Of a DNA stretch of 64,000 bases, positions 1 to 64,000 are shown piece by piece (position 1 is the stretch's first letter; the number at the start of each line of letters is the position of its first letter). Source of the stretch: a bacterium (GTDB taxonomy: Bacteria > Acidobacteriota > Terriglobia > Bryobacterales > Bryobacteraceae); assembly GCA_050260275.1 (NCBI GenBank), contig JBLNBX010000206.1, positions 40,653 through 104,652 of the forward strand, read 5' to 3'. The notes under the pieces were generated by a model that searched no databases, was not told the DNA's origin, and was given only the letters and a program-made list of their open reading frames with translations. The position numbers and the translations under genes were made by a program.

Positions 1-149
1 CCGCTCGCGCACTGTATCTCGCAGAAATCGCCCACCGCGGCCGCGGGCCCGGCCGATTCGATCAGCAGGCCCACCATCTCCAGTACGACGCCCGTCCAGC
101 GGAACGGTTCGCAGCGGTTTACGTGCTCGATGTAATGCGTGAGGTTCAT
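1..149 (-). CDS. fliI: Flagellum-specific ATPase FliI, N-terminal fragment (gene runs off the left edge)
   Basis: Not in the ORF track. The reverse complement of 1..149 reads MNLTHYIEHVNRCEPFRWTGVVLEMVGLLIESAGPAAAVGDFCEIQCAS, which resembles the N-terminal barrel of FliI/T3SS ATPases. Its ATG (149..147) overlaps the fliH TGA (148..146), and it follows fliH in the canonical order. Confidence 0.7.
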   Translation of the reverse strand, partial: MNLTHYIEHVNRCEPFRWTGVVLEMVGLLIESAGPAAAVGDFCEIQCAS

Positions 150-835
150 CGGATGCGGTCCACCAGCCCGCGCTGTATCTCGGCGAGCTGCGTTTCTACG
201 GATGCGTCGAGGCTGCCGCGCGCGGTCTCCAGGATGCACGCGCCGCGCGCCAGGCCAGGGTCGCCCACAACCTGCACCGGCTTTCCGCCGGACGTGCGTT
301 CCAGGTATTGCAGGACAAGGCTCGCGTCATCCGGGTGCAGGCGGATGCGGTCCACATCCCGCCCTTCCAGCCGCGCCATGGCGGCCTTGACGATTCCGAG
401 CATCGCTTCCGCGTCCACCGAAAGCTCGCGGTGAAGCACCCGGCGCGCGATGGCGATGGAAAGCTGTACGCAGTCCTGCTCGCATTCGCGGCGCAGCCTG
501 TGGCGCGCTTCCGCAAATTCAGAGGCTGCCCGGGCGAGCGCCGCCGCGGCGCTCTCCAGGCGCGCCTGCTCGGCAGCCTTTCCGGCCGCCTCCCCTTTTG
601 CGTAACCCTCCGAGAACGCCCTTTGCTCGCGCGCCTGCGCGTCGCGTTCGAGCGCGGCCAACTTCCGGCTCAACTCCTCTTCCGCGGGCGCATCTGCGGG
701 CTTGGGTTCTGCCGGCGCAACTGCGGGCTTGGGCTTTCCGGATTGCGGAGCAGCCGGATGCGGCGCCGGAGTATCCAGCGAACACCACATCACCTCCTCC
801 ACGTCCACCGGACCGCGGACGATCCTACACGACAT
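146..835 (-). CDS. fliH: Flagellar assembly protein FliH
   Basis: 229-aa ORF. The N-terminal half is Ala/Glu-rich. The C-terminal half is a FliH/YscL-like block (CVQLSIAIARRVLHRELSVDAEAMLGIV...RIRLHPDD...GACILETARGSLDASVETQL). It sits between fliG and fliI. Confidence 0.8.
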   Translation of the reverse strand: MSCRIVRGPVDVEEVMWCSLDTPAPHPAAPQSGKPKPAVAPAEPKPADAPAEEELSRKLAALERDAQAREQRAFSEGYAKGEAAGKAAEQARLESAAAALARAASEFAEARHRLRRECEQDCVQLSIAIARRVLHRELSVDAEAMLGIVKAAMARLEGRDVDRIRLHPDDASLVLQYLERTSGGKPVQVVGDPGLARGACILETARGSLDASVETQLAEIQRGLVDRIR

Positions 836-1889
836 ACTGCTCCCCGACCGCGCCGCGCACGCTCAGCACGCCCTCGGCTTCGAGCTGCCGGACCACCGCG
901 ATGATCTGCTGCTGCGCGGCGTCCACTTCCTTGATCCGGATGGCGCCCAGCGCCTCCATGTCCTCGCGCAGCATCTCCGCTCCGCGCTGCGACATGTTCT
1001 CCATGAAGTGCTTCTTCAGCTCCTCGCTGGTGCCTTTGAGCGCCAGCGTCAGCAGCTTGCGGTCCACCCGCGACAGAATTTCCTTTATTCCTGCCGGCGG
1101 GATCAGCAGCAGGTCCTCGAACACGAACATCAGGTGGCGTATGGTCTCCGCCATGTTCGGCTCGTCCTGTTCGATTTTGTCGAGGATCTCCTTGCTGGTG
1201 GCCGAATCCAGCCGGTTGAACACCTCCGCCACCGCCCGCACGCCGCCATACGACTCGCGGCTGAACTCGCCCAGCGCCTTAAGCTTCTGCCCGATCACGC
1301 CCGCGATCTTCGAGATGATCTCGGGCGAGATCTGGTCCAGGCTGGCCATACGCATCGCGACATCGGCCCGCATCTCCGGCGGAAGCGAGCCCAGAAGCGC
1401 GGCCGCCTGCGACGAGTTCAGGTGCGAGAGCACCAAAGCGATCATCTGCGGGTGCTCGGCGTGGATGAACTTCGCAAGCTGCTGCGGATCGGCCTTCTGC
1501 AGCGCGTCGAAGCTGGCCTGCTCGGTGCCGAGCGCCTTAGTGAGCCGGTCCAGCATGCGCTTGGCCGCCTCCGCGCCGAAAGCGCTCGTCAGCAGCTTGC
1601 GCGCGTACTCCAGACCACCCTTGAGCACGTACTCGTGCGCGATGAGCATCTGGTAGAACTCTTCGAGCACCGACTCCGATTGCTCGGCGGTGATCGAGCC
1701 CATGCGCGCGATCTCCCGGCTGACGAGCTGTACTTCGTCCTCGTCCAGTTCTTTCAGCACTTGCGCGCTGACCTGTTCGCCGAGCGTGACCAGCAGCACC
1801 GCCGCTTTCTGGGTCCCGCTCAGCGCCGTGTCGCTATCGTTGTTGTTGGTGGTGGTGTTCAGGAACATCGATCGATGTCGTATAGCCAA
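825..1889 (-). CDS. fliG: Flagellar motor switch protein FliG
   Basis: Full-length FliG-like sequence (LSGTQKAAVLLVTLGEQVSAQVLKEL...EPNMAETIRHLMFVFEDLLLI...MSQRGAEMLREDMEALGAIRIKEVDAAQQQII). The start could instead be the Met at 1868. Confidence 0.95.
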   Translation of the reverse strand: MAIRHRSMFLNTTTNNNDSDTALSGTQKAAVLLVTLGEQVSAQVLKELDEDEVQLVSREIARMGSITAEQSESVLEEFYQMLIAHEYVLKGGLEYARKLLTSAFGAEAAKRMLDRLTKALGTEQASFDALQKADPQQLAKFIHAEHPQMIALVLSHLNSSQAAALLGSLPPEMRADVAMRMASLDQISPEIISKIAGVIGQKLKALGEFSRESYGGVRAVAEVFNRLDSATSKEILDKIEQDEPNMAETIRHLMFVFEDLLLIPPAGIKEILSRVDRKLLTLALKGTSEELKKHFMENMSQRGAEMLREDMEALGAIRIKEVDAAQQQIIAVVRQLEAEGVLSVRGAVGEQYVV

Positions 1890-3544
1890 CTGCGCACTAC
1901 GTGCGCCGCTGCAACCGGATCTTTCTTAGTGGCTTCTACCAGGTGCTTCGTCAGAACCTCGGCCTTCTTGGTCGCGACCGCCGGCAGTTTCAGCTTCAGC
2001 GAGCTGAGCGCTTCCTCTTCAAGTTGTTTATTCAGCGCTTCGTGCTCGGCGAGCTGCGCTTCCAGTTGCTCGCGGGTCTTCTCCAGGGCATCTTCCACCG
2101 GGGGCAGAGCCGGCTGCATGTTCGCGGTGGCGCGCTTCTTGCGCCGGCGCGCGCGAATTACGAGCGCAGCGATCGCCAGCAGGACTAGCAGCAGCGCGCC
2201 AGCGCACGCTCCGGCAATCGCGAGCACGCGCGGGGGCAGGTCGGGGAGGCGAAGCGCAAACACGCCGGGGCCGGACGGCGGCGCCGCGGGTTCGGTCGGC
2301 GGAGGCTCCAGGCGCAGCGTCGAATCGAACGGAAGGCTCTCGACAGTTAGCTGGTCGCCGCGCTCGGCATTGAATCCGGTCGCGGCGGCCACTAGCTCGC
2401 GAATCGTTTGCAGGCGCTCGGGCGATGGCGCCTCGAGGATCCGCTTATTCCCTTCCCAGCGCACCGTGTGATCAACGAGCACGGCCATCGAGATGCGCTT
2501 TATCGCGCCCTGCGGCAGCTTCGTGTGCTTCACCACCCGGCTGGTTTGATATACGACGTTCTCGACGCGGCGCGAGATGCCGTTGCCCGCTACTCCCGGC
2601 CGCGACGTTGGGCGCGGCAGCGCCGAAGCGGTGCCCGGAACGCCGGCCGCCAGCGCCAGGCCCGATGCGTCCTCGCTTTTTTGCGAACTCGCCATCACCG
2701 ATTTGGCGGGGTCGAACACCTCCTCGCTCTGTTCGCCGCTCGAGAAGTCGCACTCCACCGACACGCCCGCCCGGAACCGGTCCGCGCCGAGCAGCGGCTC
2801 AAGCGTCGCGTTGATCTTCGAAACCAGGTCGCGTTCCAGTTGCCGGCTGAACGCCAGCATCGCCTCGGAAGGCTGCTCGCCATCGGGAGACGGGATGCGC
2901 GGGCGATTCAACAGCCGCCCCTGCATGTCCACAATCGACACGGCCTCTGGCGCAAGGCCTTCTACGGCGCTCGCGATCAGGTTCGCAATGGCCACCACGT
3001 TCGCCTGCTCCAGGCGCGCGCCTGGACGCAGCTTCACCATCACGCTGGCTTTGGCCGGCTGGCGCTGCTCCACAAACACCGACTCGCGCGGAAACGTAAG
3101 GTGTACGCGCGCCTGCTGTACTTCCGTCAGCGATGTGACGGACCGCTCCAACTCGCCCTCGAGCGCGCGGCGGTAGTTGATCTGCTCGGCGAATTCCGTC
3201 ACTCCGAGGTTGGTGCGGTCGAACAGCTCGAATCCGACCCGCCCGGTGCGGGGCAGTCCCGCCCCGGCCAGTTGGATGCGCAGGTCCGCCAGACGCGCCG
3301 GCCGCACCAGGATGGCAGTGCCGTTCTCGGAGAGTTTGTACTCCGCGCCCAGCTCCCGCAGCTTGGCGACGACGGCGGAGGCGTCCTCAGGCGCAAGTTC
3401 GGTGTAGAGCGGCTTGAAGTCGCGCTCGCTGCGCCAGCGCGTGAAGACGACGAGGCCCGCGATAGCCGCCACGGCGGCCGCGACTATGAGTATTCGCTGC
3501 CGCGCCGAAAGCCGACCGATGATTTCCTGAAGCTGGGCTTTCAT
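1859..3544 (-). CDS. fliF: Flagellar M-ring protein FliF
   Basis: 561 aa with an N-terminal TM segment and a YscJ/FliF periplasmic block (FKPLYTELAPEDASAVVAKLRELGAEYKL...GLPRTGRVGFELFD...QINYRRALEGELERS). A second TM lies near the C-terminus. Confidence 0.95.
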   Translation of the reverse strand: MKAQLQEIIGRLSARQRILIVAAAVAAIAGLVVFTRWRSERDFKPLYTELAPEDASAVVAKLRELGAEYKLSENGTAILVRPARLADLRIQLAGAGLPRTGRVGFELFDRTNLGVTEFAEQINYRRALEGELERSVTSLTEVQQARVHLTFPRESVFVEQRQPAKASVMVKLRPGARLEQANVVAIANLIASAVEGLAPEAVSIVDMQGRLLNRPRIPSPDGEQPSEAMLAFSRQLERDLVSKINATLEPLLGADRFRAGVSVECDFSSGEQSEEVFDPAKSVMASSQKSEDASGLALAAGVPGTASALPRPTSRPGVAGNGISRRVENVVYQTSRVVKHTKLPQGAIKRISMAVLVDHTVRWEGNKRILEAPSPERLQTIRELVAAATGFNAERGDQLTVESLPFDSTLRLEPPPTEPAAPPSGPGVFALRLPDLPPRVLAIAGACAGALLLVLLAIAALVIRARRRKKRATANMQPALPPVEDALEKTREQLEAQLAEHEALNKQLEEEALSSLKLKLPAVATKKAEVLTKHLVEATKKDPVAAAHVVRSWLYDIDRCS

Positions 3545-3551
3545 CGGCTCG

Positions 3552-3854
3552 TCAGATCTGCAACCGCATTATTTCCTGGTATGCCTGCACAACCTTGTTC
3601 CGGACCTGCAGAAACAGCTCGAATGCCAGCTCGGCCTTTTGGGCGGCAAGCGCGGCCGTGTGGAGTTCCCCGCCCTCCCCGGCGAGGAACTGTTCTATCT
3701 GTATATCGGCGGCCTGGCGCGTCGCCTCCACGTTGGCTATGGCGGAATCGAGCAGCGACCGGAACACGCCGCCTCCACCGGATGGCGGCGCTTGCGGCTG
3801 CGGGAGCGCGGGTGGGACAGGAGCTGTGATCGGGGCGAAGGGACTTACCGGCAC
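3552..3854 (-). CDS. fliE: Flagellar hook-basal body complex protein FliE
   Basis: 100 aa with a C-terminal FliE signature (ELHTAALAAQKAELAFELFLQVRNKVVQAYQEIMRLQI). It lies between flgC and fliF. Confidence 0.85.
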   Translation of the reverse strand: MPVSPFAPITAPVPPALPQPQAPPSGGGGVFRSLLDSAIANVEATRQAADIQIEQFLAGEGGELHTAALAAQKAELAFELFLQVRNKVVQAYQEIMRLQI

Positions 3855-3858
3855 GGCT

Positions 3859-4293
3859 TTACCTGAGCAGCTCTATCGAGCGCTGGATCATGTCTTTGAT
3901 GGCCGACATGGCGGCCACGTTGGCGTGATACCCGCGCGTTGCGCCTAGCAGGTCCACCATGTCCTCGGCCGGGTTCACGCGCGGGAAAGCGACGTATCCG
4001 TCGGCGTCCGCGTCCGGATGACCCGGCAGATACCGGCGCTCCGGTTCGCGGGTGTCTTCGATCACCTCCGAGACCATGACGCCCGTACCGGTCCCAAGTT
4101 CCGCTTCGAGCACGCTTGAAAAAGGCGTCTCCACGGCGCTGGAGGCGAATACCGCGTCCTTGCGGCGGTAGGGGCCGCCCTCCGGCGTGCGCGTGGTCTC
4201 GGCGTTGGCAAGGTTCTCGACCAAAAGTTGAGCGCGTGTGCGCTGCGCCGCCATCCCCGAGGCGCTTACAGACAATGTCGAAAACAGGCTCAT
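3859..4293 (-). CDS. flgC: Flagellar basal-body rod protein FlgC
   Basis: Begins MSLFSTLSVSASGMAAQRTRAQLLVENLANAETTRTPEGGPYRRK and ends NVAAMSAIKDMIQRSIELLR, typical of FlgC. Confidence 0.95.
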   Translation of the reverse strand: MSLFSTLSVSASGMAAQRTRAQLLVENLANAETTRTPEGGPYRRKDAVFASSAVETPFSSVLEAELGTGTGVMVSEVIEDTREPERRYLPGHPDADADGYVAFPRVNPAEDMVDLLGATRGYHANVAAMSAIKDMIQRSIELLR

Positions 4294-4694
4294 CCGTTGC
4301 GTCCCTCCGCTATGGCGCTGCGTACCTGCCTGATCTGGACCCGCATCAGCGCGCTGGCGAGCTGGAAACGCAACGCGTTCTCAGCGAGCAGGCGCGCCTC
4401 GCGGTCCATGGAAACGTTGTTGCCGTCGTTGCGTGTTTCCAGACCCTCAACCTCGCCGGCCACCGGGGTTCCGCCGTTCAGCACTGCCTGAAACTCCCTT
4501 TGAAAATCTATGTCGCGGGTCTTGTAGCCGGGCGTGTCCGCGTTGGCGATGTTCGACGCCACCAGTTTCTGGCGCAAACTGAGCAGGTCCATGTACCGCT
4601 CGAGCGAGACTGCGACCGGATCAAGCATCGACAGCGCGTTTGCACGTGCCGTTCCAGCCGCAACCAACTGATTTTGCGAAGCCGCGCGGGTCAA
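4290..4694 (-). CDS. flgB: Flagellar basal-body rod protein FlgB
   Basis: Carries the rod N-terminal motif LRQKLVASNIANADTPGYKTRDIDF. Its stop overlaps the flgC start by 4 nt. The true start may be the internal Met at 4628. Confidence 0.9.
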   Translation of the reverse strand: MTRAASQNQLVAAGTARANALSMLDPVAVSLERYMDLLSLRQKLVASNIANADTPGYKTRDIDFQREFQAVLNGGTPVAGEVEGLETRNDGNNVSMDREARLLAENALRFQLASALMRVQIRQVRSAIAEGRNG

Positions 4695-4736
4695 GAAGTT
4701 GGCGCGTGACCAGAACTCAACGCGGCCGCCGGCCGC

Positions 4737-5123
4737 TCAGTACATGGTTGGGTATGCTCTGCGCATCTCTTCGGCAGCGCGCTGCATCTGCTCGCGCGTG
4801 ATGCGGCGCCCGCGTCCGACGCCGGGGCAGTACTTGACGGCGGCGGGGTCGTCGATCGCTTCCGGCCACAGCGGAAACACCCGGCACTGGGTGGGCTTGT
4901 CAGGGTGCAGCGCACAGCCCGCCTCGCGCAGAAACGGGCAATGGACACCGCGCGGCTTCCGGAGGCGCAGCAGATGGCGCGTGCGGTAGACGTAGCGGGC
5001 CTCGAACTCGCCGGGCGTCATGCCCAGTTTCGCAGCCGCGCGCGCAAGGTCGTCCGCGGTTAGATAGACGAAGCCCGGCTGCGTGCAGCAAACCGTGCAG
5101 CCGGGGATGCAGGAGAAGCGCAC
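4737..5123 (-). CDS. YkgJ-family cysteine-cluster protein (CxxCxxCC zinc/iron-chelating domain)
   Basis: 128 aa. Contains SCIPGCTVCC near the N-terminus and HCPFLREAGCALHPDKPTQCRVFP later, the two Cys clusters of the UPF0153/YkgJ family. It lies 1 nt after hutH and 42 nt before flgB on the same strand. Confidence 0.8.
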   Translation of the reverse strand: MRFSCIPGCTVCCTQPGFVYLTADDLARAAAKLGMTPGEFEARYVYRTRHLLRLRKPRGVHCPFLREAGCALHPDKPTQCRVFPLWPEAIDDPAAVKYCPGVGRGRRITREQMQRAAEEMRRAYPTMY

Positions 5124-5124
5124 G

Positions 5125-6639
5125 TCACAGCATATCGCGGCGCAGGCCCGCTAGTTCGGCGAGCTCGCCGGAGGCGATGAGCTCCGCGGCGCGTTCGATC
5201 GGCGCCGTGAGCGGCTGGTCGCGATCGATGGCCGGCAGCGCCGCGCACACCGCCTCGAGCGCCGCGCTCGTGGTGAGGGGCCGCAGCAGGGCGATGGCCC
5301 GCGCCGCCGCAAGCGCCTCGATGGCGAGGACGAGCCGCGTGTTCCGCGCCACCTGCTTGAGCTTAAGTGCGGCGGTCATGCCCATGCTGACGAAATCCTC
5401 ACGGTCGCCGCTGGTTGTGATGGACCCGGCGGAGGCGGGCGTCGCGAGCACGCGGTTCTCGGCGACGAGGGCGGCGGCGGTCACCTGCGCCATCATGAGC
5501 CCCGACTCCAGGCCCGGATGCCCGGCAAGGAACGCTGGCAGCCCCTCGTTCTGCGCCGGGTTTACGAGCCGGTCCACCCGCCTCTCGGAGATGCCGGCGA
5601 GAGCGGTGAGCGCCACCGCGAGGTAGTCCAACTGGAGCGCCAGCGGCTCGCCGTGGAAGTTCCCTCCAGAGAAAATCTCGTCGCCGAAGACCAGGGGATT
5701 ATCGGTGGCCGAGTTCAGCTCGATGGAGAAAACACGCCGCGCCTCGGCAAGCGCATCGCGAACGGCGCCGTGCACCTGAGGCGCGCAGCGGAGCGAGTAG
5801 GCGTCCTGAACGCGGCCGCAGCCAAGGTGCGAAGCGCGTATCGCGCTTCCCTCCATAAGACGTACCAGGTTCGCCGCGCTGGCAGCCTGTCCCGCGTGCG
5901 GGCGGGCGCGCTGTATGCGTTCATCGAAGGCGCGCGGAGTGCCGCGCAGCGCGTCGGTGGTCAGCGCGCAGACAACGTCCGCCGATGCGGCGAGCGTTTC
6001 GGCGCCGGCAAGCTCCAGGCAACCGATGGCCAGCATCGCCTGTGTTCCGTTAACAAGAGAGATACCTTCCTTCGGGGCGAGCGCGATGGGAGCCAGTCCC
6101 GCGCGCGCCAGCGCCTCGCCTCCGGGCATGCGCACGCCGCCGTACTCTGCTTCGCCCTCCCCGATGAGCACCAGGGCGATGTGGGCAAGAGGCGCAAGGT
6201 CGCCGCTCGCGCCGACGCTGCCGCGCGACGGCACCACCGGCGTCACGCCGCGGTTGAGCATCTCGCAGAGCAGATCCGCGATGACGGGCCGGATGCCCGA
6301 AAGACCCTTGGCGAGAACATTGGCCCGGATGAGCATCATCGCGCGCACTTCTTCGCGCGCCAGCGGGTCGCCAACGCCGCAGGCGTGCGAGTGCACAACG
6401 TTTCGCTGCAGCAGCTCCAGCTCCTCCGGCGCGATGCGAACGTCGGCGAGCCTGCCAACGCCGGTGTTGACCGCGTAAACGGCGCGCTCACCCGCGGCGA
6501 GACGCTCGACTACGGCGCGAGAAGCTGCCATCCGCTCCCGCGCTTCGGGAGCGAGGCCGGCGGAATCGCCGTTCACGGCAACCTCGACAACATCCCGGAT
6601 GGAGAGCCCCTCGCCATCTAGCATCCGCATAGCCCCCAT
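5125..6639 (-). CDS. hutH: Histidine ammonia-lyase (aromatic amino acid lyase family, MIO cofactor)
   Basis: Contains SRGSVGASGDLAPLAH (the Ala-Ser-Gly MIO-forming triad) and an NTGVGRLADV block. The ORF is open to 6873, but the conserved region starts at MGAMRMLDGEGLSIRDV, so I placed the start at the Met at 6639. Confidence 0.9.
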   Translation of the reverse strand: MGAMRMLDGEGLSIRDVVEVAVNGDSAGLAPEARERMAASRAVVERLAAGERAVYAVNTGVGRLADVRIAPEELELLQRNVVHSHACGVGDPLAREEVRAMMLIRANVLAKGLSGIRPVIADLLCEMLNRGVTPVVPSRGSVGASGDLAPLAHIALVLIGEGEAEYGGVRMPGGEALARAGLAPIALAPKEGISLVNGTQAMLAIGCLELAGAETLAASADVVCALTTDALRGTPRAFDERIQRARPHAGQAASAANLVRLMEGSAIRASHLGCGRVQDAYSLRCAPQVHGAVRDALAEARRVFSIELNSATDNPLVFGDEIFSGGNFHGEPLALQLDYLAVALTALAGISERRVDRLVNPAQNEGLPAFLAGHPGLESGLMMAQVTAAALVAENRVLATPASAGSITTSGDREDFVSMGMTAALKLKQVARNTRLVLAIEALAAARAIALLRPLTTSAALEAVCAALPAIDRDQPLTAPIERAAELIASGELAELAGLRRDML

Positions 6640-6835
6640 CGTAGCGGCCCGCAGGAGTCCGCTGCGCGAGCACGTGAGGCTCAAGAGAAATGAATCATTC
6701 TGAGTACCATCGGCCGGAGGAGCCGCGGCGGGGCGAGCGCCCGCCCGCATTGCATTCGCGCGGCAGCCCGCTAGCTCCAGCGCCGCCGGTTCAGCCGCTC
6801 CGGCAGCCCGATTCGAAGTCGTAAGCTGGTAAGCG

Positions 6836-7738
6836 ATGCTCTGGCTGGTACCTGTTCTGCTGGCGGCGGGCACGATCGACCCCGCCCTGTTGCGCTACTC
6901 ACTGCCCAGCGCCGGCACGCTCGTAGGCGTGAGGATGTCCGAGGTCCGGGACACCCCGTTCGGCCGCTACGTGCTGGCCCGGATCGCCGGCGAGGGGCGT
7001 GAATTCGAGGAGTTCGTCGCCGCCACGGGCTTCGATCCCCGCAAGCAGATCGAGGATGCCGTGTTCTCCTCGGCTCCGGGAGGGAAGTGGCTGGTGGCGG
7101 CCCGAGGAAGCTTTCCCCGCGCAACGCTGGCGCGCGTTGCCCAGGGCGCCGGAGCCGAGATCGAGGAACTGGATGGCGTGCAGTTCGTCTCGGCGGCGAA
7201 AGGCGCCGCTAATTCGCCGATCGGCCGTCCGATGGTGTTCGCGCTGCTGAGTGAAAGCCTTGCGCTCGCCGGAGACGAGGAGAGCGTCAGGCAGGTTATC
7301 GAGCACCGGACTGACACGCAGGGACCACCGGCCGCGCTGGCATCGAGGGCTCAGGAAGCCGCCGCAGAGTATCCGGTGTGGTTCGCAGTGCGGGAGTTCC
7401 CTGAGCCTCGGGCCGGGGAGACGCCGCTCTCCGGCGAGGTGCTGAATCAGGTCGAGTCGGCTAGCGGCGGACTGCAGATGAGCGCGCCGATGATGTTTCA
7501 CGCCAGGCTGCTCACGACCGAATCCGAAGCCGCGGCAAGTCTGGCAAGTGTTCTTCGCTTCATTGTGCAGCTCGCCGCCGCGCCCGGGCAGAACTCGCCT
7601 GCCGCCACGCCATTGTCGGAAGCGCAAGTATCGCACGAGGACCGCACGGTGCGCCTCGCCGTACCCGTCACGGTGGAACTGATCGAAGCGTTCGTTGAGG
7701 GCGAGCGCGCCGCCAGGGAAACGGATCAGCCGCTGTAA
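6836..7738 (+). CDS. Hypothetical exported protein
   Basis: 300-aa ORF with a hydrophobic N-terminus (MLWLVPVLLAAG) and coding-like composition. No domain recognised. Confidence 0.5.
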   Translation: MLWLVPVLLAAGTIDPALLRYSLPSAGTLVGVRMSEVRDTPFGRYVLARIAGEGREFEEFVAATGFDPRKQIEDAVFSSAPGGKWLVAARGSFPRATLARVAQGAGAEIEELDGVQFVSAAKGAANSPIGRPMVFALLSESLALAGDEESVRQVIEHRTDTQGPPAALASRAQEAAAEYPVWFAVREFPEPRAGETPLSGEVLNQVESASGGLQMSAPMMFHARLLTTESEAAASLASVLRFIVQLAAAPGQNSPAATPLSEAQVSHEDRTVRLAVPVTVELIEAFVEGERAARETDQPL

Positions 7739-7995
7739 CGCGCGGCGCACTTCTCCGAACAGAAGTGAACGGTAGCGCCCTTGACGGTGCGCTTGACCGA
7801 GGTCGCTGCCGGAACGTAAACGCCGCACACCGGATCGCGTTTCAGCTCTCCAGCGTTAACCGTGCCTGGGGACCTCCGGGAGGGCGTCTGCGGCTGGGCC
7901 AGGCTCGCAAATCCCTTCATCACGATGCCGATCGCTGAGCGCAGGAGAGAGATGAGGAGAATTGCGAGGAGTAGGAGGAGGACAGTTTTGACCAT
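7726..7995 (-). CDS. YHS/TRASH-domain small membrane-anchored metal-binding protein
   Basis: 89 aa with an N-terminal TM helix (VLLLLLAILLISLL). The C-terminal DPVCGVYVPAATSVKRTVKGATVHFCSEKCAARY matches the YHS pattern DPVCGM...FCS..C. Confidence 0.75.
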   Translation of the reverse strand: MVKTVLLLLLAILLISLLRSAIGIVMKGFASLAQPQTPSRRSPGTVNAGELKRDPVCGVYVPAATSVKRTVKGATVHFCSEKCAARYSG

Positions 7996-7998
7996 CGC

Positions 7999-8030
7999 AG
8001 AAAGAGGCGCCCCAGAGGACGCCTCTTTCT
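7999..8030 (-). terminator. Perfect 11-bp hairpin between the TPR gene stop and the YHS gene start (terminator or attenuator candidate)
   Basis: agaaagaggcg (7999..8009) pairs perfectly with cgcctctttct (8020..8030) around a 10-nt loop. On the minus strand the 3' arm ends in CUCUUUCU. The hairpin ends 3 nt upstream of the YHS gene ATG (7995). Confidence 0.45.
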
Positions 8031-8045
8031 AAATTCTAGCGTGTT

Positions 8046-9221
8046 CTACTTCTTCCGGCGCTGCTGTTTCTTCTGGGCTTCCCGTTCCTGGCGCTTCTGC
8101 TCCTCGGGGCTGACGTACGTGGTCTGCACCGTGGACTGAATCGTCTGGATCATCGCCCTGGCCGGCTCTGCATTCGGGCCGTTGGGGGCCAACGAGAGAT
8201 ATTTCTCGAAGTACTCCTGGGTTCCCTCGGGCGGAACGATCTTGCCATCCGCCGTCGTAGTCGCCTTTCCCATGAGGTAGACGCCGTACTGATAGTACGC
8301 TTCGGCGTAGTTCGGGTCGGCTTCGATGGCCCGCTTGAACGCCGCGCCTGACGGCTCGAGCTGGCCGGAGTTTACGTACAGCGCTCCGAGGTTGAAGAAG
8401 AACTTGCCTGCCTGCGCCGGGTCGAGCTGCGCGGCTTTCTCGAGTTCGGCCTGCGCTTCATCGAACCTCTTCGCCGTGGCCAGCGCCAGGGCGTAGTTGT
8501 TGTGGTAGCCGCCGTCCTGAGGCGCAAGCTCGATCGCCTTTTGCCAGTTCGCAAGCGAGCCCTCGATCGCCGCCTGCTGCTCCTGGCCGGACTTGGTCTT
8601 GGAAAGCTGCAGGTAGGCGTCCGCGAGGTTCGCCCAGATAACGTGCTGCTTGGGATCGATCTCGCCGGCTTTCTCGAAGTTCTCGACCGCAACGTCGAAC
8701 TGCTTCGCTTGCAGAGCGGCCATGCCGGCGTTGAACGCATCGTTGAGGGCCTTGTTCTTAGCCAGCGCCGCCTGTCGCTCCTTTACCTGCTTCTCGAGCT
8801 GGGCACGCTGCTCGGGGGACAACTGTCTCCGCTGTTCCTCCGTTAGCTGGCCCGTCTCGGCCGCCCTGGCGAGGGCCTCACGCCTGGCCTTCGCTTGCTG
8901 AAGATCGAAATTTACAACCTGGGGCTCGCCAAGAGTCGTCTTCACAGGGCCGACTCTGTCGACCTCTACACCATTCACCTCGACGGACACTGTGTAGATA
9001 CCCAACGGAAGCCCGCCGTGGTAGAATTCGCCGCGCCTCCCGGTCTTGCACTGATAGTTCGCTTTGATGTCTGTGCGCGTGAGCTTGATAATCGCGTCCC
9101 GCAGGCCCTTGCCGTCCTCGCCCTTTACCGTGCCGCTGATGGCGGTGGTCTGAGCCAGCGATACGCCGGCCAACAGCACCACGAGGAGCCCCACCAGCGC
9201 TATCGTCCTGCTCTTAACCAT
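8046..9221 (-). CDS. Exported CarboxypepD_reg-like domain plus TPR-repeat protein
   Basis: Signal peptide, then ISGTVKGEDGKGLRDAIIKLTRTD...GLPLGIYTVSVEVNG (carboxypeptidase-regulatory-like fold). This is followed by TPR-like repeats and a Lys/Arg/Gln-rich tail. Confidence 0.75.
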   Translation of the reverse strand: MVKSRTIALVGLLVVLLAGVSLAQTTAISGTVKGEDGKGLRDAIIKLTRTDIKANYQCKTGRRGEFYHGGLPLGIYTVSVEVNGVEVDRVGPVKTTLGEPQVVNFDLQQAKARREALARAAETGQLTEEQRRQLSPEQRAQLEKQVKERQAALAKNKALNDAFNAGMAALQAKQFDVAVENFEKAGEIDPKQHVIWANLADAYLQLSKTKSGQEQQAAIEGSLANWQKAIELAPQDGGYHNNYALALATAKRFDEAQAELEKAAQLDPAQAGKFFFNLGALYVNSGQLEPSGAAFKRAIEADPNYAEAYYQYGVYLMGKATTTADGKIVPPEGTQEYFEKYLSLAPNGPNAEPARAMIQTIQSTVQTTYVSPEEQKRQEREAQKKQQRRKK

Positions 9222-9377
9222 ACCGGACCTCCACGTCCTGTGTTGGATCGTAACCTCTGAGGATACTACAACCGATAACGCCGTTCATTACAATGGGGCG
9301 TGCCGGACCAGGATGCGGTTACGGTGTACCCAAACAACCGCTTTGCGCATCTACTGGTTGAGAGCTTGCCTTTAAAA

Positions 9378-10250
9378 ATGAACATCTTGGGGACGATGAG
9401 GATCGGCGCGGCGCTGCTGGCGGCAGCGCTTCCGGCGCTCCCGGGCGCCGACGGCGCGCTCGAACGCGCCCGCGAACAATACGAGAAGACCGACTATGCC
9501 GCGGCTCTGAAAACCCTCGATGCCATACCTCAAAAAGACGCGGCCGTCTACGAGCTCATCGGGAAATCGCTGTACATGCAAGGCGAGTTCAAGCGGGCGA
9601 GCCAGGCGTTCGAAAAGGCCGTGAAAGCCCAGCCGTCCAGTTCCACGCTCCAGAACTGGCTCGGCCGCGCCTACGGGCGAAGGGCGGAGACGGCCAGCTT
9701 CATATCAGCTCCCGGGCTCGCCTCCAAGGCCCGCGCCTGCTTCGAGCGCGCCGTTGAGCTGGATCCGAAGAACCTGGATGCCGTCAGCGACCTGTTCGAG
9801 TACTACCTGGAGGCCCCTGGGTTCATGGGCGGCGGGCTCGACAAGGCGGAGGCGCTGGCACGCCGCGTTCAATCCGTAAACCCGGCCGAGCATCACTACA
9901 TGCTGGCCAGAGTGGCTGAGAAGCGCAAGCAGTACCCGGCGGCGGAGGAGCAGCTCCGGCGCGCAATCCAGGCCGCGCCGAGGCAGGTGGGCCGCGTCCT
10001 CGATCTAGCGAAATTCCTCGCCCTGCGAGGCCGCACAGACGAGAGCGAGGCCGCCTTCAAGGAGGCCGAGCGCCTCGCGCCCGGCGCGCCCAAAGTGATG
10101 TTCGCGCGAGCTAACACCTACGTCCAGACCGGACGCAACCTTGATACGGCCCGCGCGCTTCTCCGGCAATATCTTCAGAGCCCGCTCACGCCTGATGACC
10201 CGCCCCGCAGCGAAGCGGAACGGCTTCTCAAGAAGCTGAGCGACAGCTAG
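9378..10250 (+). CDS. Exported TPR-repeat protein
   Basis: The internal Met at 9378 gives a signal peptide (MNILGTMRIGAALLAAALPALPG). Several TPR-like units follow (AAALKTLD..., FEKAVKAQPSSSTLQNWLGRAY, FERAVELDPKN). The ORF is open from the GTG at 9300. Confidence 0.7.
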   Translation: MNILGTMRIGAALLAAALPALPGADGALERAREQYEKTDYAAALKTLDAIPQKDAAVYELIGKSLYMQGEFKRASQAFEKAVKAQPSSSTLQNWLGRAYGRRAETASFISAPGLASKARACFERAVELDPKNLDAVSDLFEYYLEAPGFMGGGLDKAEALARRVQSVNPAEHHYMLARVAEKRKQYPAAEEQLRRAIQAAPRQVGRVLDLAKFLALRGRTDESEAAFKEAERLAPGAPKVMFARANTYVQTGRNLDTARALLRQYLQSPLTPDDPPRSEAERLLKKLSDS

Positions 10251-10298
10251 CGCCGCACGACGCGCCCGCGCGAGCGAGCCGCCTGCGCAGGCGTCGCC

Positions 10299-11234
10299 TC
10301 AGTGCGTTTCGTGCTCCCAGTGCCTCTCGCGCTCGTGGCGATGATTCGCCGCGGGAATGGGGCACCCCGGACAGTTGGCGTTTTCGAACTGAATTGTGGT
10401 GTGAACGATCGAGAAACGCCCGGCCAGCATATCGTTCAGGCGCTGAAGGATGGCCTCGCTCGCCGACGGCGGCACATCCTCAATCAGCGCGTGGCAACTG
10501 AGGGCGTGCGTGCGCGATCCCAGACTCCAGATATGCAGGTCGTGGCAGTCCAGGACTCCGTCCACTTCGCGGATCGCCTCGAGGACTTTTTGATACTCCA
10601 TGCCGCGCGGCAAGCCTTCAAGGAGGATGTTAAGCGTCTCCTTTATGACATCTAGAGCGGTCCAGATGATCAGCACAGCGATGAACGCGGAGAGCAGCGG
10701 GTCAACCCGCTGGTATCCCGTGTAGCGGATAGCTATCGCTCCGGCGATGATGGCGATCGAACCCAGCGCGTCGCTGAGCATATGCAGCCACGCGCTCCGG
10801 ATGTTCACGTCGTGCGCACGCGCCGAGCGCAGACCCAGCATGATGAAGACGTTCACGGCCAACCCGGCTCCGGCGACGGCGATCATGGTGAGTTCTCTCA
10901 CCGGCTCCGGCGCCATCCAGCGCTGCCAGCTCTCCCAGAGTATGTAGGCCGAGAGCGCCACCAGCACGAGGGCATTCACAAATGCGGCGAGCACGCCTGC
11001 GCGGTGATACCCGAACGTCTTAACTTCATCGGGCGGCTTGCGGGAGAAGTACACAGCGAGCCAGGCCAGGGCGAGGGCGAGCGCGTCCGTGAAGTTGTGG
11101 CCCGCGTCGGCGAGCAGCGCGAGGCTGCCCGCAAACAGGCCCGCCAGCGCCTCAACCGCGACGAACCCAAGGGTCAGCACAAGGGACCAGATCAGGAAGG
11201 TTCCCTTGTCCTCGCCGTGGTGGTGTGAATGCAA
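10299..11234 (-). CDS. Cation diffusion facilitator (CDF) family divalent-metal efflux transporter
   Basis: CDF motifs SLALLADAGHNFTDAL, FGYHRAGVLAAF, WLHMLSDALGS and a C-terminal CHDLHIWSL domain, with His-rich ends. The ORF is open to 11456 but overlaps the upstream gene. A TTG at 11234 preceded by agagagg is the likely start. Confidence 0.9.
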   Translation of the reverse strand: MHSHHHGEDKGTFLIWSLVLTLGFVAVEALAGLFAGSLALLADAGHNFTDALALALAWLAVYFSRKPPDEVKTFGYHRAGVLAAFVNALVLVALSAYILWESWQRWMAPEPVRELTMIAVAGAGLAVNVFIMLGLRSARAHDVNIRSAWLHMLSDALGSIAIIAGAIAIRYTGYQRVDPLLSAFIAVLIIWTALDVIKETLNILLEGLPRGMEYQKVLEAIREVDGVLDCHDLHIWSLGSRTHALSCHALIEDVPPSASEAILQRLNDMLAGRFSIVHTTIQFENANCPGCPIPAANHRHERERHWEHETH

Positions 11235-11245
11235 TATCGCCTCTC

Positions 11246-12748
11246 TTACCAGTTTAGTGGTGAAACGGAGGTGAAAACCGTACGGCGAGACCAGGATACG
11301 GTCACGGACGGCCCGCCGGGGAGGCGCACCGCGGCCTGAAGCCCGGGATCGGCCAGCCACGACGAAGGAGAGGGACCGCTCCAGGCGCGACCGGCATCGA
11401 TGAACGGCCCTGCGTAGAGCGTTACGAAACCCGCCTGCCACACCGCCGGAAGCCACTCGATGCTGGCGAGCGCGAACGAGCGCCCGATTGGGCCTGAGCC
11501 CTTTTTGCCGTCGCGCGTCGCGGAGCGGCCTCTCAGCCAGTGTTCCGTATCCCGATCCACCCCGAGCGTGAACAACTCATCGAACGGCGCTGCGCCCGAA
11601 ACCGCTCCGGCGCGAAAACGCGCGGCCAGACTGCGCCAGTTCGCGTCGATGCCGGCCTCCACTTTCCCGAAGAGCGGCGCGCCATCTTCGAACATCCGGC
11701 CGAGCGCTCCGGAGAGCGAACCCGAGACGGAGAGCTGCCGCCACGAGATGGCGAGCAGTTCGCGCCTAACGGCGCCGCGTGCCTGAAGCGCGAAGCCCTC
11801 GTGCGGAGAGCCGTCCAGCGGGATGGGCGCGGTGCGGCTCGACACGCTGGCGCCGGCCGACCACTCGGTTCCGCCCTCGGTCAGGCGCAGCAGATCGAGC
11901 GAGGACTCGATCTTCCTCAGGTTGAACTCGCCCGCGCCGGGAACGTTCCAGTTCTCGTCTCGAGCGTCCGTGCGGAGCCGGACGCGCCACGCCGGGTCGC
12001 CTGCGAGCGGGGCCGAAAACCCAACGGCCGCGCGCCGCTTGTTGCCGTCCCACCTGAGCATCGACGCGAGGCTCGCGCCCGATCCGCGGATGTCCGGCAG
12101 TTCCGCATAGACAGTCTCGAAAGCCAGGCCGCGCGCCAGCGATAGCCAGCCCGCGCTCCGCTCCTGCGCGCGCACGACGGCATCGAACGCCCCGTCGTCG
12201 CGGCTCGACAGGCCGATCGTGCTGTCTGTGAACAACCCCAGGAAGTTGAGACGCCTGCGAGTGGCCCGGTACTGGTCGACGAGCAGCACTTCGGAGGGAG
12301 CGAACGCCAAGGCGCGGTCGGCCAGAACAGGGTCGAGCCGCGGCTCTGGTTCCCAGCGCACGGACTCGATGCGGGGTCGCCTGGCGCGATTCCAATGTAC
12401 GAGCGCGGCTTCGGTATTTCCATCGAGGAAGTAGATGGTGCCGAGAAACTCGTTGGCGTACTCGTCCGCCGGATCGAGCGTGAGGGCGCGGCGCAGGTGG
12501 GCCGCGGCGCGGGAGCGCGAACCCTCGCGGTACGCCACCCCGGCCAGTTCGATCGGGAACCGCTTGTCGCGCGGAGCTTTGGCCGCCCCCGACTCGAAGG
12601 CGGCGCGGGCCTCTGCCCAGCGGCCCTGGCGCGCCAGCGCCATGCCGCGCACGTAATCCGCGCTCGCCGAAACCGCCCACCAGGCGATAAGCGGGATGAT
12701 TGCGATGGGGCTCACGGCGAGTCTGCGGGAACGGCGAGCAGCGTCCAA
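11246..12748 (-). CDS. TPR-containing putative outer-membrane beta-barrel protein
   Basis: Signal/TM-like N-terminus and TPR units (ALARQGRWAEARAAFESG..., LRRALTLDPADEYANEFLG). The C-terminal 300 aa have an alternating beta-strand-like pattern and end in ...TSVSPLNW, a terminal aromatic residue typical of OMPs. Confidence 0.6.
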   Translation of the reverse strand: MDAARRSRRLAVSPIAIIPLIAWWAVSASADYVRGMALARQGRWAEARAAFESGAAKAPRDKRFPIELAGVAYREGSRSRAAAHLRRALTLDPADEYANEFLGTIYFLDGNTEAALVHWNRARRPRIESVRWEPEPRLDPVLADRALAFAPSEVLLVDQYRATRRRLNFLGLFTDSTIGLSSRDDGAFDAVVRAQERSAGWLSLARGLAFETVYAELPDIRGSGASLASMLRWDGNKRRAAVGFSAPLAGDPAWRVRLRTDARDENWNVPGAGEFNLRKIESSLDLLRLTEGGTEWSAGASVSSRTAPIPLDGSPHEGFALQARGAVRRELLAISWRQLSVSGSLSGALGRMFEDGAPLFGKVEAGIDANWRSLAARFRAGAVSGAAPFDELFTLGVDRDTEHWLRGRSATRDGKKGSGPIGRSFALASIEWLPAVWQAGFVTLYAGPFIDAGRAWSGPSPSSWLADPGLQAAVRLPGGPSVTVSWSRRTVFTSVSPLNW

Positions 12749-13194
12749 CGTTCGTGCCAGCGCTTTTCAAAGTCGCGGCGCGACATGCGCAGGAGCTTTC
12801 GCCTGGCGGGGTCGTTTACGAACGCATAGCCCTCCGCGACCCCCGCGACCACAACGTAGTGCAGGGCACGCCCATCGCGCAAGGCTACGATCAGCGGCCG
12901 GCCTTTCGCGATATGGCCGGCCAGGCTGTTCCAATCGCCCTCAAACGTGAACGCGCGGAAGCCCTGGCGCTTGAGGTACTGCTGCATGTCCGACGCGCGT
13001 ATGCCGCGCTCTTCCGGGGAGTACAACTCGCGAAGGATCGCGCCCGCATCCGCCGGCCTGCCCCAGTACCCCAGCACCATCGCGATCGATGCAGCGCCGC
13101 AGCCCTCGCGGGACTGGCGGACAAACGGAACGTCCAGCCACGGCCCGGAAGGAGCCGCCACGAGCAGCGCTACGATCGCCAGTGCGTCACGCAA
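12712..13194 (-). CDS. C39-like (papain-fold) cysteine peptidase domain protein, exported
   Basis: VPFVRQSREGCGAASIAMVLGYWG supplies the Gln and Cys of C39 peptidases. ALHYVVVAGVAEGYAFVNDP supplies the His/Asp block. A signal-like N-terminus is present. Confidence 0.75.
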   Translation of the reverse strand: MRDALAIVALLVAAPSGPWLDVPFVRQSREGCGAASIAMVLGYWGRPADAGAILRELYSPEERGIRASDMQQYLKRQGFRAFTFEGDWNSLAGHIAKGRPLIVALRDGRALHYVVVAGVAEGYAFVNDPARRKLLRMSRRDFEKRWHERWTLLAVPADSP

Positions 13195-13561
13195 GGATGG
13201 CTACGACTACGATAAGGATCGTGCCCAGAATGATGTAGGTGACCTGCGAGTTGGTCAGGCGCCCGGCCGCGAAGTCGTTCTGGATCTTCTCGGATTTCGC
13301 GGCTAGAGAGGCCAGTTCCTCATCGCTGAGCGACGCGATCGCCGTGTCGATCTTGCCAGCGTTGAGGCGGGCCTTGCTCAGGGCCTCCTGCGCAGTGCCG
13401 GACTTCAGGAAGCTCCGGACCTTTTCGGCGTTGCGCTGGCGGGCAGCGCCGGCCGCCTGGACATCGCTCCTCAGCTCGCCCGGCGAGACGACATGCTGCT
13501 GTGCGGCCAGCAGCGCCGGGAGAACGAATGCGGATACAAGTACAGCCAGGAATTTACGCAC
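13187..13561 (-). CDS. Small exported protein with C-terminal membrane anchor (PA2779-like, tentative)
   Basis: 124 aa: signal peptide (MRKFLAVLVSAFVLPALLAAQ), a helical Ala/Glu/Lys-rich middle and a C-terminal TM (VTYIILGTILIVVVAILA). It overlaps the C39 gene start by 8 nt. Confidence 0.55.
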   Translation of the reverse strand: MRKFLAVLVSAFVLPALLAAQQHVVSPGELRSDVQAAGAARQRNAEKVRSFLKSGTAQEALSKARLNAGKIDTAIASLSDEELASLAAKSEKIQNDFAAGRLTNSQVTYIILGTILIVVVAILA

Positions 13562-13725
13562 GGGACCTCCTCCTGTTCACCACCACTATAACGAGGAACC
13601 TCCGGCCGCGAATCCGCTCAATGGCGGGCTCGACCGAGGTTAGGCGCGGGCCGACCCCGGTTATGCGCGGGCCTGAGGCCGGACATCTCTGAGGCCATGC
13701 TACACTGGATAACGCCTGCTGGCGT

Positions 13726-13802
13726 GGTGGGTGTAGCTCAGGTGGTAGAGCGTCGGATTGTGGTTCCGAATGTCGTGGGTTCGAATCCCATCACCCACCC
13801 CA
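13726..13802 (+). tRNA. tRNA-His (anticodon GTG) with genome-encoded G-1 and CCA
   Basis: Hand-folded. Elements in order: G-1, acceptor gtgggtg/cacccac, D arm gctc-aggtggta-gagc, anticodon arm tcgga-ttGTGgt-tccga, variable loop atgtc, T arm gtggg-ttcgaat-cccat, discriminator C, CCA. Confidence 0.95.
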
Positions 13803-14137
13803 CTCACAGCCCGTCCGTTCCGGCCACCAGAACCGAGACTTCGGGGCTCTACGCCGACGATGGGGGACAGACCCCCGCGCCATCTCCTGGCTCCACGGCT
13901 CCGCCGGGCCTCTGACCCCGCCTCAGCGAAGCACAGGCCCTACGCAAACATCGTGTGCCCCACGCCAATAATGGTGGGCGGACACCCAATCTGAGGCTTC
14001 ACACCACCGCTCAGTTTCAGAGCCATCTCACCTCGATGCGCCCAATGGTTTCCGAAGTTGCGGAGGACGCGGGCGGGGGCTCAGTATTCCAGCTACGCTA
14101 GCCCGAGGCGAACTCGAAACGCGCCGCGCGTTCCGCG

Positions 14138-14767
14138 CTACAACACGGCCTCAATAGAGCTCGCGCCACGTATGCCGATGGCCATGATCTGGATAGCTAG
14201 CGCCACCTGCAGGAAAAGCAGGACGCCGCCCACGATTCGAAAGATCAGGAGCACCCCCGGGATCGCGACGATGGCGTCATTGAAGAGCATCACCAGGTAA
14301 TCAAGCACCAAGATGCTCGCGAGGCTTACCACTATTGCCAGCCACATGCCGGGATAGCCACCGGCGAGCATGATGAAGATCAGGATGGCCGCGATGCCCG
14401 CGGGTGGCACGATGGTGGGCATTGCGAGCGGCGAAACGGCGAGTTGGAGGGCGGAAGGCCGGACCGCGGGCATTTCCGGCGGCCGCGGGTGCGCAAACAT
14501 CACGTGCAGCGCGGCGATGAGGAGCACGAGGCCCCCGGCGATCCTGAGCGCACTAAGCGAGATGTGGTACTTCAGGACGAAGGTCTGGCCGGCCAGAGCG
14601 ACGAACGCGGCGATCCCCAGGGCGAACGCCGCGCCCCACCCCGCCAGTGCCCGCTTGTACCGCGCATCCGCGCCTTGAGTAAGCTGCGCAAACGCCGGGA
14701 TGATCTTCACCGGGCCCAGCAGGATAAAGAAGGCAGTGAAAACCAGCGAGAAATTCTGCATGCCCAT
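14138..14767 (-). CDS. MarC-family integral membrane protein (UPF0056)
   Basis: 209 aa, multi-TM, with the N-terminal pattern FTAFFILLGPVKIIPAF typical of the MarC family. Confidence 0.85.
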   Translation of the reverse strand: MGMQNFSLVFTAFFILLGPVKIIPAFAQLTQGADARYKRALAGWGAAFALGIAAFVALAGQTFVLKYHISLSALRIAGGLVLLIAALHVMFAHPRPPEMPAVRPSALQLAVSPLAMPTIVPPAGIAAILIFIMLAGGYPGMWLAIVVSLASILVLDYLVMLFNDAIVAIPGVLLIFRIVGGVLLFLQVALAIQIMAIGIRGASSIEAVL

Positions 14768-15070
14768 CCGCCACGCGGCTCCTCACGACTCGCGTGCGGA
14801 CCTACCCCGGCCGGCAACGCACGCTGCAGTCATACCGCCACCAGCGGACGCAGCTCGAACCTGAGCCCGGTGAACCTACCATCAATTGTAATTCGGAGCG
14901 CAGCGGCAAGAGAGTAACTTACTGGTGAGCCACTCCGCTTAGGATAGCGCGCTATAGATTCCGGTGATCCGGCTTACCCGGTATTCTAAGTTAAGTAGGA
15001 TTGGGTTCAACAGAAAACGGAACGCCCGGGAGGCGCAACCGGAGCATTCCCGGCCGGAGGGGATATCGAG

Positions 15071-15742
15071 ATGCCGGAAAACAACCTGCCCCCGGGCCCT
15101 CCAGTTGTTGTCCCGGCCCACCGGACGATCGATTGGAACTGGTGGACCGATTTTGTCTCCGCAGCCCTGCTCGGATTGGCTGCCGTCGCGGCCGGTTGGG
15201 CAGCATATCAATCGTCGCTATGGAACAGCGACAGCATCTTTTCTCTCAATGACGCGAATGAAATCTCCCGGAACGCTGCGGCACTCGAATCGAAGTCCCT
15301 TCAGCAGGAGTCTGTGGATGTAGGAGTGTTTCTTCAATACATCCATGGGCTCATCAGCAGGGATAAAAAGCTCGCCGCTTTCATTTATCAAAGGGTAAGG
15401 CCCGAAATGAAGCCCGCGCTCGAAGCGTGGCTCTCGACCAGGCCGCTAACGAACCCAAACGCTCCGCCAACACCGTTTGCGATGGAGCAGTACCGGTTAA
15501 GCGCCAGAGCTGAAGCCGAGCGCCTCTCGCAGGTTTACGCGGCGTATCTGCGTAAGGCGCGTGCTGCCGATCTACTTTCCGATCGATACGTGCTGATGAC
15601 CATTCCGTTTGCGATAGTTTCCCTGCTCAGTGGACTTTCCACCAGATTCGCCTCAGCCGGCGTGCGGCTCGGCCTGGTGGCTCTTGCGCTCGCGGTATTC
15701 CTCTTCGGAGCGATCCAACTGGGAATTATGCCGCGAGCCTAG
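15071..15742 (+). CDS. Hypothetical membrane protein
   Basis: 223 aa with one TM near residue 30 (FVSAALLGLAAVAAGWAAY), two more at the C-terminus and a helical soluble middle. No family assigned with confidence. Confidence 0.55.
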   Translation: MPENNLPPGPPVVVPAHRTIDWNWWTDFVSAALLGLAAVAAGWAAYQSSLWNSDSIFSLNDANEISRNAAALESKSLQQESVDVGVFLQYIHGLISRDKKLAAFIYQRVRPEMKPALEAWLSTRPLTNPNAPPTPFAMEQYRLSARAEAERLSQVYAAYLRKARAADLLSDRYVLMTIPFAIVSLLSGLSTRFASAGVRLGLVALALAVFLFGAIQLGIMPRA

Positions 15743-16082
15743 GACCCGGCTAGAAAAGGGTGCGCCTGAGGTACGTCCCGTCCCTCTGCAGCCTTACTTC
15801 CAACCAAAATGCGTTTCGGCGACGGCCTCAGCACCACTCGATCTGCTGCCTGGAGGCTGCGGCAAGCGCCTCGGCAACCAATGCACACTGCTCCCGCAGC
15901 TTCGGAATCCGCAGGAGGCTGAATGCTGCACAGCCGAGCACAACCACGAGTCCCCTCGGCCGTTTCTGGAGGCGCGATGCCACCCAATCGGATCTCTGCA
16001 CGAGCGTCCGGCGCAGAGTCCACGTTTCGGGGTGTTTTTGTGTTGTGTTTTCCTACGGATGGGTTGGGAAACGTTGATGCAA

Positions 16083-16157
16083 TGGAGGCGCGGGGCGGAA
16101 TCGAACCGCCGTATAGGAGTTTTGCAGACTCCGGCCTTACCACTTGGCTACCGCGCC
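16083..16157 (-). tRNA. tRNA-Cys (anticodon GCA) with encoded CCA
   Basis: Hand-folded on the minus strand: acceptor ggcgcgg/ccgcgcc, anticodon arm ggagt-ctGCAaa-actcc, T arm ggcgg-ttcgatt-ccgcc, discriminator T, CCA. It lies 16 nt downstream of the glycosyltransferase stop. Confidence 0.95.
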
Positions 16158-16173
16158 CTGGCGGACAAAGGTA

Positions 16174-17283
16174 TTATACAGCGCGGCCAGAGCATTCGCA
16201 TAGTACTTCCGCGTACCTGCGCGCGACGACGTCCAGGCGATGGCGCGACGCGATGTGCTCCGCCGCACGGCGGCCGATCTCGGCGCGGGTGGAGGGCGAG
16301 GACGCGAGCAGGCTCATATACGCCGCCAGGTCCCGTTCCTCGCCAGGCCCGGCCTCCACCTTCAGGCAGGCGTTGTCCGGAAAGCCCGAGACCTCCTCGC
16401 CTGCGGTGACGATCACCGGCTTGGCGATGCCCATCATGTGAATGGAGATGCCGGACGTCTCGCCAGCCGACGGGTAGCGCAGGTTGACGCAGGCGTCGGT
16501 GGCGGCCGCCATCAGGTGGAACTCGCCCAGGGCAGCGTAGGGCCGCCGCAGGATCCCAGGCCGGCGCAACGAGGGCTCGAGCGCACGTTCGAGGTCCGGC
16601 GAGGCGAACCGGCCCGCGACGAGCAGGGCGGCGTCGATGCCGGCGGCCCGCACGCGTTCGAACGCGCCCAGGGCGGAGTGCAGCCGCTTAGACTCGCGCA
16701 GGTGGCCGAAGATGCCGAACAGGCATGCCGTAGGCGCGATGCCGTGCCGCTCGCGCCAGCGCAGGGCCGCGGCGGGGGGCAGCGGTGGAGGCGGCGCGAA
16801 CAGGTGGGGAATCTCGCGAACGGCAGCGCCGGGGGCGTGCTCGCGGACCATACGGGCCGCGGCCGGGTTGTGCACGATGACGGCGCGCGAGCACTCGCAG
16901 ATGCGGCGCAGCATTGGGTACCTGAAGTAGAGCGGGTCCGCCGCCGAGCGCGACCGCGCGTCCCAGAGCTCGCCCGCCAGGCCGCGGTGCCACTCGCCGT
17001 AGTTGTAGACGAACTCGTCGATGTACTCGGCGCGGCCGAGCGTTCCGAGGAAGAAGTGGTTGAGCACGGCGTCGTGCAGCACGACCACGCCCGGCGTTTC
17101 AAATGCGGCGCGGTAGATGAATCGGTGCAACTCGTTGTTTCCGAGGTGGTAAAGGGCCACGTCGGCTCCGGCGGCGTTCATTCGGACTTCGCAGTGCGCG
17201 CGCAACGCGGGGATGAGCGCGGCGGAGTAGGCCGCAACTCCGGTCGCGGCCGGAGGCAGGGGCGAAAAGTACCCGACGGTCAA
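16174..17283 (-). CDS. GT-B fold glycosyltransferase (family 1/4-like)
   Basis: N-terminal TVGYFSPLPPAATGVAAYS and a C-terminal GT1 block (LLVAGRF...DACVNLRYPSAGETSGISIHMMGIAKPVIVT). The likely start is the TTG at 17283, after ggagg; it overlaps the yggS TGA as TTGA. The ORF is open to 17460. Confidence 0.8.
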   Translation of the reverse strand: MTVGYFSPLPPAATGVAAYSAALIPALRAHCEVRMNAAGADVALYHLGNNELHRFIYRAAFETPGVVVLHDAVLNHFFLGTLGRAEYIDEFVYNYGEWHRGLAGELWDARSRSAADPLYFRYPMLRRICECSRAVIVHNPAAARMVREHAPGAAVREIPHLFAPPPPLPPAAALRWRERHGIAPTACLFGIFGHLRESKRLHSALGAFERVRAAGIDAALLVAGRFASPDLERALEPSLRRPGILRRPYAALGEFHLMAAATDACVNLRYPSAGETSGISIHMMGIAKPVIVTAGEEVSGFPDNACLKVEAGPGEERDLAAYMSLLASSPSTRAEIGRRAAEHIASRHRLDVVARRYAEVLCECSGRAV

Positions 17284-17996
17284 TCGCGCCTCCGCTCGCC
17301 GAACAGCGCCGTGCCGACGCGGATGTGCGTCGCACCCTCCTCGATAGCAACCTCGAAATCGTGCGACATACCCATGGACAGGCCGGAGATGCCGGCTTCG
17401 CGGGCGAGTTCCGCGAGGCGGCGGAAATAGGGGCGTGACAGCTCGGGATCTTCGGCCCACGGAGGCATAGTCATCAGACCCGTGAGCTTCAGGTTCGGGA
17501 GCGAGCGCACGGCAGCGGCGAGCGCAGGAAGCTCCTCGGGAGCCGCGCCCGATTTGGTCTGCTCCGGGGACAGCTTCACCTCTATCATCACCTCGAGCGG
17601 ACGCGCGGCGGCTTCGGGCCTAGCCTCAAGACCGCTCGCGACGGCCTCGCTCAGGCGGCGGGCGAGCTTCGGGGAGTCGACGGTCTGGACCACGTCGAAC
17701 AGGTCGGCGGCGCGGCGGGCCTTGTTCGATTGAAGATGCCCGATGAGGTGGAAGCGCGCGCCGGGCAGGCCGGCAACTTCCGGCTGTTTCTTCTCGAACT
17801 CCTGAACGTAGTTCTCGCCGAAATCGCGCAACCCGGCCTCATACGCTTCGCGGATGGCCGACGCGGGAAACATTTTGGTGACCGCGATGAGCGTTATATC
17901 TTCCCGGAGGCGCCCAGCGCGCATGGCCGCCCGGCGGATCCGTTCCTCAACCTGTTCGATGCGCTCGCGAAGCATTGGAGAAAGTCCAGCGTGCAA
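17280..17996 (-). CDS. yggS: YggS-family pyridoxal-phosphate homeostasis protein
   Basis: ITLIAVTKMFPASAIREAYEAGLRDFGENYVQEF and FHLIGHLQSNKARRA are YggS/PLPBP signatures. The Met at 17975 is an alternative start. Confidence 0.9.
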   Translation of the reverse strand: MHAGLSPMLRERIEQVEERIRRAAMRAGRLREDITLIAVTKMFPASAIREAYEAGLRDFGENYVQEFEKKQPEVAGLPGARFHLIGHLQSNKARRAADLFDVVQTVDSPKLARRLSEAVASGLEARPEAAARPLEVMIEVKLSPEQTKSGAAPEELPALAAAVRSLPNLKLTGLMTMPPWAEDPELSRPYFRRLAELAREAGISGLSMGMSHDFEVAIEEGATHIRVGTALFGERRRD

Positions 17997-18008
17997 CGCA
18001 CCAATTGT

Positions 18009-19490
18009 ATGATGGCGGCCAATGCTGCGGAAACGATCGAGAGATTTCTGAAGAACAGCGCGGAGCCGGCGCTGCTTGAGCCGGGCGAGGAGCCGTTTGC
18101 GCTGCGCGAGGGCTCCTACGCCGTCGAGACGCGCGGCGGACGGCTGCTGATCCAGGTGTGGGACGACAAGCGCAACCTGGTGCGGCGCATAGCGGGCGTG
18201 CGCGGAGAGCGGCCGGGGCAGATCGAGCTAACCATCGTACGTTTCGGCGGCGCGGAGGGGAGCATATCGCTGATCGATCGCGCGCGCGCCGGGCGCGAGA
18301 TCGAACGGCGCGGATCGCGTCTGGTGTTTCGCGAGCAGTTCCGGCGTTATCTCTCGCGGCAGTACCCGGGATGGGACATCGCAGAGCTGAGCACGGAGCC
18401 CAATCTCGAAGAGAGCCTGTCGCCGGCCTACCCAAGGGCCTTCCTGAAGCGCGGGGCGTGCGGCTGGGCGGCGATAGGCGCGCCGCCCGGAGCTGCACCG
18501 GGCGCGCTGACGTTCGGGCTGGTATGGCTCGACTATCTGAGAAAGCGTGAGCGGCGGACGGCCGTCGAGGGGCTCGCGATCTTCCTGGCCGAGGATGAGG
18601 CGCGCGCTACGTGCCTCCGGCTGGCGTGGCTGAACAAGAACATGGCGCGCTACGCCGTGTTCATTTATTCCGAGCAGGGATACGAGCAGCGTGTGGATCC
18701 CACTGATTTCGGGAACCTCGACACGCGCCTGGAGGCGTGCGCGACGCGAGCCCGCGTCACGGATGCGGCCGTCGAGTCCCTGATCGAGCGCCTGTGCGAG
18801 CTGCCGTACGTTGAGCGGCGGCTGAGGCCGGACGGCCAGGTGAGTTTGAGGGTGCGCGGGCTCGAGTTCGCGAGGACCACGCGCGCGGGGCTGACGTTCG
18901 GGCTGCGGCAGCGCGCGAGACTGACGGAGCGGAACCTCGGCGAGGCGCTGGACCTCGCTCGCGAGCTAGCGCGCATGCGCTCGGCAAAGGCTGTCGACCG
19001 CAGCAATCCGTTGTACAGGCTTCGTCCGGAAGGATGGCTGGAATCGGAGATACGCCGCGACTTGCAGCGCATCGATGCGACGCTCCTGCCCGAACCGGTA
19101 TACGGCCAGGTGCCGGCGATGACTGGCGGCGAGCGCGGCGTGCTGGACCTGCTCGCGGCGGATTGCACCGGGCGGCTCGCGGTCATCGAGATCAAGGCCT
19201 CCGAGGACATCCAGCTTCCGCTGCAGGCGCTGGACTACTGGATGCGTGTGAAAATGCACGCCGAACGCGGCGAGTTCGCGGCGTGCGGCTACTTCCCCGG
19301 AATAGAACTACGGCGCGACCCGCCCCGGCTGCTGCTCGTGGCTCCGTCGCTTGCGTTTCACCCGAAAACGGAGACGGTTCTGCGGTTCCTGGCGCCGTCG
19401 ATCGAGGTTGAACGGATCGGCCTGGGAGTAGAATGGCGGCAGGGGCCGAGTGTGGTTTTTCGCCTTAGAGGGGCGGAACGGCCGGCCTGA
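18009..19490 (+). CDS. Uncharacterised protein with a C-terminal NucS/DUF91-like PD-(D/E)xK nuclease domain
   Basis: Start taken at ATGATG (18009); the upstream part of ORF 17730..19490 is antisense to yggS. The C-terminus reads EGWLESEIRRDLQRID...GERGVLDLLAADCTGRLAVIEIKASEDIQLPLQALDYW, matching the D...(D/E)xK core and the layout of NucS-type endonuclease domains. The N-terminal roughly 350 aa are unassigned. Confidence 0.6.
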   Translation: MMAANAAETIERFLKNSAEPALLEPGEEPFALREGSYAVETRGGRLLIQVWDDKRNLVRRIAGVRGERPGQIELTIVRFGGAEGSISLIDRARAGREIERRGSRLVFREQFRRYLSRQYPGWDIAELSTEPNLEESLSPAYPRAFLKRGACGWAAIGAPPGAAPGALTFGLVWLDYLRKRERRTAVEGLAIFLAEDEARATCLRLAWLNKNMARYAVFIYSEQGYEQRVDPTDFGNLDTRLEACATRARVTDAAVESLIERLCELPYVERRLRPDGQVSLRVRGLEFARTTRAGLTFGLRQRARLTERNLGEALDLARELARMRSAKAVDRSNPLYRLRPEGWLESEIRRDLQRIDATLLPEPVYGQVPAMTGGERGVLDLLAADCTGRLAVIEIKASEDIQLPLQALDYWMRVKMHAERGEFAACGYFPGIELRRDPPRLLLVAPSLAFHPKTETVLRFLAPSIEVERIGLGVEWRQGPSVVFRLRGAERPA

Positions 19491-19496
19491 GATACT

Positions 19497-20381
19497 ATGG
19501 CGAACGAGCTTTACAGCCAGATACGGACCGCTTTCCGGCATCTGAACCCACACGAGTTGCGTGAGATGGCGGAGCGGCCGCTGAATATCGGCATCGTCGC
19601 AGCGAGCGGCGAGAACTACGAGCGGATAGTCGACGAGCTGCTGGGACCGCCGACGTCGCGCGCGCGCCGACGCGAGGTTGAAGGCGTGCTGCACCGCGCC
19701 GCAGGAAGGGAGCCGAACGGATACGACCTGCTTCTGTGCGACGAAGAACTTCTGTGCCCCCCGAAGGCGTTCCGGTTTCGCCTGTCCGAACCCCGCGTGA
19801 CTGTGGAAGAGATACTCGACCGCCGCAGCGATCTCGCTCTGCCACTGGCGCGTTCGTTCGCTCCGTTCCGCAGGCCGGTGGCCGCCAGAATAGTGAAGAC
19901 TATCGCGAAAGAGAACGCCGCCTTTGCGGCGGTGAGCGCGCTGCCGAACGTCGTCCCGGGCTTCATCCAGCTTCCGTGGGCGATCGGCGAGTTCGCCTCC
20001 GACACAGCATTCCTCACGATGAACCAGGTGCGGATGGCGTTCCTGATAGCCGCAGCCAGCGATCGCGACATCGGCTACCGTGAGCAGCGGGCACAGATCG
20101 CGAGCATCGTGGGCGGCGCCTTCGGCTGGCGCGCGATCGCGCGCGAGCTGGTGGGGAAGATCCCGCTCGGCGGCGGAATCATCCCAAAGGCGGCTATCGC
20201 CTACGCGGGGACATATACGGTGGGCGTCGCGCTGGAGCGCTTCTACCGCATCGGCTATGGCATGACGCGAGCTGAGCGGCGCGAGACGTACGAGAAGGCC
20301 TTCGAGCGCGGCAAACAGATCGTCGCGGATATCATCGAGGCGTCGCGCGGCGAGCCGCAGCCCGAACAGCGCAGGCTGTAG
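19497..20381 (+). CDS. Hypothetical protein, DUF697-like C-terminal region (tentative)
   Basis: 294 aa, starting 6 nt after the previous stop. The segment ENAAFAAVSALPNVVPGFIQLPWAIGEFASDTAFLTMNQVRMAFLIAAA...GGIIPKAAIAYAGTYTVGVA resembles DUF697, a domain often fused to GTPases. No P-loop is present here. Confidence 0.5.
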   Translation: MANELYSQIRTAFRHLNPHELREMAERPLNIGIVAASGENYERIVDELLGPPTSRARRREVEGVLHRAAGREPNGYDLLLCDEELLCPPKAFRFRLSEPRVTVEEILDRRSDLALPLARSFAPFRRPVAARIVKTIAKENAAFAAVSALPNVVPGFIQLPWAIGEFASDTAFLTMNQVRMAFLIAAASDRDIGYREQRAQIASIVGGAFGWRAIARELVGKIPLGGGIIPKAAIAYAGTYTVGVALERFYRIGYGMTRAERRETYEKAFERGKQIVADIIEASRGEPQPEQRRL

Positions 20382-20408
20382 GCAATCGCGGCGCAGCGGA
20401 GCAGAAGC

Positions 20409-21068
20409 TCAGCGGAGCTTGAGCGCGGCCTGACGCTCCCCCGTGTCGTACAGCAGTTCGAGCGCCTTGATCTTCTTCAGCTTGCCCTTGTAGTAGAAGT
20501 ACAGGAATCCGCTGACCGGGCCGCGGGTGGGACCCTCTGGGAGCGCAGCGTGCGTCACCATCTCCTCGGGGGGCATCTCGCCATCTTCGGCGCGATCCAC
20601 AGAGACCGTTCCTGGCACGCGCGTCTCTCCGGGACGGCGGTCTCCTGGGAAGCGCTCCACGGGGCGGCGGCGCCTGAGTATCACGCCCCTGTCGCCCGAG
20701 CCGGCGGCAACCTCTAACCCGGGCTGCATGCTCCAGTCCGGATACTTGAGCACTGCGGCGGCGGACGCTGCCGGTTGCGGCAAAAGAATCTGTTTGCCGT
20801 TCACACGCAGCCTGAAGTGCCCGGCGGAGACCTCCAGCGTGCTTCCGGCGGCCGGGTACAGAGCAGCGTCTACGACTATGTGCTCCGGAATGACGATCAT
20901 GCCCCTGCCCGTTCCGGCGCTCCGGGCCAGGTACTCGGCGCCGAGCGATACGCCGCCTGCTTCGGCGTTCGCGGGGTAATCGGATGCGTTGCGGCGCGTC
21001 TCGGTACCGTGTTGAGCTGCGGCGCAGACGGCCAACATGAACACCGCGGTTGCGAGGCGCGTCAACAT
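20409..21068 (-). CDS. Hypothetical exported protein
   Basis: The Met at 21068 gives a signal peptide (MLTRLATAVFMLAVCAAAQ). No domain recognised. The ORF is open to 21152. Confidence 0.5.
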   Translation of the reverse strand: MLTRLATAVFMLAVCAAAQHGTETRRNASDYPANAEAGGVSLGAEYLARSAGTGRGMIVIPEHIVVDAALYPAAGSTLEVSAGHFRLRVNGKQILLPQPAASAAAVLKYPDWSMQPGLEVAAGSGDRGVILRRRRPVERFPGDRRPGETRVPGTVSVDRAEDGEMPPEEMVTHAALPEGPTRGPVSGFLYFYYKGKLKKIKALELLYDTGERQAALKLR

Positions 21069-21076
21069 GCCTGAAG

Positions 21077-21082
21077 TATAAT
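21077..21082 (+). promoter_or_regulatory. Consensus -10 hexamer TATAAT, 10 nt upstream of the dacB ATG (possible leaderless or near-leaderless promoter)
   Basis: A perfect TATAAT sits in a GC-rich 24-nt divergent spacer. There is no Shine-Dalgarno sequence between it and the ATG at 21093, and I found no good -35. Confidence 0.3.
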
Positions 21083-21092
21083 CCGAGTTCTG

Positions 21093-22481
21093 ATGCGGTT
21101 TCTTGCGGTGTTGTTGGTCGCCGCGTGGCCGGTGGCCGGCCAGACGCTCCAAAGGCAGGTGGAGTCGCTCATACGGTCAAAGCCGGCGGCCGAGCGCGCC
21201 TTCTGGGGGGTGAAGGCGGTCGACCTCACGACGGGGCAGACTCTCGTCTCGATCAACTCCGGCCGGCTCTTTCGTCCGGCATCGAACACCAAGCTGTTTA
21301 CAACGGCGTTCGCGCTGTCGCGCCTGGGGCCGGAGCACGTGACGCACACGGTTGTGACGTCCGAGACCGCGCCTGACCAGGCCGGGCGCATCAGCGGCGA
21401 CCTCACGCTCATCGGCGGTGGCGATCCCACGCTCAAACTCGGCGACCTTGCCGATCGCATTGTGGCCGCGGGAGTGCGGGCTATCGACGGAGATATCGTC
21501 GGCGACGACACCGCGTACGAATGGGAGCCGTATCCGGAAGGCTGGACGATAGACGATTCCACGTGGGACTACGGCGCACCCGTCAGCGCGCTTGCGCTCA
21601 ACGACAACGTCTTCCGGGTCACGCTGAGTCCGGGGCCGGCAGCCGGCCCGCCCGTTGCGACGCTTACGCCCGCTTCGGATTCGATCACGATCGACAACCG
21701 CGTGCGGTGGAGCAGTTCGGGTGAACGCGATATCGTCGTCGAGCGCGGAGAGGGTTGGCTGCGCATCTCGGGAACGATGCCGCGGCGCACGGTGGTGCTG
21801 CTGCTGGCCGGCGGCGACCCCGCACTGAACGCCGCGCAAGCGCTGCGTGAAGCGCTGCTCCAACGTGGTGTGGCGGTGCGTGGCCGCGCCGTAGCGCGCC
21901 ACCGGCGGCAGGGTGAGGAGGCTCCGCCGCAGCAAGGAATAGAACTCGCGCGCATCGCTTCCCCGCCCCTCCTGGAGGTGCTTCGAACCATCACCAAGGA
22001 CAGCCAGAACCTGTATGCCGAGATGGTGCTGCGCGAGGCGGCGCGCGCCAGCTCCGGCGGGACCAGCCGGGCCGCCGGTCTCGCAGGCCGCAAGGCGTTT
22101 CTGGCGGAACTCGGAATTACCGAGGCCGAGTGCGCGCTCAAGGATGGCTCGGGCCTTGCGCGGCAGAACTTCGCGACGCCCAACGCTATCGTCAGGCTGC
22201 TCGAGCGAATGCACGCATCGAGGGATCGGGATGCATGGCTTTCGCTACTTCCCACCGGGGGCAAGGATGGAACGCTTGCCGGCCGCTTCGGAGGAAGCGC
22301 GAACGCACGCCGCATACGGGCAAAAACGGGCACGCTCGACGGCGTGTCCGCTCTGTCGGGCTATGCCGATCGCGCACGCGGCGGGCGCGTCGCCTTCTCG
22401 ATTCTCGTGAACAACTATGCGGGCAACAGCGGCGAGATACGGTCCGTGATGGACCGCATCGCGCTGCTGCTCGCGCGGTGA
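21093..22481 (+). CDS. dacB: D-alanyl-D-alanine carboxypeptidase/endopeptidase (PBP4, peptidase S13)
   Basis: Signal peptide plus the motifs FRPASNTKLFT (SxxK), KDGSGLAR (SxN-type) and KTGTLDGVSALSGY (KTG). Confidence 0.9.
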   Translation: MRFLAVLLVAAWPVAGQTLQRQVESLIRSKPAAERAFWGVKAVDLTTGQTLVSINSGRLFRPASNTKLFTTAFALSRLGPEHVTHTVVTSETAPDQAGRISGDLTLIGGGDPTLKLGDLADRIVAAGVRAIDGDIVGDDTAYEWEPYPEGWTIDDSTWDYGAPVSALALNDNVFRVTLSPGPAAGPPVATLTPASDSITIDNRVRWSSSGERDIVVERGEGWLRISGTMPRRTVVLLLAGGDPALNAAQALREALLQRGVAVRGRAVARHRRQGEEAPPQQGIELARIASPPLLEVLRTITKDSQNLYAEMVLREAARASSGGTSRAAGLAGRKAFLAELGITEAECALKDGSGLARQNFATPNAIVRLLERMHASRDRDAWLSLLPTGGKDGTLAGRFGGSANARRIRAKTGTLDGVSALSGYADRARGGRVAFSILVNNYAGNSGEIRSVMDRIALLLAR

Positions 22482-22491
22482 GCCCGCCTCG

Positions 22492-24219
22492 CTACTCAGC
22501 AGCCGCCTCGGCGCGGCGTGAGGTCGCGTATCCGATGAGAGCCAGCACCGCCGCCCCCGCCACGGCATAGAGCACCATGCCGATGAACGCGCTATTCGCG
22601 GCCTGCCTTGCCGCCGCGTCGGCCAGGTTCGCGCCGCGCGAGATCACGTCTTCGAAGCTGAGCGTCTCGCCCCCGGGTCCCAGCGGACGCATGAGGAAGC
22701 CGACCACGCCGCCGGCCAGGAATCCAATATTGGACAGCATCATCGTGCGGTCGATGCGCGACAGCGCGCCTGCCTCACCATCGCGGGCGCGCAGAGCGCT
22801 GTGGCGCCGGCTATAGCCGAAAAAGATGATCTGGCCGATGACGAGCCAGATGACGAGCCGAGTCCAGTTGTCGGGGCCGAGCGAGTACATCATGGCGGCA
22901 TTCGTGAGGATGCCGAGGATGGGCACGAGCGGCACGAGCGGCGTGCGGAAAGGCCGGCGCACGTCAGGCTGCGTCCGGCGCATGATCAGGATTCCGCCTG
23001 AGACGATCACGAACGCAAACAGCGTACCGATGCTCGTCATGTGTCCCACCACCTGCAGCGGCAGGAACGCCGCCAGCACCGCGACGAAAAGGCCGAACAG
23101 CAGATTCGAGCGCCAGGGCGTCGCAAAACGCGGATGGACGTCGGAGAAGACCTTCGGCACGAGGCGGTCGCGCGACATGGAGTAGAACACGCGCGACTGG
23201 CCGAGCAGCATGACCAGTATCACGGAGGTGAACCCGGCGATGATGCCGAGCTTCACGGCGGTGCGCAGCCAGGGGTACGGAGTGCGGTCGATGGCGACGG
23301 CCACCGGCGCGGCGACGTTCAGTTCCTTGTAGCTTACGATGCCCGTCAGCACCAGCGAGAAAAGCACGTAGAGCACGGTGCAGATGGCCAGCGACCCGAT
23401 GATGCCGATCGGCATGTTCCGCTGCGGGTTCTTGGCTTCCTGCGCAGCGGTGGAAACCGCGTCGAAACCTATATATGCGAAGAATATCGTTCCCGCGCCA
23501 GCCATGATGCCGCTGAAACCGAACTTCCCGAAAGTACCCTCGTTCGGCGGAATGAACGGCTGGTAGTTGCTGTAGTTGACGTACATCCAGCCGAGCGCGA
23601 TGAAGACCAGCACGACCGCGAGCTTGATCACGACGATGATCGCGTTCGTCCGCGCGGACTCCCTGATGCCGAGCATGAGCAGCAGCGAGATCATCGTCAC
23701 GATGAAAACGGCCGGCAGATTGATGACGCCCTGAATCTGCGTGCCGTCCGGAAGCGTGAGCGCCTCGAACGGGGATGACACGAGCTGCGCCGGAAGGTGA
23801 ATGCCAAACTCGTTCAGCAGCGACACAACGTAGGCGCTCCAGGAGATCGACACGGTCGCCGCCCCAACGGCGTACTCAAGAACCAGGTCCCAGCCGATGA
23901 TCCAAGCCAGCCACTCGCCCATGGTGGTGTAGGCGTAGGTGTAGGCGCTGCCGGCAACCGGGATCATGGTGGCGAACTCGCTGTAACAGAGGCCGGCAAA
24001 GAGACAGCCGGTCGCGGCGACCACCATCGAAAGCGCGACCGCTGGACCGGCGTTCTGCGCCGCCGCAAGCCCGGTGAGCGAAAACAGCCCCGCGCCGATG
24101 ATCGCGCCAATACCCAACGCAATCAGGTTCCAGGGACCAAGCGCTCGCTTGAGTACCTGCCCTTCAGCTTCTTCGTGAAGCTCGCTGACCGATTTCCTCG
24201 CGAAAAGAGTACTTGCCAT
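22492..24219 (-). CDS. APC-superfamily amino acid permease (cationic amino acid transporter-like)
   Basis: LGPWNLIALGIGAIIGAGLFSLTG at the N-terminus, more than 12 TM segments and a long C-terminal extension with additional TMs. Confidence 0.9.
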   Translation of the reverse strand: MASTLFARKSVSELHEEAEGQVLKRALGPWNLIALGIGAIIGAGLFSLTGLAAAQNAGPAVALSMVVAATGCLFAGLCYSEFATMIPVAGSAYTYAYTTMGEWLAWIIGWDLVLEYAVGAATVSISWSAYVVSLLNEFGIHLPAQLVSSPFEALTLPDGTQIQGVINLPAVFIVTMISLLLMLGIRESARTNAIIVVIKLAVVLVFIALGWMYVNYSNYQPFIPPNEGTFGKFGFSGIMAGAGTIFFAYIGFDAVSTAAQEAKNPQRNMPIGIIGSLAICTVLYVLFSLVLTGIVSYKELNVAAPVAVAIDRTPYPWLRTAVKLGIIAGFTSVILVMLLGQSRVFYSMSRDRLVPKVFSDVHPRFATPWRSNLLFGLFVAVLAAFLPLQVVGHMTSIGTLFAFVIVSGGILIMRRTQPDVRRPFRTPLVPLVPILGILTNAAMMYSLGPDNWTRLVIWLVIGQIIFFGYSRRHSALRARDGEAGALSRIDRTMMLSNIGFLAGGVVGFLMRPLGPGGETLSFEDVISRGANLADAAARQAANSAFIGMVLYAVAGAAVLALIGYATSRRAEAAAE

Positions 24220-24228
24220 GCAGAAACC

Positions 24229-25617
24229 TCACGCCGCGGACGCCCGCGAGCGCCAGATGTAGTAGACCGGCACGCCCATGAGGACGAGAATCAGCCCCGG
24301 CCATGTATAGAACGGTTTATAGAGCAGAAGCAGAACCTCAATCACGCCCGCGGCCGCAATGTAGAGCGCGGGCAGCACGGGGTAACCCGCGGCGCGATAT
24401 GGACGCTCGAGTTCCGGACGCTTCCGCCGCAGGACGAAAATGCCCGCGATCGTCATCATGTAGAACAACAAAACGGCGAATATAACATAGTCCAGGAGAT
24501 CGCTATACGTGCCGCTGAGCGTTAGCGCGCACGCCCAAACGCATTGCAGCCCGAGGGAGGCCACCGGTGTCCGCCGCACCGGATCAAGCTCCGCCACCTG
24601 ACGGAAGAACAGCTTGTCGAGCGCCATGGCGTAGTATACGCGCGCTCCAGCCAGGATCATGCCGTTGAGGCATCCGAACGTCGAGACCATGATGGCCACC
24701 GCCATCACCTGCACGCCGGCCGGCCCGAGGATGCCGGAGGCAGCGGCGGTCGCTACGCGGTCCTCAGCGGCGTTCTGGATGCCGGCGAGCGGCAGCACGC
24801 TGAGGTACACAAAGTTGCACGCGAGGTAGATCAGCGAAACGGTGCCCACGCCGATGCCGAGCGCCAGCGGAACGTTTCGCCGCGGGTTGCGGATCTCGCC
24901 CGCGGTGAAGGTGACGTTGTTCCAGGCGTCCGAGGAGAACAGCGCGCCTACGAGCGCCACGCCGAGAATGCGAATGGTCGTCCAGCTCCAGTCCGCGTTA
25001 TCCCAGAAGCCGCCGAAGTTCTGGGCGATGGCTTCGGGGTTACGGCCGAGCAGCAGCCCTAATCCCACAAGCCCAAGCAGCGCCCCGACCTTGGCGAACG
25101 TGAAAACGTTCTGCACGGCGGCGCCGGTCTTCACGCCGCGCGTATTCACCCAGGTCAGCGCGACGAGCACGCCTATCGCTACCAACTGCTGCGTGCTGAT
25201 GAACGGCAGCAGTTTGTTCGTGGTGGAGATCCAGGGCACGAGGACGCCGGCAAACTTGGCGAACGCGACGGCAACGGCGGCTATGGTGCCAGTCTGGATT
25301 ACCAGGAACAGCGTCCAGCCGTACAGGAATGCGCTGAGCGGCCCGAAGGCTTCGCGCAGATAGACGTACTGCCCTCCAGCCTGCGGAAATGCGGCAGCCA
25401 GTTCGCCGTAGCTGAGCGCAGCGGTCATAGTGAGCGCTGCCGTGATGACCCACGTGAGGATGAGCAGCCCGGGAGACTGCACCTGCCGCGCTATGTCTGC
25501 GGCAACGATGAATATGCCCGAGCCGATCATAGAACCGATGACCAGCGTGGTTGCGTCGAGCAGCCCCAGCCCCTTTACGAGCCCAGGCGCGGTCACTTCT
25601 TCAGGAGTCGTGCCCAT
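24229..25617 (-). CDS. APC-family amino acid transporter (LAT/SteT-like exchanger)
   Basis: LGLLDATTLVIGSMIGSGIFIV...LSYGELAAAFPQAGGQYVYLREAFGP is typical of the L-type amino acid transporter subfamily. 12 TM segments. Confidence 0.9.
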   Translation of the reverse strand: MGTTPEEVTAPGLVKGLGLLDATTLVIGSMIGSGIFIVAADIARQVQSPGLLILTWVITAALTMTAALSYGELAAAFPQAGGQYVYLREAFGPLSAFLYGWTLFLVIQTGTIAAVAVAFAKFAGVLVPWISTTNKLLPFISTQQLVAIGVLVALTWVNTRGVKTGAAVQNVFTFAKVGALLGLVGLGLLLGRNPEAIAQNFGGFWDNADWSWTTIRILGVALVGALFSSDAWNNVTFTAGEIRNPRRNVPLALGIGVGTVSLIYLACNFVYLSVLPLAGIQNAAEDRVATAAASGILGPAGVQVMAVAIMVSTFGCLNGMILAGARVYYAMALDKLFFRQVAELDPVRRTPVASLGLQCVWACALTLSGTYSDLLDYVIFAVLLFYMMTIAGIFVLRRKRPELERPYRAAGYPVLPALYIAAAGVIEVLLLLYKPFYTWPGLILVLMGVPVYYIWRSRASAA

Positions 25618-26237
25618 TCTTCAATCCGCGAGCGGATGGTTTCGGGGGTACAGGGATCCGGCAGCACGTCGCCAATAACGGCGAGCGAGTCCGCGCCCGC
25701 GGCGAGCGTCTCGAGAGCATTCGCACGGGTGATTCCGCCGATAGCGACGAGCGGCCGGCCGGCCGCGCCCTCCTTCGCCGCACGCAGGCCATCCAGACCG
25801 GCCACAGGGTCGGGATTCTCCTTGGAAGCGGTCGGATTCACGGGTCCGAAAGCCAGATAGTCGACCGGCTGCCCGGCGGCGGCCGCCACCTGCTCCTGGT
25901 TGTGGGTGGAGTAGCCCAGGATTCGGTCCGGACCAATGAGCCTCCGGGCGATGTGCGCCGGAACGTCGTCCTGCCCGACATGCAGGCCGGCATCGAGCAT
26001 CATGGCGATGTCGGCGCGGTCGTCGATGATGTAGAGCGCGCCCGCCGAGCGGCACAACCCTGCGATGCGTTCGGCCTGTTCGAAAACGCCGCGTGTGAAG
26101 TTGCCTTTGTGCCGGAACTGAAGGATGCGCGCGCCGCCCTCAAGCATGGCCGCGGCGGCCGAGAAGGCGTCACAGCCGCGCCGCTCCAGCGTGGCGGTAT
26201 CGAGGATCGGATACAGGAGGGGTAGTTCTGCTTTCAA
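25593..26237 (-). CDS. thiE: Thiamine-phosphate synthase
   Basis: LYPILD..., ILQFRHK, YIIDDRADIAMMLDAGLHVGQDD, YLAFGPVNPTASK and VAIGGIT are ThiE blocks. The 3' end overlaps the permease start by 25 nt. Confidence 0.9.
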   Translation of the reverse strand: MKAELPLLYPILDTATLERRGCDAFSAAAAMLEGGARILQFRHKGNFTRGVFEQAERIAGLCRSAGALYIIDDRADIAMMLDAGLHVGQDDVPAHIARRLIGPDRILGYSTHNQEQVAAAAGQPVDYLAFGPVNPTASKENPDPVAGLDGLRAAKEGAAGRPLVAIGGITRANALETLAAGADSLAVIGDVLPDPCTPETIRSRIEEWARLLKK

Positions 26238-26289
26238 CCGGATTTCTCAATGATAACGCGGGAGCGTATCAGTCTGTACAATTCGAACA

Positions 26290-28452
26290 GTGCTCCTCAA
26301 GCGGCTGCTTAAGGTCCTGAACGCGCTGATACTGCTGGCATTTACGGCCGGCCTGATCGGAGTCTACTGGTATGCATGGCGGCCGTTGCCGCGGACCTCC
26401 GGCACGCTGGTTGCGCCGGTAGCCGCGCGCGGCTCGATAGCGCGCGACGCATCCGGCATGCCCCGCATCACGGCTTCGAGTATCGAGGACGCCCTGTTCC
26501 TGCAGGGTTTCGCGACCGCCCAGGACCGCATGTGGCAGATGGATATGCTCCGCCGCACTGCTGCCGGACGGCTCGCGGAGGTGCTGGGGCAGGCCGGGCT
26601 CCAGATGGATCGCGAAGCGCGCCGGCTGCGCCTTGAGCGGCTGGCGGACGAACACGCCGCAGCCCTCACGCCGGGCGAGCGGGCCGCTTTCGCCGCGTAT
26701 GCACGCGGCATCAATTTCTACCTGGAGACGCATCGCGACCGTCCACCGGTGGAGTTCCGCCTGCTCCGCTACGATCCGCGACCGTGGCGGATCGCCGACA
26801 GCATCCTGGTCGGCCTGCAGCTGTACCGCGACCTCACCAGCACCTGGACGGGCGACCTCCGCGCCCCCAACGCGCTGGCCGCAGCGGGGCCAGCCGCGGC
26901 CCAAGGGTCCAACGCCTGGGTGATCTCGGGGCGCCACACCGCGACCGGCAAGCCCATCCTCGCGAATGATCCGCACCTGCAGTACTCGCTTCCCGGCATC
27001 TGGCACGCCGTTCAGTTGAGCGCTCCGGGACTGAATGCCGCTGGTGTCGCGCTGCCCGGAGTGCCCGGCGTGATCATCGGGCACAACGAACGCATCGCCT
27101 GGGGCATGGCGAATCTCGGTTTCGACGTGCAGGATCTCTACGTTGAAAAGCTGGACCCGCGCACGGGCCGGTATGTCGTTCGAGGCAAAGAGGAGCAGGC
27201 GCGCCTTGAGCGCAACGCCATCGGCGTCAGGGGCGGCGCGAGCGTAGAGTATACCCAGTGGGTGACGCGCAACGGCCCGGTGTCCATCGTGAACGGGCAA
27301 GCAATTGCGCTGCGCTGGACCGCGGCCGAGCCGGGCGGCTTCCGGTATCCAATCATAGACCTCAACCGCGCCGCGAACTGGAACGAGTTCCGGGCGGCGC
27401 TGGCCGGCTTCTCCGGACCCGCGCAGAACTTCGTATACGCCGACGTGGACGGGAACATCGGTTACCAGGTGGCCGGACGCCTGCCGGTCCGTCGCGGTTT
27501 CGACGGCACCGCGCCCGTTGACGGCGCTTCCGGGGACTACGACTGGCTCGGCGCGATTCCGTTTGACGAGCTTCCGCACCTCTTCAACCCGCCTTCGGGC
27601 CGGATCGTCACAGCCAATCAGAACCCGTTTCCCCCGGACTACGCCTATACCGTCAGCGGCAACTTTGCCGCTCCGTTCCGGGCGCAGCGAATCGAGTCGA
27701 TACTCGAGTCGCGCAGCGGCTGGCGCGCCGCGGACATGGCGGCGATCCAAAACGACGTCTACTCCGGATTCCTGCTGCAGTTTTCGCGTGAAGTGGTAGC
27801 CGCGCACAAGGGCCGCGGCGCGGACGTGGCGGACGCCATAGCGGTATTGCGCGACTGGAACGGCCAGATGGACCAGAACTCGGCCGCGCCGTTGTTGGCC
27901 ACTCTCGCCTACCAGCACCTCTGGACAGAGATTGCCGAACGCGCCGCGGAGGCGAAGCTGGCGATACCTGCGAGGCAGACAGCACCGGCGGTCGTGCAGG
28001 AACTGCTCCGCGCACGCCCCCGGGATCTTTTTGAGGACTGGGACGAGATCATCGTTCGCAGTTTTCGCGAGGCCGTGGATGAGGGCCGGCGCATGCAGGG
28101 CGACAACGTGAGGCGGTGGAGCTGGGGCGTCTACAACAGGCTGCACATCCCGCACCCGGTGCTCTCGCGCCTGCCGTTCGTGGGCAGGTATTACACGATC
28201 GGTCCGGTGGCGCAAAGCGGCTCGGCGTTCACGGTGAAACAGACAACGCGCGTTGTCGGCCCGTCAATGCGAATGGCGCTGGACCTCGCCGATTGGAACC
28301 GCTCGCAACTGACGCTGCTTACGGGAGTTTCCGGGCAGCCACTATCGCGGCACCTCACGGATCAGTGGGAAGACTTCTACCGTGGCCGCGGGCGTACCTT
28401 TCCGTTCGACAAGGCTGAGGCGGAAGATGTCCTCGAGTTCACGCCGAGGTAG
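26290..28452 (+). CDS. Penicillin acylase family Ntn-hydrolase (peptidase S45; possible acyl-homoserine-lactone acylase)
   Basis: GTG start and an N-terminal TM/signal. Contains FLQGFATAQDRMWQMDMLRR and the beta-chain nucleophile context SNAWVISGRHTATGKPILANDPHL. Confidence 0.9.
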   Translation: MLLKRLLKVLNALILLAFTAGLIGVYWYAWRPLPRTSGTLVAPVAARGSIARDASGMPRITASSIEDALFLQGFATAQDRMWQMDMLRRTAAGRLAEVLGQAGLQMDREARRLRLERLADEHAAALTPGERAAFAAYARGINFYLETHRDRPPVEFRLLRYDPRPWRIADSILVGLQLYRDLTSTWTGDLRAPNALAAAGPAAAQGSNAWVISGRHTATGKPILANDPHLQYSLPGIWHAVQLSAPGLNAAGVALPGVPGVIIGHNERIAWGMANLGFDVQDLYVEKLDPRTGRYVVRGKEEQARLERNAIGVRGGASVEYTQWVTRNGPVSIVNGQAIALRWTAAEPGGFRYPIIDLNRAANWNEFRAALAGFSGPAQNFVYADVDGNIGYQVAGRLPVRRGFDGTAPVDGASGDYDWLGAIPFDELPHLFNPPSGRIVTANQNPFPPDYAYTVSGNFAAPFRAQRIESILESRSGWRAADMAAIQNDVYSGFLLQFSREVVAAHKGRGADVADAIAVLRDWNGQMDQNSAAPLLATLAYQHLWTEIAERAAEAKLAIPARQTAPAVVQELLRARPRDLFEDWDEIIVRSFREAVDEGRRMQGDNVRRWSWGVYNRLHIPHPVLSRLPFVGRYYTIGPVAQSGSAFTVKQTTRVVGPSMRMALDLADWNRSQLTLLTGVSGQPLSRHLTDQWEDFYRGRGRTFPFDKAEAEDVLEFTPR

Positions 28453-28463
28453 CGCGCTTCCGC

Positions 28464-29750
28464 TCAGTCACACCTCACTATCTCGACCGCGACCGGCGGC
28501 AATTCGTGGCCATCCGCCGAAACGCGCACCTCGCACTTTCCTGCTATGCCGGGCGGAACCGGCACGCTGACCAGATAGAACCGCTGAACCGGATCGACGC
28601 GGGACACGGAGATGCCGCTGACTCTTTGCGCGCCGATCGCGACCCCGATCGAGCCCGCGTCGATCACGTCCGCAACGGCGATATGCATGGCAGAACACTT
28701 GATGACTGGGCCCAGACAGTACTCTTTCCCGTCGCCCACATAAACGATGCGCGGAGCCGCGGGTGGGCTTGGACACACCTCGGCCATCATCAGGTTGGAA
28801 ATGCGCCGGCCAAGATAGCTGAGCACGGCCGGCTGAAAGCCGGCACGCACGGTATCCGGGACGTAGATCGTAAGCCGGCGTGCGCCGTTGGCCTCCACAG
28901 GCCAGATTCGCGTGATCTGCGCCGGGCGGTCGCCGAAGGAGAGTCTGAGGCTGGCGAGATCGGCGTGCTCGTCGCTCAAGCCTTCGACGATCATCGTTCC
29001 GAAGCCGTGCGGGCCGCCGGCGAATAACGCGCGTCCACCGGCTTCGTTGCGGACGGATGCGATCCGCAAACGCCCGGGCGGCTTCCCGGCTCCCGGCGGC
29101 AGCTTTCGCGCGGTCACCCACAGATACTGGGTGTCGCGGCCTTCGCTGGCGAGCACGCGCCAGCCGCGCTGCTTCAGGAAGGCGAACAAATCCTCTTCGG
29201 CTATCCAGACGCCTACCCACGAATCGCGGCATGTGGTGTCCGGCTGTACGCCGTTGAACTGAGCCGAGAAGATGCCCCCCGGCTTGAGCACCCTGTATGC
29301 TTCTTCGATATACCTCTCGATCAGAGAGCGGTCCGGAATATGTTGGAACACAGCGTACGAGTAGACGAAGTCGAAGGAATCGCTGGCGAACGCCGCGAGA
29401 TCGTTCCCCTCCGTAACGCTCACGTGTGCTGAGGGAGTGGATGCAAGATATTCGGCCGCGCGCGCGACCATCTCGGGGGATATGTCCACGCCGTATATGT
29501 CGCCGCAGTCGGCCGCAAGCTGGCGCATGAGCCGCCCGAGGCCGCATCCGATCTCGAGAAACCGCCGCTCCCGGACCGGCGTGGCGGGTAGATATAAGCA
29601 GTCGAGGCGAAGGCGGCCCAGCACTTCTTCGGCGGTCTGCGCGAACTCCTCATCGTCCTGGTCCCTGCGGCCGAACGCGACGTAGTAGCGGGCGTCCTCC
29701 CGCGCGCGGGCGTCCCAGTCGCGGCGCATCTGCTGGATGAGGTCCTGCAT
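28464..29750 (-). CDS. Class I SAM-dependent methyltransferase with an uncharacterised C-terminal extension of about 220 aa
   Basis: Motif I is FLEIGCGLGRLMRQLA..IYGVDISPEM, followed by FDFVYSYAVFQHI and LKPGGIF. I could not assign the C-terminal half. Confidence 0.75.
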   Translation of the reverse strand: MQDLIQQMRRDWDARAREDARYYVAFGRRDQDDEEFAQTAEEVLGRLRLDCLYLPATPVRERRFLEIGCGLGRLMRQLAADCGDIYGVDISPEMVARAAEYLASTPSAHVSVTEGNDLAAFASDSFDFVYSYAVFQHIPDRSLIERYIEEAYRVLKPGGIFSAQFNGVQPDTTCRDSWVGVWIAEEDLFAFLKQRGWRVLASEGRDTQYLWVTARKLPPGAGKPPGRLRIASVRNEAGGRALFAGGPHGFGTMIVEGLSDEHADLASLRLSFGDRPAQITRIWPVEANGARRLTIYVPDTVRAGFQPAVLSYLGRRISNLMMAEVCPSPPAAPRIVYVGDGKEYCLGPVIKCSAMHIAVADVIDAGSIGVAIGAQRVSGISVSRVDPVQRFYLVSVPVPPGIAGKCEVRVSADGHELPPVAVEIVRCD

Positions 29751-29835
29751 ACGCGTACAGGCGGCCGGAATTATAGCATGCGCTCAGGAACCCGGCCCCG
29801 CCGGAAGACATCTCGACCCGGCCGCGGTTGCCAGG

Positions 29836-30825
29836 CTACCCGGCCGTGTACAGGCCCATCCGCTGCTTGACAGTTTCCACGGTGTTGTTTGCGATCGGGC
29901 TGACACGCTCGGCTGCCTCGCGCAGGATGCCGTCGATATAGCCCGGGTCCGCCGCGATCTCGCAATAGCGCTTCTGCAGCGGCGCGAGGCTCTCAATGAC
30001 CATCTCCGCCACCGTCTTCTTCAGGTCGCCGTACCGCATGCCGGAGAAGCGCTCGCGCATCTCGTCGTCGGTTGCGCCGCTGAAAGCCTGATAAATGGTT
30101 AGCAGGTTCTCCACACCCGCGCCGAGCGAGCTGAAATCGACTGCGGGCGCCGAATCCGTCGTCGCACGCATGATCTTCTTCCTGATCGCATCGGGCGGAT
30201 CGAGCAGCGCGATGGCGTGGTTCGCGCCCGCGGTGGACTTGCTCATCTTCTTGGTGGGGTCGTCGAGCCCCATGACGCGCGCGCCCACCATGGGCAGCTT
30301 CGTTTCGGGAACCACAAACGTTTCGCCGTAGAGCGAGTTGAAGCGCTGCGCGATGTCGCGCGTGAGTTCCAGGTGCTGCGACTGGTCGTCACCGACAGGC
30401 ACGATCGCGGCCTGGTACAGCAGGATGTCCGCGGCCATCAGCACCGGATACTGCAACAGGCCGTCGCTTACGGTTTCGCGGCCTGCGGACTTCGCCTTGA
30501 ACTGCGTCATGCGCTCCAGCCAGCCGACGGGCGTGACACAGGTGAGCATCCAGGCCAGCTCCGTGTGCGCCGGCACGGAGGACTGCACGATGATGGCGGT
30601 CTGCTTCGGGTCGATGCCCGCGGCCAGGAACAGCCCGGCCAACTCGCGTATCTTTGCGCGCAGCTTCGCGGGCTCCTGGTACTCCGTGATGGCGTGCAGA
30701 TCGACGATGCCGAAGATGGCCTCGTAGTCGTACTGCATCGTGACCCAATTCTTGAGCGCGCCAAGGTAGTTACCAATGTGCAGGTTGCCCGAAGGCTGCA
30801 TTCCGGAGAAGACTCGTGGTTTCAT
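29836..30825 (-). CDS. trpS: Tryptophan--tRNA ligase
   Basis: VFSGMQPSGNLHIGNYLGA (HIGH-type motif) and KMSKS are present, along with overall class Ic architecture. The start is taken at MKPRVFSG (30825); the ORF is open to 30849. Confidence 0.95.
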   Translation of the reverse strand: MKPRVFSGMQPSGNLHIGNYLGALKNWVTMQYDYEAIFGIVDLHAITEYQEPAKLRAKIRELAGLFLAAGIDPKQTAIIVQSSVPAHTELAWMLTCVTPVGWLERMTQFKAKSAGRETVSDGLLQYPVLMAADILLYQAAIVPVGDDQSQHLELTRDIAQRFNSLYGETFVVPETKLPMVGARVMGLDDPTKKMSKSTAGANHAIALLDPPDAIRKKIMRATTDSAPAVDFSSLGAGVENLLTIYQAFSGATDDEMRERFSGMRYGDLKKTVAEMVIESLAPLQKRYCEIAADPGYIDGILREAAERVSPIANNTVETVKQRMGLYTAG

Positions 30826-30858
30826 TCGAAGAAAGGGACGAAACACCATCCTACTGTG

Positions 30859-32076
30859 ATGCCGGACTTCGAAACAAATCCGAGGGCCGTTGAGGCCGTT
30901 ATCGAAAAGCTCGTCTATGGCGGCGCGGGACTGGCGCGCATCGATGGGCGCGTCGCGCTGGTGCCGTTCGTGCTTCCAGGCGAGCGCGTGCGCATCGAGC
31001 CGCAGGCAGGGCGCCGCGGCGTGCTCTCGGCCCGGCTCGAGAGCGTCGTCGAGCCTTCAGCGGCGCGGACCCATCCGCCCTGCCCTTTTTTCTACCGGTG
31101 TGGGGGATGCCAGTACCAGCACGGCATCTACGAGGCGCAAGTGGAGGCGAAACGCGCGATAGTCGCCGAGACGTTGGCGCGCATCGGCAAGCTCGAGCCT
31201 CCCGGCGAGATCGATGCAATCACAGGCGAGCCCTGGGGCTACCGAAACCGCACACAGTTCCACGTTGAGCGCAACCGGCTCGGCTATTTCGGCTTCGGCA
31301 CGCACGCTCTCGTTCCGGTGGACCGCTGCCCCATCTCATCGCCCCGGATCAACGAGGTCCTCACGGCGCTCAACGGCATGGTGCGCGACCGCCGCTGGCC
31401 CGCTTTTGTGCGATCCGTCGAGGTGTTCACGAACGAAACGGAGGTTCAGATAAACGTGCGCGAAACGGACCGCCCCGTCGCGCGGCGCTTCTTTGAGTGG
31501 TGCGCGGAGGCGGTTCCGGGCTTCGCGCCCGCCGCAATCGAGTACCGCGCCGCATCGGACACCTACCGCGTGGGCCGCAATTCGTTCTTCCAGGTAAACC
31601 GCTTCCTCACCGGCCGGCTCGTCGAGCGCGCGCTCGAGGGCGCATCGGGCGGGACGGCGTTCGATCTGTATGCCGGCGCAGGCCTGTTCTCTCTGCAGCT
31701 CGCGCGGCGGTTCGAGCGCGTCACGGCTGTCGAGGGCGGCGCCGCGGCACGCGACCTGGAGTACAACGCCGAACGCGCCGGCGTGCGCCTCGAGGTACGC
31801 CGCAGTCCGGTGGAAGCATTTCTTGAAGGCATCTCCGAAGCGCCGGATTTCGTCCTTGCCGACCCGCCTCGTGCGGGCTTGGGCAAGTCCGCGGTGCGCT
31901 CTCTGCTGCGGCTGGAGCCGGCGCGGCTTTCCATTGTGTCGTGCGATCCCGCGACGCTCGCGCGCGACCTCGCCGCTCTCACGGCGGGCGGCTACAGGCT
32001 AGCGCGGCTCACCCTGATAGACTTGTTCCCGCAGACTTACCACATCGAGACGGTCTCAACGCTGGAGAGGGCGTAA
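30859..32076 (+). CDS. RumA/RlmD-family 23S rRNA (uracil-C5)-methyltransferase (TRAM domain, 4Fe-4S)
   Basis: Starts at the in-frame ATG at 30859 (MPDFETNPRAVEAVIEKLVYGGAGLARIDG...). Contains the Cys cluster CPFFYRCGGCQYQH, SAM motif FDLYAGAGLFSL, and DPPRAGLG with SCDPATLARD. The upstream part of ORF 30217..32076 is antisense to trpS. Confidence 0.85.
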   Translation: MPDFETNPRAVEAVIEKLVYGGAGLARIDGRVALVPFVLPGERVRIEPQAGRRGVLSARLESVVEPSAARTHPPCPFFYRCGGCQYQHGIYEAQVEAKRAIVAETLARIGKLEPPGEIDAITGEPWGYRNRTQFHVERNRLGYFGFGTHALVPVDRCPISSPRINEVLTALNGMVRDRRWPAFVRSVEVFTNETEVQINVRETDRPVARRFFEWCAEAVPGFAPAAIEYRAASDTYRVGRNSFFQVNRFLTGRLVERALEGASGGTAFDLYAGAGLFSLQLARRFERVTAVEGGAAARDLEYNAERAGVRLEVRRSPVEAFLEGISEAPDFVLADPPRAGLGKSAVRSLLRLEPARLSIVSCDPATLARDLAALTAGGYRLARLTLIDLFPQTYHIETVSTLERA

Positions 32077-32090
32077 CGAGTGCACCTGGA

Positions 32091-32127
32091 CGCCGCGGCG
32101 CAGACTTGCGCGGCGCCCCGTTCTTTT
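32091..32127 (+). terminator. Candidate intrinsic terminator after the rlmD-like gene
   Basis: An imperfect GC stem (cgccgcggcgca / tgcgcggcg, one mismatch, loop gact) is followed by ccccgTTCTTTT. The T-tract abuts the stop of the convergent SBP gene. Confidence 0.3.
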
Positions 32128-33173
32128 CACTGCGGATTCTGTTGAGCCTCCGCCTTCGAAACGATGCGTACGGGCCGCCGGTTCTGCCCGAACTCGTCCC
32201 ACTCGATGAGGCCGCTCGCGCCTTCGTACGGCGAGAGGGCGCCCATGGCCCTGCGTATCCGCTCACGGTTCAAACCGCCCCGCCGCACCGCCTGCGCAAG
32301 CATCTTCACCGAATCGTAAGCGCATGCAGAGGCATAGTCGGGGAACCGCGTCTGCTCGCTCAGCAGCGGGAACTGAACACCAGCACCGTTGAACTCCGCC
32401 CGGCCCATGGAGGGTCCGCCGTATATCTGCCCCTTGTAGCCGCTTTCGCGAAGTGCACTCACCGCAGCGGCGCTGTCCCGCGCGTCTGCGATGACGATGG
32501 CCGGTTCGATGCCGTTCGCGACAGCCGCGGCAGCGCGTCCAGCGTCGTTCGGCCCGAACTCGACCAGACGCGAGATCGAGACCAGCGGCTTCAGCTTCGA
32601 TAGCAGTGCCCGCGAATCGTGATCCGTTGAAGCGATGACGAGCACAGACTGCCCTTTCACGGCCTGCGCGAGCGCCTGCGCTATCACGTCGTCGCCCTGC
32701 ACGCACGAGAAGATCCAGGGCAATCCGGCGGTGTGGATGCTGCGGTCCGATGAGGAGGGGTTCACAACCGTGAGGAGGGCTTTGGCCGCAATCTGCTCCG
32801 CCAGGTGCACCGCATCCCCGTTCTCCGTGGCGATGATGGCCCAGACGCGGTCGCGAAACGCCATGCGCGTCAGGTGCTGCGCGCCGGCGCGCCACGGATC
32901 GTCGGCCCAGCCTGGTAAAAGGCGAAACGGCCGCCCTTTGTACCCGCCGTCGCGGTTTAGCTCGGCGAGAGCCTGGTTCGCAGCATCCCACATGGGACCT
33001 TCCGGAGGCCCGAACCAGCCGAAGAGAACCTCGCTGACCTCCGGCTCGGGAGACTCCGCCCCCGGGCCCGCGAACTCGACAGGCGTCTTGCGGCCATCTT
33101 TGTACGGCTGGGGCGCATCCTGGGCTGCGCCCCAGGCCGCGGCTACAAGGAGAACTGCTATGAGGCGCGTCAC
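32127..33173 (-). CDS. Periplasmic binding protein, Leu/Ile/Val-binding (Peripla_BP_6) family, no cognate ABC genes nearby
   Basis: The likely GTG start at 33173 overlaps the upstream TGA (GTGA) and gives the signal peptide VTRLIAVLLVAAAWGAAQ. Type-1 PBP-like blocks follow (VWAIIATENGDAVHLAEQIAAKALLTVVNPSSSD, VLVIASTDHDS). Confidence 0.8.
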   Translation of the reverse strand: MTRLIAVLLVAAAWGAAQDAPQPYKDGRKTPVEFAGPGAESPEPEVSEVLFGWFGPPEGPMWDAANQALAELNRDGGYKGRPFRLLPGWADDPWRAGAQHLTRMAFRDRVWAIIATENGDAVHLAEQIAAKALLTVVNPSSSDRSIHTAGLPWIFSCVQGDDVIAQALAQAVKGQSVLVIASTDHDSRALLSKLKPLVSISRLVEFGPNDAGRAAAAVANGIEPAIVIADARDSAAAVSALRESGYKGQIYGGPSMGRAEFNGAGVQFPLLSEQTRFPDYASACAYDSVKMLAQAVRRGGLNRERIRRAMGALSPYEGASGLIEWDEFGQNRRPVRIVSKAEAQQNPQ

Positions 33174-34636
33174 TCCGCTCTTGGCGCCTGCAGGCCCACG
33201 TGCTCCGGCGTGCGGCGTGGCAGATCCGATTCCGGAACGCCGAGATCCTTGCGCGAGTAATACTTCCACCGGCCCCCCTCGTACTTAGCCAGGAACACCT
33301 CGCCGATGTCGTCGAGCACGGCACTGAACTGAATATCTCCGGTTACGCCCCGGAAAGGAGTGTTGCGGTACGCCAGCAAGTCGCGGATCTTGGCGCGGTT
33401 CAGCCCCGCTTCCTGCACGGCCCAGATGAGCATGTTCATGCCGTCGTAGGCGTGCGAGGCGTACGTCTCTGGCTCTTCGCCAAAGCGCGCCTTGAACCGC
33501 TCGCGGAAGGACGCGAACAACGGATTGTTGCTGTCGGGATTCCAGGGATACCCGGCGACGACGCCCTCGGCGTTCTTGCCGGCGATCTTGACAAACTCGT
33601 CCGAGACCATGCGGTCGCACCCGTAGAAGGGCTGCGTCATGCCTATCGCCCGCATCTGATTCAGGATCAGCGCGCCTTCCTTCGCGTCGCCCCAGTGCAC
33701 GACCGCGTCGAGATTGGAGGCCTTCATGCGCTCGAGCTGGAGCGAGAAATCCGTGGAGCCAACCTTGTACGCCATCTCGATCAGGATGGGGTATTGCATG
33801 CGCCGCGCCGAGTCGTTCACCTCGCGCACCCCGAACCGCCCGTAGCGGTTGGAACTGCGGATGATCCCTATCCGCTTGTGCCCCATCTTGCGAATCATGT
33901 AGTCGACGAGGAGATAGCCCATCTGGCGGTCGTCGCCGATGCACCGCATGACCCACGGAATGTTCGTCTCGATATACGTCGGATCCGTATTCCCGGTGTT
34001 GACCATGACCAGCTCGGCCTTGAGCGCAACACGGATGGCGATATGACTGTTCGCGCCGTCGATGGTGCCGAGAATCCCCCAGACGTTGTCCTTATATGCC
34101 TGCTTGATGATCTCGTTCCCGGACGCGCCCCACAGGCCGTTATCGTTGCTGATGACGAGCTCGAAAGGTATCTTGCGCTTGAGGTAGCCTCCGCGCGCGT
34201 TGGCCTCCTCGATCGCCAGCCGCGCACCCTGCAGCATCTTTATGCCGAGGGTTTCCTCGTGGCTCATGCCGCCTGTGGCCGCCGACACCGTCGCCATGAG
34301 CGGCCCGATGAAACCGATCTTCACGGTTCTCAAGTCCGGGCCGGGCTCCGGAATCGCGCGCCCGGGTCCCGTGTACTCCATCTGAGTCAGAAAGTGCCGC
34401 TTGTACGGCTTTATCCCGCCGTACGGCTCCACTGACTCCGGAGTCTTGGCGTAGTTCGTGTCGATGCGCAGCGGCAGCTTGGGAGTCTGATAGGCCGTGA
34501 GGCTGTTGACTTCCTTCAGTATCCTGGCTGCTTCCGGATCGCCCAGCAAGATCCAGGGTTCGACTTTCGGGTCCGGCTTGTACTGCGCCCACGCCAAAGC
34601 GGCGGTGGCGGCGAGCAACACGAATCTGGCTGTCAC
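33170..34636 (-). CDS. Periplasmic binding protein, Leu/Ile/Val-binding (Peripla_BP_6) family
   Basis: GTG start in a GTGA overlap with the upstream stop and signal peptide MTARFVLLAATAALAWAQ. Contains VKIGFIGPL...GARLAIEEANARGG, VWGILGTIDGANSHIAIRVALKAELVMVN and ETYASHAYDGMNMLIWAV. Confidence 0.85.
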   Translation of the reverse strand: MTARFVLLAATAALAWAQYKPDPKVEPWILLGDPEAARILKEVNSLTAYQTPKLPLRIDTNYAKTPESVEPYGGIKPYKRHFLTQMEYTGPGRAIPEPGPDLRTVKIGFIGPLMATVSAATGGMSHEETLGIKMLQGARLAIEEANARGGYLKRKIPFELVISNDNGLWGASGNEIIKQAYKDNVWGILGTIDGANSHIAIRVALKAELVMVNTGNTDPTYIETNIPWVMRCIGDDRQMGYLLVDYMIRKMGHKRIGIIRSSNRYGRFGVREVNDSARRMQYPILIEMAYKVGSTDFSLQLERMKASNLDAVVHWGDAKEGALILNQMRAIGMTQPFYGCDRMVSDEFVKIAGKNAEGVVAGYPWNPDSNNPLFASFRERFKARFGEEPETYASHAYDGMNMLIWAVQEAGLNRAKIRDLLAYRNTPFRGVTGDIQFSAVLDDIGEVFLAKYEGGRWKYYSRKDLGVPESDLPRRTPEHVGLQAPRAE

Positions 34637-35793
34637 TTTGCGCCTCCCTGCTGCTGCGCGATGCTGGTTACCATAGGAGGCCGCTCGCGCAGGCCCCTGT
34701 AATACCCCTCGCCGATGCCCCAGCCCAGGCCCTTAGCCGTGCCTATCCATACGTCGTTGCCGTCCACGTCGGCGGCGATGATGTAGTTGTGCGGAATGCT
34801 GACGGGCAGTTCCACCGTCTCGAGCACCTGTTTGTCCCGCATCACGACCGCCTTGCCGCCTTCGCCGTCCGGGTTCCGCGTATAGGACACCCATGTGTTG
34901 GTCGCAAAATCCACGATCGCGGCCGCGCCCTTGTCAGTACAGAACCAGGCCTCGTCCGAACTGCGGGCGCTCAGGTTGTTGATGAAATCGCTCGGCAGCC
35001 CGGAGTCCTGGTTGTAGAATGCCCGCCAGTTGCGCCCGTCGTATCTGGACGCGCCGAAGTACGACGAAACCCACAAAGCGCCCTCAACTTCCTGGGCGGC
35101 GGTAGTGATCACGTGGAGAATGCCATCGTCGCGGTACAGGTCTATCTCCATCTCGCGGTCCGGATCCAGGTAATCCTTCCAGCGGTCCGTCGAGATTGTG
35201 TACTCGAGAACTCCGCTGCCCCACACGGCCAGGAACATCTTGTCGCCGCCGTTATAGCTGATGCCGTAGTTCCATATCTCCTCCATGGGAGCGTTCTTCT
35301 CGTTGTAAATGGTCCACTCACCGGTCCTGGTGTTGTAGCGGCTGGCTCCGGCGGTGGTGGCGGCCCAGACGTTGTCGCCCTGGACAGCGACACCGTACAC
35401 CACGTCGTTCACAAGCCCGCTGTTCAGTTGGTGCCAGTGGTCGAAGCGCCCGCCCGAGAACCGCGCCAGCCCTCCACCGAACAGCGCCAGCCAGACGTCC
35501 CCGGTCTTGGGGTCAATATCGATACCGGCAACAGCCTGGAACGGCAGGCCGTCTTTCTCGGTCCAGCTCCTGATCTTTCCGGTGCGCTTGTCGAGCATGG
35601 CCAGGCCATTCTCGGTGCCGATCCACACGCGCGGGCCGTCCGCTTTTATAGCGAAGATGTGGTCGTTTGGAAGACCGTCTTTGACGGTGAAGTGTTTCCA
35701 TTTGGTGTAGACGTACGGCAGCTTCACGGCATCGGCCCCGAAAGCCGCTCCGCAGAAGGCCAGAATCACTACAGCGGCCGCGCTGGTCCGCAT
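34633..35793 (-). CDS. Exported stand-alone beta-propeller with two-component-regulator-propeller (Reg_prop)-like repeats
   Basis: Signal peptide, then repeated units of the type KDGLPNDHIFAIKADGPRVWIGTENGLAMLD, WTEKDGLPFQAVAGIDID...VWLALFGGGLARF and NSGLVNDVVYGVAVQGDNVWAATTAGASRY. Confidence 0.75.
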   Translation of the reverse strand: MRTSAAAVVILAFCGAAFGADAVKLPYVYTKWKHFTVKDGLPNDHIFAIKADGPRVWIGTENGLAMLDKRTGKIRSWTEKDGLPFQAVAGIDIDPKTGDVWLALFGGGLARFSGGRFDHWHQLNSGLVNDVVYGVAVQGDNVWAATTAGASRYNTRTGEWTIYNEKNAPMEEIWNYGISYNGGDKMFLAVWGSGVLEYTISTDRWKDYLDPDREMEIDLYRDDGILHVITTAAQEVEGALWVSSYFGASRYDGRNWRAFYNQDSGLPSDFINNLSARSSDEAWFCTDKGAAAIVDFATNTWVSYTRNPDGEGGKAVVMRDKQVLETVELPVSIPHNYIIAADVDGNDVWIGTAKGLGWGIGEGYYRGLRERPPMVTSIAQQQGGAK

Positions 35794-35803
35794 ACAAGCC
35801 TCC

Positions 35804-38659
35804 TCACAGTGTCTTGAGGTACTCGATCAAATCGTTGAGCTGATCCTTCGTCATGTCGTTCGTCACGCCGTGAGTATCGTCGGGGTTGTAAACCGTCCAG
35901 ATCTCTTCGAGCGTGGCGGCCATGCCGTTGTGAAGATACGGCGCCGAGTCGTAGATGTTATTCAGGTGCGGCGTGTCGAACTTGCCCTGACGATCCGACG
36001 GCTGCTTGGTTCCGACGTCGTGCAAGCTGCGATCTGTGAAGTACGGCGGAAAGTGGCACGTGATACACCGGTTTTCCACCGGGATTTCGCGGCCATCGGT
36101 GGTCGTCGTACGCGCGAACAACGCCTTTCCGCGCCGTTGCGCGGGCGTCAGCGGAGCGCCGAGCGCCCGGTACCGGTTCGGCGGGCGTTCGATGGTGGTG
36201 ATGTAGTAGTCCACCGCGGCCAGCTCCTCGGGCGTGAACGGCGCAAGGCGCGTAAAGAATACGGCCAGCCTCGCTCCGCACTGCCGTGAAAGGCTCGGGT
36301 TCGTCCCTTCCCATTTGAAGGGAGCGGTGTCCAGTATGCCCCTTAGCGTGCGGTTATCCACCGGGCTCACCCCTATGCCGTCCCCCTCGATGTCGTACGT
36401 GATGCCGTCGATATGGCCATCCGGATGGCAGGAATGGCAGGAGTGCTGCCGGTGGAAAGTAATCCTCGCGTTGTGGAAGAGGAGCTCGCCCTTCCGCCGC
36501 TTCGTGATCTGCTTGGGCCCGCCGAGGTCGATGCGTCCGGCGGCCTCCATCTTTGCGAGGTCGATCACCGTCAGCGAGTCATCGAGCGTGTTAGCGACGT
36601 ACGCCACCCGGTTGTCCGGCGAAGCCAGGATTCCGCGAGGGCTGTCCTTAACGTCTATGTGCTTGATGACGAATTCGGTGGCGTAGCCAAGGTGATTGGG
36701 CAGGACGTGCTTTAGCTCGTAGGGCGTCGCGCGGCGGAGGATCGCCATCAGTTTCTCGAGATCCACAACCGCGACGCGGTTCGTGCCGGCGCTCGTGACG
36801 AGCGCATACCGCCCGTCGGGCGTGCAGGCGACGTCGGCGGCGTCCGCGAAGCCCATATCGGGCTCGTCGAGCAGCACCTGGTTCACTTCGCCGTCAGCGC
36901 GAATCAGCGCCAGACCGTTCGTGATGGTCCAGCCCTGCAGAAGGCGGGTCATGGGCACCAAGTTTTTGGTGCGGTTCATCGTCGCGACTGCGTACTCGCC
37001 GCTCGGGTGCCAGTCAATGCCCATCATCATGTTCGCGCCATCGACGACGTGGCGCTCGCTAACCACACCGCGGCCGGTTTCGATTTCAGTTACTTCCGAG
37101 ACGAAGGGTTCACGGAGGGGCGTGAACCGGGAGAGCATGTTTGTCACGAGCATCCTCGCGCCGTCCGGAGAAAGCGCCATCGACCACGGACCGCGGCTCG
37201 CGCTCAGCGTCTTCGTGTACTCGAGCTCCGCCACGTCGAACACCGTCATGTCTTCCGAGGAGGTGTTGAGGACGTACAGCATCCTGCCCTCGCGGTCCGT
37301 CATCAGGCCATGCGGCTCGTCGCCTACTTTCAGCGTCTGGATCACCTTTCGCGCATCCGCGTCGAGCACCGACACGGTGTCGTCATGACGATTGCTCGCG
37401 AAAGCGATCCGGCCGTCCGGCGTGAAGGTTACGTCCGCCGGCATGCGGCCTACAGGGATCTCCGCCACACGCTCCCGCGCGGCCGTGTCGACGACGATCA
37501 ACGAATCCGATCCCTCGCACGCCACCCACAGTTCCTTCGAGCCAGGCCGCAAAGCCATGTTGACAGGGTTCTTGTAGCGGACCTCCTCGGCGCCGCCGTT
37601 CGTGCTCGAAACCAGCGGTTTTGTAGGATGCGCGATTTTCTCCATACCCGCCGCGGCATCGAACTTCTCCCCGTGGCAGGTGCGGCAGGTTTCAGCCGAG
37701 GGCATCTTCAAGCCCGCTTGAACCGCCGCGCGCCGGTCGCGCATGATGGCTTCGGGCATATATTCAGAGCCCGGCCCGTGACACGCTTCACACCCCACGC
37801 CCTCGTCGGCGAGCGCCGTTTCGAGCCGGGGCGCGCCGTATCCGGTCGCGTGGCACCTCAGGCACTCCGGCGCTTCCGCCGGCTCTCCCTCGATGCCCTG
37901 CTTCGCGGCCTGTTCGTATGCCTTGGGAGAACTCAGGACCGCCCACGCCTGTGCGTGCGGGCTCATGCGCCAAAGGCTGTACTGGTGACCGTGCAGCTCG
38001 CCCCTATGGCACGAGCCGCACACCGCGGAGCCGACGTACTTGGGCCCGTCCGTCTTCTCCGGTTGCGGCAGCGCCGGGATGGAGCCCGTCGCGCGTTTCC
38101 CCTCCGGCAGAGGATAAGCGATCATCTCCCTGCCCTTCTTCATGTCCACCGGGGCGGTCTTGAGCACCGCTGCGTGCGAGCCTTTCTCGATGTGGCATCC
38201 CATGCAGAGCCGCTCGTCCGGCATTCTGAGGCCGTTCTCCATGGCGGCCTTCCTGTCGCGCATGATGTCCGCAGCCATGTACTCGCTGCCTGGGCCGTGG
38301 CACCTCTCGCACTGCACGCCTTCTTCGATGCGGAACGTGTCGTCCTTCTGCCACTCTTCCGCGTCGTACGCGGTGGCATGGCAGCCCAGGCAGATGGGCG
38401 ACTCCTGCGGTTTCTGGCGCAGCCCGCTGATCTCCGCAATTTGCCGCGATTCCGGACGGGCCAGCGCCGCCCAGGCGCGGCTGTGCTTGGAGTGCAGCCA
38501 CAGGCTGTACTGGTTGCCCATTCCGCCCCCGGTGTGACAGCTTCCGCACACGCGCGAGCCCACATAGACCGGCTTCTTGTTCGGCGCACCGTGAAGCGTC
38601 GCCACGGCGGCGACGGTCAGCGCCGCGCAAGCGCTAAACACCAGCGCAGCACGCTTCAT
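35804..38659 (-). CDS. Exported decaheme c-type cytochrome fusion: two tetraheme modules, a YVTN-type beta-propeller and a di-heme CCP/MauG-like C-terminus
   Basis: Ten CxxCH motifs: CGSCH, CLGCH, CERCH, CMGCH, CGSCH, CLRCH, CEACH, CRTCH, CHSCH, CITCH. The central region has propeller repeats (DSLIVVDTAARERV...VTFTPDGRIAFASNRHDDTVSVLD...). The C-terminus has FDTPHLNNIYDSAPYLHNG, typical of di-heme peroxidase/MauG proteins. Confidence 0.85.
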   Translation of the reverse strand: MKRAALVFSACAALTVAAVATLHGAPNKKPVYVGSRVCGSCHTGGGMGNQYSLWLHSKHSRAWAALARPESRQIAEISGLRQKPQESPICLGCHATAYDAEEWQKDDTFRIEEGVQCERCHGPGSEYMAADIMRDRKAAMENGLRMPDERLCMGCHIEKGSHAAVLKTAPVDMKKGREMIAYPLPEGKRATGSIPALPQPEKTDGPKYVGSAVCGSCHRGELHGHQYSLWRMSPHAQAWAVLSSPKAYEQAAKQGIEGEPAEAPECLRCHATGYGAPRLETALADEGVGCEACHGPGSEYMPEAIMRDRRAAVQAGLKMPSAETCRTCHGEKFDAAAGMEKIAHPTKPLVSSTNGGAEEVRYKNPVNMALRPGSKELWVACEGSDSLIVVDTAARERVAEIPVGRMPADVTFTPDGRIAFASNRHDDTVSVLDADARKVIQTLKVGDEPHGLMTDREGRMLYVLNTSSEDMTVFDVAELEYTKTLSASRGPWSMALSPDGARMLVTNMLSRFTPLREPFVSEVTEIETGRGVVSERHVVDGANMMMGIDWHPSGEYAVATMNRTKNLVPMTRLLQGWTITNGLALIRADGEVNQVLLDEPDMGFADAADVACTPDGRYALVTSAGTNRVAVVDLEKLMAILRRATPYELKHVLPNHLGYATEFVIKHIDVKDSPRGILASPDNRVAYVANTLDDSLTVIDLAKMEAAGRIDLGGPKQITKRRKGELLFHNARITFHRQHSCHSCHPDGHIDGITYDIEGDGIGVSPVDNRTLRGILDTAPFKWEGTNPSLSRQCGARLAVFFTRLAPFTPEELAAVDYYITTIERPPNRYRALGAPLTPAQRRGKALFARTTTTDGREIPVENRCITCHFPPYFTDRSLHDVGTKQPSDRQGKFDTPHLNNIYDSAPYLHNGMAATLEEIWTVYNPDDTHGVTNDMTKDQLNDLIEYLKTL

Positions 38660-40302
38660 CTCCTGGTCCCTCCGCTTGCCAGCGCGTCGTGCACCGGCTT
38701 CAAAGACTGGTTCGCCCTGACGTTCCCGATTTTTTCCACCTTCCCGTCCGGCCAGCGGATCTCGACTGTGGCTGATTCGTTCGCACCCAACCCGAAAAGC
38801 AGCCGACCGTCACCCTGCGACAGGTATCCGCGGACAGGAATGACATCCTCTACCTGCCTCAGAGTCCCAGTTGTGGCCGTCACGCGCGCGCCGATGGCCA
38901 GGCGCGATCCAGTAGGGAACCTCAGCAGAGGCTCGACTCTCAGCCAGTTGCCCGTCTGGTCTCCGCCGTCGTTGCGTAGAACCTTCGCCGGGGCGTTTAT
39001 GTTCACGATGACCAGGTCGGTATCGCCGTCGTTGTCAATGTCGCCCCAGGCCGCCCCGCGGCCGACGTATTTCTCGAAAAAGTACGTCCCCGACAACTGC
39101 GACACATCCTCGAACGTGCCGTCGCCGCGATTTCGCGCCAGCGTGTCTTCCTGCACGTACTCGTGGTGCGCGTTGCCGTGCGTAGTGAAGATGTCGAGCC
39201 AGCCGTCGTTGTCGTAGTCGAGCAGTATGCCGGCCCAGCCGGCGTACTGGCCCATCATCTGCGCCAGGCCGGACTGCACCGACCGGTGCTGCCATAGCCC
39301 CGGCCTCACCCCAACAAGCAGGCTGTTGTAGTTCAGGTCGGGAATGTAGATGTCGGGCAAGCCATCGCGGTTGACATCGCCCACGAACGGCCCCATGGAC
39401 GCGACGTTCTGTCCGTTTTCGCCGAACGCCGTGCCCGCATCGACCGAGCGCTCGATGTACGTTCCGTCCGGCAAGGCTTCGAAGTGGTCGTTCTCCATCG
39501 AGTCGTTCGTGACGAACACGTCGAGGCGCCCGTCGTTGTTCAGGTCGGCCACGGTCACGCTCATGCCGCGCCCGTCCGGCTTCCACATTCCGACTTCTTT
39601 AGTGACGTCGGTGAATGTGCCGTCTCCGTTATTGCGGAACAGAAAGTCCGGCTCGCCGTTGTAGCTCAGCGGCCCGGGATAGCCCGCGGCCGGATAGAAA
39701 TCGCGGAACTTGCCATCGTCGTAGGTAAGGTAGTTGCAGACGTAGACATCGAGCCAGCCGTCGTTGTTGTAGTCGTACCAGACTGCGGAGATGCTCCAGT
39801 GCGTAGCATCCGCCAGACCCGCCTGTTCTCCAACCTCGGTGAACGTTCCGTCGCCGTTGTTCCGATACAGCAGGTTAGGACCGTAGTTCAGAACATACAG
39901 ATCCTCATCCCCGTCATTGTCGTAGTCCGCTGCCGAGCAGCCCGTCGAGAAGATCCCCTTGCCGTCCACGCCCGCCTGGGCCGTCACGTCGGTAAATGTG
40001 CCGTCGCCGTTGTTCCTGTAGAGCTTGTTAGACAGCTTGCCCCGCAGGTCGCGCCCCTCGTTGTCGCTGACGCCCTTAGTCCACTTCCCGGTGACGAAAT
40101 AGATATCGAGCAGGCCGTCATTGTTATAGTCGAACAGGCACACGCCGGCGCCCGTTCCCTCGACTATGTTGTCCATGTGACGGTCGCCATACGAGTACCG
40201 GAATGTGATGCCGGCCTGCTCGGTGATGTCCGTAAAGACCGGGAGTTTCTTTTCTCCAGCGGCCGAAAGCACAGCCAGCGCCGAGATCAGTAAGAGCCTC
40301 AT
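38656..40302 (-). CDS. CRTAC1-family protein (FG-GAP/VCBS repeats plus ASPIC/UnbV C-terminal domain), exported
   Basis: The start at MRLLLISALAVLSAAG (40302) overlaps the upstream TGA (ATGA). Repeated FDYNNDGxLDIYV / LYRNNGDGTFTDVT units are followed by the C-terminal AIGARVTATTG...RGYLSQGDGRLLFGLG...VEIRWPDGK. The ORF is open to 40605. Confidence 0.85.
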   Translation of the reverse strand: MRLLLISALAVLSAAGEKKLPVFTDITEQAGITFRYSYGDRHMDNIVEGTGAGVCLFDYNNDGLLDIYFVTGKWTKGVSDNEGRDLRGKLSNKLYRNNGDGTFTDVTAQAGVDGKGIFSTGCSAADYDNDGDEDLYVLNYGPNLLYRNNGDGTFTEVGEQAGLADATHWSISAVWYDYNNDGWLDVYVCNYLTYDDGKFRDFYPAAGYPGPLSYNGEPDFLFRNNGDGTFTDVTKEVGMWKPDGRGMSVTVADLNNDGRLDVFVTNDSMENDHFEALPDGTYIERSVDAGTAFGENGQNVASMGPFVGDVNRDGLPDIYIPDLNYNSLLVGVRPGLWQHRSVQSGLAQMMGQYAGWAGILLDYDNDGWLDIFTTHGNAHHEYVQEDTLARNRGDGTFEDVSQLSGTYFFEKYVGRGAAWGDIDNDGDTDLVIVNINAPAKVLRNDGGDQTGNWLRVEPLLRFPTGSRLAIGARVTATTGTLRQVEDVIPVRGYLSQGDGRLLFGLGANESATVEIRWPDGKVEKIGNVRANQSLKPVHDALASGGTRR

Positions 40303-42131
40303 CGCTTCCCTCCCGCCGCGCCGTCCGGCAATGCAGTGAAGTGAGCGCCCAGGTCGATCCACTCGACAATGGTCCGCTTCTCGTCGTCGGTCAACTGGGC
40401 CGATCCTGGCGGCGGCATCGGTTCGGGCGCTGGGGAATTCGCCTCGGCGTCCCATGGCCGTGACGTGTTCCTGCCGTTCAGCATCCAGACCAGACGGCTG
40501 GTCCGGGCGCGCCCGGGCGTCGTAAGTCTCCACAACTCGCCATAGATGGATCGCGAATCCCCGGCCAGCCTGGTTGTCGTCATGTCGCCGTGGCACTCCG
40601 CGCACTTCGCCCTGATGATGGGCTCGACATCGCGCGCGAATTCGATGGCGCGGCGGCGCTCAGGAGGCAGCGTCAGTTTCGGCGCTGGGTGAAGGAGCGC
40701 TTTTGCCATCACGTTCTCGGGAGTGCGCTCCCCGTCCTCGTGACAGCCGATGCAGCCCCGCTGCTCCTTGTTCTTTGCCCACATCCAGGACGTGGACCGG
40801 ATGGACATTCCGTTCTCGTCCAGAACCTGGAGCTGTATTGGGATATTCGGAGGAACCTCGATCTGAAACGAGCCGTCTTCGTCGAGGTCGATCTCGCCCA
40901 GGAACCTGCGCCGAAGCGTCTTCGATTTCGTGCCCGTGTCGTCTCCTTTGGCGGGAACGCCCTCGAGCACGCGGAGGCGCCGGGCCATCCCCGGCTGGAA
41001 CACGTCCCGGCCGAGATCGCTGTCGTACACGCTCAGGCAGTACAGCTTCGACCAGTCGGCATCGTCCTCCACGACGGACGAATGCGCGTCAGGTTCCTCC
41101 CGTGCAACCAGCGCGCGCGCCTGGATGGCGTGAGCATTCGGGGTCCGGAACACCAGCGTCAGGTTTCCCGTGTCCGGCTCGTAGCGGTACACGCCGTGCG
41201 TTCCACCCGGCGCCCGGCGCGACATGAGCACCGAGCCATCCGGCAGCGCCGAAGGCGAATGGAACAACCCTTGTTCGGGCGAGGTAAGCCGCCGGTACGA
41301 TTTCAGACTCCGTCGCAGCGTCACGCTCGCCAGCGCACCCGCGCCGTCCCAGGCTTTTTCATCCGGTTCGACAAACATCACCACGCGCTTTGCCGTTACA
41401 ACCGGCATGGCTTTGAGCCGCGCGCCCTGCGAGCCCGAGAACGCCGCGAAATCCACCCCGTCGTTATGAACGCCGAACAACTCTATCAGGGTTCGCGCGG
41501 AGCGCCCCATCCAACTCGCGAACAGAAGCCGTCCATCCGGCATCACCACCGGATCGAAACTGCTGGATGCCGTATAGGTCAGGCGCCGCAGCCCGCTGCC
41601 GTCCTCGCGGACGGTGTACAGGCTTGTGGCCGGCGCGCCGCCATACTCGGCGCGCTCTCCCGCGAGGTCGCTCACGAACGCGATCTGGCGAACCGGCGCA
41701 GGGTCGTTCAAGTAGAAAATCGGCGACGTGTATACGGGATTCCGGCAGTTGCCCGCGTCGCGCGTCACCTGGCGGACGCCGGAGCCGTCGGCGTTCATTT
41801 CGAAGATGTTCCAGGCGTCTCCGGGCGCGCGCTTCGCGGCAAACAGGATGCGCTTCCCGTCGAACGAGATCTCCGGGTCCGCGGCGCTCGCAAAACCGCG
41901 CGTCAACACGCGCTCGCCGCCGGCAGGCAGGCGCAGAACGATGCTTCCGCCCTCGCCGTAGCCGCGCAAGCTAGCGCCTTCGGTGGGACGCCACTCGCCG
42001 GCCGCGGCCGCCGGAAGGCGCGTGTACACGATCGGAAAGGCGGCGCCGGGATCGCGCTTTGCGGGCTGCTGGCAAATCAGAGCGGCGGCGGATACTGCGA
42101 TCAAAACAGGTAACTTAGCGCCTTGCGCCAT
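40299..42131 (-). CDS. Exported TolB/PD40-like beta-propeller protein with a C-terminal di-heme cytochrome c region
   Basis: Signal peptide plus PD40-like units (PEISFDGKRILFAAKR...WNIFEMNADGSGVRQVT, LYTVREDGSGLRRLTY, PVVMPDGRLLFASW). The C-terminus has CIGCHEDGERTPEN and CAECHGD. Confidence 0.75.
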   Translation of the reverse strand: MAQGAKLPVLIAVSAAALICQQPAKRDPGAAFPIVYTRLPAAAAGEWRPTEGASLRGYGEGGSIVLRLPAGGERVLTRGFASAADPEISFDGKRILFAAKRAPGDAWNIFEMNADGSGVRQVTRDAGNCRNPVYTSPIFYLNDPAPVRQIAFVSDLAGERAEYGGAPATSLYTVREDGSGLRRLTYTASSSFDPVVMPDGRLLFASWMGRSARTLIELFGVHNDGVDFAAFSGSQGARLKAMPVVTAKRVVMFVEPDEKAWDGAGALASVTLRRSLKSYRRLTSPEQGLFHSPSALPDGSVLMSRRAPGGTHGVYRYEPDTGNLTLVFRTPNAHAIQARALVAREEPDAHSSVVEDDADWSKLYCLSVYDSDLGRDVFQPGMARRLRVLEGVPAKGDDTGTKSKTLRRRFLGEIDLDEDGSFQIEVPPNIPIQLQVLDENGMSIRSTSWMWAKNKEQRGCIGCHEDGERTPENVMAKALLHPAPKLTLPPERRRAIEFARDVEPIIRAKCAECHGDMTTTRLAGDSRSIYGELWRLTTPGRARTSRLVWMLNGRNTSRPWDAEANSPAPEPMPPPGSAQLTDDEKRTIVEWIDLGAHFTALPDGAAGGKR

Positions 42132-42176
42132 GCAAGTAGACCTCTGCCGCGCGTATGCTGCTGGGAAGCGCTGGCG

Positions 42177-42671
42177 CTAGTTGCCTGGGCCGTTGCGCTT
42201 GAACATCGCAATGGCCTCGATCTCAACCAGCAGTTCCGGGCGGCACAGCTTCGCCTGGATACCCGTCGATGCTGGGAGAGGGTTCAGACCCTGTTCTGTG
42301 TAAAACCGGGTCCGCTCCTCGTTGAACGCGGCGTAGTCGCGGTCGATGTCGCGAAGGTAACACGTAGTCCGCACGACGTCTTTCCAGGTGGCGCCCTCGG
42401 ACTCGAGCAGTTTCGTGATGTTGTAGAACGTTCTGCGGCACTGCGCGCGGAAATTTCCGACGTGCACGGATGCCCCGTTCTCATCCACGCTCGCGGTCCC
42501 GGAAATAAACAGAATGGAGAGCCCGTTTAGATCAATGCGGATGCCGCGCGAGAAAGAACTCGGCTTGGCGTATTCATAGGCTTCGTTAAGCACCTCGGGA
42601 TTACTGATGGCCTTCTTGGGGATGCTCGTAACGCCTGCCGCCAGTTCACCGAGAACGTCGCTGATGGTCAT
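42177..42671 (-). CDS. RidA/YjgF/L-PSP family protein
   Basis: LFISGTASVDENGASVHVGNFRAQCRRTFYNITKLLESEGATWKDVVRTTCYLRDI...ELLVEIEAIAMF is the RidA-family core. The start is taken at MTISDV (42671); the ORF is open to 42719. Its stop lies 45 nt before the next gene on the same strand. Confidence 0.85.
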   Translation of the reverse strand: MTISDVLGELAAGVTSIPKKAISNPEVLNEAYEYAKPSSFSRGIRIDLNGLSILFISGTASVDENGASVHVGNFRAQCRRTFYNITKLLESEGATWKDVVRTTCYLRDIDRDYAAFNEERTRFYTEQGLNPLPASTGIQAKLCRPELLVEIEAIAMFKRNGPGN

Positions 42672-42775
42672 GGTATGAAGTCTCCTCGTGTCCGCCCACA
42701 CGCCTCCCGCAGACGACACATACGGTGCTGTGACCGGAACTAACTCCCTAAACCCTGGACTAACCTTTTACAGCG

Positions 42776-42864
42776 CCGGATTATAGCATCCGGGTATTCG
42801 GGTGTGAATACCTTAAATAAACTAAGCAAAATGAGTTAGCCGGTTGGGCTCGCTTCGCAACCGG
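42776..42864. promoter_or_regulatory. Three perfect short hairpins in the lower-GC divergent control region between ridA and the sensor kinase
   Basis: Hairpin 1: ccggat-tatagc-atccgg (42776..42793). Hairpin 2: ggtattc-gggtgt-gaatacc (42793..42812). Hairpin 3: ccggttg-N11-caaccgg (42840..42864). An AT-rich stretch, ttaaataaactaagcaaaatgagtta, lies between hairpins 2 and 3. Confidence 0.3.
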
Positions 42865-43123
42865 ATTTGCATACAACGCAAGGGGGTGCCGGCGCCGCCT
42901 GCTCCGGGGCTTCCAGCGCGGGAGCGATGTTAATAACGATAAACCTCTGCGAGAGGCGCGAAAGGCCCCGGCCGGCAAAGACCCGTTCGCCAGCGCCCGG
43001 TTGCCGCACACCAGTATGATGGCCCACGGGCCAGCAGCGGCTCGGGAGCTTGTCTAAACCGGAAACTTGACCACGCGGCGCTACTATGCTTTAGATTAGG
43101 CTGCTGGACACAAGTCGTCGCAC

Positions 43124-44470
43124 ATGCGCCCACACGTCGCCTCGCCGACAAACCGGCTGCTTTTCGGACTGGCCGTTACCCTGGGCGCGGTCGCCGTGTT
43201 CTCGCTGTTCGCGCTGCGGCAACTCGACGGCCTCCGTGGGCTCCAGACCGGCATCGTCGACCGCAACCGCAAGGACTCGCTGCAACTGCTGCGCATCCAG
43301 AACAATCTCAACTCTCTCGGGCTGGCCATGCGCGACATGCTCGACAATGACGAGCCCTATCCGCTTTCGGCCTTCCGCGCCCAGTTCGCCCGCATCCGGG
43401 TGAATCTCGATGACGCGCTCAGGCTCGAGTCCGAGCACGCTCCGCTGGCGCGCGCTCCCGGGCGCCAGCAGTACGTAGTGCGCTCCCTCGCGCAGTTCTG
43501 GACCACGGTGGACCGCCTATTTGAGATCGTCGACTCCGATCCCGCTGCGGCGCGCGCCCTCATCCTGAACACGCTTCAGCCGCAGCAGGCGGCACTGACG
43601 AATACGGTGGCGCGGCTGCTGGTGGAAAACAACGAGATCGAACAGCAGGCGACGGAGCAGATCCAGGCTATGTACACGCGTTCAGAGAGGCAAATCTACG
43701 TTCTCCTGATCGCGGTCATCCTGACCATCTCCGTAACCAGCCTGCACCTCATCAGAAGCAACCGCCGGGTTCTCGAGAGCCTGGCCGAGGTATCCGAACA
43801 CCGCAGCGAGCTGGCGCGCAGGCTCATCTCCGTGCAGGAAGAGGTGCTGCACTCGATTTCCCGCGAGCTGCACGACGAGTTCGGACAGATCCTGACCGCG
43901 CTCGGCGCCATGCTGCGGCGGGCGCAGAAACGGCTGCCGCCGGATTCGCCTTTTCACGAGGATGTCGATGAGGTCCGCGCCGTAGCGCAGGCTACTCTCG
44001 AGAAGGTCCGCAGCCTGTCCCAGACGCTCCACCCGGCGATTCTCGACGACGGCGGCCTCGAGAAGGCGATCGACTGGTACGTCGAAGTCTTTGAAAAACA
44101 GACCGGCATCGCCGTCAACTACGAAAAGGCGGGGACGAGTCCCTCGCTCACCAATCGCATCGCCATCAACGTCTACCGCGTCCTGCAGGAGGCGCTGAAC
44201 AACCTCGCCAAGCACTCCGGGGCGAGCCAGGCCTGGGTGCGCGTAAGCTTCGGCCCCGAACGCCTCCGTCTGGAGGTTGAGGACCATGGCGTCGGGATGC
44301 CGCTCGACCGCGGCGGATTGCCGCGTGGTACCGGGCTCGTTGCGATGCGAGAGCGCGCCCAGCTCCTACACGGGCGCATCGAATACCTCAAGCCGCCGGG
44401 CGAGCGGGGAATGCTGGTCCGGCTCGATGTTCCGATCGCCGATTCCGAGGTGGCGGCGTATGCAGACTGA
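43124..44470 (+). CDS. Sensor histidine kinase, NarX/LiaS type (HisKA_3 plus HATPase_c)
   Basis: Has an N-terminal TM, a sensor region, a second TM (IYVLLIAVILTISVTSL), an H-box (ISRELHDEFGQILTAL), an N-box (VLQEALNNLAKHS) and a G-box (DHGVGM...GTGLVAMRERA). Confidence 0.9.
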   Translation: MRPHVASPTNRLLFGLAVTLGAVAVFSLFALRQLDGLRGLQTGIVDRNRKDSLQLLRIQNNLNSLGLAMRDMLDNDEPYPLSAFRAQFARIRVNLDDALRLESEHAPLARAPGRQQYVVRSLAQFWTTVDRLFEIVDSDPAAARALILNTLQPQQAALTNTVARLLVENNEIEQQATEQIQAMYTRSERQIYVLLIAVILTISVTSLHLIRSNRRVLESLAEVSEHRSELARRLISVQEEVLHSISRELHDEFGQILTALGAMLRRAQKRLPPDSPFHEDVDEVRAVAQATLEKVRSLSQTLHPAILDDGGLEKAIDWYVEVFEKQTGIAVNYEKAGTSPSLTNRIAINVYRVLQEALNNLAKHSGASQAWVRVSFGPERLRLEVEDHGVGMPLDRGGLPRGTGLVAMRERAQLLHGRIEYLKPPGERGMLVRLDVPIADSEVAAYAD

Positions 44471-45092
44471 GATTACTGTGCTTCTGGTGGACGACCACAG
44501 CCTGGTGCGCCGGGGCTTCCGCCGTATGCTCGAGGACGATCCCGATATTCGTGTCGTCGGTGAGGCCGGCAACGGGCGCGAGGCCATCGACGCGGCGCTG
44601 CAGCTCGAGCCGCGCGTCATCGTCATGGACATGGCCATGCCCGAGATGGACGGCGTCGAAGCCACGCGGGAGATCCGCAAGCGGATGCCAAACGCGTGCG
44701 TGCTCATCGTCAGCATGTACTCGCAGGAGAACTATGTCCGCAAGGCCCTCGAGGCCGGCGCGCAGGGCTACATCCTCAAGAACGCGGACGAGGTGGACCT
44801 GGCTGCCGCCATACGCGAGGTCGCGAACGGGAAACAGGTGATCGACCCGAATATCTCGCCCGGCGGCCGCGACACGGATGGCGAAAGCCTGTCGCGTCTC
44901 ACGCCCCGCGAGCGCCAGATACTCCAGTTGATAGCCGAGGGCAACTCCAACAAGGAGATTGCGGCGCTGCTCAACCTGAGCGTTCACACCGTCGCCGTCC
45001 ACCGCGCGAACCTCATGGACCGTCTGGGCGTCCACCGCACCGCTGAACTGGTGCTGTACGCCATCCGGAAGGGACTCGTGAGGGTGCCGTGA
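44460..45092 (+). CDS. NarL/FixJ-family response regulator (REC plus LuxR-type HTH)
   Basis: MQTEITVLLVDDHSLVRRG...VIVMDMAMPEMDG (REC) and LTPRERQILQLIAEGNSNKEIAALLNLSVHTVAVHRANLM (GerE HTH). The start overlaps the kinase 3' end by 11 nt. Confidence 0.95.
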   Translation: MQTEITVLLVDDHSLVRRGFRRMLEDDPDIRVVGEAGNGREAIDAALQLEPRVIVMDMAMPEMDGVEATREIRKRMPNACVLIVSMYSQENYVRKALEAGAQGYILKNADEVDLAAAIREVANGKQVIDPNISPGGRDTDGESLSRLTPRERQILQLIAEGNSNKEIAALLNLSVHTVAVHRANLMDRLGVHRTAELVLYAIRKGLVRVP

Positions 45093-46744
45093 CGCGGGTC
45101 CTGCTCGCCATCCTCCTGGCAGCCGCCCCCGCGGGCGACATTGCCGTCCGCTTCAGCGACGTCACGGAGAAGGCCGGCATCCGTTTCGTGCACAACAATG
45201 GGGCGTTTGGGGGCAAGTACCTTCCTGAAACGATGGGTTCGGGCTGCGCCTTTTTCGACCACAACAACGATGGCTGGCCCGACATTCTTCTCGTCCAGGG
45301 CATGGACTGGCCCGGCCGGAAGAAGCAGGGCCGGACTACCCTCAAGCTGTACCGCAACAACGGCGACGGCACGTTCACCGATGTCACCGCTAAGGCCGGC
45401 CTCGACGTCGAGATGTACGGGATGGGCGTCGCCGCCGGCGATTACGACAATGACGGTTTTGCGGACGTCTACATCACCGCCGTCGGGCAGAGCCGCCTCT
45501 TTCACAACACCGGCAAGGGATCATTTGTCGACGTCACCGAGAAGTCCGGACTCGGCGGACGCGACGCGTTCTCGAGCTCAGCCCTGTGGTTCGACTACAA
45601 CCGCGACGGCTTCCTCGACCTATTCGTCACAAATTACGTTAAATGGTCTGAGAAAACGGACGTCTTCTGCACCGTAGACGGCAAGCAGAAAGCCTACTGC
45701 ACGCCTGAGGCTTACCGGGGCGCCACGAGCTGGCTGTTCCGGAACCGGGGCAACGGCACGTTCGAGGACGTCACTGCCACAAGCGGCATCTTCGACAGCA
45801 CGTCGAAGGGTTTGGGCGTCGCCATGCTCGACTACGACCTCGACGGCTGGCCGGATATCTTCGTCTCGAACGACACCGAACCGAACAAGCTCTATCACAA
45901 CCTGCGGAACGGCCAGTTCGAGGATGTAGCGCTCCAGGCCGGCGTTGCGTTTTCTACCGAAGGCAAGGCGCGCGGTGGAATGGGAGTAGACGCGGCCGAT
46001 TACAACAACTCCGGCATTCCCGCTCTCGTCGTGTCTAATTTCGACAACGAGATGCTCGGTTTCTACACCGCCATTCGCCGCGGCCTCTACACCGACAAGG
46101 CGCCTCAGACGGAGATCGGGCGGCGTTCGCGTCTCTCGCTCGGGTTCGGGACGTTTTTCTTCGACGCCGATCTCGACGGCCTGCTGGACCTTTTCGTCGC
46201 GAACGGGCATATCGACGACGAGTACAGCATGAGGAAAAACGTCCAGTTCGCGCAGCCGCCTCACCTGTTCATGAACCGGGGAGGCGCTGACTTCGTCGAT
46301 ATCGCGAGCAGTATTGGCGGCGTTTTTGCTCAACCGAAAGTTGGCCGGGGCGCGGCCTTTGCCGACTACGACCGCGATGGCGATCTCGACATTCTGATGA
46401 CAACCAATCGCGGGCCGGCTTACCTGTTCCGAAACGAGCTGTCGAACGGTAACAAGTGCATACGCTTCCGTCTCATCGGCACGAAGTCCAACCGCGACGC
46501 GATCGGAGCGATGGTCCACCTCTTCCGCGGCAAAGAGCGCGCCTCGCGCATGGTCAAGAGCGGCTCGAGCTACCAGTCACAATCGGAACTGACGATCACG
46601 TTCGGCCTCGGGACCAGCAGCACGGCCGAGCGCATCGTAATCGACTGGCCCAGCGGCAAGACCGAAGAGTATAGAAACCTCGCCGTGGGCCGCCTGTATG
46701 AGTGCACCGAGGGCGGCGGTATTCGCGATACCGGCCGGTTCTGA
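45089..46744 (+). CDS. CRTAC1-family protein (FG-GAP/VCBS repeats plus ASPIC/UnbV), second paralogue
   Basis: The GTG start overlaps the response-regulator TGA (GTGA). Contains FTDVTEKAGIRFVHNNG, repeated FDHNNDGWPDI / LYRNNGDGTFTDVT units, and C-terminal AIGAMVHLF...GSSYQSQSELTITFGLG...IVIDWPSGK. Confidence 0.85.
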   Translation: MTRVLLAILLAAAPAGDIAVRFSDVTEKAGIRFVHNNGAFGGKYLPETMGSGCAFFDHNNDGWPDILLVQGMDWPGRKKQGRTTLKLYRNNGDGTFTDVTAKAGLDVEMYGMGVAAGDYDNDGFADVYITAVGQSRLFHNTGKGSFVDVTEKSGLGGRDAFSSSALWFDYNRDGFLDLFVTNYVKWSEKTDVFCTVDGKQKAYCTPEAYRGATSWLFRNRGNGTFEDVTATSGIFDSTSKGLGVAMLDYDLDGWPDIFVSNDTEPNKLYHNLRNGQFEDVALQAGVAFSTEGKARGGMGVDAADYNNSGIPALVVSNFDNEMLGFYTAIRRGLYTDKAPQTEIGRRSRLSLGFGTFFFDADLDGLLDLFVANGHIDDEYSMRKNVQFAQPPHLFMNRGGADFVDIASSIGGVFAQPKVGRGAAFADYDRDGDLDILMTTNRGPAYLFRNELSNGNKCIRFRLIGTKSNRDAIGAMVHLFRGKERASRMVKSGSSYQSQSELTITFGLGTSSTAERIVIDWPSGKTEEYRNLAVGRLYECTEGGGIRDTGRF

Positions 46745-46842
46745 GCCGCACCTCGCCCGATTCGACCCGCACTGAGCCGTTGTTCGCGCCGGCTTACAAC
46801 GGGTGTTAGAATGACCATGAATCTCGGAGGGGACTTCTGCGC

Positions 46843-49233
46843 GTGACTTCTGGGCAGTCGGCGGCGGATCCATCGGACAAGCCAATCGCGATCAACGTAG
46901 ACGACGATGATTCAGCCCGCTACATCCGCAGCAAGATCCTGGACCGCGCCGGATTTAGAGTCATCGAGGCTGCCAGTGGCCACGATGCGCTCGCTGCCGT
47001 TCGGGAAGTAAAGCCCGCTCTTGTCCTGCTGGACGTCGGCCTTTCCGACCTTAGCGGCTTCGAGATTTGCCGCCGCATAAAAGAGAACCCGGAGACGGCC
47101 GGAACCGTCGTCCTCGAAATCTCAGCCGAGTTCCGCGATCCCGAATTGCAGGTTCAGGGACTCAACAGCGGCGCCGACGGATACATCGCCGAACCCGTAC
47201 ACCCGGATGTGCTCGCGGCCACGGCGCACGCGCTCCTGCGCGCCCGCAAGGCCGAGGAGCATCTGCTCAGAACCCAGAGAGCCGCCGCCAGCGAGCGCAA
47301 GGAGCCTCTCGCGCGAGTGGCCGCCGAACGGGAACTGCTGCAGGCCATCCTGGCTCAGTTGCCCTCCGGTGTGATGGTGGCCGAAGCGCCGTCAGGCAGG
47401 ATCGTCTTATGTAACGCCGAAGCGGACCGGCTGCTGGGCCGCCCCGCATCGGGCCTGAAGCAAATTGAGGACTATCAGTCGTTCCCGGCTATTCGCGACG
47501 ACGGGTCCCTGTACGCGCCCGAGGAATATCCGCTCGCCCGCGCTCTCATCAGAGGCGAAGTCATTCGCAACGAAGAGCTTTCCGTTCGGCGCAGCGATGG
47601 CGAGATCATCCGGCTTGCGGTAAACGCCGCTCCTCTCCGCCCGGAGCGCGGCGGGATGACCGGCGCGGTGGTAGCGTTTCACGACATTACGGCCCTCAAG
47701 CGCGTCCGGCGCGCGATGCCAGAGAGCGAGGCGCAGTTTCGCCAGTTTGCCGACAGCATTCCTCACGCGGTTTGGGTCGGCAGGCCCGACGGCACGACAG
47801 AGTTCGTGAACAGGCGCTACCTGGAGTGCACCGGCCTGGACCCCGAAGCGGCCTACGCTAAGGATTCCTGGCGCCCCCTCATTCACCCCGACGATCTGCC
47901 GCGTTTCGAGCAGGCCCGGCAGGAGTTTCTCAGATCCGGCGAGGGCCCGCCTGTCGAGTTCAGGCTCAGGCGCGCGCGGGAAAGCGAGTACCGATGGCAG
48001 CTCGGGCGCGGCGTCGGCATCCGCGATGGGAACGGAAACATCTTCCGCTGGTTCGGCACGATGACCGACATTCACGACCAGAAGACGGCCGAGCAAGCCG
48101 TGCGTGAGGCGCAGAAATTCGAGAGCATCGGGCTGCTCGCCGGTGGCATCGCGCATGACTTCAACAACCTGCTCACGAGCATCCTCGGCTACGCCAGCCT
48201 GCTCGCGGAGAACTCCGGAGGCCCGCCCCGCCGCGAGGTGACCGCGATAGTCCAGGCAGCGGAGAAGGCCGCCGATCTGACTCGGCAATTGCTCGCCTAC
48301 TCGGGCAAGGGGCGGCTCGTCGTGGCTCCAATCGACATATCGCGAGTTGCGCGCGACATGTCCGGCCTGCTGCGGACTTCGGTGCCCAAAGGAATCGCTC
48401 TTCGCCAGTCGCTCGCGGGCAACCTCCCGCCGGTCGAGGCGGACCCGGGCCAGATTCAGCAGATCGTCATGAACCTTGTCATGAACGCCGCCGAGTCCAT
48501 TCCCGATGGGCGAGCAGGAGAGGTGACCATCCGGACCGGCGTCAAGGATGTCTCCGAGGGCGAGGTCATTGACCACGTTTCGCGCTCGCCCCTTCGGCCC
48601 GGAAGGTATGCATTCATTGAGGTGGTGGACAACGGAGTAGGCATCGACGAGGAGGTGGCCTCGAAGATGTTCGACCCGTTCGTCACGACCAAGTTCATCG
48701 GGCGCGGCCTCGGCCTGCCCGCGGTCGCCGGGATCGTGAAGGCGCACAACGGAGGCATACAGGTTTCGTCGGTGAAAGGCGAGGGTAGCCGGTTCACCGT
48801 GTATTTGCCCACGGCCCATGGTGAGGCGACCGCGCATCCGGCCGCGGGCGCGGTCGTGCTGGTTGTAGATGACGAGGCCGTGGTGCGCGAGGTCGCCCAG
48901 GCCGCGCTCGAGCACTCGGGCTATACCGTCATCACCGCCAGCGACGGAGTCGAGGCGCTGCGAATCATGGACCATATGGGCAGCGGCATCGGTCTGGTGC
49001 TTCTCGACCTTACCATGCCCGTCATGGGCGGCGAGGAAACCGAACGGCGTCTGCGCGAGACTCACCCTGAAGTCAAAGTGATTCTGATGACCGGCTACAG
49101 CGAAGTAGAGGCCCGCCGCCGCTTCAGCGGGGCGCGCCTGGCCGGTTTCATACAGAAGCCGTTCACGGCCAGACGGCTGATCGAGAAGGTCGAGGCCGTC
49201 CTCGGCGGCAGTAGCGAGTGGGAAGCGGCCTAG
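46843..49233 (+). CDS. Hybrid sensor kinase: REC, two PAS-like domains, HisKA, HATPase_c, REC
   Basis: GTG start and an N-terminal REC (IAINVDDDDSARY...LVLLDVGLSD). PAS-like segments are followed by an H-box (GGIAHDFNNLLTSILGYASLL), an ATPase domain (VVDNGVGIDEEV...GRGLGLPAVAGIV) and a C-terminal REC (VLVVDDEAVV...LLDLTMPVMGG). Confidence 0.9.
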   Translation: MTSGQSAADPSDKPIAINVDDDDSARYIRSKILDRAGFRVIEAASGHDALAAVREVKPALVLLDVGLSDLSGFEICRRIKENPETAGTVVLEISAEFRDPELQVQGLNSGADGYIAEPVHPDVLAATAHALLRARKAEEHLLRTQRAAASERKEPLARVAAERELLQAILAQLPSGVMVAEAPSGRIVLCNAEADRLLGRPASGLKQIEDYQSFPAIRDDGSLYAPEEYPLARALIRGEVIRNEELSVRRSDGEIIRLAVNAAPLRPERGGMTGAVVAFHDITALKRVRRAMPESEAQFRQFADSIPHAVWVGRPDGTTEFVNRRYLECTGLDPEAAYAKDSWRPLIHPDDLPRFEQARQEFLRSGEGPPVEFRLRRARESEYRWQLGRGVGIRDGNGNIFRWFGTMTDIHDQKTAEQAVREAQKFESIGLLAGGIAHDFNNLLTSILGYASLLAENSGGPPRREVTAIVQAAEKAADLTRQLLAYSGKGRLVVAPIDISRVARDMSGLLRTSVPKGIALRQSLAGNLPPVEADPGQIQQIVMNLVMNAAESIPDGRAGEVTIRTGVKDVSEGEVIDHVSRSPLRPGRYAFIEVVDNGVGIDEEVASKMFDPFVTTKFIGRGLGLPAVAGIVKAHNGGIQVSSVKGEGSRFTVYLPTAHGEATAHPAAGAVVLVVDDEAVVREVAQAALEHSGYTVITASDGVEALRIMDHMGSGIGLVLLDLTMPVMGGEETERRLRETHPEVKVILMTGYSEVEARRRFSGARLAGFIQKPFTARRLIEKVEAVLGGSSEWEAA

Positions 49234-49289
49234 CGGCCCAGTCGCGGCTCAACCCCAATCCCGCCGCCCCAGGCCGGCGCCGGCGCTCC

Positions 49290-51326
<2,037 letters not shown>

Positions 51327-51461
51327 GAGGTTCGGTGGCGGCGGCTTCAGGTCCAGCGTCCGGCCCGCCTCGTGCCGCGAACACAGGCCCCATCGAGCGC
51401 CGCAACGGCGTGACTAAGACCCGGAATGATCATAGCCGCTCCGCCCATCCGCGCCTCGCGC

Positions 51462-52535
51462 TCAGATGCTCGTCCGCGCGTCGGCCTTCCACCACACTCC
51501 CGGCGCCGCCGTGGCGCAATCCGGGCACCGCCCCTCCGCGGTGATGCGCCGCTCGAGGATGCGAAAGCCCCGGCGCCGCACCAGGGCCGCCCCGCACTCG
51601 CTGCAGCGCGTGTCCTCTAGCCCGCCTGTCATCCCCGGCAGGTTGCCGGCGTAAACGTACCTGAGCCCAGCCAACTTGCCAATCTCCGCCGCGCGCGCGA
51701 GCGCGGCGGGAGCCGTGTTTCCCGGCCCGGTCATCTTGTAGTCCCCGTGGAACGCGGTCACGTGCCAGGGAATGTCCGGCGAAACGCCGGCGATGTAATC
51801 AGCCATGGCCCGCAACTCGCCGTCCGAGTCGTTGAAACCAGGCACGACCAGTGTCACGACCTCCAGCCAGAACCCCATCTCGTGAATTCGTTTCAGGCTG
51901 TCGAGAACGGGCTCCAGCCGGCCGCCAAGCTCGCGATAGCGGCGGTCGTTGAACGCCTTCAGGTCTACCTTGTACAGGTCCGTCCAGGGGCGCAGGTATT
52001 CGAGAACGCGGGGATTAGCATTCCCGTTTGAAACATATCCCGTGAGCAGACCCGCCGCCTTAGCCTCGCGGAATACCGCAACGGCCCACTCGGAGGTGAT
52101 AAGCGGCTCGTTGTAGGTGCTGATCACCGCATCGGCGCCGCTCTCCACGGCCGCGCGCACCAGCGCCTCGGGGGTGGTGTGGTGAACAGGGGCGATCGAA
52201 ACGGGATCGCGCAGCGCCTGCGACGTCACCCAGTTCTGGCAGAACGAGCAGTGCAGATCGCAGCCGTTCATCCCGAAGCTGAACGCGAGCGAGCCTGGCC
52301 GGACGTGAAAGAAGGGCTTCTTCTCGATTGGGTCGCAATGCGCCGCGGCCACGTACCCCCACGGCACGCGCAACTCGCCGCCGCGGTTGAACCGGACCTT
52401 GCAGACCCCGGTCTGCCCCTCAAAGATAGGGCACTCGTGCCCGCAGGCAAAGCAGCGGATGCGCCGCTCGTCGAGCGGTTCCCACAACTCGCCCGCGCGC
52501 GTGTTTTCAGACAGGATCTCCGCCAGGGTCGGCAC
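51462..52535 (-). CDS. AmmeMemoRadiSam-system-type radical SAM enzyme (PflA-like activase fold)
   Basis: N-terminal Cys-rich CFACGHECPIFEGQTGVCKVR, the radical SAM cluster motif GCDLHCSFCQNW, and a C-terminal Zn-ribbon-like CSECGA...CPDC. The overall pattern matches the AmmeMemoRadiSam radical SAM family as I recall it. Confidence 0.8.
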   Translation of the reverse strand: MPTLAEILSENTRAGELWEPLDERRIRCFACGHECPIFEGQTGVCKVRFNRGGELRVPWGYVAAAHCDPIEKKPFFHVRPGSLAFSFGMNGCDLHCSFCQNWVTSQALRDPVSIAPVHHTTPEALVRAAVESGADAVISTYNEPLITSEWAVAVFREAKAAGLLTGYVSNGNANPRVLEYLRPWTDLYKVDLKAFNDRRYRELGGRLEPVLDSLKRIHEMGFWLEVVTLVVPGFNDSDGELRAMADYIAGVSPDIPWHVTAFHGDYKMTGPGNTAPAALARAAEIGKLAGLRYVYAGNLPGMTGGLEDTRCSECGAALVRRRGFRILERRITAEGRCPDCATAAPGVWWKADARTSI

Positions 52536-52650
52536 GGCCTTCTACTTCTCCAACCATGATACCGCCCCGAGCGAAGAAAACGGGAAAGGAGCAGCGCGGG
52601 GCGCCGGCTCCAGCCGCCGCCCGCACGCGCTGAGGACTATTTACTGAGAG

Positions 52651-52905
52651 CTATTTCCCGAAGTGGGCCGCGTTGGCAGCGACGGCAGCCGCGTTCTCGG
52701 CAGGCACTTCGTCGGCAGCGAAGATGGAATTCGTCGGGCAAACTGGCACGCAAGCGCCGCAGTCGATGCAGTTGTCGGGGTCGATGAAGAGCTGGCTGAC
52801 TTCTTCGAAACCGGGTTCGTCCTTCTTCGGATGAATGCAGTCTACCGGGCACGCTTCGACGCAGAGCTCGTCCTTCGTGCAGGTGTCAACAATCACATAC
52901 GCCAT
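52651..52905 (-). CDS. fdxA: Ferredoxin (3Fe-4S/4Fe-4S FdxA-like)
   Basis: MAYVIVDTCTKDELCVEACPVDCIHP...DPDNCIDCGACVPVCP is the classic 7Fe-type ferredoxin cysteine pattern. Confidence 0.9.
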   Translation of the reverse strand: MAYVIVDTCTKDELCVEACPVDCIHPKKDEPGFEEVSQLFIDPDNCIDCGACVPVCPTNSIFAADEVPAENAAAVAANAAHFGK

Positions 52906-53200
52906 TTGGGTCTATCTCCTATGGACCTGGGTGATGCTCGAAAGCTGCAATTCCTGGACCAGCCGAAGCCGCGGTCCGGAAGTGCTGGAAATGCCAATCA
53001 TAACGCAACACTGCGGGCGGCGCACTGGCAGGCCAGAGCCGGCCTACTGGGGCATTTCACCCACTGGCGAGGCGCCCTCGCGCACGCCGCGGCAAAACCC
53101 CGTTCCGGCGTAGTCCGATACGCGGCTCTGGCCGGTTGGCATTTCGGGTTTGCGCGGCGCTCCGGTCTGATATCTTGGGAGAGAACACTCAGACACATAG

Positions 53201-55765
53201 ATGGCATTTCAGATTCATCCCCTCCGCGAGTTCTTGGTGCGTCCCGCTCTGCCGCCGGCTTTGTCGCGGTTGACCCAGCTCGCGTACAACGTGTTCTGGT
53301 CGTGGGAACCGACCATCCGCGCGCTGTTCCGCCGCACGGACCCGGTGCTGTGGGCCGAAAGTGGCCACAACCCCGTGTCCATGCTCGGGCGCATTCCTCA
53401 AGCCACTCTGGAGCGGCTCGCAAACGACCCGCGCTACCTGGCGCTCTACCGCCGCGCCTGCGAGCGTTTCGACGCTTACATGCACCGCAGCGACGGCGCG
53501 GGGCAGCAGAAGCGCCTGATCGCGTACTTCTCCATGGAGTACGGCATCATCGAGGCCATCCAGATCTACTCCGGCGGGCTCGGCGTGCTCTCCGGCGATT
53601 TTCTCAAGGCGTGCAGCGATTCCGACGTGCCCATCGTGGCCGTCGGCCTGCTCTATCAGACGGGCTATTTTCGCCAGTACCTGAATCCTGACGGCTGGCA
53701 GCAGGAGCGCTACCCGGTCAATGACTTTTACACGCTGCCGATAACGCCGGTGACTGGCCCCGACGGCAAGGAACTGCTGGTCCACGTTACACTGCCGACC
53801 GGGCGCGTGTGGATCAAGGTGTGGCTGATGGAGGTCGGGCGCATTCGCCTGTACCTGCTCGACACCAACATTCCCCAGAACGAGAATCACGAGAACCGCG
53901 ACATCACGGACTCGCTATACGGAGGCGACATCCACACGCGCATCCGGCAGGAGATCGTTCTTGGAATCGGTGGTTTGCGCGCGCTCAACGAGCTAGGCTA
54001 CAAGCCCACGGTCTATCACATGAACGAGGGCCACTCTGCATTCCTGGCGCTCGAGCGGATACGCGTGCTGCGGCGCGAGCACGGTCTGCAGTTCGAAGAG
54101 GCCCTCGAAGCCTCCCGCAATAACAATGTTTTTACAACCCACACGGCCGTTCCCGCCGGCATCGATATCTTCGATTCCGGCCTGATGTGGGAGTATTTCC
54201 ATGATTACTGCCGCGAGGTCGGGATAGATTTCGAGCAGCTCATGGGCCTCGGCCGGCGCAATCCCCACGACACCTACGAACGGTTCTCGATGGCTATCCT
54301 CGCCATCAAGACCTCCTGCTACCGGAACGCCGTAAGCCGTCTCCATCGCATGGTGGCGCAGGATATGTTCGCGGACCTCTGGCCGCAGCTTCCTCTGTGG
54401 GAAATACCGATAACGTCCATCACGAACGGCGTTCACCTGCTGAGCTGGATGTCGAGCGACATGACGACGCTCTATGACCAGTACCTTCAGCCGGACTGGC
54501 GCGAGCGGCTCAACGATCCCCGCACCTGGGAGCAGATCCAGGACATCCCGGACCAGGAGCTCTGGGAGGCGCACCGGCGCCGCAAGCGCAAGCTGATAGC
54601 TTTTGTGCGCGAACGTGCCGCCGAGTGCGCGCGCAACCGCAAGGCGTCCCTTACCGAAGTCCGGCGCGCCGCCGAGGTGCTCGACCCGGAGGCCTTCACC
54701 ATCGGTTTTGCCCGCCGCTTCGCCACCTACAAACGCGCCACGCTGCTGTTTCGCGACCCCAACCGGCTGAAGCGCATCCTGTGCAACCCGGAGCGCCCGG
54801 CTCAGATAGTGATAGCCGGAAAGGCGCACCCGAAGGATCACCCCGGCAAAGAACTCATCCGCCATATCTGGCAGCTCTCGCGCGACCCGGAACTTGCAAA
54901 AAAGATCGTGTTCGTGGAGGACTACGAGATCGGTGTGGCGCGGCACCTCGTGCAGGCCGTCGACATCTGGCTGAATACCCCGCGCCGCGGCGAGGAGGCT
55001 TGTGGCACCAGCGGTATGAAGGCCGGCCTCAACGGCGTGCTGAACGTCAGCATTCTCGACGGCTGGTACGACGAGGCTTACGAGTACACCGGCGGGTGGG
55101 CTATCGGCGACCGCATCCCGTACTCGGAGGATCAGGACGAGGCGCACGCCACGGCCATTTACTCGCTGCTCGAGAACGAGATCATTCCCGAGTACTACGA
55201 ACGAGACCAGGGCGTTCCGCGCGAGTGGATGCGCCGCGTGCGGCGCTCGCTCATGTACGTCAGCCCGCAGTTCAACTGCCAGCGCATGGTGGACGAGTAC
55301 ATGGCGCAGCTCTACGATCCTGCGCACCGCGCCTACGTTGACGTTCAGCGCGACAATTTCGCCCTCGCGCGAGAGAAGACCCGCTGGGACTCAGAGGTCC
55401 GCAAGGTGTGGGACCAGGTGCGGTTCGTGGACATGGGTACTCCCCCGGACGGTCCGGTACTCAGCGGACGCCCGGTTCCGGTCAGAACGGCGGTGAACCT
55501 TGCCGGCCTCAAACCGGAAGACGTGCGTGTCGAAATCGTGGTGGGCCGCATCGGAACCAACGGTCAGCTCGAGGACACGGAAGTAATGCTGCTGCCCGCC
55601 GTGGAGCAGCGCGGCGAAATCGCGGTTTTCGAGAAGGAGATTGTGCCGCAGCAGACCGGGCGCGTCGGCTACGCCCTTCGTATCCTGCCGAACCATTACG
55701 GCGACCCGCTCACGCGGCCCTGCAGCGCTCTGCTGAAGTGGGCCGTCGAACCGGCACAGAAGTAG
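53201..55765 (+). CDS. glgP: Alpha-glucan phosphorylase (GT35, DUF3417-containing maltodextrin/glycogen phosphorylase type)
   Basis: YFSMEYG...YSGGLGVLSGDFLKA, NEGHSAF, FTTHTAVPAGID, GFARRFATYKRA and the PLP-lysine context EACGTSGMKAGLNGVLNVSILDGWY. Confidence 0.95.
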   Translation: MAFQIHPLREFLVRPALPPALSRLTQLAYNVFWSWEPTIRALFRRTDPVLWAESGHNPVSMLGRIPQATLERLANDPRYLALYRRACERFDAYMHRSDGAGQQKRLIAYFSMEYGIIEAIQIYSGGLGVLSGDFLKACSDSDVPIVAVGLLYQTGYFRQYLNPDGWQQERYPVNDFYTLPITPVTGPDGKELLVHVTLPTGRVWIKVWLMEVGRIRLYLLDTNIPQNENHENRDITDSLYGGDIHTRIRQEIVLGIGGLRALNELGYKPTVYHMNEGHSAFLALERIRVLRREHGLQFEEALEASRNNNVFTTHTAVPAGIDIFDSGLMWEYFHDYCREVGIDFEQLMGLGRRNPHDTYERFSMAILAIKTSCYRNAVSRLHRMVAQDMFADLWPQLPLWEIPITSITNGVHLLSWMSSDMTTLYDQYLQPDWRERLNDPRTWEQIQDIPDQELWEAHRRRKRKLIAFVRERAAECARNRKASLTEVRRAAEVLDPEAFTIGFARRFATYKRATLLFRDPNRLKRILCNPERPAQIVIAGKAHPKDHPGKELIRHIWQLSRDPELAKKIVFVEDYEIGVARHLVQAVDIWLNTPRRGEEACGTSGMKAGLNGVLNVSILDGWYDEAYEYTGGWAIGDRIPYSEDQDEAHATAIYSLLENEIIPEYYERDQGVPREWMRRVRRSLMYVSPQFNCQRMVDEYMAQLYDPAHRAYVDVQRDNFALAREKTRWDSEVRKVWDQVRFVDMGTPPDGPVLSGRPVPVRTAVNLAGLKPEDVRVEIVVGRIGTNGQLEDTEVMLLPAVEQRGEIAVFEKEIVPQQTGRVGYALRILPNHYGDPLTRPCSALLKWAVEPAQK

Positions 55766-55766
55766 T

Positions 55767-55785
55767 CGGGGCGGCAACGCCGCCC
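55767..55785 (+). terminator. GC hairpin immediately after the glgP stop (possible terminator, no U-tract)
   Basis: ggggcggc-aac-gccgcccc is a perfect 8-bp stem starting 2 nt after the TAG. No T-run follows it. Confidence 0.3.
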
Positions 55786-56001
55786 CCGCCGGGGAGCTCT
55801 CGAAAATATTCCACTTTTCCGCCGGTTTCGTGCTAAACTGCAATTTGAAGTGTCGGCGGGTTTCCCGGACCTGTCCGCTCCTTGTATTTCAGAATCCCTC
55901 TGGTCACGCCGGGCAGGACTCTATACACGTCCACCTGTTCTGGCCGAAGCGATCCTGAAGTCGAGCATCGCCGGTTTCACGTTACTGATACCGGCCTGAA
56001 A

Positions 56002-56021
56002 ACTCCTGCCTCCGAAGGAGT
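56002..56021 (+). promoter_or_regulatory. Hairpin that would sequester the Shine-Dalgarno sequence of the zinc-ribbon gene
   Basis: actcct (56002..56007) pairs with aggagt (56016..56021) around an 8-nt loop. The 3' arm contains the AAGGAG SD, 8 nt upstream of the ATG at 56029. Confidence 0.25.
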
Positions 56022-56028
56022 CTTGTGA

Positions 56029-56493
56029 ATGGATAGCGACCGCAAGTACAAGCAGAGGGGCTACATGGAATCCGGCGTCGAGCCGGCCAGGAAGTCGGAA
56101 GATCGCCCCAGAGGCCCCCGGCCGCCGATCGATATTACTGGTCCCCGGCTCCCTCGCCTAGTCCAGACGGTAGTTGCATCGCGCTGCTTCAACTGCGCTG
56201 TAACACTGCCCTCCGGCACGGACTTCAAGGGTAACTGCCCGAAGTGCAACGCGCCTCTGCACTGCTGCAAGCAGTGCGCCCATTTCGAGCCGGCGACGCG
56301 CTTCCAGTGCCTGAAGCCCATCCCGGTGCGGATTGCCGCCAAGGACCAGGCAAATACATGCGACCTGTTCAAGCCGCGCGTCACTGTTGCTCGCGACGCC
56401 ACTGCTGTGGGCCAGTCCGCCGCGCCCATCGTTTCCGAGCCGCGCTCGCCTAACGATGCACGCGCTGCGTTTGATAACCTATTCAAGAAATAG
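56029..56493 (+). CDS. Hypothetical Cys-rich (zinc-ribbon-like) protein with a basic N-terminus
   Basis: 154 aa with CFNC...CPKC...CCKQC...C..., consistent with a treble-clef or zinc-ribbon fold. It has a good SD and lies 12 nt upstream of the dehydrogenase gene. Confidence 0.6.
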   Translation: MDSDRKYKQRGYMESGVEPARKSEDRPRGPRPPIDITGPRLPRLVQTVVASRCFNCAVTLPSGTDFKGNCPKCNAPLHCCKQCAHFEPATRFQCLKPIPVRIAAKDQANTCDLFKPRVTVARDATAVGQSAAPIVSEPRSPNDARAAFDNLFKK

Positions 56494-56505
56494 GTTTCTA
56501 CGACA

Positions 56506-57537
56506 GTGCGTACCGCTGAACTGATCGCTCCGCGAGAGTTCCGCCTCATCGAGCAGCCTGTGCCGGAAGCGGGTCCTGGCGAGGTACTCGTCCGTGTCGA
56601 CGCAGTCGGCATATGCGGATCTGACATTCACTACTACGCCGATGGATGCATCGGCCCCGTTAAGTGCGTCTACCCGATGGTGCTCGGGCACGAACCCGTC
56701 GGCACCGTCGTTAAGACCGGCCCCGGCGTTACCGGCTGGTCGCCGGGCGACCGCGTTGCGCTCGAACCTGCCATTTACTGCTACAAGTGCGAGTTTTGCC
56801 TCAGCGGACACCACAACGTCTGCGCTAACATTCGTTTCCTCAGCATGCCTCCGGACCCCGGCTTCTTCCGCGAGTACGCCAGTTTGCCGGTCGAGAACGT
56901 GCTGCCACTTCCGAAGGAGCTGAGCTTCTCCGAGGGCACACTTTTTGAGCCCCTCGCCGTGGTGCTGCACTCGATGAAGTTCGCCTCTCTGTCGGCCGGT
57001 GAGACCGTCGCGGTCTATGGCGCCGGTCCGATTGGCCTGATGACCATCCTGCTCCTCAAGATGTGCGGTGCGGGGCGCGTGTGGGCGGTAGAACCCGTCG
57101 CGGAGCGGCGCGAGATGGCGCTCCGCATGGGCGCGGACGCCGTCCTCAAGCCAGATGGAGCCGTTGCCGCGATCAAGTCCGACACGCGCGGCCGCGGCGT
57201 GGACCTCACTTTCGACTGCGCCGCGCATAACGGCTCGACGAGCGACTGCATCCGCGTCACCAGAAACGCCGGCCGGGTCATTATCACCGGAATTCCCTCG
57301 GAAGCCAGCGTCGATATAGATTTCCACGCCACGCGCCGCAAGGAGCTGACTCTGTTCAACGTGCGGCGGTCCAACCGCGAGGGCGAGACGGCCGTCGAGC
57401 TCGTTCGCGAGTACCGCGATCGCTTCGCGCCGCTCATCACGCACGAACTGCCCCTAGAGCAGGTGCAGTGCGGCTTCGACATGCTTTCGACATACTCGAA
57501 CGGCGCAATCAAGGTGATCATCAAGCCGGGCGAGTAG
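56506..57537 (+). CDS. Zinc-dependent MDR alcohol/polyol dehydrogenase (threonine/sorbitol dehydrogenase-like)
   Basis: GTG start. Contains GICGSDIHYY, GHEPVGTV, the structural-zinc loop CYKCEFCLSGHHNVC and the NAD fold VAVYGAGPIGL. Confidence 0.9.
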   Translation: MRTAELIAPREFRLIEQPVPEAGPGEVLVRVDAVGICGSDIHYYADGCIGPVKCVYPMVLGHEPVGTVVKTGPGVTGWSPGDRVALEPAIYCYKCEFCLSGHHNVCANIRFLSMPPDPGFFREYASLPVENVLPLPKELSFSEGTLFEPLAVVLHSMKFASLSAGETVAVYGAGPIGLMTILLLKMCGAGRVWAVEPVAERREMALRMGADAVLKPDGAVAAIKSDTRGRGVDLTFDCAAHNGSTSDCIRVTRNAGRVIITGIPSEASVDIDFHATRRKELTLFNVRRSNREGETAVELVREYRDRFAPLITHELPLEQVQCGFDMLSTYSNGAIKVIIKPGE

Positions 57538-57806
57538 CGCCACCTGCCGCGCGGGCGACGAATGACAGCCTGAGGCGCTTCGTCACACGCTCCGGTCCAT
57601 CTCATGTCCCGGCGGCGCTGACGCTGCCGCAGTGGACCGAGATGCCTGGCGAAGCGCCAGACTAACAGGTCCTGTCGACGAACCGCGGCAAGGCCATATA
57701 TGAACTGATCTGGGGCGGGCGTCCTTGCCTGCCCCGGACTCCCTCTCCGGCCTCCCCGTCCCGGCCCCACCGTCTGGCCCCGCCCGCTCCCGACTCCCCC
57801 GGTCCG

Positions 57807-58042
57807 GCTTGGCTGCACTTCTGCTTGCAACTTTGAGCGCCTTGCAGCGCCCTATGGGGCGACGAGGGCGTCGCCCGCGGACCAGGGGGTCCGCCCCACA
57901 AAGCGCTAGTCTCCAGATACGCGGGTGCGAGAGTGCGGCCGTTGCAGGCCGCCGCGGCAGCTTGGCTGCACTTGTGTCGCTGCGTCCGGGGACTGCGCGG
58001 TTTCCCACCGCGCTCAGCGCCCGACGGGGCGACCCGAAGCGC
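57807..58042. repeat. Two degenerate copies of an extragenic GC-rich element (REP-like)
   Basis: An identical 14-mer, gcttggctgcactt, occurs at 57807..57820 and 57960..57973. Each copy is followed 30-50 nt later by gcgccc-N3-ggggcgac. The element lies in a stretch of about 630 bp with no credible ORF. Confidence 0.5.
57857..57894. repeat. Two abutting perfect hairpins, each with an AGGG loop
   Basis: gggcgacg-AGGG-cgtcgccc (57857..57876) is immediately followed by gcggacc-AGGG-ggtccgc (57877..57894). Confidence 0.6.
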
Positions 58043-58168
58043 ACCGACTCCGCCATCCCTCTACGCAACCCGAACGTGCCCTGGTCCGGGGCGTTCCGGC
58101 AGCCTGCCAGCGATGCCGCAAGAATCGGGAAATACCCAGGACGCCGCGCCGGCCGGCAACGGCGCCCA

Positions 58169-58999
58169 TCACCGTTCGTCGTCCGGCCAGATCGGGCCGG
58201 GTTGCCTGCCGCCGAACACCGCCTGGATGTACTCGATCTTGCCGTCCTTGTTGAACTTAAAGATGTGCACGTCCGGCAGGACCCCCGCGAAGTTGATGAA
58301 GCCGGCGGTAATCCCAAGTTCGAGGTCGGTCACCGGAAAACGGCGGCGGGTGTGCGTCAACACGAGGTTCCTTGGCATGCAGTCGCCGTCGAGCGTGACG
58401 TGCTTGCCGCCCTCCCACCGGTGGCAGGGCGTCGCGAAAGCAGGGATGGCAGGAGGAGTATTCGAGAAAGCGTCAAAGTACTTATTCGCTTCGCCGTTCA
58501 TGTACTCTCGCGTGAGCCGCCTGTCTGGGGGCAGCGGAGTAGTCCAGTCCTGGTCTTTAGTCGCGATCAGGCCTTTAGGGTCGTACAGGTTGTAGGAGAG
58601 CTTCTGTTCAGCTTCGCGGGTGATTATAGTCTCGATCTCCGAGACCTTGCCCTCGCTCACCTTCAGGCGCACGGCTACGACCGACTGGGTCTGAGCCCCA
58701 TCCACTGTCTCGTTAACAACCGCCTGGGTCACGGCGCCGCACCGCTCAGTGTCGAAGAAACTGCGCTGGAACTCCACTTTGCCGCCGGTCTGGAAAAGGC
58801 CTTCGCCGGGCTTGATTTCCTGGCCATTCTCGGTGACGCGAACACCCGGCGCGAGGGGCAGCGCGGATATGTCGTGCGTCTCTACGGCCCTGTAATAGTC
58901 CGCGATCATCGCCTTCAGGCTGTCGCGCGTGCAGCTCTGGGCGTGGGCGGAAACGCACACCGCCGCAGACGCGATGACGATAATGAGTTGTCTCACCAT
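58169..58999 (-). CDS. Hypothetical exported protein (possibly tandem NTF2/SnoaL-like folds)
   Basis: The Met at 58999 gives the signal peptide MVRQLIIVIASAAVCVSAHAQ. The segment LKAMIADYYRAVETHDISAL...VAVRLKVSEGKVSEIETII resembles SnoaL-like domains. GC content is lower than in the neighbouring genes. Confidence 0.6.
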   Translation of the reverse strand: MVRQLIIVIASAAVCVSAHAQSCTRDSLKAMIADYYRAVETHDISALPLAPGVRVTENGQEIKPGEGLFQTGGKVEFQRSFFDTERCGAVTQAVVNETVDGAQTQSVVAVRLKVSEGKVSEIETIITREAEQKLSYNLYDPKGLIATKDQDWTTPLPPDRRLTREYMNGEANKYFDAFSNTPPAIPAFATPCHRWEGGKHVTLDGDCMPRNLVLTHTRRRFPVTDLELGITAGFINFAGVLPDVHIFKFNKDGKIEYIQAVFGGRQPGPIWPDDER

Positions 59000-59254
59000 T
59001 GTGCCCTTCCCTGCCAGTCGTGAACTGGAGTTCAAGATAGGACCTGAGGCGCCAGTTCCACGCCGAATCATAGCCGATGCCGCCGGTTCGCGCCAGAACA
59101 ACCTCCGCCCTAAGTTTCAATGCGCCGCGCAATCCGGAATCGAGGTCACTCGGAGACGTAAGTAGACTCGGACTTAAGATGACGCCCAGAGGAATGATCA
59201 GGTGCGCCGGTGAAGGGCTCCCATGGCCGGCGCCTGGCCTGGCATGACGGGTAC

Positions 59255-59521
59255 TCAGTCAGGCAGCAGCTCCGTCTGCATATCGAGCTCGCCGGCGCCG
59301 CTCACCCAAACCATCTCGCCTTCGCCTTCGACGAGGAATCGCGGGTTGCCATGCTCGTCCGGCGGCAACATCAGAAGCACCGTGCCGTGCGCGAGAGTCC
59401 GGCTCACTTCGGGAGAGGATGTGTCAGCGCCTTCGGCCCACGCCAGAAGCGTGCCGAGCGGCAAGACTCTTCTCTTTTCGTGCTCGCGCGGGCTCCGTGC
59501 AGCGCGTTCGTGGTAAGGCAT
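59255..59521 (-). CDS. Small hypothetical protein (weak call)
   Basis: 88 aa from MPYHERAARS.... The third-position GC bias is coding-like, but I recognised no domain and no clear SD. Confidence 0.3.
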   Translation of the reverse strand: MPYHERAARSPREHEKRRVLPLGTLLAWAEGADTSSPEVSRTLAHGTVLLMLPPDEHGNPRFLVEGEGEMVWVSGAGELDMQTELLPD

Positions 59522-59811
59522 GATGCAGTTCCCCATCGGGATTGCTAGCAAGCAACGGGCCACCAGCATGGTTCGGCTCCGGTTGCTGTTCCCCGGCCGC
59601 AGCTACGTACGAATCGCTCGAAATCGAGTAATTCCCGGCTAGAACTGCGTCAAATACGGCCAGGGTTGCGTTCACGCTGTGCCTGGTACACACCTGAGCC
59701 GGACGCGCTCGAGGGCTGATCCGGCAGGAATGCCCGATCACCGTGTCTTACAGCGCGAGTTGGAAGATGAGTTGCTTGACATCGGCTGACGGCAAGCGAA
59801 GGAGAGCGCAA

Positions 59812-60045
59812 ATGGCAAGATGTGAAGTCTGCGGAAACGACTACGATAAATCGTTCGATGTGACAGCGGCTGGCGCCACGCATACATTCGACAGCTTCGA
59901 GTGCGCGATTCACTCGCTCGCGCCGGTCTGCGAGCACTGTGGCTGCAAAGTTGTCGGGCATGGCGTCGAGGTTCAGGGCCGTTTCTTCTGTTGCGCCAGT
60001 TGCGCCAGGCAGGCCACATCGGCAAAGGTCGCGGACCGGGCCTAG
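59812..60045 (+). CDS. Small cysteine-rich putative metal-binding protein
   Basis: MARCEVCGNDYDKSFDVTAAGATHTFDSFECAIHSLAPVCEHCGCKVVGHGVEVQGRFFCCASCARQ. It has 10 Cys in 77 aa and a strong SD (gaaggag) 8 nt upstream. The ORF is open from 59743. Confidence 0.7.
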   Translation: MARCEVCGNDYDKSFDVTAAGATHTFDSFECAIHSLAPVCEHCGCKVVGHGVEVQGRFFCCASCARQATSAKVADRA

Positions 60046-60239
60046 CAGCATCTGCCGCCCGAACCAGAACGCCCAAGTGGTTCGCGCGATAAACGCGGGT
60101 CGGGGCCGGCGGCGCGGTGTTAGACTGGTGACTTGACACACACGGTCCTTGCCTGATTCGGGTGACCGCGGCCGCTGTCTGGCCAAGCTCACCCTCACTG
60201 TACCCACACTCCCACCACTTACAGGCAAGGAGCATCACC

Positions 60240-61247
60240 ATGAATTCGTATGACTGCTCCGCGGCGCAATTGCGCCCGGGGCAACAGCTTGCGCGTGTGT
60301 CGGCCAGCCAGGGCGAGCGCGGCCGGGTTCTCATCGAGGGCCGCGAGATCAAGGCCGTCGTGGCCGGCTCGGCAATCTACGGCGCCGAGACGGCGGCCGG
60401 ACTGCCGGTTACCGGGGACTGGGTCGCCGCGCGATTGGTCGAGCCGGAGCTTGCGCTTATCGAACAGGTTCTGCCGCGGCGTTCTAGGATTGCCCGCCGC
60501 GCGGCGGGCCGCCGAACTGAAGAACAGGTGCTCGCGGCGAACATCGATCTGGCGTTCATCGTCTGCGGTCTGGACGGCGACTACAACACGCGGCGCCTGG
60601 AACGCTACCTGGTGACAATCCACGAGGGCGGCGTCGAGCCGGTCATCGTACTTAATAAGGCCGATCTATGCGCCGACACTGAGGCCGCTGTCGAAGACGC
60701 CCGCCGCATCGCGGGCCCGGCCAGGGTGCTGGCGATCAGCGCAACAACTGGCCTGAGCTGCGGGGAGATCGAAGCCCTGCTCCGGCCTGGCGTTACCGCA
60801 GTACTGCTCGGATCGAGTGGAGCGGGCAAGTCTACCCTGCTGAACCGGATCGCCGGAGCCGAGCTTCGCAAGACAGCCGCCGTTCGTGAGTCCGACGCCC
60901 GGGGACGCCACACCACTACGGCACGGGAGCTCATCGAGTTGCCCTGCGGCGCGGCTCTCATCGATACGCCAGGGCTTCGAGAGCTTCAGCTATGGGCAGC
61001 GCCCGAGAGCATCGTGGCCGTTTTCGACGACGTCGCCGAGCTCGCGGCGGGATGCCGGTTCACGGATTGCTCGCACACCACCGAGCCCGGCTGCGCCGTC
61101 CGCGAGGCAATCGGCGCCGGCCGTCTGGAGAGCTTCCACAAGCTGCGCCGCGAGGCCGATCGCGTGAGCGGGGCCATCACCGAGAAGCAGCGCTGGCGCA
61201 GCATACACAAGTCCATACGGCAGCTACAGAAGATGCGAGGCAGGTAG
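60240..61247 (+). CDS. rsgA: Ribosome small-subunit-dependent GTPase A
   Basis: Circularly permuted GTPase order: VLNKADL (G4), LLGSSGAGKSTLLN (G1), GRHTTT, DTPG. The C-terminal zinc knuckle is CRFTDCSHTTEPGCAV. The start is at 60240, after aaggag. Confidence 0.9.
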   Translation: MNSYDCSAAQLRPGQQLARVSASQGERGRVLIEGREIKAVVAGSAIYGAETAAGLPVTGDWVAARLVEPELALIEQVLPRRSRIARRAAGRRTEEQVLAANIDLAFIVCGLDGDYNTRRLERYLVTIHEGGVEPVIVLNKADLCADTEAAVEDARRIAGPARVLAISATTGLSCGEIEALLRPGVTAVLLGSSGAGKSTLLNRIAGAELRKTAAVRESDARGRHTTTARELIELPCGAALIDTPGLRELQLWAAPESIVAVFDDVAELAAGCRFTDCSHTTEPGCAVREAIGAGRLESFHKLRREADRVSGAITEKQRWRSIHKSIRQLQKMRGR

Positions 61248-61446
61248 CCATTGCACGCGCGCCGGGGCGTCTGGTTCCGCCCGCCAGCTCCGCCCCGCGC
61301 CGCTTCGACTCCGGTCCAGCAATGGGCTAAACTAGTTGTTTCAACCCGGAAGTGGTGCACCCTGGCAGTATGGACTCCACCGCATTGATGGTGCGAGGAG
61401 CCGTGTGTTACGGTGGTGATCTTCATGGGACTTGACCGGAGTTTGA

Positions 61447-62154
61447 ATGGCTGACGAGCGAATGCCCACGGGGCAGCCGCCGGGTCCGCAAGGCACCGAG
61501 AAAATCGAACAGCAGACGCCTAGAGATCCCGTAGCAACCCCCAAAGTTGAGAAGCCGCAACCTGCGGCGAAGCCCGCGGCTCCGGCCGCAAAGCCGGCAG
61601 CACCGGCCGCAAAACCAGCCGCTCCGCCACCCAAAGCGCCAGCGGTTATGGCGGCAACACCATGGAACGACGAGCTCACGGCAGCGCTCGCCGCGCGCTT
61701 CGGAGACTCGATCAAAGAGTTCTCTACTTACCTGGGGCAGAACTTCCTCGTTGCGAAGCCCGACGCGGTGATCCCCATCATCGAATACCTGAAGACGGTC
61801 GAAGAGTTCGACTACCTGGTGGACATTACCGCGGTGGATTTCCCCAATCGCGCCGAGCGTTTCGACCTTGTCTACATCCTGTACAGCTTCGCGCGCAACG
61901 AGCGCGTGCGCGTGAAGACGGCAATCGCGGCGGACTACAAGCCGCAGAGCGCCACGGGAGTTCACCTGACCGCCGACTGGCTGGAGCGCGAGGTGTTCGA
62001 CATGTTCGGCATAGAGTTCGCCGGTCATCCGCATCTCAAGCGCATCCTGCTGCCCGACGAGTGGGAAGGCCATCCGCTCCGCAAAGACAAGCCAATCACT
62101 GAGATGGATAACCGGTGGGTGAAGGAGAACCTCTCGATCGAGAGCGCGCAGTGA
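61447..62154 (+). CDS. nuoC: NADH-quinone oxidoreductase subunit C with a Pro/Ala/Lys-rich N-terminal extension
   Basis: [27 protein letters not shown]...[40 protein letters not shown] is the NuoC core. The first approximately 70 aa are low-complexity. Confidence 0.9.
61552..61632 (+). repeat. Imperfect tandem 21-nt coding repeat (KPAAPAA, three copies, plus a KPQPAA lead-in) inside nuoC
   Basis: The three units are aagcccgcggctccggccgca (61570..61590), aagccggcagcaccggccgca (61591..61611) and aaaccagccgctccgccaccc (61612..61632). Confidence 0.7.
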
Positions 62155-62160
62155 CGGCCT

Positions 62161-63273
62161 ATGGCGGATTCTACATACCTGGACTCCAGTGAGCTGGTCC
62201 TAAACATGGGGCCGCAGCACCCGTCCACGCACGGCGTGCTGCGCGTCATCGTGAAGCTGGACGGCGAGAAGGTGCTCGGAACCGAGTGCGTCATCGGGTA
62301 CCTGCACCGCGGCGTCGAAAAGATCGCCGAGAACCGCACGTACGCCCAGTTCACGCCGTACGTGGACCGCATGGATTACTGCGCGGCGGTCTCGAACGGG
62401 CTCGGCTACTGCCTGGCTGTCGAGAAGCTTCTGAACGTGGAAGCGCCGCCCCGCGCGCAGGTGATCCGCGTTATCCTCACCGAACTGAACCGGCTGGGCA
62501 GCCACCTGGTTTGGCTGGGCACGCACGCGCTCGACATCGGCGCGCTCACGCCGCTGTTCTACTGCATGCGCGAGCGCGAGTACTCGCTGGACATTCTCGA
62601 GAAGTACTGCGGCGCGCGGCTCACGACACACGCCTTCCGCATCGGCGGGCTCCAGTACGACCTGTACGAAGGCTTCGAGCAGGATGTGAAGTCCTTCTGC
62701 GACATCATGGACCCGGCCATCGACAAGTACGAAGAGCTGCTCACGGGAAACCGCATCTGGCGCGGGCGCCTGCAGGGCGTGGGCGTGCTGACCGCCGAAG
62801 ACTGCAAGGCGTATGGCGTCACCGGGCCGATGCTGCGCGCGGCCGGCGTGAAGTGGGACCTCAGGAAAGCGCAGCCCTACTCCGGATACGACAGGTACGA
62901 TTTCGATATCCCAACGGGTGAGAACGGCGATACGTTCGACCGTTACATAGTGCGCATACAGGAGATGCGGCAGTCCGTGCGCATCATCCGCCAGGCGGTC
63001 GCGGACATTCCCGACGGGCCGATCATGGCGAAAGTCCCGAAGATCATCAAGCCGCCGGTGGGCGAGGTGTACGTCTCGGTCGAAGCGCCCAAGGGCGAAC
63101 TCGGGTACTTCATCGTGAGCGACGGCTCCACGCAGCCCTATCGCGTGCGCGTGCGGCCTCCGTCGTTCGTGAATCTCCAGGCGCTCGACAAGATGGCCCG
63201 AGGCGGCCTTGTGGCCGACCTGGTGGCCATCATCGGCACTATCGACATCGTGCTGGGCGAGGTGGACCGCTAA
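62161..63273 (+). CDS. nuoD: NADH-quinone oxidoreductase subunit D
   Basis: [41 protein letters not shown] and the C-terminal [21 protein letters not shown] are NuoD signatures. No NiFe-hydrogenase Cys ligands are present. Confidence 0.95.
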
Positions 63274-63728
63274 TGCGCAAGTTCCTCAGAACCGTCTTCC
63301 TGGTGGACTTGATTCAGGGCCTATGGGTGACGTTCCGGTACCAGGCGCCGAAGTACATCTGCACGGAGCAGTACCCGGCACAGCGGCCGAAGATCGCCGA
63401 GCGGTTCCGCGGCGCGCCCCGGCTGAACAAGAACCCGGAGACGGGTGAAACGCTGTGCATTGCGTGCAACCTCTGCGCGACGGCCTGTCCGGAGAAGTTG
63501 ATAGTCGTCAGTTCCGAGCGCAACGAGAAGACGCGCAAGAAGGAACTCACCACGTTCACGTTCGACACTTCGCGTTGCATGTTCTGCGGCCTGTGCGAGG
63601 ACGCCTGCCCGACGGACTCGCTCGAGCTGACGCAGGATTTCGAGATCGCCACGTACAGCCGTGAGGGGCAGATCTGGGACCGGCAGATGCTCGAGGAAGG
63701 GCCGAAGCCTAAGAGGTACAAGTATTGA
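63273..63728 (+). CDS. nuoI: NADH-quinone oxidoreductase subunit I (2x[4Fe-4S] ferredoxin-type)
   Basis: CIACNLCATACP and CMFCGLCEDACP. An N-terminal FRGAPRL-type segment is typical of NuoI. The ATG overlaps the nuoD TAA (TAATG). Confidence 0.9.
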   Translation: MRKFLRTVFLVDLIQGLWVTFRYQAPKYICTEQYPAQRPKIAERFRGAPRLNKNPETGETLCIACNLCATACPEKLIVVSSERNEKTRKKELTTFTFDTSRCMFCGLCEDACPTDSLELTQDFEIATYSREGQIWDRQMLEEGPKPKRYKY

Positions 63729-64000
63729 GGACCGGCAGGATCACAGACACGGGCGGATACTCAGGGGCTCTGGCCTTTGGGTATTCCGAATCACCCTCGG
63801 ACCAGGGGCTAGAGCCCTTTCTTAACAGGCTCTCACCGGCGCGGCTGGATGCGAACCAACATGTCGCGGCGCTGCTGAAGGCGTATCCCAGCACGAGGCT
63901 CAGCCCGGCTTTGGCCGATTCGAGGCCGCAGAGTGACACAGGGCAGCAGCGCCTGCGCCGCATCTCGCGCGTACGGTTTGGGGATACAAGCCCGAGTGTC

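Follow-up and report, generated by a model that had tools for sequence, protein, structure and literature searches.

Hydrazine synthase-like proteins encoded in a conserved six-gene cassette of a Bryobacterales bacterium

The window analysed here (the whole 64-kb stretch of DNA, from an uncultured member of the Bryobacteraceae) contains a minus-strand cassette of six genes, g2–g7, which on its sequence is assigned to the published 'clade I HZS homologue' type of cluster (HZS, hydrazine synthase; Hagglund et al. 2025, Genome Biol Evol; PMC12758564). Its genes are passed on together and have evolved as a single unit. As a whole, they are best explained as a clade I-type cassette for a two-site multiheme oxidoreductase of the periplasm with a small N-oxide as its substrate, a reading to which we give a probability of about 0.55. 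The encoded complex would very probably be homologous to HZS and yet not be a hydrazine synthase; the small N-oxide substrate, which we infer only from the homology to HZS-gamma and the retained cysteine cross-link, is by itself a tentative assignment. The first-pass annotation of this DNA held that the composition matches no characterised system, although the same gene arrangement had been published as clade I and foreshadowed as 'hzsABC-like' (PMC10732223). Its statement that no pathway is assigned survives in a narrow sense, as the biochemical function of the published cluster type is still unassigned; we found no functional work on any cassette-type member in the literature.

Layout and conservation of the cassette

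The seven minus-strand genes lie where they were first placed, as open reading frames with no internal stops (Table 1), and the junctions described for them hold: the Rid-like gene is followed by a 45 nt gap, g2 and g3 as well as g3 and g4 overlap by ATGA, g4 and g5 are 10 nt apart, and both g5/g6 and g6/g7 overlap by GTGA. Independent gene calls in public assemblies yield identical products of 548, 951 and 386 residues. Counting recovered the 12 CxxCH motifs claimed (two in g2 and ten in g4); no other coding-like ORF of the 64-kb window has a CxxCH, and no other cytochrome genes were found there. Pfam backs four propellers, each of its own type, in g2 (PD40), g3 (FG-GAP), g4 (YVTN/lactonase) and g5 (Reg_prop), as well as the two Peripla_BP_6 proteins (g6 and g7). 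Judged by eye, the N-termini of g2–g7 are positively charged and then hydrophobic, as the signal peptide-like starts noted earlier would be, and the earlier picture of a compact operon for exported proteins (heme proteins, propellers and binding proteins) is supported. The promoter-like site is the sole strong one on the minus strand between 31.5 and 43.3 kb and lies ∼110 nt 5′ of the first ATG. Within the seven-gene string no minus-strand terminator-like sites were found; the hairpin directly 3′ of g7 is a weak candidate for a possible operon end.

Table 1. Features of the locus, with positions in the window.
Feature	Position	Strand	Evidence or remark
LuxR-type response regulator ORF	44277..45092		5′ of second CRTAC1 paralogue
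HisKA_3 kinase	43124..44470		5′ of second CRTAC1 paralogue
Second CRTAC1-like paralogue	45089..46744	+	After kinase and response regulator genes
Promoter-like site, TTCACA-17 nt-TATAAT, extended −10 TG	42780..42808	-	11/12 sigma-70-like consensus match only
Rid/YjgF-family protein ('ridA'), 164 aa	42177..42671	-	PF01042 72.9 bits
g2, HZS-alpha-like di-heme protein, 610 aa	40299..42131	-	Pfam, NCBIfam, PDB, Foldseek
g3, CRTAC1/ASPIC-type FG-GAP propeller protein, 548 aa	38656..40302	-	FG-GAP_3 177.8 bits; UnbV_ASPIC 74.5 bits
g4, whole gene, 951 aa	35804..38659	-	Ten CxxCH
g4 N-terminal part (residues ~28–350), two tandem cytochrome c554-like tetraheme modules	37610..38578	-	PF13435 115.9 bits, 2 stretches
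g4 middle part (residues ~360–705), HZS-beta-like seven-bladed YVTN propeller	36545..37582	-	5c2v_B E=1.5e-36, residues 363–701
g4 C-terminal part (residues ~715–951 + stop codon), HZS-gamma-like di-heme CCP/MauG-fold domain	35804..36517	-	5c2v_C E=5.6e-20
g5, single Reg_prop beta-propeller protein, 386 aa	34633..35793	-	PF07494 36.8 bits
g6, LivJ/HAAT-type periplasmic binding protein, 488 aa	33170..34636	-	Peripla_BP_6 149.7 bits
g7, diverged second Peripla_BP_6 protein, 348 aa	32127..33173	-	Peripla_BP_6 67.6 bits
GC-rich hairpin directly 3′ of g7 stop	32088..32118	-	10-bp stem, no U tail, z-score −1.5

Co-conservation of the string, which the first-pass annotation had set as its own refutation test, is strong for g2–g7 and fails for the Rid-like gene. 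Across 63–78 testable species genomes from three phyla, collinear copies were present at 69/69 loci with room for g2, 77/77 for g3 (also adjacent in all of them), 78/78 for g5, 70/70 for g6 and 60/63 for g7. The median intergenic gaps in the cassette are 2–34 nt, and the pairwise identities of all six genes are correlated (r = 0.67–0.87). Neither a permease nor an ATPase recurs in the 80 neighbourhoods (the first reading had seen none among the seven genes themselves); no N-cycle gene was found to recur beside the cassette, and hydrazine dehydrogenase (HDH) or HAO was found neither in the 64-kb window nor recurrently in the neighbourhoods. The hosts are heterotrophic Acidobacteriota and Planctomycetota, including many aerobic or facultative soil Acidobacteriota and many organisms from peat and sediments, and Bryobacterales/Acidobacteriota are a major reservoir of the cassette.

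The hydrazine synthase-like subunits and their relatives

Profile and fold matches identify g2 as a homologue of HZS alpha, with a six-bladed PD40/TolB-like propeller followed by an HZS_alpha middle domain and a C-terminal class-I cytochrome c domain. It scores 71.5 bits against PF18582 (Pfam) and 163.6 bits against NCBIfam hydrazine_alpha (cut-off 800). PDB entry 5c2v ranks first in both sequence and fold searches with g2 and g4; chain A aligns to g2 in four segments (E=5.6e-42) and is also the top Foldseek match of its AF2 model (E=7e-39, TMq 0.74; pLDDT 82, poor at the alpha heme loop), with TolB second (2e-12). The CxxCH motifs at residues 460 and 510 form the heme site CIGCH(464)EDGE of the HZS_alpha domain and CAECH514 of the cytochrome c domain. 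In the alignment, the position of HZS alpha Tyr591 is occupied by Glu468 or a gap, that of Cys303 by Phe231 and that of His772 by a gap. The motif CIGCHED-x-E is invariant in the alpha homologues; the second heme motif varies across loci (CxxCH, Cx4CH or lost), and the C-terminal heme domain is absent in the Paludibaculum subgroup and is thus not essential.

Searches and modelling likewise resolve g4 into a pair of c554-like tetraheme modules and, fused to them, an HZS-beta-like and an HZS-gamma-like part. The HZS_alpha profile proposed as a check in the first-pass annotation did find its domain in g2, but the beta–gamma part of g4 had been missed. With homologues of all three HZS subunits in g2 and g4, the view that the operon holds no recognisable catalytic oxidoreductase is not supported. 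The eight c554-like CxxCH motifs (residues 38, 90, 117, 152, 214, 266, 290 and 325) are all invariant among 80 sequences. The top Foldseek match of the g4 model is 5c2v_B (TMt 0.90, r.m.s.d. 2.9), and a loop of the beta-like propeller (residues 560–582) is 74% invariant across three phyla. The NCBIfam models hydrazine_gamma (83.5 bits) and hydrazine_BC (205.6 bits) match g4, each under its cut-off, and a hydrazine_beta match was also found for the cassette. The gamma-like domain, in which AF2 confidence is low, carries its two CxxCH motifs at residues 741 and 865. Of the parts of the cassette it is the best conserved (45% invariant across three phyla, against 20–25% for the heme module). Cys794 (equivalent to gamma Cys165), Trp783, Arg797 and His910 are invariant in 80/80 sequences; in the alignment Trp783 and Arg797 occupy the positions of gamma His144 and Asp168, and Leu909 that of the Met ligand of CCP. 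The invariant His910 suggests that the gamma-II-like heme is probably bis-His.

Clade I is described as having a CRTAC1 gene between the alpha and beta-gamma genes, eight additional hemes and, further downstream, genes for two binding proteins, and includes Paludibaculum fermentans, Syntrophobacter fumaroxidans, Thermogutta terrifontis, Aquisphaera giovannonii and Novipirellula artificiosorum (PMC12758564). Our cassette shows no essential difference from it: the alpha gene, with two heme motifs, lies upstream of the fused beta-gamma gene with the CRTAC1/FG-GAP gene in between, the fusion protein has two c554 domains that hold the extra CxxCH motifs, two SBP genes follow, Tyr591 is lost, gamma 165 remains Cys and gamma 144 is Trp. 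The P. fermentans locus is collinear, with 61% identity in g4. We add to the published description the Reg_prop gene as a sixth constant member (a term search found no mention of a g5-type propeller in the main text of PMC12758564), collinearity and co-evolution across three phyla, the invariant CIGCHED-x-E and Arg797, the variation of the second alpha heme and the variable Rid-like companion. In the 'hzsABC-like' genes of Phycisphaerae UBA1845 (Suarez/Dalcin Martins et al. 2023; PMC10732223), for which the authors proposed a wider family of HZS-like enzymes that use other substrates, hzsA-like also adjoins a fused hzsBC-like gene and the bit scores against Kuenenia fall in a range like ours (89–163). 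There, however, hzsA-like is immediately upstream of hzsBC-like and no CRTAC1 is mentioned; going by this description only, the set may be a different clade.

With HZS of Kuenenia stuttgartiensis (PDB entry 5c2v; EC 1.7.2.7) the cassette proteins share the three subunit folds, the two-active-heme layout, the loop insertion in the beta-propeller, the Cys for the third heme thioether in gamma and, probably, the bis-His gamma-II heme. Identity is about 24%, however, and the alpha-I-like heme is without the Tyr ligand and the Zn-site Cys; alpha His772 is missing, gamma Asp168 and His144 are replaced, and the fusion adds eight hemes. The genes run in the opposite order to those of anammox bacteria, with four extra conserved partner genes and no HDH/HAO context.

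Partner proteins and proposed function

Of the remaining proteins, g3 matches cartilage acidic protein 1 (PDB entry 9etn, E=4.7e-22) and g5 the periplasmic sensor propeller of a Bacteroides hybrid two-component system (PDB entry 4a2l, E=3.8e-24); of the whole set, g5 is the best-conserved protein (33% invariant). The binding protein g6, with an N-terminal extension of ∼100 residues, matches PDB entry 4gnr (E=1e-24) and LivK (1usg, E=2e-20) and is also among the best conserved (28% invariant), whereas its paralogue g7 (about 25% identity to g6) evolves fast (7% invariant). We take LivK Ser79, Thr102, Tyr150, Tyr202 and Glu226 to be the ligand-contact residues in the LivK/LivJ structures. Thr102 and Tyr150 are kept in g6 (T217 and Y265) and Glu226 corresponds to an invariant acidic D341; Ser79 and Tyr202 are lost (G194 and D317). 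The pair has the Peripla_BP_6 fold of HAAT proteins, but differs from them in the extension and two changed contacts of g6, the strong divergence of g7 and the lack of transporter partners.

Together, g2–g7 may form a periplasmic multi-subunit multiheme enzyme of common ancestry with anammox HZS. The eight-heme module would deliver several electrons, by way of the bis-His gamma-II-like heme, to a gamma-I-like catalytic heme that is five-coordinate. The catalytic heme would keep the HZS-specific third thioether (Cys794), and NO, nitrite or hydroxylamine could be transformed there. The product would move past the conserved beta-loop to the alpha-I-like heme, predicted to be ordinary, His-ligated and hence redox-active. 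This property, together with the invariant acidic E-D-x-E motif that follows the heme, makes a second redox step probable (for example hydroxylamine to ammonium) rather than a redox-neutral hydrazine-forming condensation. The CRTAC1-like and Reg_prop propellers and the two LivJ-like proteins would most likely be fixed subunits or serve substrate capture, as opposed to being transporter parts; that these four (g3, g5, g6 and g7) associate physically with the cytochromes we infer only from synteny and co-evolution.

As Trp783 replaces gamma His144, the CCP/MauG state (PMC12758564), peroxide chemistry is also possible. In this unlikely alternative the gamma-like domain would use H2O2 or O2 with Trp783 as a hopping residue, and would either detoxify peroxide or modify, by oxidation or cross-linking, a protein or bound ligand that the propellers or binding proteins hold, much as MauG acts on the propeller-containing methylamine dehydrogenase precursor. 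The domain shares its fold, two CxxCH motifs and the Trp between the hemes with CCP/MauG-type di-heme proteins; PDB entries 6e1c (MbnH-type), 1iqc and other CCPs and the NCBIfam MbnH and MauG models match, the g4 propeller weakly matches quinohemoprotein amine dehydrogenase beta, and the many aerobic or facultative hosts suit such chemistry. The Pfam CCP_MauG score is nevertheless under the cut-off (18.6 versus 25.6 bits), the CCP Met ligand is replaced by Leu909 next to a His910 invariant as in HZS-gamma, and the extra, HZS-specific heme-linking Cys is kept. Peroxidase or MauG chemistry moreover needs neither an alpha-like second heme site nor the fused eight-heme module.

It is improbable that the cassette encodes an amine-coupling or amine-oxidising enzyme, in which the LivJ-like proteins would bring an amino compound to the alpha-like site, to be coupled to, or oxidised alongside, a hydroxylamine-level intermediate from the gamma-like heme (N–N or N–O bond chemistry other than hydrazine), with the c554-type modules as electron exit or entry. 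HZS itself links an amine nitrogen to a hydroxylamine-level nitrogen, and g6 is highly conserved without a transporter partner and has a LivK-residue pattern that fits an amine-bearing ligand other than a standard alpha-amino acid. That ligand assignment is weak, however, coming from five aligned residues; the HZS condensation residues are absent from the alpha site, no biosynthetic or export genes recur nearby and the fast evolution of g7 fits precise delivery poorly.

We consider it very improbable that the decaheme protein is a conduit for periplasmic electron transfer or extracellular respiration, moving electrons to Fe(III), humics or other acceptors, with the propellers and binding proteins as scaffolds. 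Weak matches of g4 to MtrC/DmsE/OmcA-type decaheme models, the peat and sediment origin of many hosts and the dissimilatory Fe(III) reduction reported for P. fermentans (PMC8407742) fit this picture, but the model scores are far under their cut-offs, and neither a porin nor a partner in the outer membrane recurs. Conservation centres on the catalytic-type gamma domain instead of the heme module, and the text of a peat EET survey mentions no features of the propeller, c554, YVTN or hydrazine kind.

A genuine cryptic hydrazine synthase, with anammox-type chemistry outside Brocadiia, is hardly credible despite homologues of three subunits with the same folds, the retained gamma Cys165 equivalent and a similar proposal for Phycisphaerae MAGs (PMC10732223), given the missing alpha Tyr591, Cys303 and His772 and gamma Asp168, scores 5–7 fold under the equivalog cut-offs, the reversed gene order without HDH/HAO, the same conclusion in PMC12758564 and the anammox genes of UBA1845 that could not be confirmed (PMC11266412).

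Genes flanking the cassette

The first gene of the string, annotated as ridA, does encode a Rid/YjgF fold, but the catalytic Arg is absent (Ser of the motif 'PAST' stands at the position of Arg105) and the RidA family model TIGR00004 scores 53.9 bits against a cut-off of 106. The gene is 5′ of the cassette in most Acidobacteriota loci, 3′ of g7 in five loci and absent or weak in most Planctomycetota loci; since its position varies or it is missing, it falls outside the conserved unit and is a lineage-specific add-on, accessory to the core. Upstream, the kinase, response regulator and second CRTAC1 genes are transcribed divergently from the operon. This second paralogue is possibly associated with the operon; extra CRTAC1 paralogues adjoin the cassette in 22/80 loci.

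Relationship to hydrazine synthase

The first-pass annotation could match the operon to no characterised system, but its second and fourth genes (g2 and g4) are together homologous to all three subunits of hydrazine synthase (HZS; EC 1.7.2.7), the anammox enzyme whose α, β and γ subunits are chains A, B and C of PDB entry 5c2v. In sequence and in fold, these chains rank first or nearly first among the matches of g2 and g4. We call the six genes g2–g7 the cassette. Among PDB sequences, the sole match of g2 is HZS-α (5c2v chain A; E = 5.6e-42), in four segments along the chain; residues 363–701 of g4 match HZS-β (E = 1.5e-36) and residues 721–951, queried alone, match HZS-γ (E = 5.6e-20). AlphaFold2 models of both proteins were built from family alignments and used in a fold search. 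The top fold for the g2 model was 5c2v chain A/D (E = 7e-39, TMq 0.74); the match to TolB was weaker by 27 orders of magnitude. For the g4 model the top fold was 5c2v chain B (TMt 0.90, r.m.s.d. 2.9 Å). The pLDDT is below 50 at residues 456–472 of g2 and over most of residues 731–931 of g4, and the heme-pocket geometry in the models is unusable. The set of folds is that of HZS: a propeller, a middle domain and a cytochrome c for α, a seven-bladed propeller for β and a di-heme CCP-like domain for γ. Two c554-type tetraheme modules are fused N-terminal to the β–γ part of g4. All scores against the NCBIfam models are far below the equivalog cut-offs: 163.6 bits for g2 against 'hydrazine synthase subunit alpha' (cut-off 800) and, for g4, 205.6 bits against the 'beta-gamma fusion' (cut-off 1250), 150.2 against HZS β (cut-off 560) and 83.5 against HZS γ (cut-off 625).

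Genes of this kind have been described before. 'hzsABC-like' genes were found in Phycisphaerae MAGs, whose authors suggested a wider HZS-like enzyme family acting on other substrates (Suarez/Dalcin Martins et al., 2023; PMC10732223). Co-localised α and β–γ homologues have since been divided into clades I–IV (Hagglund et al., 2025; PMC12758564). In clade I the α gene is upstream and carries both α heme sites, a CRTAC1/FG-GAP gene separates it from the β–γ gene and there are eight extra heme motifs at the β–γ N-terminus, which form two c554 domains; two ABC substrate-binding protein genes were noted downstream of such clusters. Paludibaculum fermentans, Syntrophobacter fumaroxidans and a number of Planctomycetota are among those assigned to this clade. 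The authors concluded that the residues important in HZS are not conserved in the homologues, and assigned no function.

The window operon shows all of these features and is a further member of clade I. g2 is upstream of the fused β–γ gene g4 on the same strand, with the CRTAC1/FG-GAP gene g3 between them; g4 has eight CxxCH motifs in residues 38–329, where PF13435 matches in two stretches, and g2 keeps both α heme sites (CxxCH at residues 460 and 510). The two binding-protein genes, g6 and g7, are also present downstream, with the Reg_prop gene g5 intervening after g4. In the P. fermentans locus (L074) g2–g7 are collinear with the window and g4 is 61% identical. The cluster type is already published, and the present analysis delimits the unit and the motifs conserved in it more sharply. 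New beyond the published accounts are a six-gene unit that includes a constant Reg_prop gene, the co-evolution of its members and the invariant motifs; a term search of the main text of PMC12758564 found no mention of the Reg_prop gene. Our literature search for functional studies of HZS-like, CRTAC1-cytochrome or HZS_alpha-domain proteins returned none, only descriptive genomic accounts and failed confirmation of anammox genes. A link to the peat extracellular-electron-transfer clusters of a 2026 preprint was considered and dropped, as terms for propellers, c554, YVTN or hydrazine are absent from its text.

The operon and the conserved six-gene unit

The seven minus-strand ORFs are open at the coordinates first assigned to them, with start and stop codons in agreement, and the junctions read, 5' to 3' along the operon, as a 45-nt gap, ATGA, ATGA, a 10-nt gap, GTGA and GTGA. 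The initial count of heme sites also stands (two CxxCH in g2 and ten in g4), and CxxCH occurs in no other coding-like ORF of the 64-kb window. The Pfam check proposed in the first-pass annotation confirmed the propeller, cytochrome and binding-protein domains, and in public annotation the identical protein and the genes beside it have the same lengths as the operon ORFs. A near-consensus promoter-like site is predicted by sequence match ∼110 nt 5' of the first gene, and a sequence scan of the minus strand found no terminator-like site within the seven-gene string. The candidate intrinsic terminator 3' of g7 was rejected; it is a GC-rich hairpin with no U tail and is not significant. The remainder of the window is ordinary chromosome, with fliFGH, nuoCD, an aromatic amino-acid lyase, amino-acid permeases, penicillin amidase, a class I (Trp/Tyr-type) tRNA synthetase and arginine decarboxylase.

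Window positions, strands and content of the features discussed
Feature	Position	Strand	Content
Divergent genes upstream of the operon	43124-46744	+	HisKA_3 histidine kinase, LuxR-type response regulator, second CRTAC1/ASPIC paralogue
Promoter-like site (predicted)	42.78-42.81 kb
Rid-like gene ('ridA')	42177-42671	-	Rid/YjgF fold
g2	40299-42131	-	PD40, HZS_alpha, cytochrome c
g3	38656-40302	-	FG-GAP_3, UnbV_ASPIC; ATGA overlap with both neighbours
g4	35804-38659	-	c554 in two stretches, YVTN/lactonase propeller, weak CCP_MauG/RoxA matches
g4 β-loop (residues 560-582)	36916-36984	-	TmnRTKnlVPMTRLlQGWTItNG
g5	34633-35793	-	Reg_prop
g6	33170-34636	-	Peripla_BP_6
g6 residue 216	33989-33991	-	Asn
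g7	32127-33173	-	Peripla_BP_6
619-aa ORF	30217-32076	+	tRNA U5-methyltransferase domain, confined to residues 449-618
tRNA synthetase gene	29836-30849	-	PF00579, class I (Trp/Tyr-type)
Amine/amino-acid genes	22492-28452, 49290-51326, 5125-6873		Two tandem amino-acid permeases, penicillin amidase, biosynthetic-type arginine decarboxylase, aromatic amino-acid lyase

A scan of 185,579 species genomes gave 356 related stretches from at least three phyla, and the best 80 of the 356 were analysed as loci. These 80 comprise Acidobacteriota (mostly Bryobacterales, plus Vicinamibacteria and Paludibaculum), Planctomycetota (Pirellulales, Phycisphaerales, Sedimentisphaerales and Thermoguttaceae) and one Anaerolineales MAG. 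The cassette of the last is nearest to the Planctomycetota versions (71% identity in g4), a placement that points to horizontal transfer or to an error in binning.

The operon had been put forward as a seven-gene unit; six of the genes, g2–g7, are inherited together, and ridA is variable in position or absent. Counting only loci with sufficient flank, the genes are adjacent and collinear in 69/69 (g2), 77/77 (g3), 78/78 (g5), 70/70 (g6) and 60/63 (g7) cases, with median intergenic gaps of 2–34 nt. The six also co-evolve, with pairwise-identity correlations of r = 0.67–0.87. The most conserved cassette protein is g5, with 33% of its positions invariant across three phyla and the gene present in 78/78 loci, followed by g6 (28%), g3 and g4 (26% each), g2 (10%) and g7 (7%). 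Within g4 the invariant fraction rises to 45% in the γ-like domain and 74% in the β-loop; the pLDDT of this loop is nevertheless below 50, a combination that would fit a loop ordered only inside a complex. All ten CxxCH motifs are present in 79/79 g4 orthologues. At the second α heme site, 31 orthologues have CxxCH and 30 have Cx4CH; the remaining three, all of the Paludibaculum group (L030, L041 and L074), lack the motif together with the whole C-terminal cytochrome c domain. The α-like protein of this group is only ∼440 residues long and stops soon after the CIGCHED motif.

Heme surroundings and proposed function

In HZS, heme α-I is ligated by Tyr591, and the displaced His587 shares a Zn site with Cys303. 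We examined these and other active-site positions in 62–80 orthologues from three phyla, using offsets of 27 (α) and 39 (γ) between PDB and published numbering.

Active-site positions of HZS and their counterparts in g2 and g4
HZS position	Role	Counterpart	State in the family
α Tyr591	Heme α-I ligand	Glu468 or gap	No Tyr close by
α Cys303	Zn site	Phe231	Phe or Tyr
α His772	Distal ligand of heme α-II (bis-His in HZS)	Gap
γ Cys165	Third heme thioether	Cys794	Invariant (80/80); residue kept, covalent bond predicted
γ His144	Between both γ hemes	Trp783	Invariant; the CCP/MauG state
γ Asp168	Proton donor at heme γ-I	Arg797	Invariant; gap adjoins position, local alignment uncertain
γ Glu122	Proton relay	Asp760	Invariant in alignment A1; counted by hand on the alignment
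CCP Met ligand ('PYMHDG')		Leu909	Followed by invariant His910, as in HZS-γ

Judged from these residue states across the orthologues, the cassette family appears to retain the unusual catalytic heme of HZS-γ, whereas the irreducible Tyr-ligated condensation heme of HZS-α appears to be replaced by an ordinary His-ligated heme. The motif CIGCH-E-D-x-E of g2 is invariant in orthologues from the three phyla. In the window g2, Met572-Pro-Pro is close to the missing His772 position; His/Met ligation of the second α heme was rejected as a family trait, as the Met is only 66% conserved and the domain is absent in the Paludibaculum subgroup. The roles of γ Asp168 and Glu122 are those given in PMC12607021. 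A Glu of the HZS β-loop that binds Mg2+ and gates the tunnel has been reported as not conserved in the homologues (PMC12758564); the loop itself is present in g4, and on provisional β numbering the two candidate positions for this Glu align to Arg572 and Leu574.

The basis for a mechanism is the homology to HZS, the fused eight-heme module, the preserved γ-I-type heme surroundings, the conserved β-loop and six co-inherited proteins with no transporter. The cassette proteins would assemble into a complex in the periplasm, where several electrons would pass between the c554-type modules and the γ-like catalytic heme. This heme may act on a small nitrogen oxide, for example NO, nitrite or hydroxylamine, and a preference for anionic or polar substrates could come from the invariant Arg797. 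The α-like heme, a second redox-active centre with an invariant acidic motif, could carry out a further redox step rather than a condensation to hydrazine. The two propellers and the LivJ-like proteins would be fixed subunits or capture modules. We give a chance of roughly one in five to a bolder proposal, namely that the cassette is a dedicated six-subunit periplasmic enzyme for a so far unrecognised two-site nitrogen transformation, such as the stepwise conversion of NO to hydroxylamine and then ammonium, or the joining of an NO-derived intermediate with an amine that the LivJ-like subunits supply. Its hosts, common soil and sediment Acidobacteriota and Planctomycetota, would then carry a nitrogen-cycle branch that has gone unrecognised, and the cassette would be the living relative of the HZS ancestor.

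Several other readings compete with the mechanism proposed here. Peroxide or MauG-type chemistry would agree with Trp783, but the γ-like domain of g4 scores only 18.6 bits against Pfam CCP_MauG, below the gathering score of 25.6, and has the Leu–His pair in place of the CCP Met ligand. Amine coupling would draw on the ligand contacts of g6. In the alignment, g6 retains Thr102 and Tyr150 of LivK and an acidic residue at Glu226 and has lost Ser79 and Tyr202, all five of them ligand contacts in the LivK/LivJ structures; this pattern weakly hints at a ligand that bears an amine and is not a standard amino acid. An electron conduit is a further rival; no porin recurs beside the cassette, and the catalytic-type γ-like domain is more conserved than the heme module. 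True hydrazine synthesis, or cryptic anammox, shares the three-subunit homology and fails on the active-site residues, the equivalog scores, the gene order and the pathway context, with no hydrazine dehydrogenase/HAO paralogues or electron-transfer module recurring in the 80 neighbourhoods. As a separate observation on g6, residue 216, which adjoins the LivK contact Thr102 in the alignment, is Asn in the window and Asp in 64/65 orthologues.

HZS was long regarded as an enzyme without relatives, and there is still no settled view of its mechanism. The cassette is its nearest known relative outside the anammox bacteria and occurs in at least one cultured bacterium, P. fermentans. A cultured host and widespread loci offer a tractable route to the role of the ancestral enzyme and to the changes that created hydrazine synthesis, for which Tyr ligation of heme α-I, Asp168 and loss of the fused heme module are candidates. 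If the proposed nitrogen-oxide substrate is correct, a role in the nitrogen cycle that has so far been overlooked would be added for the Acidobacteriota that abound in peat and soil. Current annotation calls these genes 'multiheme cytochrome', 'YVTN/lactonase propeller', 'TolB component' or 'hypothetical', and they should not be taken as anammox markers in spite of the match to the HZS_alpha domain.

Genes around the cassette

The operon contains no permease or ATPase gene, and no permease, ATPase, quinol dehydrogenase, porin, HAO or HDH recurs near the cassette in the 80 neighbourhoods. An amino-acid ABC uptake system beside cytochrome genes by chance was rejected on the lack of a recurring permease or ATPase and on the collinearity of the binding-protein and cytochrome genes in three phyla. 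The families that do recur are the Rid-like gene (22 loci), extra CRTAC1 paralogues (22) and a TPR protein (12), the last two mostly in Planctomycetota. A conserved regulator was also rejected: the divergent HisKA_3/LuxR pair of the window is not kept across the loci, and only a small response-regulator family recurs (six loci).

The gene called ridA, taken at first as a RidA and a member of the operon unit, does have the Rid/YjgF fold, but is accessory and outside the core. It scores 53.9 bits against TIGR00004 (cut-off 106). RidA depends on the catalytic Arg105 for activity; here the position is Ser ('PAST' against 'PARS/PARV'), as in 26/27 cassette-linked orthologues. The protein has an N-terminal extension of ∼50 residues and no signal peptide, which would place it in another compartment from the cassette proteins. 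The gene is upstream in many Acidobacteriota loci, 3' of g7 in five and absent from most Planctomycetota loci, in six of which an FkbO_N-Rid fusion takes the upstream position. A place within the unit, and with it imine chemistry, was rejected on this variable position, the missing Arg and the missing signal peptide. The window protein also has a weak match to the FkbO/Hyg5 chorismatase model.

None of the amine and amino-acid genes of the window recurs beside the cassette elsewhere. Because the 5' part of the 619-aa ORF overlaps the tRNA synthetase gene, which is on the other strand, translation of this ORF probably begins at a point much further downstream.
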